From Candidatus Hydrothermarchaeales archaeon (GTDB lineage: Archaea; Hydrothermarchaeota; Hydrothermarchaeia; Hydrothermarchaeales; JAZGAD01): a stretch of 15,634 bases of DNA. The stretch covers positions 1 through 15,634 of the forward strand of contig JAZGAD010000036.1 of assembly GCA_036444275.1 (NCBI GenBank). Reading direction: 5' to 3'. Shown piece after piece: positions 1 to 15,634 of the stretch. The position numbers and the translations under genes were made by a program. The notes under the pieces are model-generated. The model had not been told where the DNA came from. It saw only the letters and a program-made list of their open reading frames with translations, and did no database searches. Every line of letters starts with the position of its first letter. The first letter of the stretch is position 1.

Positions 1-492
1 TATGTGGCCGACTCTTTCGTAGTTGTTGCCAAGTTGCTTGAGAACGTAGCCGAGTCAGGTGCGAAATTGCTTAACAGTACCTATGTGGACGATATTATAT
101 ACAAAAACGATAGGGTAAGCGGCGTGGTAGTAAACTGGTTCCCAATAACCCAGATGCCTAACTTCATCACCTGTATGGATCCCATAGCACTAGAGAGCAA
201 GATTGTGATAGATGCCACAGGGCACGAGGCTGACATAGCGAAGAAAGTAGCAGATGTCATAGGCATAGAGAAGGAGAAGATGGGGCCTAAAGCTATGAAC
301 GTAACAGAAGCTGAGAAGCTTGTGGTGGAGAACACCAAGCAGATTCATCCAGGACTAGTGATATGCGGAATGGCATCGGCCAGCTTCTTCAACCTACCAA
401 GGATGGGGCCTATATTCGGGGGTATGCTCCTTTCAGGAAAGAAAGCAGCTGAAATTACTCTGGAGCTAATAGAGAAGAAGGTCCTTGTATAA
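1..492 (+). CDS. thi4: Thi4-family adenosine diphosphate thiazole synthase, Cys-type, 5'-partial
   Basis: Frame is open from base 1 (YVADSF...). Thi4 motifs present: GVVVNW, ITCMDP (Cys codon 172-174), VIDATGH, PGLVICGM, PRMGPIFGGMLLSGKKAA. Stop TAA at 490-492. Confidence 0.95.
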   Translation, partial: YVADSFVVVAKLLENVAESGAKLLNSTYVDDIIYKNDRVSGVVVNWFPITQMPNFITCMDPIALESKIVIDATGHEADIAKKVADVIGIEKEKMGPKAMNVTEAEKLVVENTKQIHPGLVICGMASASFFNLPRMGPIFGGMLLSGKKAAEITLELIEKKVLV

Positions 493-523
493 TTGAAGGA
501 CAGATAAACAGAGAGGTAAGAAA

Positions 524-1015
524 TTGGTGTTGATATATAGTGCTCCCTTGGAGAGATGGGAGTGCGTCTATAAAAAGTGCGGCGCACAGTGCTGCATCGG
601 AGGCCGGGAAGTAACAGCTGGAGATATAAGGCGTATCTCCCAGGCAACTGGATACGAACCCGAGGTATTTACAGAGCTGAACGAAGAGAAAGGCCTATTC
701 AAGCTTAAAAGCAAGGGCGATAAGTGCTTCTTCCTCCGCGATGACTACGCATGCGAACTTCACGGGCCAGATGCGGAGCCTATCCTCTGCAGGATGTATC
801 CCTTCAAGTTCGACGGAATAATATACTCAGATGAGATCGTGCTGAGGGTTAAAGCTGTGGAAGACTGCCCGGGATTTGGATGCGGAGAGCAACTAGAGGA
901 GCGCTTTGAAGCCGGCATGGAAGAGCTTGGAAACAAGTTCGTGAGAGAGATAAAGGACTATCTCAAGTTGAAACATGAAGGACTGAGCATTAAAGAGATA
1001 CTGAAGGTGAAATAA
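524..1015 (+). CDS. YkgJ-family (CxxCxxCC, putative Zn/Fe-S chelating) cysteine cluster protein
   Basis: WECVYKKCGAQCC, DIRRI, CFFL...C.LH...P..CRMYPF and CPGFG follow the family pattern. Start is TTG 524 or GTG 527, after GAGAGGT at 511-517. Confidence 0.85.
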   Translation: MVLIYSAPLERWECVYKKCGAQCCIGGREVTAGDIRRISQATGYEPEVFTELNEEKGLFKLKSKGDKCFFLRDDYACELHGPDAEPILCRMYPFKFDGIIYSDEIVLRVKAVEDCPGFGCGEQLEERFEAGMEELGNKFVREIKDYLKLKHEGLSIKEILKVK

Positions 1016-1842
1016 TGGGGCTGACCCTGGACGAAATAAAAAGGTACAGCAGGCAGCTCGTGCTCCCAAATTTTGGAAGTGTCGAACAACATAAGTTGAA
1101 GAACGCCAAGGTAGCGATTACTGGAGCGGGCGGCTTGGGATGTCCTATAGCAACCTATCTCACGCTAGCTGGTGTAGGAAGAATACACATTATAGACATG
1201 GACGAGGTCGACCTGACAAACCTGAATCGGCAGTTCCTATACTTGCCAGAAGATGTAGGCAAACCTAAGGCAGAGTTAGCAGCTGAAAGGCTTACAGAGG
1301 TGAATCCAGAGATAGAGATAGAAGGAATAATGGAGAGGATAACCTATGATAACGCCTTCGACCTACTCAAGGGCTATGACGCTGTCGTAGATGGTACTGA
1401 CAATTTCCCTGTGCGGTACGCAGTGAACGACGCAGCAGTAGTAAACAATATTCCTCTTTTTCATGGCGCTGTACTCATGTACGAGGGCAGGGCAATGAGC
1501 ATAATCCCCAAGGAGACTGCATGCTTCAGGTGTGTCTTTCCAGCACCGCCGCCAGCTGGTATGGTGCCCACGTGCAGGGAAGCTGGAGTAGTCGGCTCCA
1601 TGGTTGGTTTAATCGGCTCTATACAGAGCATGGAGGCAATAAGGTACCTCGTCGGCCACGAGATAGCATTAAAGGACAGGCTTCTCATCGTAAACGGAGA
1701 TACCATGGACTTCCAGAAGGTACTTCTAAAGCGGAGGAGCGACTGCACTGCATGCGGCGATACCTTTGTTTCTAAGCCGGTGGATGAAGTATGTGAAACT
1801 AATGCCGAGATTCAAACAAGCCAAGTGGAAGCTAGAAGATGA
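1015..1842 (+). CDS. E1-like adenylyltransferase of the ThiF/MoeB/HesA family (UbaA-like), without a rhodanese domain
   Basis: RYSRQ, GAGGLG nucleotide-binding loop, D..VDLTNLNRQ, DGTDNF, Zn pairs CFRC and CTAC, PTCREAGVVG. The start overlaps the upstream stop (TAATG). Confidence 0.95.
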   Translation: MGLTLDEIKRYSRQLVLPNFGSVEQHKLKNAKVAITGAGGLGCPIATYLTLAGVGRIHIIDMDEVDLTNLNRQFLYLPEDVGKPKAELAAERLTEVNPEIEIEGIMERITYDNAFDLLKGYDAVVDGTDNFPVRYAVNDAAVVNNIPLFHGAVLMYEGRAMSIIPKETACFRCVFPAPPPAGMVPTCREAGVVGSMVGLIGSIQSMEAIRYLVGHEIALKDRLLIVNGDTMDFQKVLLKRRSDCTACGDTFVSKPVDEVCETNAEIQTSQVEARR

Positions 1843-2093
1843 CCTACGATATAACTGAGGAACTGGATTTAAGGGGTGAGAAGTGCCCCGATACATTCGT
1901 CTATACTAAGATAAAGCTGGAAGAGCTGGCTCACGACGGCGGAGGCATACTCAAGGTAATCGTAGATTTCCAGCCCGCGGTGGAGAACATTCCCAGAAGC
2001 TTGAAGGGCGAGGAGACAGCATACGAGTTGCTGGAGATAAAAAACGTCTCCCCTAACTACGAGCTTATAATCCGGGCTCCTTGCGTAGAATAA
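1839..2093 (+). CDS. tusA: TusA/SirA-family sulfur carrier protein
   Basis: 84 aa with LDLRGEKCPDTFVYTK (Cys codon 1884-1886) and LKVIVD..PAVENIP. ATGA overlap with the E1 gene. Confidence 0.9.
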   Translation: MTYDITEELDLRGEKCPDTFVYTKIKLEELAHDGGGILKVIVDFQPAVENIPRSLKGEETAYELLEIKNVSPNYELIIRAPCVE

Positions 2094-2096
2094 AAC

Positions 2097-2104
2097 TCTT
2101 TTTG
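2097..2104 (+). terminator. Possible weak oligo-T archaeal terminator after tusA
   Basis: TCTTTTTG immediately after the tusA stop, in a 47-nt intergenic gap. Confidence 0.25.
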
Positions 2105-2140
2105 ATGTTATTCCGGCATCGTTAAGCAAGGTTAGGGATC

Positions 2141-3067
2141 ATGAATAAGGACAAGGATAAGATCGTGAGGTCCTATCTGGGTATAAAATACAACCTGGTG
2201 GGTGTACATATATGGAAGAAGGGTGCTAAGCAGGACCCAGATAAGAAGCCCCAGAAGCGGATGCGCTTCTGCCAGGCGGTGAGAGATGCGTCTAATGGAC
2301 AAAGCTTAGATATAACACTAGATGACCTGGCATGTCCCAACGCTGAGGTAACCCTAGGATTCGATGAGCCTGTTTATGTAGATATCCAGCCGAGAATCAC
2401 GCCGGCTGAGACCGAAGTGGTTAGGGTGGCACCTCTAGATGAGACGCAGGATCCAGACGTGGTCCTCATGATACTCACACCGAAACAGACCATGGAAGCA
2501 GCATCCCTGTTAGATGGCTTGGAGGCAAAGTTTTCGGGAAATCTCGCTGTCTGCGGTGAGGCAACAGCAAAGCCCTATATGGACAAGAAGGCTAACATCA
2601 CCTTCCTATGCGGTGGCGCAAGAACCTTCGGGGACTTCAAGGAATCGGAACTCATCTTTGGAGCGCCGCCTGAGGTCTACGACAAGATGGCGGAGCGTAT
2701 AACTGCCCTTTCAAAGACATGTAGAGCACTATGCGGATGCAGAACCAGTGATATCTCGCCGCGCATAGTGAACACCTTCAAGAAGCTGGGCTTCGAGAAG
2801 GGGACAGATTACTTCTTCAGCAAGGTAGACGGATACAATGTTCGCATATACCTCAACAAGGACCTGCAGGGTAGGTTCAAATATGTTACTATACACCTGC
2901 CTATAAAGGGAGAGGTGAAGGTTAAACCAGGCTCACTCTTAGTGGTGAAGAAGAGGGGAAACTGGACAGATGTAGCGGTCACCTTTGGGATAGGCGAGGT
3001 AGTGGATATAAACACCGGCAAGGGATTGAAGGAAGCAATCCATGATATCATAGAAAAGGTCACATAG
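2141..3067 (+). CDS. DUF169-family protein with an additional ~115-aa C-terminal domain
   Basis: RFCQAV, LACPNA..LGF, PDVVLMILTPKQ, AVCGE...PY and LCGGAR......ELIFG match the DUF169 pattern of four conserved Cys. CRALCGC and an unassigned domain follow. Confidence 0.8.
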   Translation: MNKDKDKIVRSYLGIKYNLVGVHIWKKGAKQDPDKKPQKRMRFCQAVRDASNGQSLDITLDDLACPNAEVTLGFDEPVYVDIQPRITPAETEVVRVAPLDETQDPDVVLMILTPKQTMEAASLLDGLEAKFSGNLAVCGEATAKPYMDKKANITFLCGGARTFGDFKESELIFGAPPEVYDKMAERITALSKTCRALCGCRTSDISPRIVNTFKKLGFEKGTDYFFSKVDGYNVRIYLNKDLQGRFKYVTIHLPIKGEVKVKPGSLLVVKKRGNWTDVAVTFGIGEVVDINTGKGLKEAIHDIIEKVT

Positions 3068-3072
3068 GAAAC

Positions 3073-4266
3073 TTGAAAGAGAAGAGAGACGAAACGAGGA
3101 GTTTTATGGAGTATAGATACAAGGGCAAGGTAATAATAAACCCCCTGATGAGGGGCGGTATAATTCCAAAGGAGGTCCAGAAGAAGCTCTTTGAGGATGG
3201 CTGGACAGAGGTCGGGTACAACGTCTGCTTCGACTGCATCGAGGGTAGGTCGAGCTTGATAACGAAGCCAGCTGTAAAGTCCCATCTAGCCGAAATAGCT
3301 GGATTCTTCGGAGGCGATACCGCCGAGCATACCTTTGGATGTAGGAGCGCGCAGTTCGCAGCGATGAAGACTATCGCCCAATCCAGCCCAGAATCCAAGG
3401 TGGTTATAACTGATCCTAACAGCCACTATTCCACGAATATAGCAGCCGAGATGTGCGGCTTTGAGACAGTGGAGCCGCCCCACACCGGTTACCCTGAGTA
3501 CAAGGTTACCCCAGAGAAGTTTCAGGAAAAGATAGAGGATGTAGAGAAGAGCCATGGAAAGCCAGCCCTTGTGGTGGTGACGCATGCTGATCCGTACTAT
3601 GGGAACCTCGCACCGGTAAAGGAGATAGGGGAGATATGCGACGACAAAGAAATCCCCTACATGGTCAATGCTGCTTACACGGGTGGTGTGATTCCTATAG
3701 ACATGAAGAAATTCAACGCAGATTTCCTAACGCTATCCGCTCATAAATCCATGTCCTCAATAGCTCCGTTGGGATACCTAGTTACCACCTACGAATGGAG
3801 CAAGAGGGCCTTCGCCATATCAAAAGCCAAGCCTGATTGGACAGGTAGGGCCTTCGGGGAAAAGATCCCTAACCTCTTCGGATGCAGTATAGGCGGCTTA
3901 CCCCTGGTCAGCTCAATGCTTTCATTTCCCTATGTCAAAGAGCGCGTTAAGAACTGGGAGCAAGAAGTGAAGAGGATCGAAAGCTTCATCGATGCAATGG
4001 AAGATCTAGGAGACTTAATGCTATTAGGGGAGAGACCCCATAGACACCATCTCCTCCACTTTGAGACACCGGTGTTCTGGGAGATCTCAAAAAAGCATAA
4101 GCGCAAGGGATTTTTCTTAGCAAAGTCCATGATCAAGCGGGGCATAGTAGGCCTTCACAAGGGGTTGAGCAAGCACATAAAGCTCTCTATATACGGACTA
4201 AGCGATAGCGAGGTCGAAATGGTTCTAGACGCCTTTAGGGAAGTGATAGAGGAAAACTCTTCCTAG
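3073..4266 (+). CDS. pscS: O-phosphoseryl-tRNA:Cys-tRNA synthase (SepCysS) homolog, divergent, PLP-dependent
   Basis: INPLMRGG, GYNVCFDC (CxxC at 3226-3237), HYST, D.YYGN, NAAY, SAHKSM (PLP Lys at 3745-3747), LFGCS (third Cys at 3883-3885), HKRKGFFL...RGIVGL..GLSK..KLSIYGL. The true start may be ATG 3106, after GAGGAG. Confidence 0.9.
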   Translation: MKEKRDETRSFMEYRYKGKVIINPLMRGGIIPKEVQKKLFEDGWTEVGYNVCFDCIEGRSSLITKPAVKSHLAEIAGFFGGDTAEHTFGCRSAQFAAMKTIAQSSPESKVVITDPNSHYSTNIAAEMCGFETVEPPHTGYPEYKVTPEKFQEKIEDVEKSHGKPALVVVTHADPYYGNLAPVKEIGEICDDKEIPYMVNAAYTGGVIPIDMKKFNADFLTLSAHKSMSSIAPLGYLVTTYEWSKRAFAISKAKPDWTGRAFGEKIPNLFGCSIGGLPLVSSMLSFPYVKERVKNWEQEVKRIESFIDAMEDLGDLMLLGERPHRHHLLHFETPVFWEISKKHKRKGFFLAKSMIKRGIVGLHKGLSKHIKLSIYGLSDSEVEMVLDAFREVIEENSS

Positions 4267-4288
4267 TGGGAAATCTGTTTTTCGGACA

Positions 4289-4304
4289 CGGAAAATCTTT
4301 TTAC
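4289..4304 (+). promoter_or_regulatory. Putative BRE/TATA-like promoter for trkH-trkA-atpH
   Basis: CGGAAAATCTTTTTAC (purine-rich tract followed by a T/A-rich box) about 55-70 nt upstream of the trkH ATG. It is preceded by TGTTTTTC, a possible pscS terminator. Confidence 0.35.
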
Positions 4305-4357
4305 CAGAAGAAACACGACTCTAACATCTAACTTCGATAAGAGTTGGAGAAGTTGCT

Positions 4358-5824
4358 ATGATTCTCATCAGGATTACCAAAGAGGATCTGAAGGTGGTCC
4401 TCCGCGACCTTGGCGCCATTGTGTTCATAATAGGCTACACCCTCCTCGCACCCCTGATAGTAGCCTTCCTTTACGGCGAGAAGAATATGTACTTCGCGTT
4501 CCTTTACCCCAGTGCCTTCGCCATCTGGATCGGCTTCGTCCTCAAGAGGCTCTTCGCCAAGGCCGATGAGACCAAGACCCGGCATGCGGTGATCGTAGCT
4601 GGCTTGGCATGGCTCGTTGTATCTCTAATAGGGTCGTTCCCCTTTCAATACTATGGCGTGGGGTTTCTTGACAGCTATTTCGAGACCATGTCTGGCTTCA
4701 CCACCAGTGGGCTCACGTTGTTCCAGGACGTCGAGGTCCTGCCCAAGAGCCTCCTCTTCTGGAGGGCCTTCATCCAGTGGATAGGCGGCGTAGGCGTCAT
4801 AATGTTATTCCTCGTCGTCATCATCCAGAGGGGCACAGTAGCGGCGAGATTCTACACCGCCGAGGCGAGCGGTGAGAGGATAAGCCCGAGCATAACCAAA
4901 ACCATCAACTACATATGGAGGGTCTACATCGTCTACACCATCATCGGCATCCTCCTCTACTACATAGTGGGGATGAACCTATTTGACGCTGTATCCCATA
5001 CATTCACAGCCTTGGCTACTGCCGGCTTCAGCACTAAGAACGCCAGCATAGGCGCCTATAACAGCCTACCCATAGAGGCAGTATCTGTTCTCCTCATGTT
5101 CCTCGGCGGCACCAGCTTCTTGATATTGTATAGGCTCTTAAAGGGTGAGAAAACCAAGTTTTGGGAAAACCCCGAACTCATGGCCTACGTGGGGTTCATC
5201 TCGGTCTCGACGTTGTTCATATCGGTAAACCTTGTACTTAACGGATACCAAGGGATCGAGGCAATTAGACGGGCTATCTTCCACTCCGTCTCGGCCATAA
5301 CCACCACCGGCTTCTCCACTTCACAACTCGCAGCATGGCCGGACTTCTCGAAGGCTATTTTGCTGTTCCTCATGATATCCGGTGGGACCATGGGCTCAAC
5401 CGCAGGTGGCCTGAAGATCCTGAGGAGTGTAATACTCGTGAAACTCTCCTGGCACGAGATAGTGAGGGCATTGATACCAGAAAGGGCGGTGCTGAGCTTC
5501 AAGGTCAAGGATAAGGTGTTGGAGTACGAGGAGGTTTTACACGTCGCGAGCTTTTTCTTCTTATACACGGCGTTCGTGTTTACCAGCGGCTTGGTGATTA
5601 CCACCTTCGGATACGACTTCTTCGGCGCGGTGTTCACCGTCTCCTCAGCACAGGGTAACGTCGGCCTGCTCTCCGTCCCCACAGCGGTCTGGTACTCCAC
5701 GCCAGCTCCTGCGAAAGTTATATTAATACTAAATATGTGGATAGGTAGGTTAGAGATATTCCCGGCCTTAGCGTTGCTGGGGTCCATAATCGAAAGCATA
5801 CGGAGGACACGACCATCTACGTAA
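4358..5824 (+). CDS. trkH: Trk system potassium uptake membrane protein TrkH
   Basis: Multi-TM protein with four pore loops: FETMSGFTTSG, TALATAGFS, SAITTTGF, SAQGNVG. Also QWIGGVG, GSTAGGLK and GRLEIFP. Confidence 0.96.
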   Translation: MILIRITKEDLKVVLRDLGAIVFIIGYTLLAPLIVAFLYGEKNMYFAFLYPSAFAIWIGFVLKRLFAKADETKTRHAVIVAGLAWLVVSLIGSFPFQYYGVGFLDSYFETMSGFTTSGLTLFQDVEVLPKSLLFWRAFIQWIGGVGVIMLFLVVIIQRGTVAARFYTAEASGERISPSITKTINYIWRVYIVYTIIGILLYYIVGMNLFDAVSHTFTALATAGFSTKNASIGAYNSLPIEAVSVLLMFLGGTSFLILYRLLKGEKTKFWENPELMAYVGFISVSTLFISVNLVLNGYQGIEAIRRAIFHSVSAITTTGFSTSQLAAWPDFSKAILLFLMISGGTMGSTAGGLKILRSVILVKLSWHEIVRALIPERAVLSFKVKDKVLEYEEVLHVASFFFLYTAFVFTSGLVITTFGYDFFGAVFTVSSAQGNVGLLSVPTAVWYSTPAPAKVILILNMWIGRLEIFPALALLGSIIESIRRTRPST

Positions 5825-6468
5825 TCATCCTCGGAGCAGGACGGGTTGGAAGGCACCTGGCGAGTCTCTTGCTGGAGCGAAAGCATGAGGTGGCCATTAT
5901 AGAGAAGGACAAGGATAAATGCCAAGAACTTTCACAAGAGATGGATCTCCTGGTGGTCAATGGGAATGGTACCCAACCTAAGAACCTAGAAGATTTGAAT
6001 GTAAAGAACTGCAATGTATTTGTTGCTGCAACTGGCAAAGACGAGGTAAACCTTCTCTCATGCCTAGTAGCTAAGAACATGGGTGTGAAGAGTGTTATAG
6101 CCAGGGTAGGCAACCCAGAGTACCAAGATGTGTTTAAAAAATTGGGCATAGACCATGTTATCAGCCCAGAGGTGACTGCTTCTACATACATAGAAAAACT
6201 AATTATGCGCCCGGGTGTTGCGGACTTAGCAATCCTGGGACGGTCTGACGTGGAGATCCTCGAATTCTTGGTCACAGAAGATTCTTATATATTCGGGAGG
6301 GAAGTAGGCAGTATTAAATCTAATGGATTCCTCTTTATAGCTATCTACAAGAACAGCGATCTAATCATACCAACTGGTAAAACAATGTTCAAGAAGGATG
6401 ACAGGGTCCTCGTACTCCTAAAGACCGAGATGGTAAAGGAGGTAGAGAGGCTATTCATGGCACCCTAG
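5815..6468 (+). CDS. trkA: Trk system regulatory subunit TrkA (single RCK_N + RCK_C), start extended upstream of the ORF track
   Basis: In-frame sequence from 5815 reads (I/M)YVIILGAGRVGRHLA, the Rossmann GxGxxG. Then VAIIEKD, GNGT, FVAATGKDEVN, VIARV and VISPE. GGAGG at 5802-5806 lies 8 nt before ATC 5815. Confidence 0.93.
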   Translation: MYVIILGAGRVGRHLASLLLERKHEVAIIEKDKDKCQELSQEMDLLVVNGNGTQPKNLEDLNVKNCNVFVAATGKDEVNLLSCLVAKNMGVKSVIARVGNPEYQDVFKKLGIDHVISPEVTASTYIEKLIMRPGVADLAILGRSDVEILEFLVTEDSYIFGREVGSIKSNGFLFIAIYKNSDLIIPTGKTMFKKDDRVLVLLKTEMVKEVERLFMAP

Positions 6469-6485
6469 ATTAAGAGGGATAGTAG

Positions 6486-6803
6486 ATGGTTACCGATGTT
6501 CTAACAGAGGTTAAAAGGATAGAAACCGAGGCAGAGAACTTAATAGAGAAGGCTGAGGAGAGGCAGAGAGCCCTCGTAGAAGAAGCCGGTAAGAAAGCTG
6601 AAAAGATAGTTGAAGACGCAAGGAAAAAGGCACTGGATGAGGGCAAGAAGTTGGCGGAGAAGGCCAGAGATGAGGGAGAGAAGGAAGCTATAGCAATAGC
6701 CGAGGCATGTGAGAAGGAAATCATATCTCTAAAGAAAAAAGGAAGCAAAAATCTCGAAAAGGCAGCCAACGCCATAGTGGATGCTATAATACGAACTGAG
6801 TGA
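6486..6803 (+). CDS. A/V-type ATP synthase peripheral stalk subunit H (Vma10/G-like), stand-alone
   Basis: 105-aa E/K/A-rich coiled coil. It begins DVLTEVKRIETEAENLIEKA and ends KNLEKAANAIVDAI, typical of archaeal subunit H. Low complexity limits certainty. Confidence 0.7.
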   Translation: MVTDVLTEVKRIETEAENLIEKAEERQRALVEEAGKKAEKIVEDARKKALDEGKKLAEKARDEGEKEAIAIAEACEKEIISLKKKGSKNLEKAANAIVDAIIRTE

Positions 6804-6805
6804 TT

Positions 6806-6831
6806 GAAGGCCTTCCAAGGGCTACGCCCTT
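6806..6831. terminator. Palindrome plus hairpin at the convergence of atpH and oppF; possible terminator
   Basis: GAAGGCCTTC (6806-6815) is a perfect palindrome. AAGGGC-TAC-GCCCTT (6817-6831) forms a 6-bp stem spanning the oppF stop. Confidence 0.3.
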
Positions 6832-7649
6832 CTAACATGTGGATTAGGCACCGGTATTGCAGAAAGCAGAGTCTTTGTATAGGGATGCTTTGGATTCTCG
6901 AATATTTCCTGTGTGGGGGCTGTTTCTATGATCCTTCCGTTTCGCATTATAGCTACTCTATCAGAGATGTGCCTGATTACCCCCAGGTTATGCGCTATGA
7001 AGAGGTAGGCGAGACCATACTCCTTCTGCATGTCTGCAAAGAGATTCAGGATCTGGGCTTGAATTGAAACATCAAGAGCGCTTACAGGCTCGTCAGCCAC
7101 CAAGAGCTTTGGACTTAACGCTAGGGCCCTAGCTATTCCAATACGCTGCTTTTGGCCCCCGCTGAATTCATGTGGATAACGGGATGCATACTCGGCCTCA
7201 AGGCCCACTTTCTCTAGCAACTCTTTAACTTTCTCTAGCCTCTCTTCATCGTCTCGCACACCGTGTATGAGGAGAGCTTCCCCTATGCATTCCCCTACAG
7301 TCATCCTTGGATCTAGGGAAGCCTGTGGGTCCTGGAATACCATTTGCACTTCTTTCCTATACTGCCTCAACGTCGCACCCTGGAAGGAGCGTATATCTTC
7401 TCCCCTGAAGAGAACCTGCCCGCTGGTGGGTTCCTCAAGACGCAGGATCACCTTACCCAAAGTTGTCTTACCACATCCAGATTCCCCCACTAGACCGAGG
7501 GTCTCCCCTTCACGTACGTATAAGGATACCCCTTCCACAGCCGTTATATCACCCGCGTGTTTAGACAGCAGCCCGGTGGTTACGGGATAGTACTTCTTCA
7601 CATCCCGGATTTCCAGCAATTTATCCCTATCTCTATCCTTGTCCCTCAA
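6822..7649 (-). CDS. oppF: Oligopeptide/dipeptide/nickel ABC transporter ATP-binding protein (OppF/DppF type)
   Basis: GLVGESGCGKTT, QMVFQDP, YPHEFSGGQKQR, VADEPVSALDVSIQAQ, HNL and HPYT. Confidence 0.95.
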   Translation of the reverse strand: MRDKDRDRDKLLEIRDVKKYYPVTTGLLSKHAGDITAVEGVSLYVREGETLGLVGESGCGKTTLGKVILRLEEPTSGQVLFRGEDIRSFQGATLRQYRKEVQMVFQDPQASLDPRMTVGECIGEALLIHGVRDDEERLEKVKELLEKVGLEAEYASRYPHEFSGGQKQRIGIARALALSPKLLVADEPVSALDVSIQAQILNLFADMQKEYGLAYLFIAHNLGVIRHISDRVAIMRNGRIIETAPTQEIFENPKHPYTKTLLSAIPVPNPHVRRA

Positions 7650-8655
7650 CTCTAGCTGCCTCCGATGCTTTCTTTACTTCCCTAGAATCCCAGAGATGAC
7701 AAGCCGTGCTGTGCTCTGATGCTACAAAGGCCTCTTCAGGTTTGACTCTAAAGCATATATCCCGGGCGAATGAACACCTAGTGTGAAATACGCATCCCTT
7801 CGGCGGGTCGATGAGACTGGGTATAGTTCCAGGGATCGGTGTAAGCTTCCTCCCACCGTTGTCAGATATGTCAGGCACACAATTTAGGAGGCCTATAGTG
7901 TAGGGATGCCTTGGGTTCTCGAATATCTGGAACACGCTCCCCCTCTCCATTACCTTGCCTGCGTACATGACAACTACACGGTCAGCTATCTCAGCCACTA
8001 TGCCAAGGTCATGGGTTATGAATAGCAAGGACATGCCTCTCTCCCTCTTAAGGTCCATCAAGAGCCCGAGGAACTGAGCCTGAGTTGTTACGTCCAGGGC
8101 CGAAGTGGGCTCGTCGGCGATCAGGATTTCTGGGTCGCAGCTCAGAGCCATGGCAATCATGACCCTCTGATTCATTCCGCCAGAGAATTCATGAGGATAA
8201 CTATCCAGCCTATCCCTGGCTGAAGGAATCCCTACCTTTTCCAGCAGGCATATTGCTTTCTTCCGTGCTTCTTTCTTACCAATCCCCAAGTGGAGCTGCA
8301 TCTGCTCGATTATCTGATCCCCAACAGTGAAGATTGGATTAAGGGACTCCGTAGGATCCTGGAATATCATGGATATCCTCATACCCCTGACACTCTGCAG
8401 TTGCCTAGAGGAGTACTCCCGCAAGTCATTGCCATGGAAGAATATCCCGCCTTCCACTATCCTTCCAGGTGCATCTACTAAACCCAAAATAGAAATGGCT
8501 GTAACAGTCTTCCCTGAGCCGCTCTCTCCAACCAAACATAGGACCTTGCCCTCTTCGAGGTTGAAGCTCACCCCGTCAACGGCCTTCACAGTTCCCCTGC
8601 GAGTGAAGAAATATGTCTTAAGATTTTTTACCTCTAAAATATTCACCTTGCTCAC
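7633..8655 (-). CDS. oppD: Oligopeptide/dipeptide/nickel ABC transporter ATP-binding protein (OppD/DppD type)
   Basis: GESGSGKT, MIFQDP, YPHEFSGGMNQR, IADEPTSALDVTTQAQ, HPYT and the C-terminal GCVFHTRC...C...ACH motif. Confidence 0.95.
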   Translation of the reverse strand: MSKVNILEVKNLKTYFFTRRGTVKAVDGVSFNLEEGKVLCLVGESGSGKTVTAISILGLVDAPGRIVEGGIFFHGNDLREYSSRQLQSVRGMRISMIFQDPTESLNPIFTVGDQIIEQMQLHLGIGKKEARKKAICLLEKVGIPSARDRLDSYPHEFSGGMNQRVMIAMALSCDPEILIADEPTSALDVTTQAQFLGLLMDLKRERGMSLLFITHDLGIVAEIADRVVVMYAGKVMERGSVFQIFENPRHPYTIGLLNCVPDISDNGGRKLTPIPGTIPSLIDPPKGCVFHTRCSFARDICFRVKPEEAFVASEHSTACHLWDSREVKKASEAARVEGQG

Positions 8656-8666
8656 TTCACCTCACC

Positions 8667-9743
8667 TCAGAGATCGCTCCTTGGGTCAAAGGCATCCCTA
8701 AGTCCGTCACCGAGGAAATTAAAGGATAGCACTGTTAGGAATAGCATTATCCCTGGTTCCACTGCCACCCACCAGAGTGTATCTAAGCTATCCTGTCCTG
8801 CATTTAGTATCCTGCCCCAGCTTGCTACTGCTACGTCACCAAGGCCTATGAAGCTGAGGGCTGCCTCGGCTAGTACCACGCCTGGTATGGACAGGGTGGC
8901 TATAACTATAAGGGTACTCATTACATTGGGTATGAGATGGCGGAAAATGATCCTGGTATCGCTTGCCCCCAATGCCTTGCTGGCTAAGATGAAGTCCCGG
9001 GTGCGTAGAGATAGGACCTCGCTCCTTACGAGTCTAGCTGTGCCAGTCCAGCCTGTCAGCCCGATTATTATGATTATATAGGTGAGGTTTGAGCCGAAAA
9101 GAAAGACAATTAACACCAGGAGTAGAAAGAAGGGGAACGTCATCATTATGTCAGTGAACCTCATCAAGGCGTTGTCCACTATACCACCGAAGTAGGCCGA
9201 GGTTACACCGATGATAGTGCCTATCAGTATGGCTATTCCAGTAGCTATTAAACCTACTTGCAGAGATACCCTCGCCCCAGAGACAAGCATGGCCAACATG
9301 TCCCGCCCCTTGTCATCTGTACCTAGAATGTGCCTCCATGTACCAGGAGTTTCCGTGAGTGTAAATGCGCCTGTACTCTGATCGTAGACCGACTGTGTTA
9401 TTGAGAAACCAATAGGTGGGAGGTTCTTTTCATCGAAATTCACAAGGTTGGGATCTAAAGTGAAGAACGGCCCTATCACGGCTATAAGGACAAGTAGTAG
9501 TATGAAGCACAGGCCGAAGACAGCCAATTTATTCCGCTTGGTTCGATCCCAGTAGTAACGGGTCAGTCTCCTATTGGCATACAGGGGATGTATTACGTAG
9601 AAGCCTATAACGGCCCCGAAAAAGGCATAGAAATAATGCAATGCATCAAAGAGGTCCGTCTCCAAGTAGAAATCAGCTATCAAGCTAGCTAGGATGAACG
9701 CTAGTAGAACGGCAAATATGCTGTTTTTTGACGGCGACTTCAT
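8667..9743 (-). CDS. oppC: Peptide ABC transporter permease (OppC/DppC type)
   Basis: HILGTDDKGRD, GARVSL, DNALMRFTD and the EAA-like loop FILASKALGAS..RIIFRHLIPN. Ends GDGLRDAFDP. Confidence 0.95.
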   Translation of the reverse strand: MKSPSKNSIFAVLLAFILASLIADFYLETDLFDALHYFYAFFGAVIGFYVIHPLYANRRLTRYYWDRTKRNKLAVFGLCFILLLVLIAVIGPFFTLDPNLVNFDEKNLPPIGFSITQSVYDQSTGAFTLTETPGTWRHILGTDDKGRDMLAMLVSGARVSLQVGLIATGIAILIGTIIGVTSAYFGGIVDNALMRFTDIMMTFPFFLLLVLIVFLFGSNLTYIIIIIGLTGWTGTARLVRSEVLSLRTRDFILASKALGASDTRIIFRHLIPNVMSTLIVIATLSIPGVVLAEAALSFIGLGDVAVASWGRILNAGQDSLDTLWWVAVEPGIMLFLTVLSFNFLGDGLRDAFDPRSDL

Positions 9744-9754
9744 TTTCTATCTAT

Positions 9755-10753
9755 CTACTCATATTTTATTCTTGGGTCAATGAAGGTATAGGTGATGTCA
9801 GTGATGAGGTTGAAGAGAAGGGTTACAAAGGCTCCAATAAGTGTGACAGCGACGACGACGGCGTAGTCACTCGCAAGGATGGCGTTAAAGGATATCCTAC
9901 CCAATCCAGGGATCCCGAATATGATCTCGGTGAGATAGGCACCGCCAAAGACTATGCTGCTCAGGTCGAACATTATTATAGTGACTATCGGGAGGATAGC
10001 GTTCCTGAAGACATGCCTAAGAATCACCACTCTCTCAGGCAGCCCTTTCGCCCTAGCCGTTCTGACGAAATCCTTTCTCAGGTTGTCCAGTGTAGCTGAC
10101 CTAGAGTACCTGCTGTAGCCGGCCATCATGCCAGTTCCTAGTGTTATAACTGGTAGAAACAACGCCTTGAGATTGGCCAGAGAGAACAGAGGCAGTGAGG
10201 TATCATAGAACGTCTTAAACCAGCCCAATCTAACCGAGAACACGAGGATCAGCATTATACCCAGCCAGAAATTGGGTATGGAGATGCCTATAAAGGAGAA
10301 TACGGTGGTTATATAGTCTGTCTTGGTGTACTGCTTAACCGCCGAATAAATTCCTATTCCTACTCCAACGAGGACTGCGAAGATCGTGCTAAGAAGGATA
10401 AGCTGGAAGGAGTAGATCCAGTGTATTTTAATAAGATCTATCACAGGCAGCGAGGTACTAATCGACCAGCCCCAATCACCATGTAAGAGATTAGACATAT
10501 AGTTGATGTACTGTTCGTACATTGGTCTATCCAAGCCATACCTAGCTTCTATGGCTGTCTGAATCTGGGCGACATCCTGTGCCTTGCCCGATGCAGCGAT
10601 GTTGGCTAGGTATTTATCAGCTGGAGAGGTAGGCCCTATTCTGAGCAGGATGAAGGTAATAGTGAGGACACCCCAAGCTATAATAACTGCGTAGATTAGC
10701 CTCTTCAGTATGTAATTCCGCATAGAGCCCTTTCTAGTGACCAATACACCCAC
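9755..10753 (-). CDS. oppB: Peptide ABC transporter permease (OppB/DppB type)
   Basis: YILKRL, YGLDRP..EQY, GDWG.S, SIPNFW, DFVRTARAKGL...RHVFRNA and DPRI. The start may be ATG 10723 rather than GTG 10753. Confidence 0.95.
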   Translation of the reverse strand: MGVLVTRKGSMRNYILKRLIYAVIIAWGVLTITFILLRIGPTSPADKYLANIAASGKAQDVAQIQTAIEARYGLDRPMYEQYINYMSNLLHGDWGWSISTSLPVIDLIKIHWIYSFQLILLSTIFAVLVGVGIGIYSAVKQYTKTDYITTVFSFIGISIPNFWLGIMLILVFSVRLGWFKTFYDTSLPLFSLANLKALFLPVITLGTGMMAGYSRYSRSATLDNLRKDFVRTARAKGLPERVVILRHVFRNAILPIVTIIMFDLSSIVFGGAYLTEIIFGIPGLGRISFNAILASDYAVVVAVTLIGAFVTLLFNLITDITYTFIDPRIKYE

Positions 10754-10799
10754 CGCACTAAATTCGGATATCCTAACTTATTACTTTGCAACCTGCAGG

Positions 10800-12581
10800 C
10801 TACTTCTCAAACCGCCACAGATGGTAATTATAGCCAATGCTTATACCTGGTTCTATGCCCTTAACCTCCTCCTGGAAGCCCGAATTCGCTGCAGGGTAAA
10901 CAAGGAAATCCACTGGCAGATCCGCTGATAACAGCAACGATAACTCGCCGTATATATCTCTCCTCACCGCTTCGTCGAGGGCTTCTTTGGATTTCACACT
11001 GGCGAACAATTCATCCACCCTTTCATTGGAATAACCATACATGTTAAGCCCGCCGTCTGTACCGAAGAAGGTGACACTTCCAGAAGGCGCAAGGATATCT
11101 GTTCCGAATCCCATAACACATAAGTCCCATGGGTTCTCGCTCACTGCCTCTGGCCCGCTGTTGAAGCTCGGTGGTTGGTCTGTACCAGGGATCTTGTTCT
11201 TGAGGTATTGATTGAGCTCTGTAGGCCAAGGAAGGAATTTTAGCTCAATTTCTACCCCTATGTCAGACAATTCTTGCTTTATCAAGAAGGCAATGGACTC
11301 CCTAACCTTGTTTCCAGAGTTGGCTATAAGCGACAACCGTAGGGGTTCCCCGTCTTTGTCCAATATTTTTCCATTCATCTTAGGATACCCAGCGTTATCC
11401 AACATTTCTACTGCTTTTTCTTTGTCGTAGAAGGGTTCCACGCCGTATTTTTTCAACCCCTCATCGATGTACCATGGCGAAGGTTTGGGTATGAAGCTAA
11501 ACGCCGGATCCCCAAATCCAAGATAGACGGATTGAACGATGGCGTCCTTCCCTATACTCATGGCAAAGGCCTCCCTCACCTCACGCTTCTTAAAGCCCTC
11601 CCATCCGTTTTTCCTGAAATTCCAGAGGAGGGCAGTATATCCTCCGGTAGGGACAGTGTATACATTTATACCCTCCAGCTCCTTGAACTTCCTGACCTGA
11701 AGTGGGTCTATGAGTGTTGATGTTATGTCTCCTGCTTCAAAAGCCGCATGCCTAGCAGCCGGCGTGCCGAAGATCTTAACTATGTACTTTTCAAAGAAAG
11801 GTGCACCTGTCTCCTGGCCTAGGTAATAATCTGGATTGCGCTCCAACACGAATTTGTCATTTCTTATCCATTCTACGAAGCGATAGGGACCGAGATTGCC
11901 AGTATAGGTTAGGTTATTCAGCTCAGGTGCTTGGGTAAAAGCGTCTGGGTCCCCTTCGTATTTCTCAACTATATGCTTAGGATAGACCCAAAAATCTGTC
12001 ACAGTATACAGGAACTCCGGCTCCACTGTCTGCCGCACGAATCTATATGTGGTCTTATCCACTGCTTCCAAGTTAACGAAGACTTTTTCTCCATCTACTG
12101 TCTCCTGGTAGTCATCCTTATAGTTAAAGGGCAGCCAATCTGATAAGAGGATGTTCTTATAAGTGTAGACGAAGTCCTCTGCTGTTACCTGCTTACCATC
12201 GCTCCACATCAGGTCATCCCGCAGGATAAGAGTATAGGTCAACCCGTCCTCCGACACCCTGATTGGTTCTGCCAGCCATCTCAGCAGGATATTCAAATCG
12301 TTATCGTAGACTACAAGACCATCCATGGTGAGGCCTATGTATTCACGAGAGGCGTTGTCAGCTACCAGCGCCCAATTAAGGGTCTCTGCGTCACCAGCTG
12401 ATGTGCCGGAAATGTAGGTGCCCTTGACCTCGTGTAAGGATTTTGAAAGAGGTAGCGTCTGAGTTGGCTTAGCAGCTTCTCTCTGTAAGCACCCGCTTAA
12501 TCCAAAACTAGCTCCAATACCGGCGTACAGACCAGTCCTAGCACATAGTCTTAGGAAGTCCCGTCTTCGCATCGGATGCAT
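10800..12581 (-). CDS. oppA: Peptide/nickel ABC transporter substrate-binding protein (family 5), Tat lipoprotein
   Basis: RRRDFL twin-arginine motif and LSGC lipobox. SEDGLTYTLILRDDLMWSDGKQVTAEDFVYT is the family 5 signature. Also GPYRFVEW...LERNPDYY. Start at 12581 or 12572. Confidence 0.95.
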   Translation of the reverse strand: MHPMRRRDFLRLCARTGLYAGIGASFGLSGCLQREAAKPTQTLPLSKSLHEVKGTYISGTSAGDAETLNWALVADNASREYIGLTMDGLVVYDNDLNILLRWLAEPIRVSEDGLTYTLILRDDLMWSDGKQVTAEDFVYTYKNILLSDWLPFNYKDDYQETVDGEKVFVNLEAVDKTTYRFVRQTVEPEFLYTVTDFWVYPKHIVEKYEGDPDAFTQAPELNNLTYTGNLGPYRFVEWIRNDKFVLERNPDYYLGQETGAPFFEKYIVKIFGTPAARHAAFEAGDITSTLIDPLQVRKFKELEGINVYTVPTGGYTALLWNFRKNGWEGFKKREVREAFAMSIGKDAIVQSVYLGFGDPAFSFIPKPSPWYIDEGLKKYGVEPFYDKEKAVEMLDNAGYPKMNGKILDKDGEPLRLSLIANSGNKVRESIAFLIKQELSDIGVEIELKFLPWPTELNQYLKNKIPGTDQPPSFNSGPEAVSENPWDLCVMGFGTDILAPSGSVTFFGTDGGLNMYGYSNERVDELFASVKSKEALDEAVRRDIYGELSLLLSADLPVDFLVYPAANSGFQEEVKGIEPGISIGYNYHLWRFEK

Positions 12582-12602
12582 AGGGATAATTGTACTGACG
12601 AG

Positions 12603-12618
12603 TATATTAAAAATTTCG
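12603..12618 (-). promoter_or_regulatory. Putative archaeal BRE + TATA promoter of the opp operon, probably giving a leaderless or short-leader mRNA
   Basis: The minus strand reads CGAAATTTTTAATATA about 22-37 nt upstream of ATG 12581. No clear SD precedes oppA. Confidence 0.55.
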
Positions 12619-12658
12619 ATAATAAAATAATGAGATAAGTCGCTCGATAGCCTGAAAT

Positions 12659-13531
12659 CTATCGCACTATCTTGGCTATGTCTATCTCTAGTATATCTTC
12701 TGCGCCCTTATCCTTGAGCTTGGGTATAATCACGTTAACGTCCTTCTTCTCCACAACGGTCTCGATGGCATAGTAGCCGGTGCCATATAATTTGGATACA
12801 GTAGGGGTCTTCATGGCTGGCAGTGCTTTCACCACGTCCTCGAGTTTCTCCTCCGGGATGTTCATACTCAAGAGCACCTTTCCCCTGGCCTCTATTACAC
12901 CTAGCAATAGGGTGCGGAGCTCCTCCATGGCCTTCCGCTTCTCCTGATCCTGCCAGGACTTCTTGTTTGCCAAGAGCTTGGTACTGGATTCAAGGATGGT
13001 GCCCACGATCTTTAGGCGATTCTTTCTCAGGGTGTCCCCTGTCTCAGTCAAGTCTATCACGACATCCATCAATTCAGGTACTTTTGCCTCCGATGCGCCA
13101 TAGGAGTAGCGGATATCCACAGGTATCCCGAGGTCCTCGAAGTAGCGCCTCGTGAGATTGGGGTATTCCGTAGTAACCCTGCTCCCGGGCTTTATATCTT
13201 TAGCCTCTTTGATATCTGAATCCTCTGATACAGCTGCAACCAGACGAACTATGCCTGCGCCCTTCTTGCTGTAAGGCAAGTCAGCTATAACCTCAACGTC
13301 GGCACCACTTTCCAATATCCAATCCCATCCCGAAATGCCTAGGTCGAAGTATCCCTCAGTCACATAGCCCGGTATCTCCTGAGGACGTAGTATCTTTACA
13401 GCAGATATCCTAGGGTCAGCGATGCTAGGGTTATAATCCCTGAAGCCCTTCACCACCTCTAAGTCCGCTTGCTTAAAGAGCAACAGCGTCTGTTCTTCTA
13501 AACTTCCCTTAGGCAGAGCCAATTTCAACAT
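12659..13531 (-). CDS. hisG: ATP phosphoribosyltransferase, long form with C-terminal regulatory domain
   Basis: LKLALPKGSL, LRPQEIP.YV..G..DLGISG.DW..E, TEYPNLT, SYGASEAK, DLTETGDTLRKNRL, LPAMKTPTV and GAEDIL. Confidence 0.97.
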   Translation of the reverse strand: MLKLALPKGSLEEQTLLLFKQADLEVVKGFRDYNPSIADPRISAVKILRPQEIPGYVTEGYFDLGISGWDWILESGADVEVIADLPYSKKGAGIVRLVAAVSEDSDIKEAKDIKPGSRVTTEYPNLTRRYFEDLGIPVDIRYSYGASEAKVPELMDVVIDLTETGDTLRKNRLKIVGTILESSTKLLANKKSWQDQEKRKAMEELRTLLLGVIEARGKVLLSMNIPEEKLEDVVKALPAMKTPTVSKLYGTGYYAIETVVEKKDVNVIIPKLKDKGAEDILEIDIAKIVR

Positions 13532-13535
13532 CAGG

Positions 13536-13853
13536 TCAACCTCTGACTTCCTCTACTTCTTCAACATACATTAGCGGATAATCATCATTTATATATTTCA
13601 TCCTGCACTTGCACTTAGCGGTATTAACGCGAGTAGTCACAGCTACATTCAACATTTCTCCACTGAGGGCTATGTATCCATATTTATTCGTCTTTCCAAG
13701 ACTTATCTTTACATTAACATCTTCTAGGGACTTCCTGCTTTTCTTGCTGATCGGCGTGCCTATAAACTGAGGATAAACAGTTGCTAACTTTATGCCGCAC
13801 TCGAAAATACTCCTCTCCCTGCCTGAGACAGTAGATGCCTTGTCTAAAACCAA
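13536..13853 (-). CDS. mptD: Archaeal dihydroneopterin aldolase (MptD/DUF381) homolog, apparently degenerate and possibly a pseudogene
   Basis: RERSIFECGIKLA.VY.QFIGTP, GY..LSGEML.V and DYPLMYVEEV. The conserved YHQF reads YPQF, and the segment between SLE and DV.VKI is missing. Confidence 0.8.
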   Translation of the reverse strand: MVLDKASTVSGRERSIFECGIKLATVYPQFIGTPISKKSRKSLEDVNVKISLGKTNKYGYIALSGEMLNVAVTTRVNTAKCKCRMKYINDDYPLMYVEEVEEVRG

Positions 13854-14758
13854 TCAAACCACTCCGGTACTGCAGCAAAGCTAGGCCCCAGCATGGTGAT
13901 GCCCTTGATTTCTTTATCCCTCTCCCATTCATAACCATAAAATATGGGTGCAAGGTCCTCGATCCTCCACACCGGAGTTATGGTGGTAGTTACATTGATT
14001 TCCTCGGTTGGCGTTACCTCTGGCTCCATGCTCACAATAGACTTAGAGGACATGAACTTCGAGATAGAGTTCTCAAGGACGAACCACTCGTCCCAACGTG
14101 GGACCTCTGCATGAGCTTGAGTCTCCCCGGGTTCGTAGTCCTCGAAGTAAAGGTCTCCAAGTGGCTGTGTAGCATCTGATACTGGTGCAGGGGCGGCTAT
14201 CGTAAGAGCTGCGCCCTCTACAGTCCACGGGGCGGTTATAAAGCCGGTTGAAGAAGGTGTGAGCGTGAATTCCTGTACCCACTTCTTGACTATTATAGAG
14301 GGGTTATTCTTCTCTATCTCTTGGGGATCGATGCTTCCCCCTCCGGTGCTTATGCTGTCTATCTCTGCATGAATTATCACTCCTTCGTTAGGCCTGAGCC
14401 ACCAACCCTCCCTGTCCCCAACTGTATCGCTAAGCTTGGTCCTTACTTCTTTCTCTTTGTAAACCTTCCCGCTTCCCAGAAGGCTGGTGCTGCTAAAGGG
14501 ATCGCCATAGATCCTCCAGAGCCCACTTTCCCTCACTGCATAGGACTTCGCATAGCTGTTCACTTCATCGAGCTGCCAACCCACAGGTAGGGCAACAAAT
14601 ACCCTGTCGAATCCTATGTTTTCCAGCTTAGCATCAATTACTGTATCTACTGTGCTTATCTCGCCCGTGGGTACCTTTACCATCTCGAAGCCAATAGCTA
14701 GAACTCTTGGGACGGCGAGGGTGCATAGGACTAGTAAAAGGATCAGCCAGCGCTTCAA
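13844..14758 (-). CDS. Secreted/surface hypothetical protein, probably an accessory of an archaeal type IV pilus locus
   Basis: Sec signal peptide MKRWLILLLVLCTLAVPRVLA, a beta-rich Trp-rich body and a PEWFDWF C-terminus. It starts 3 nt after the DUF515-like gene. The pilus link is inferred from context. Confidence 0.6.
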   Translation of the reverse strand: MKRWLILLLVLCTLAVPRVLAIGFEMVKVPTGEISTVDTVIDAKLENIGFDRVFVALPVGWQLDEVNSYAKSYAVRESGLWRIYGDPFSSTSLLGSGKVYKEKEVRTKLSDTVGDREGWWLRPNEGVIIHAEIDSISTGGGSIDPQEIEKNNPSIIVKKWVQEFTLTPSSTGFITAPWTVEGAALTIAAPAPVSDATQPLGDLYFEDYEPGETQAHAEVPRWDEWFVLENSISKFMSSKSIVSMEPEVTPTEEINVTTTITPVWRIEDLAPIFYGYEWERDKEIKGITMLGPSFAAVPEWFDWF

Positions 14759-14761
14759 CTT

Positions 14762-15634
14762 CTATCCCCCGTAGGATGCAAACCAAGAGGTAAAGGTCAC
14801 ATATATTTTCTCTCTATCCTCCTCGGTATATAATTTTGAAACGAGGTCAGGTGCCTCCTGTGCAGTCACGCGTACAAGCATTAGATACTCTCTGTCAAAT
14901 TCCCCGAACTTGGTCATCTCCTCTATCTCTCCCAAGCGCATTCCATATTTGTCTAGCATAGCCTCGAAGTCACTTTTGCTTATCTTATTCGCTGCATAGG
15001 CCTTCTGAACTTCAATAAGGTCTACCGTGAGGGTAGTTTGGGTTCCGCTCATAGAGGTACCAGCACTCCCGGTAAACGTCCCGGTCAAAGTTGCAGAGGT
15101 AGGCGATAGTATGCTTAAGGAGGGTACAGTACCGAATCCCTCGACGCCTCCGCCAACCCTGCTTCTTGTCTCGGATTCTTCTAAGTCTATGCTCCCACTG
15201 CTTGCTGCCAAGAGGATGCTTATTATCTTGCCATCCTTGGCTAGGTAAACAGTCTCGTTCTCATTCTTCTTATAATAAATGTTTAAGTTAGTCCCTTCCT
15301 TCGGGAAACCTCCAGCTGCGACCCTCTGCAGCCTCATAGGCACATACTCATATTTTAGTTCTCTAATGATACTCTCCTTTAATTCAGCCAAAGACAGCAT
15401 CCGTATTTTCTGCTTGATCTCCGGCAATAAGCGGTAGCTCTCTACACCAACCTTCAACTCTATTTCCTCGATCGTCGTAAGCAGCTCGTCTACCTGGTCG
15501 AGTCTGTAATCGCTCCATGCCGCTATAGCTGGTGTATCTATATCTATTACTTGGAGGGCGACGATATTATCGACGGTTTTCGCTTTCTCTATCAAGTTAT
15601 CTCTCGTTCCCATATATGTAGATGGCAGTCCCTG
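14762..15634 (-). CDS. DUF515-family protein (RcpC/CpaB-like C-terminal region), 5'-partial
   Basis: Frame is open to the window edge (QGLPSTYMGTR...). Motifs VPMRLQRVAAGGFPKEG..LNIY, a Ser/Gly/Thr-rich linker, VDL.EV.KAYAANKI and L.KYGMRL.EIE..T.FGEFD.EYLMLV.V match my recollection of DUF515 proteins. Confidence 0.7.
   Translation of the reverse strand, partial: QGLPSTYMGTRDNLIEKAKTVDNIVALQVIDIDTPAIAAWSDYRLDQVDELLTTIEEIELKVGVESYRLLPEIKQKIRMLSLAELKESIIRELKYEYVPMRLQRVAAGGFPKEGTNLNIYYKKNENETVYLAKDGKIISILLAASSGSIDLEESETRSRVGGGVEGFGTVPSLSILSPTSATLTGTFTGSAGTSMSGTQTTLTVDLIEVQKAYAANKISKSDFEAMLDKYGMRLGEIEEMTKFGEFDREYLMLVRVTAQEAPDLVSKLYTEEDREKIYVTFTSWFASYGG

Follow-up and report, generated by a model that had tools for sequence, protein, structure and literature searches.

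A conserved archaeal gene neighbourhood points to long-form DUF169 as a candidate partner of SepCysS

The Sep-tRNA:Cys-tRNA synthase SepCysS accepts sulfide in vitro. Liu et al. (2012), in a title listed among the references of PMC5424206, assign its sulfur transfer to a disulfide and a persulfide. An E1 enzyme, a ThiS-like carrier and a ThrC-like enzyme together make up a type of system already known to be self-sufficient (MetM/MetO/MoeZ), for which precedents are given in Table 2 of PMC13759103 and in a part of PMC12172450. In addition, clustering of Cys-type Thi4 with ThiS/ThiF has already been published, according to a passage of PMC13325395, and DUF169 has been described as an occasional neighbour of SepRS (PMC8762117). 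Here we describe a locus in which several of these components are found side by side.

The window (the whole stretch of DNA analysed, 15,634 nucleotides) comes from a Hydrothermarchaeales metagenome-assembled genome whose assembly is 81% complete, and its position 1 is the beginning of contig C36, so that anything 5′ of the first gene is absent. At this end, six plus-strand ORFs in the same orientation encode, in order, Thi4, a CxxCxxCC-family protein, a ThiF/MoeB-type E1, TusA, a two-domain DUF169 protein and SepCysS. Profile matches confirmed the families named in an earlier sequence-only reading, and alignments to homologues bore out the conserved cysteine motifs that it had seen in all six products. 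The first four of its intergenic distances (31, -1, -4 and 47 nt) also stood; the fifth, 5 nt, holds only from the TTG start of SepCysS at 3073. The 47-nt spacer between TusA and DUF169 (2094-2140) reads as carrying a run of five T (2099-2103) right after the TusA stop, and a consensus scan of 2094-2140 detected neither a stem-loop terminator nor a promoter-like site. Two further T5 runs (4278-4282 and 4298-4302) can be read in the spacer 3′ of SepCysS (4267-4357). Oligo-T tracts can serve as archaeal terminators, and the six-gene unit probably ends in this second spacer, before trkH. TrkH and then TrkA follow SepCysS downstream; among the relatives, they lie beside the cluster only in G001.

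The first ORF (1-492, plus strand, open at its 5′ end) encodes the C-terminal 163 residues of a Cys-type thiazole synthase (PF01946, 125.6 bits, profile positions 92-235). The contig start cuts the gene; approximately 100 N-terminal residues are missing, and what remains corresponds to residues 103-262 of the complete orthologue in locus L048. Cys58 (TCMDP) was aligned with the corresponding cysteine of Arabidopsis THI1 (1rp0, SCMDP), whereas the methanococcal Thi4 structures 4y4m and 4y4n have His at this position. Thi4 was found inside the cluster in only three genomes, those of the window and two relatives (L041/L048 and L055/L092). Thus, Thi4 is a local insertion and no conserved cluster member, and the coupling of cysteine to thiamine synthesis that had been suggested is a local feature rather than a general one.

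The second gene (524-1015, plus strand) encodes a YkgJ-like CxxCxxCC protein (PF03692, 26.4 bits; cut-off 23), in which C14, C19, C23, C24, C68, C77, C89 and C115 are invariant among 10 orthologues (alignment A4). It is followed by an E1 adenylyltransferase of the ThiF/MoeB/UbaA type without a rhodanese domain (1015-1842, plus strand; PF00899, 273.4 bits), which aligns end to end with E. coli ThiF (1zfn), the two CxxC pairs and Cys187 coinciding in both. Because it is the sole MoeB-type E1 detected in an assembly with genes for MoaD-MoaE and a SAMP2-like/TtuA pair as well, this enzyme is probably a shared, housekeeping E1 for MoaD and the SAMP2-like carrier rather than the dedicated one previously proposed. 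The first 4 nt of the TusA gene (1839-2093, plus strand; PF01206, 55.1 bits) are shared with the end of the E1 gene, and the motif D-x2-G-E-x-C-P-x-T-F, including Cys16-Pro, is invariant in 12 orthologues. The window TusA is a separate paralogue, the most divergent of three in the genome. One of the other two TusA genes adjoins a class-V aminotransferase gene.

The fifth gene (2141-3067, plus strand) encodes a long-form DUF169 protein (PF02596, 110.8 bits). Among 28 sequences, Cys157, Cys198 and Cys200 are invariant, and Cys44, Cys65 and Cys138 are present in at least 90%. Its N-domain (residues 1-193) holds four family-wide cysteines (alignments A1 and A5), which even the short DUF169 proteins retain, and is followed by an invariant ALCGC loop (residues 194-202, nt 2720-2746). 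In the AF2 model, pLDDT is 90.1 overall and below 50 in this loop, which suggests that the loop is flexible. The C-terminal domain (residues ~203-308) is predicted to adopt a secretion-chaperone/YbjN-like fold (VIA Z 8.1 to 4g6t; Foldseek 1.9e-4 to SycT). The N-domain matched no structure at a VIA-align Z of 5 or above or at a Foldseek E of 0.001 or below, and it has no solved relative that would speak for its putative chemistry.

The last gene, SepCysS (3073-4266, plus strand), is the only copy in its genome, in which SepRS (on contig C53) and CysRS are also present. It scored 388.4 bits against NF006810 (cut-off 301) and 359.8 bits against TIGR02539 (cut-off 365.25). The protein was aligned over its full length to the solved SepCysS structures 3wkr and 2e7i and, in the alignment to 3wkr, retains the VCxxC motif, the HKSM lysine and the GC(S/T) cysteine; thus, its description as divergent was overstated, since it falls just 5 bits under one curated cut-off. 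Because homologue alignments begin at residues 12-15 and a GAGGAG stands 5 nt ahead of an ATG at 3106, the TTG start appears doubtful, and the true start is likely at 3106; a last gap of 38 nt is therefore more probable than one of 5 nt.

To place this arrangement, SepCysS loci were compared from 34 Hydrothermarchaeales genomes, the window's own and those of 33 relatives. In 19 of these, no more than 1 kb separated DUF169 from SepCysS; in 13 the two were non-adjacent, and cut contigs left two that could not be judged. The order E1-TusA-DUF169-SepCysS recurred across families, which agrees with the functional linkage that had been proposed, and a rearranged E1-TusA-SepCysS-DUF169, lacking ThrC-like and ThiS genes, was observed in L058, L059 and family f9. 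The fuller order in relatives is ThrC-like, ThiS-like carrier, [Thi4], CxxCxxCC, E1, TusA, DUF169, SepCysS, and the complete set, Thi4 not counted, was found in 9/34 genomes. SGG forms the C-terminus of the carrier, which matches SAMP1/MoaD models. No orthologue of the ThiS or the ThrC-like gene of the cluster was found in the window's own genome, which is 81% complete and whose contig is broken inside Thi4. These two genes, outside the view of the sequence-only reading, are probably its central players and alter the membership of the cluster: they are likened to MetO and MetM, and E1, TusA and the CxxCxxCC protein, whose gene keeps company with this part, therefore have at least an equal place in a thiocarboxylate-dependent system. 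Other orders included ThiS-E1-DUF169-SepCysS-TusA-ThrC-like (L106, L107) and ThrC-like-ThiS-CxxCxxCC-E1-SepCysS with a SepCysS of another clade (G004). In Altiarchaeota-type loci, the cluster lies amid sulfate-assimilation genes (ATP sulfurylase, PAPS reductase, sulfite reductase, TauE, ThiI and thioredoxin).

A wider survey with the alignment of this DUF169 subfamily found 80 loci, and in 67 of these SepCysS lay within 1 kb: 26 with DUF169 first, 40 with SepCysS first and one convergent. Contig ends cut 7 of the 13 unlinked loci. The linked loci span at least seven lineages (Hydrothermarchaeota, Altiarchaeota, Bathyarchaeia, Methanoperedenaceae, Methanocellales, Methanosarcinaceae, Hadarchaeota and bacterial MAGs). 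TusA, E1 and ThiS were in company at 27, 25 and 21 of the 80 loci, respectively, and thi4 was near at only two. In Methanoperedens and relatives, no match to E1, TusA or ThiS was detected within 7 kb, and only the SepCysS-DUF169 pair is local. Among 151 Halobacteriota genomes (124 with SepCysS and 27 without), the long DUF169 occurred in 14, with SepCysS directly adjacent by coordinates in 13 of these, and in none of the 27 lacking SepCysS. Since only 14 of the 124 SepCysS-bearing genomes have the long form, most SepCysS enzymes function without it. In a SepCysS tree of 68 rows, a branch with 97% SH-aLRT support parted 33 unlinked sequences from 35 others (28 linked and 7 unlinked), and the linkage label required 4 changes compared with a shuffled mean of 22 (0/500 shuffles as low); the DUF169-linked genes are on one side of the tree. 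One Methanoperedens, one Bathyarchaeia and one Nitrospirae genome have no SepCysS other than the linked one. Taken together, the DUF169-SepCysS pairing is the strongest signal of the cluster.

The best explanation of the whole, in which we have moderate confidence, is that the window carries the 3′ portion of a sulfur-incorporation cluster conserved in archaea; the sequence-only interpretation is partly supported. We propose, with about even expectations, that an E1/TusA/ThiS relay feeds two PLP enzymes and that long DUF169 is the sulfur-delivery partner of SepCysS. Gene identity, conserved residues, linkage and phylogenetic pattern were observed directly; from homology or context we infer the following flow of sulfur. 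TusA Cys16 would hold persulfide sulfur from sulfide, a cysteine desulfurase or sulfite reductase, and E1 would adenylate the ThiS-like carrier at its C-terminal glycine. TusA might then act on the adenylated carrier in the role that a rhodanese domain plays in MoeZ/Uba4, yielding a protein thiocarboxylate, with which the ThrC-like enzyme could convert O-phosphohomoserine to homocysteine, by analogy with MetM and MetO. Long DUF169 would receive sulfur from TusA or the carrier via its four-Cys N-domain, a possible Fe-S or metal site, and the ALCGC loop, dock by its chaperone-like C-terminal domain and load the active-site cysteines of SepCysS, which would convert Sep-tRNA(Cys) to Cys-tRNA(Cys). 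Cys-type Thi4, where inserted after thiS, may use the same carrier.

It is possible, at perhaps half the likelihood of this proposal, that two pathways merely share one co-regulated operon answering to sulfur supply: thiocarboxylate homocysteine synthesis (ThrC-like, ThiS, CxxCxxCC, E1, TusA and perhaps DUF169), and a SepCysS that uses free sulfide alone, as its activity in vitro would allow, with no feed from E1 or TusA. Nine Hydrothermarchaeales genomes have a SepCysS of the same clade at another location, and in the four of these that were followed DUF169 remains with an intact ThrC-like-ThiS-CxxCxxCC-E1-TusA block, so that it could instead serve the thiocarboxylate system; the self-sufficiency of the MetM/MetO/MoeZ kind of system and NifS and NifU beside the cluster at four loci, like a general sulfur island, point the same way. 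However, separate pathways leave unexplained DUF169 with SepCysS but no E1, TusA or ThiS (Methanoperedens, Bathyarchaeia, Methanocellales and bacterial MAGs), the arrangement of L058, L059 and f9, and a linkage that follows particular SepCysS clades. We consider it rather improbable that long DUF169 is no donor but a redox or repair partner, reducing the SepCysS disulfide or persulfide after turnover or preserving a cluster on SepCysS, with the help of the small thioredoxin-like proteins nearby. The six conserved cysteines, the CGC loop among them, would suit such a role, as would the route that Liu et al. (2012) name in their title and the thioredoxin-like genes that adjoin the pair in L061 and directly follow it in L058, L102 and L105; yet the company of TusA, E1, ThiS and sulfate-assimilation genes favours supply over repair, and the two roles are not exclusive. 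Very unlikely, in our judgement, is a SepCysE-like adaptor that joins SepCysS to SepRS or tRNA and channels Sep-tRNA without sulfur chemistry: the protein-binding, chaperone-like fold of the C-terminal domain, the published SepRS neighbourhood and a single DUF169-SepCysS-thioredoxin-SepRS unit (L102) would fit, but SepRS was close to the pair at that locus alone of 80 (a second match, L128, was weak and partial), a pure scaffold would have no need of the four-Cys N-domain and invariant loop, and DUF169 had no sequence match up to E = 1 among solved chains, SepCysE entries included. Chance juxtaposition without common function is contradicted, to the point of being negligible, by adjacency at 67/80 loci in many lineages and two gene orders and by clustering of the linkage label on the SepCysS tree; being kept across genomes, the window arrangement is beyond chance.

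Under the proposed delivery role, the presence of DUF169 next to SepCysS in many lineages makes this protein a testable candidate for the sulfur supplier of SepCysS.

The window, which spans the opening 15.6 kb of contig C36 in the Hydrothermarchaeales metagenome-assembled genome (MAG; 81% complete, 61 contigs), begins with six co-oriented + strand open reading frames (ORFs), and the intergenic gaps of 31, -1, -4, 47 and 5 nt given in the sequence-only reading agreed with our ORF listing. Using Pfam and NCBIfam, these ORFs were assigned in order to Thi4 (1-492; PF01946, 125.6 bits), a CxxCxxCC/YkgJ-family protein (524-1015; PF03692, 26.4 bits vs. a cut-off of 23), a ThiF/MoeB E1 (1015-1842; PF00899, 273.4 bits), TusA (1839-2093; PF01206, 55.1 bits vs. 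a cut-off of 28.6), a DUF169 protein (2141-3067; PF02596, COG2043; 110.8 bits vs. a cut-off of 27) and SepCysS (3073-4266; NF006810, 388.4 bits vs. 301; TIGR02539, 359.8 bits vs. 365.25). Thi4 was truncated at its own residue ~103 by the contig start, with its N-terminal FAD/NAD-binding part outside the window; because the window begins at the contig start, the upstream context of Thi4 is lost. As judged by alignment, the window Thi4 is of the Cys type: its Cys58 aligned with the Cys of Arabidopsis THI1 (1rp0) and with a His in the methanococcal proteins 4y4m and 4y4n, which depend on sulfide, and the Cys at this position is presumably the sulfur donor. Eight Cys of the CxxCxxCC protein, namely C14, C19, C23, C24 and four more, were invariant in the orthologue alignment. 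The E1 aligned at full length with Escherichia coli ThiF (1zfn; residues 7-250), with matches at both CxxC zinc pairs (cfrc/cyrc and ctac/cpvc) and at Cys187 in the cross-over loop (tCreagv/nCrtagv), and contained no rhodanese domain. The start of the TusA gene overlapped the E1 gene by 4 nt, and Cys16-Pro17 in the first TusA helix was invariant in 12 of 12 aligned orthologues. Runs of T5 were observed after the TusA stop (2099-2103) and after the SepCysS stop (4278-4282 and 4298-4302); a promoter and terminator scan of positions 1-4500, which used a bacterial-type consensus ill suited to archaea, revealed nothing notable.

Residues 20-394 of SepCysS aligned to Methanocaldococcus jannaschii SepCysS (3wkr), and the motifs VCFDC, AHKSM and FGCS matched VCDYC, GHKSM and LGCT, so that the PLP lysine and three active-site Cys were kept; the roles of the active-site residues were reportedly described by Liu et al. 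in 2012. Many SepCysS orthologues of the same order likewise scored 341-375 bits on the TIGR02539 equivalog (cut-off 365.25). SepCysS was present as a single copy in the assembly, together with SepRS on contig C53 (TIGR00470, 721.5 bits) and CysRS on contig C7 (556.3 bits). Because of the full alignment with kept residues, the sole copy, and the presence of SepRS and CysRS, we consider it an ordinary working enzyme that probably serves cysteine biosynthesis. We rejected the possibility that it represents a diverged second paralogue of different function, since this was the only copy in the assembly and all catalytic residues were kept. In addition, an alternative start, an ATG at 3106 preceded by GAGGAG, together with homologue alignments that begin at residue 12-15, makes a DUF169-SepCysS gap of 38 nt more likely than one of 5 nt.

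The remainder of the window carries other genes. On the same strand, SepCysS is followed at 4358-6468 by TrkH (211.9 bits on PF02386) and by a short TrkA comprising TrkA_N and TrkA_C; the SepCysS-TrkH-TrkA order also occurred at one locus (L018) in the one genome of the same family (G001), and a second TrkH/TrkA pair of the same assembly lay on contig C28. A lone ORF of 105 residues at 6486-6803, outside any ATP synthase operon, resembled subunit H of A/V-type ATP synthase but fell below both curated cut-offs (51.8 bits vs. 107, and 43.9 vs. 48.5). The - strand at 6822-12581 encoded a five-gene ABC importer of the Opp/Dpp/Nik type, with two ATPases, two permeases and a family-5 binding protein, and a + strand ORF of 87 residues at 6804-7067, which overlaps the first importer ATPase, is probably no gene. 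Further along the - strand (12659-15634) were HisG in its long form, which includes the C-terminal domain, an archaeal-type dihydroneopterin aldolase of 105 residues (PF04038), an ORF of 304 residues without a family match and a DUF515 protein truncated by the window end.

We then considered the surroundings of SepCysS genes in 40 relatives, onto which the window proteins were mapped by tblastn and whose ORFs were compared with Pfam and NCBIfam. Upstream of the CxxCxxCC gene, the relatives carried a ThrC-like gene of ~415 residues with a zinc-ribbon start (TIGR00260, threonine synthase, 312.5 bits) and an 89-residue ThiS-family gene, which ends in SGG and matched SAMP1/MoaD models; a LarE-like gene often preceded this pair. 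The complete order ThrC-like, ThiS, CxxCxxCC, E1, TusA, DUF169, SepCysS was found in 9 of the 34 Hydrothermarchaeales genomes with a SepCysS locus, and, besides the window, just two related genomes (L041/L048 and L055/L092) had Thi4 between thiS and the CxxCxxCC gene. A GG-ended carrier, an E1 and a fold-type II PLP enzyme were thus present in one cluster in relatives but not in the window or its own assembly, in which orthologues of the ThiS-like and ThrC-like genes were not found; the only match in that 81% complete assembly was a 42% identical ThrC on contig C11. Their absence may be real or may reflect an assembly gap, which is possible because the contig breaks inside Thi4. As separate observations, NifS and NifU adjoined the SepCysS end of the cluster at four Hydrothermarchaeales loci (L016, L026, L028 and L046), with NifS scoring 581 bits on TIGR03402 in L049 (L046 and L049 being one record), and an FeS_assembly_P gene adjoined this end in L047 and L028.

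In the order-level survey of these 34 genomes, DUF169 lay within 1 kb of SepCysS in 19; it was non-adjacent with the same SepCysS clade in nine and with another clade in four (G004, G007, G010 and G015), and two loci were interrupted by contig ends. DUF169 was sought elsewhere in five of the nine genomes with the same clade and was found in four, where it stayed in the order ThrC-like-ThiS-CxxCxxCC-E1-TusA-DUF169, or in the part of it visible on a short contig. In G004, a SepCysS belonging to another clade came immediately after ThrC-like-ThiS-CxxCxxCC-E1, with TusA and DUF169 both missing. A wider survey, with one genome per species and a DUF169 alignment as query, yielded 80 loci, in 67 of which SepCysS lay within 1 kb of DUF169: 26 in the order DUF169 then SepCysS, 40 in the reverse order and one convergent. 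Of the remaining 13, seven ran off a contig end on the side in question, and SepCysS was truly missing from six, namely one partial match in Chloroflexi and five Hydrothermarchaeota loci of the relocated type. The survey covered Hydrothermarchaeota, Altiarchaeota, Bathyarchaeia, Methanoperedenaceae (~35 of the loci, which are far from independent), Methanocellales, Methanosarcinaceae and Hadarchaeota, as well as MAGs labelled Nitrospirae, Caldisericum or simply bacterium. The DUF169-SepCysS pair is the conserved core of the cluster.

The other genes accompanied this core less regularly. By tblastn in the 7-kb flanks of the 80 loci, which may have missed divergent small proteins, TusA was counted at 27 loci, E1 at 25, ThiS at 21, the ThrC-like gene at 19, CxxCxxCC at 17 and Thi4 at two. 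Of the combination that the sequence-only reading had proposed to trace across archaeal genomes, the DUF169-SepCysS pair recurred at most loci and TusA and CxxCxxCC at some of them, but Thi4 at only two. Gene order varied among loci: E1-TusA-SepCysS-DUF169-thioredoxin-like in L058 and L059; ThiS-E1-DUF169-SepCysS-TusA-ThrC-like in L106 and L107; and JAB-TusA-E1-ThiS-ThrC-like divergent from SepCysS-DUF169 in the Hadarchaeota locus L148. Loci of the Altiarchaeota type showed TusA-DUF169-SepCysS flanked by ThiI, thioredoxin, TauE, PAPS reductase, ATP sulfurylase and a small sulfite reductase.

Three loci deserve separate mention. A Nitrospirae-labelled MAG (L102:7001-11316) carried a row of four genes, namely DUF169, SepCysS, one thioredoxin-like gene and a SepRS whose N-terminus bears a ThrRS editing domain (PF08915 + PF01409); this is a compact unit for tRNA-dependent cysteine in a bacterial MAG, and SepRS fusions with a ThrRS editing domain are described in PMC8762117. 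A 10.8-kb contig of a MAG labelled Caldisericum sp. (L054/L088) bore an archaeal-type cluster whose SepCysS was 69% identical to that of the window and whose E1 and TusA genes were separated by inserted sulfate-assimilation genes; this contig reflects either mis-binning from an archaeon or a transfer. The SepCysS match of the relative L036 (G016:C69:1756-2892) contained two TAG codons, which may be translated as pyrrolysine, fall outside the actual gene or be errors; MBG-E archaea carry PylRS according to PMC5424206.

We addressed the co-occurrence of the two core genes in 151 genomes evenly drawn from Halobacteriota, the phylum to which a Methanoperedens genome belongs. DUF169 in its long form, with two domains (at least 145 bits, spanning positions ~5-285), was present in 14 genomes, and the short form, which has the N-domain only (<110 bits), in many more; SepCysS was present in 124. 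By coordinates, SepCysS lay directly beside the long DUF169 in 13 of these 14 genomes, the SepCysS position of the fourteenth being unlisted, and the long form was found in none of the 27 genomes without SepCysS. Several sampled genomes had two or three SepCysS copies, among which the linked copy, that is, the one beside DUF169, formed one score class (~495-530 bits); it was the only copy in one Methanoperedens, one Bathyarchaeia and one Nitrospirae genome. The long-form subfamily is small, with 787 members at E ≤0.001 and 53 at ≤1e-30 among 1.84 billion representatives.

The sequence-only reading had pictured a dedicated sulfur-relay module feeding SepCysS and/or Thi4. The TusA is a paralogue separate from two others in the genome, but the E1 limits the idea of dedication: it was the only MoeB-type E1 found and is probably shared, the genome also encoding MoaD-MoaE and a SAMP2-like/TtuA pair that need an E1. 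Candidate E1 substrates elsewhere in the genome were a SAMP2-like gene and, next to moaE, a ThiS-family gene of the MoaD type, and no gene for a GG-ended substrate of the ThiS/MoaD type lay inside the window. The other ThiF-family gene was an E1-like gene of 481 residues, following a Prok-E2_E gene on contig C12. This pair (L074:3331-5128; ~23330-25130 of the contig) has the look of a ubiquitin-like conjugation set of the prokaryotic kind, distinct from the window's sulfur E1. As for the TusA paralogues, a canonical one (84.7 bits) immediately preceded a class-V aminotransferase gene (248.2 bits on PF00266) at 7828-9165 of the same contig, likely a TusA/cysteine-desulfurase pair, and a third TusA domain was located inside a 650-residue open frame on contig C6.

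From the observed gene identities, conserved residues, linkage and clade pattern, we infer a sulfur-activation unit in which a TusA persulfide, the E1 and the ThiS-like carrier would serve two PLP enzymes. Both enzymes would exchange a phosphate leaving group for sulfur, the ThrC-like enzyme forming homocysteine and SepCysS forming Cys-tRNA; TusA may do the work of the rhodanese domain found in MoeZ/Uba4-type E1s, and the long DUF169 may be the component that passes sulfur to SepCysS. We tentatively proposed, as a possibility rather than a probability, that a distinct SepCysS lineage does not use free sulfide and is fed by a ubiquitin-like thiocarboxylate/TusA relay via a dedicated Cys-rich, possibly Fe-S, long DUF169. 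Somewhat doubtful, and still to be weighed seriously, is the explanation that two pathways are merely co-housed in one operon; the relocated loci, where DUF169 stays with the ThrC-like genes away from SepCysS, can be read in its terms, and the 67 linked loci, many with neither ThrC-like nor ThiS gene counted nearby, have to be accommodated by it.

The proposal of a relay through DUF169 directs attention to the protein itself. The AF2 model had a pLDDT of 90.1 for the whole long DUF169 and 92.3 for the N-domain alone. For the N-domain (residues 1-193), a Foldseek search of the PDB returned nothing at E ≤0.001, and a likeness to ketosynthase/thiolase halves was rejected, the best VIA-align Z of 4.3 being at noise level. 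C44, C65, C138 and C157 were shared by the long form and eight short DUF169 proteins from Halobacteriota, which fits a family-wide metal/Fe-S site or redox centre. These short proteins (L181-L188; ~230-250 residues) had a ~22-residue insertion after the GLxE motif and lacked two elements of the long form that have no equivalent in short members: a loop at residues 194-202 with an invariant ALCGC motif (pLDDT <50) and a C-terminal domain of ~110 residues. An unlikely alternative is that DUF169 acts as a reductase or repair partner and not as a sulfur donor; the redox-centre option and the thioredoxin-like genes next to the pair at several loci are compatible with it, and the TusA, E1 and ThiS genes recurring at other loci would need a separate account.

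In its model, the C-terminal domain is a protein-binding fold, that of type III secretion chaperones and YbjN (VIA Z 8.1, rmsd 3.7 over 99 residues, to 4g6t; Foldseek match to SycT, 1.9e-4). Its rows to UEV, E2, Atg3 and Cap2 reached Z values of only 4.2-5.6, a commonly reached level, and an E2-like partner for the E1 is not claimed. An ESM Atlas feature search gave a best value of 0.82, to GGGtGRT families and within the noise range, and a predicted complex of the long DUF169 with TusA scored 0.33 against 0.44 for the control, which speaks neither for nor against binding. That DUF169 is an adaptor of the SepCysE kind seems very unlikely to us. The cluster does resemble the SepRS-SepCysS-SepCysE transsulfursome of class I methanogens (PMC8762117 and PMC5424206) in that SepCysS and an accessory protein are encoded alongside each other; unlike that system so far as it is presented there, the long DUF169 is Cys-rich, is without sequence likeness to SepCysE entries and is tied to other SepCysS clades, with SepRS rarely near. 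In particular, its sequence had no match at E up to 1 among solved chains, SepCysE entries included. DUF169 occasionally adjoins SepRS (PMC8762117) and adjoins TauE in Desulfovibrio G20 (PMC4001038), and it is a weak STRING partner of YedE (PMC5322559); no function is assigned to it in PMC5322559, PMC4001038 or PMC8762117.

The evolutionary relationship of the linked SepCysS copies was analyzed with a maximum-likelihood tree of 68 sequences picked from both surveys (28 linked and 40 unlinked; one partial row was dropped). A branch with 97% SH-aLRT parted 33 unlinked sequences from 35 that contained all 28 linked ones. The linkage label required four changes on this tree, against a mean of 22 when shuffled, and none of 500 shuffles was as low; this statistic measures clustering and not the number of independent events, since kin share labels. 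An arrangement by chance is hardly credible beside this clustering and the 67 linked loci of 80.

The proposed relay can be compared with several known systems. The CysO-CysM-MoeZ-Mec system of Mycobacterium tuberculosis reportedly combines a GG-ended ThiS/MoaD-like carrier, an activating E1 and a PLP enzyme by which the phosphate group of an O-phospho amino acid is exchanged for sulfur from the carrier. In relatives, the cluster shares the GG carrier, the E1 and the PLP enzyme, and in L148 a JAB protease gene accompanies the set; unlike the mycobacterial system, however, the candidate acceptor is tRNA-bound phosphoserine on SepCysS (fold-type I) and not free O-phosphoserine on CysM, the E1 is without rhodanese, a separate overlapping TusA and two extra Cys-rich proteins are present, and the JAB gene is absent from the Hydrothermarchaeales cluster. 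In E. coli, persulfide sulfur is relayed through IscS-TusA-TusBCD-TusE-MnmA, and TusA also acts in molybdenum cofactor synthesis. A Cys-Pro TusA as persulfide carrier between a sulfur source and a user enzyme would be common to both, whereas the cluster is without TusBCD and TusE, its TusA gene overlaps that of the E1, and the acceptor would be DUF169, SepCysS or the ThiS-like carrier. In Methanosarcina, COG1900/NIL-ferredoxin and MA1715 are said, from the work of Rauch and Perona, to be sulfide-dependent cysteine/homocysteine proteins; they, too, are accessory proteins with a proposed role in delivering sulfur, for SepCysS as well as for homocysteine synthesis, in anaerobic archaea, but the proteins of the cluster belong to different families.

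Two further systems resemble the cluster by gene make-up. Streptomyces MetM-MetO-MoeZ (Hasebe et al. 2024) forms homocysteine from O-phosphohomoserine, according to PMC13759103 (Table 2) and PMC12172450, and the relatives similarly have a ThrC-like gene and a carrier upstream, which the E1 may serve; relative to what these sources describe, the archaeal cluster adds CxxCxxCC, TusA, DUF169 and SepCysS, and the ThrC-like/carrier pair is not in the window or its assembly. Cys-type ("suicide") Thi4 genes cluster with ThiS, ThiF and sulfur-relay genes (PMC13325395). The active-site Cys of the window Thi4, and the position of the relatives' Thi4 directly after thiS and near the E1, are in line with this, but Thi4 occurs in the present cluster in three genomes only, and DUF6775, the commonest neighbour in that paper, was not seen here; SepCysS, TusA, DUF169 and CxxCxxCC are not mentioned in its main text.

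TusA relays, E1/ThiS thiocarboxylate systems (CysO/CysM and MetO/MetM), SepCysS with accessory proteins and Thi4-ThiS/ThiF clusters (the last in PMC13325395) are thus known kinds. Our literature search found no text naming the DUF169-SepCysS pair, or TusA or E1 as the sulfur supply of SepCysS: SepCysS with TusA returned nothing, and SepCysS with DUF169 returned only PMC8762117, which concerns SepRS neighbours; Fig. S2 of PMC5424206, on SepCysS loci, may already draw some of the neighbours. The physiological sulfur donor of SepCysS is a question as old as the discovery of the enzyme, and it is now directly testable with a list of partners comprising the long DUF169, TusA, the E1 and the ThiS-like carrier. 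DUF169, which had no known role, gains its first functional context and a set of Cys to mutate. In addition, SepRS/SepCysS is used in genetic-code engineering, and a helper that improves sulfur loading could be of practical value. The results suggest a single sulfur-activation system behind both cysteine and homocysteine synthesis in several uncultured anaerobic archaea. If the proposed relay is true, tRNA-dependent cysteine synthesis and homocysteine synthesis would draw on one E1-activated sulfur carrier, in an archaeal, tRNA-bound counterpart of the mycobacterial CysO-CysM, and DUF169 would acquire its first function.
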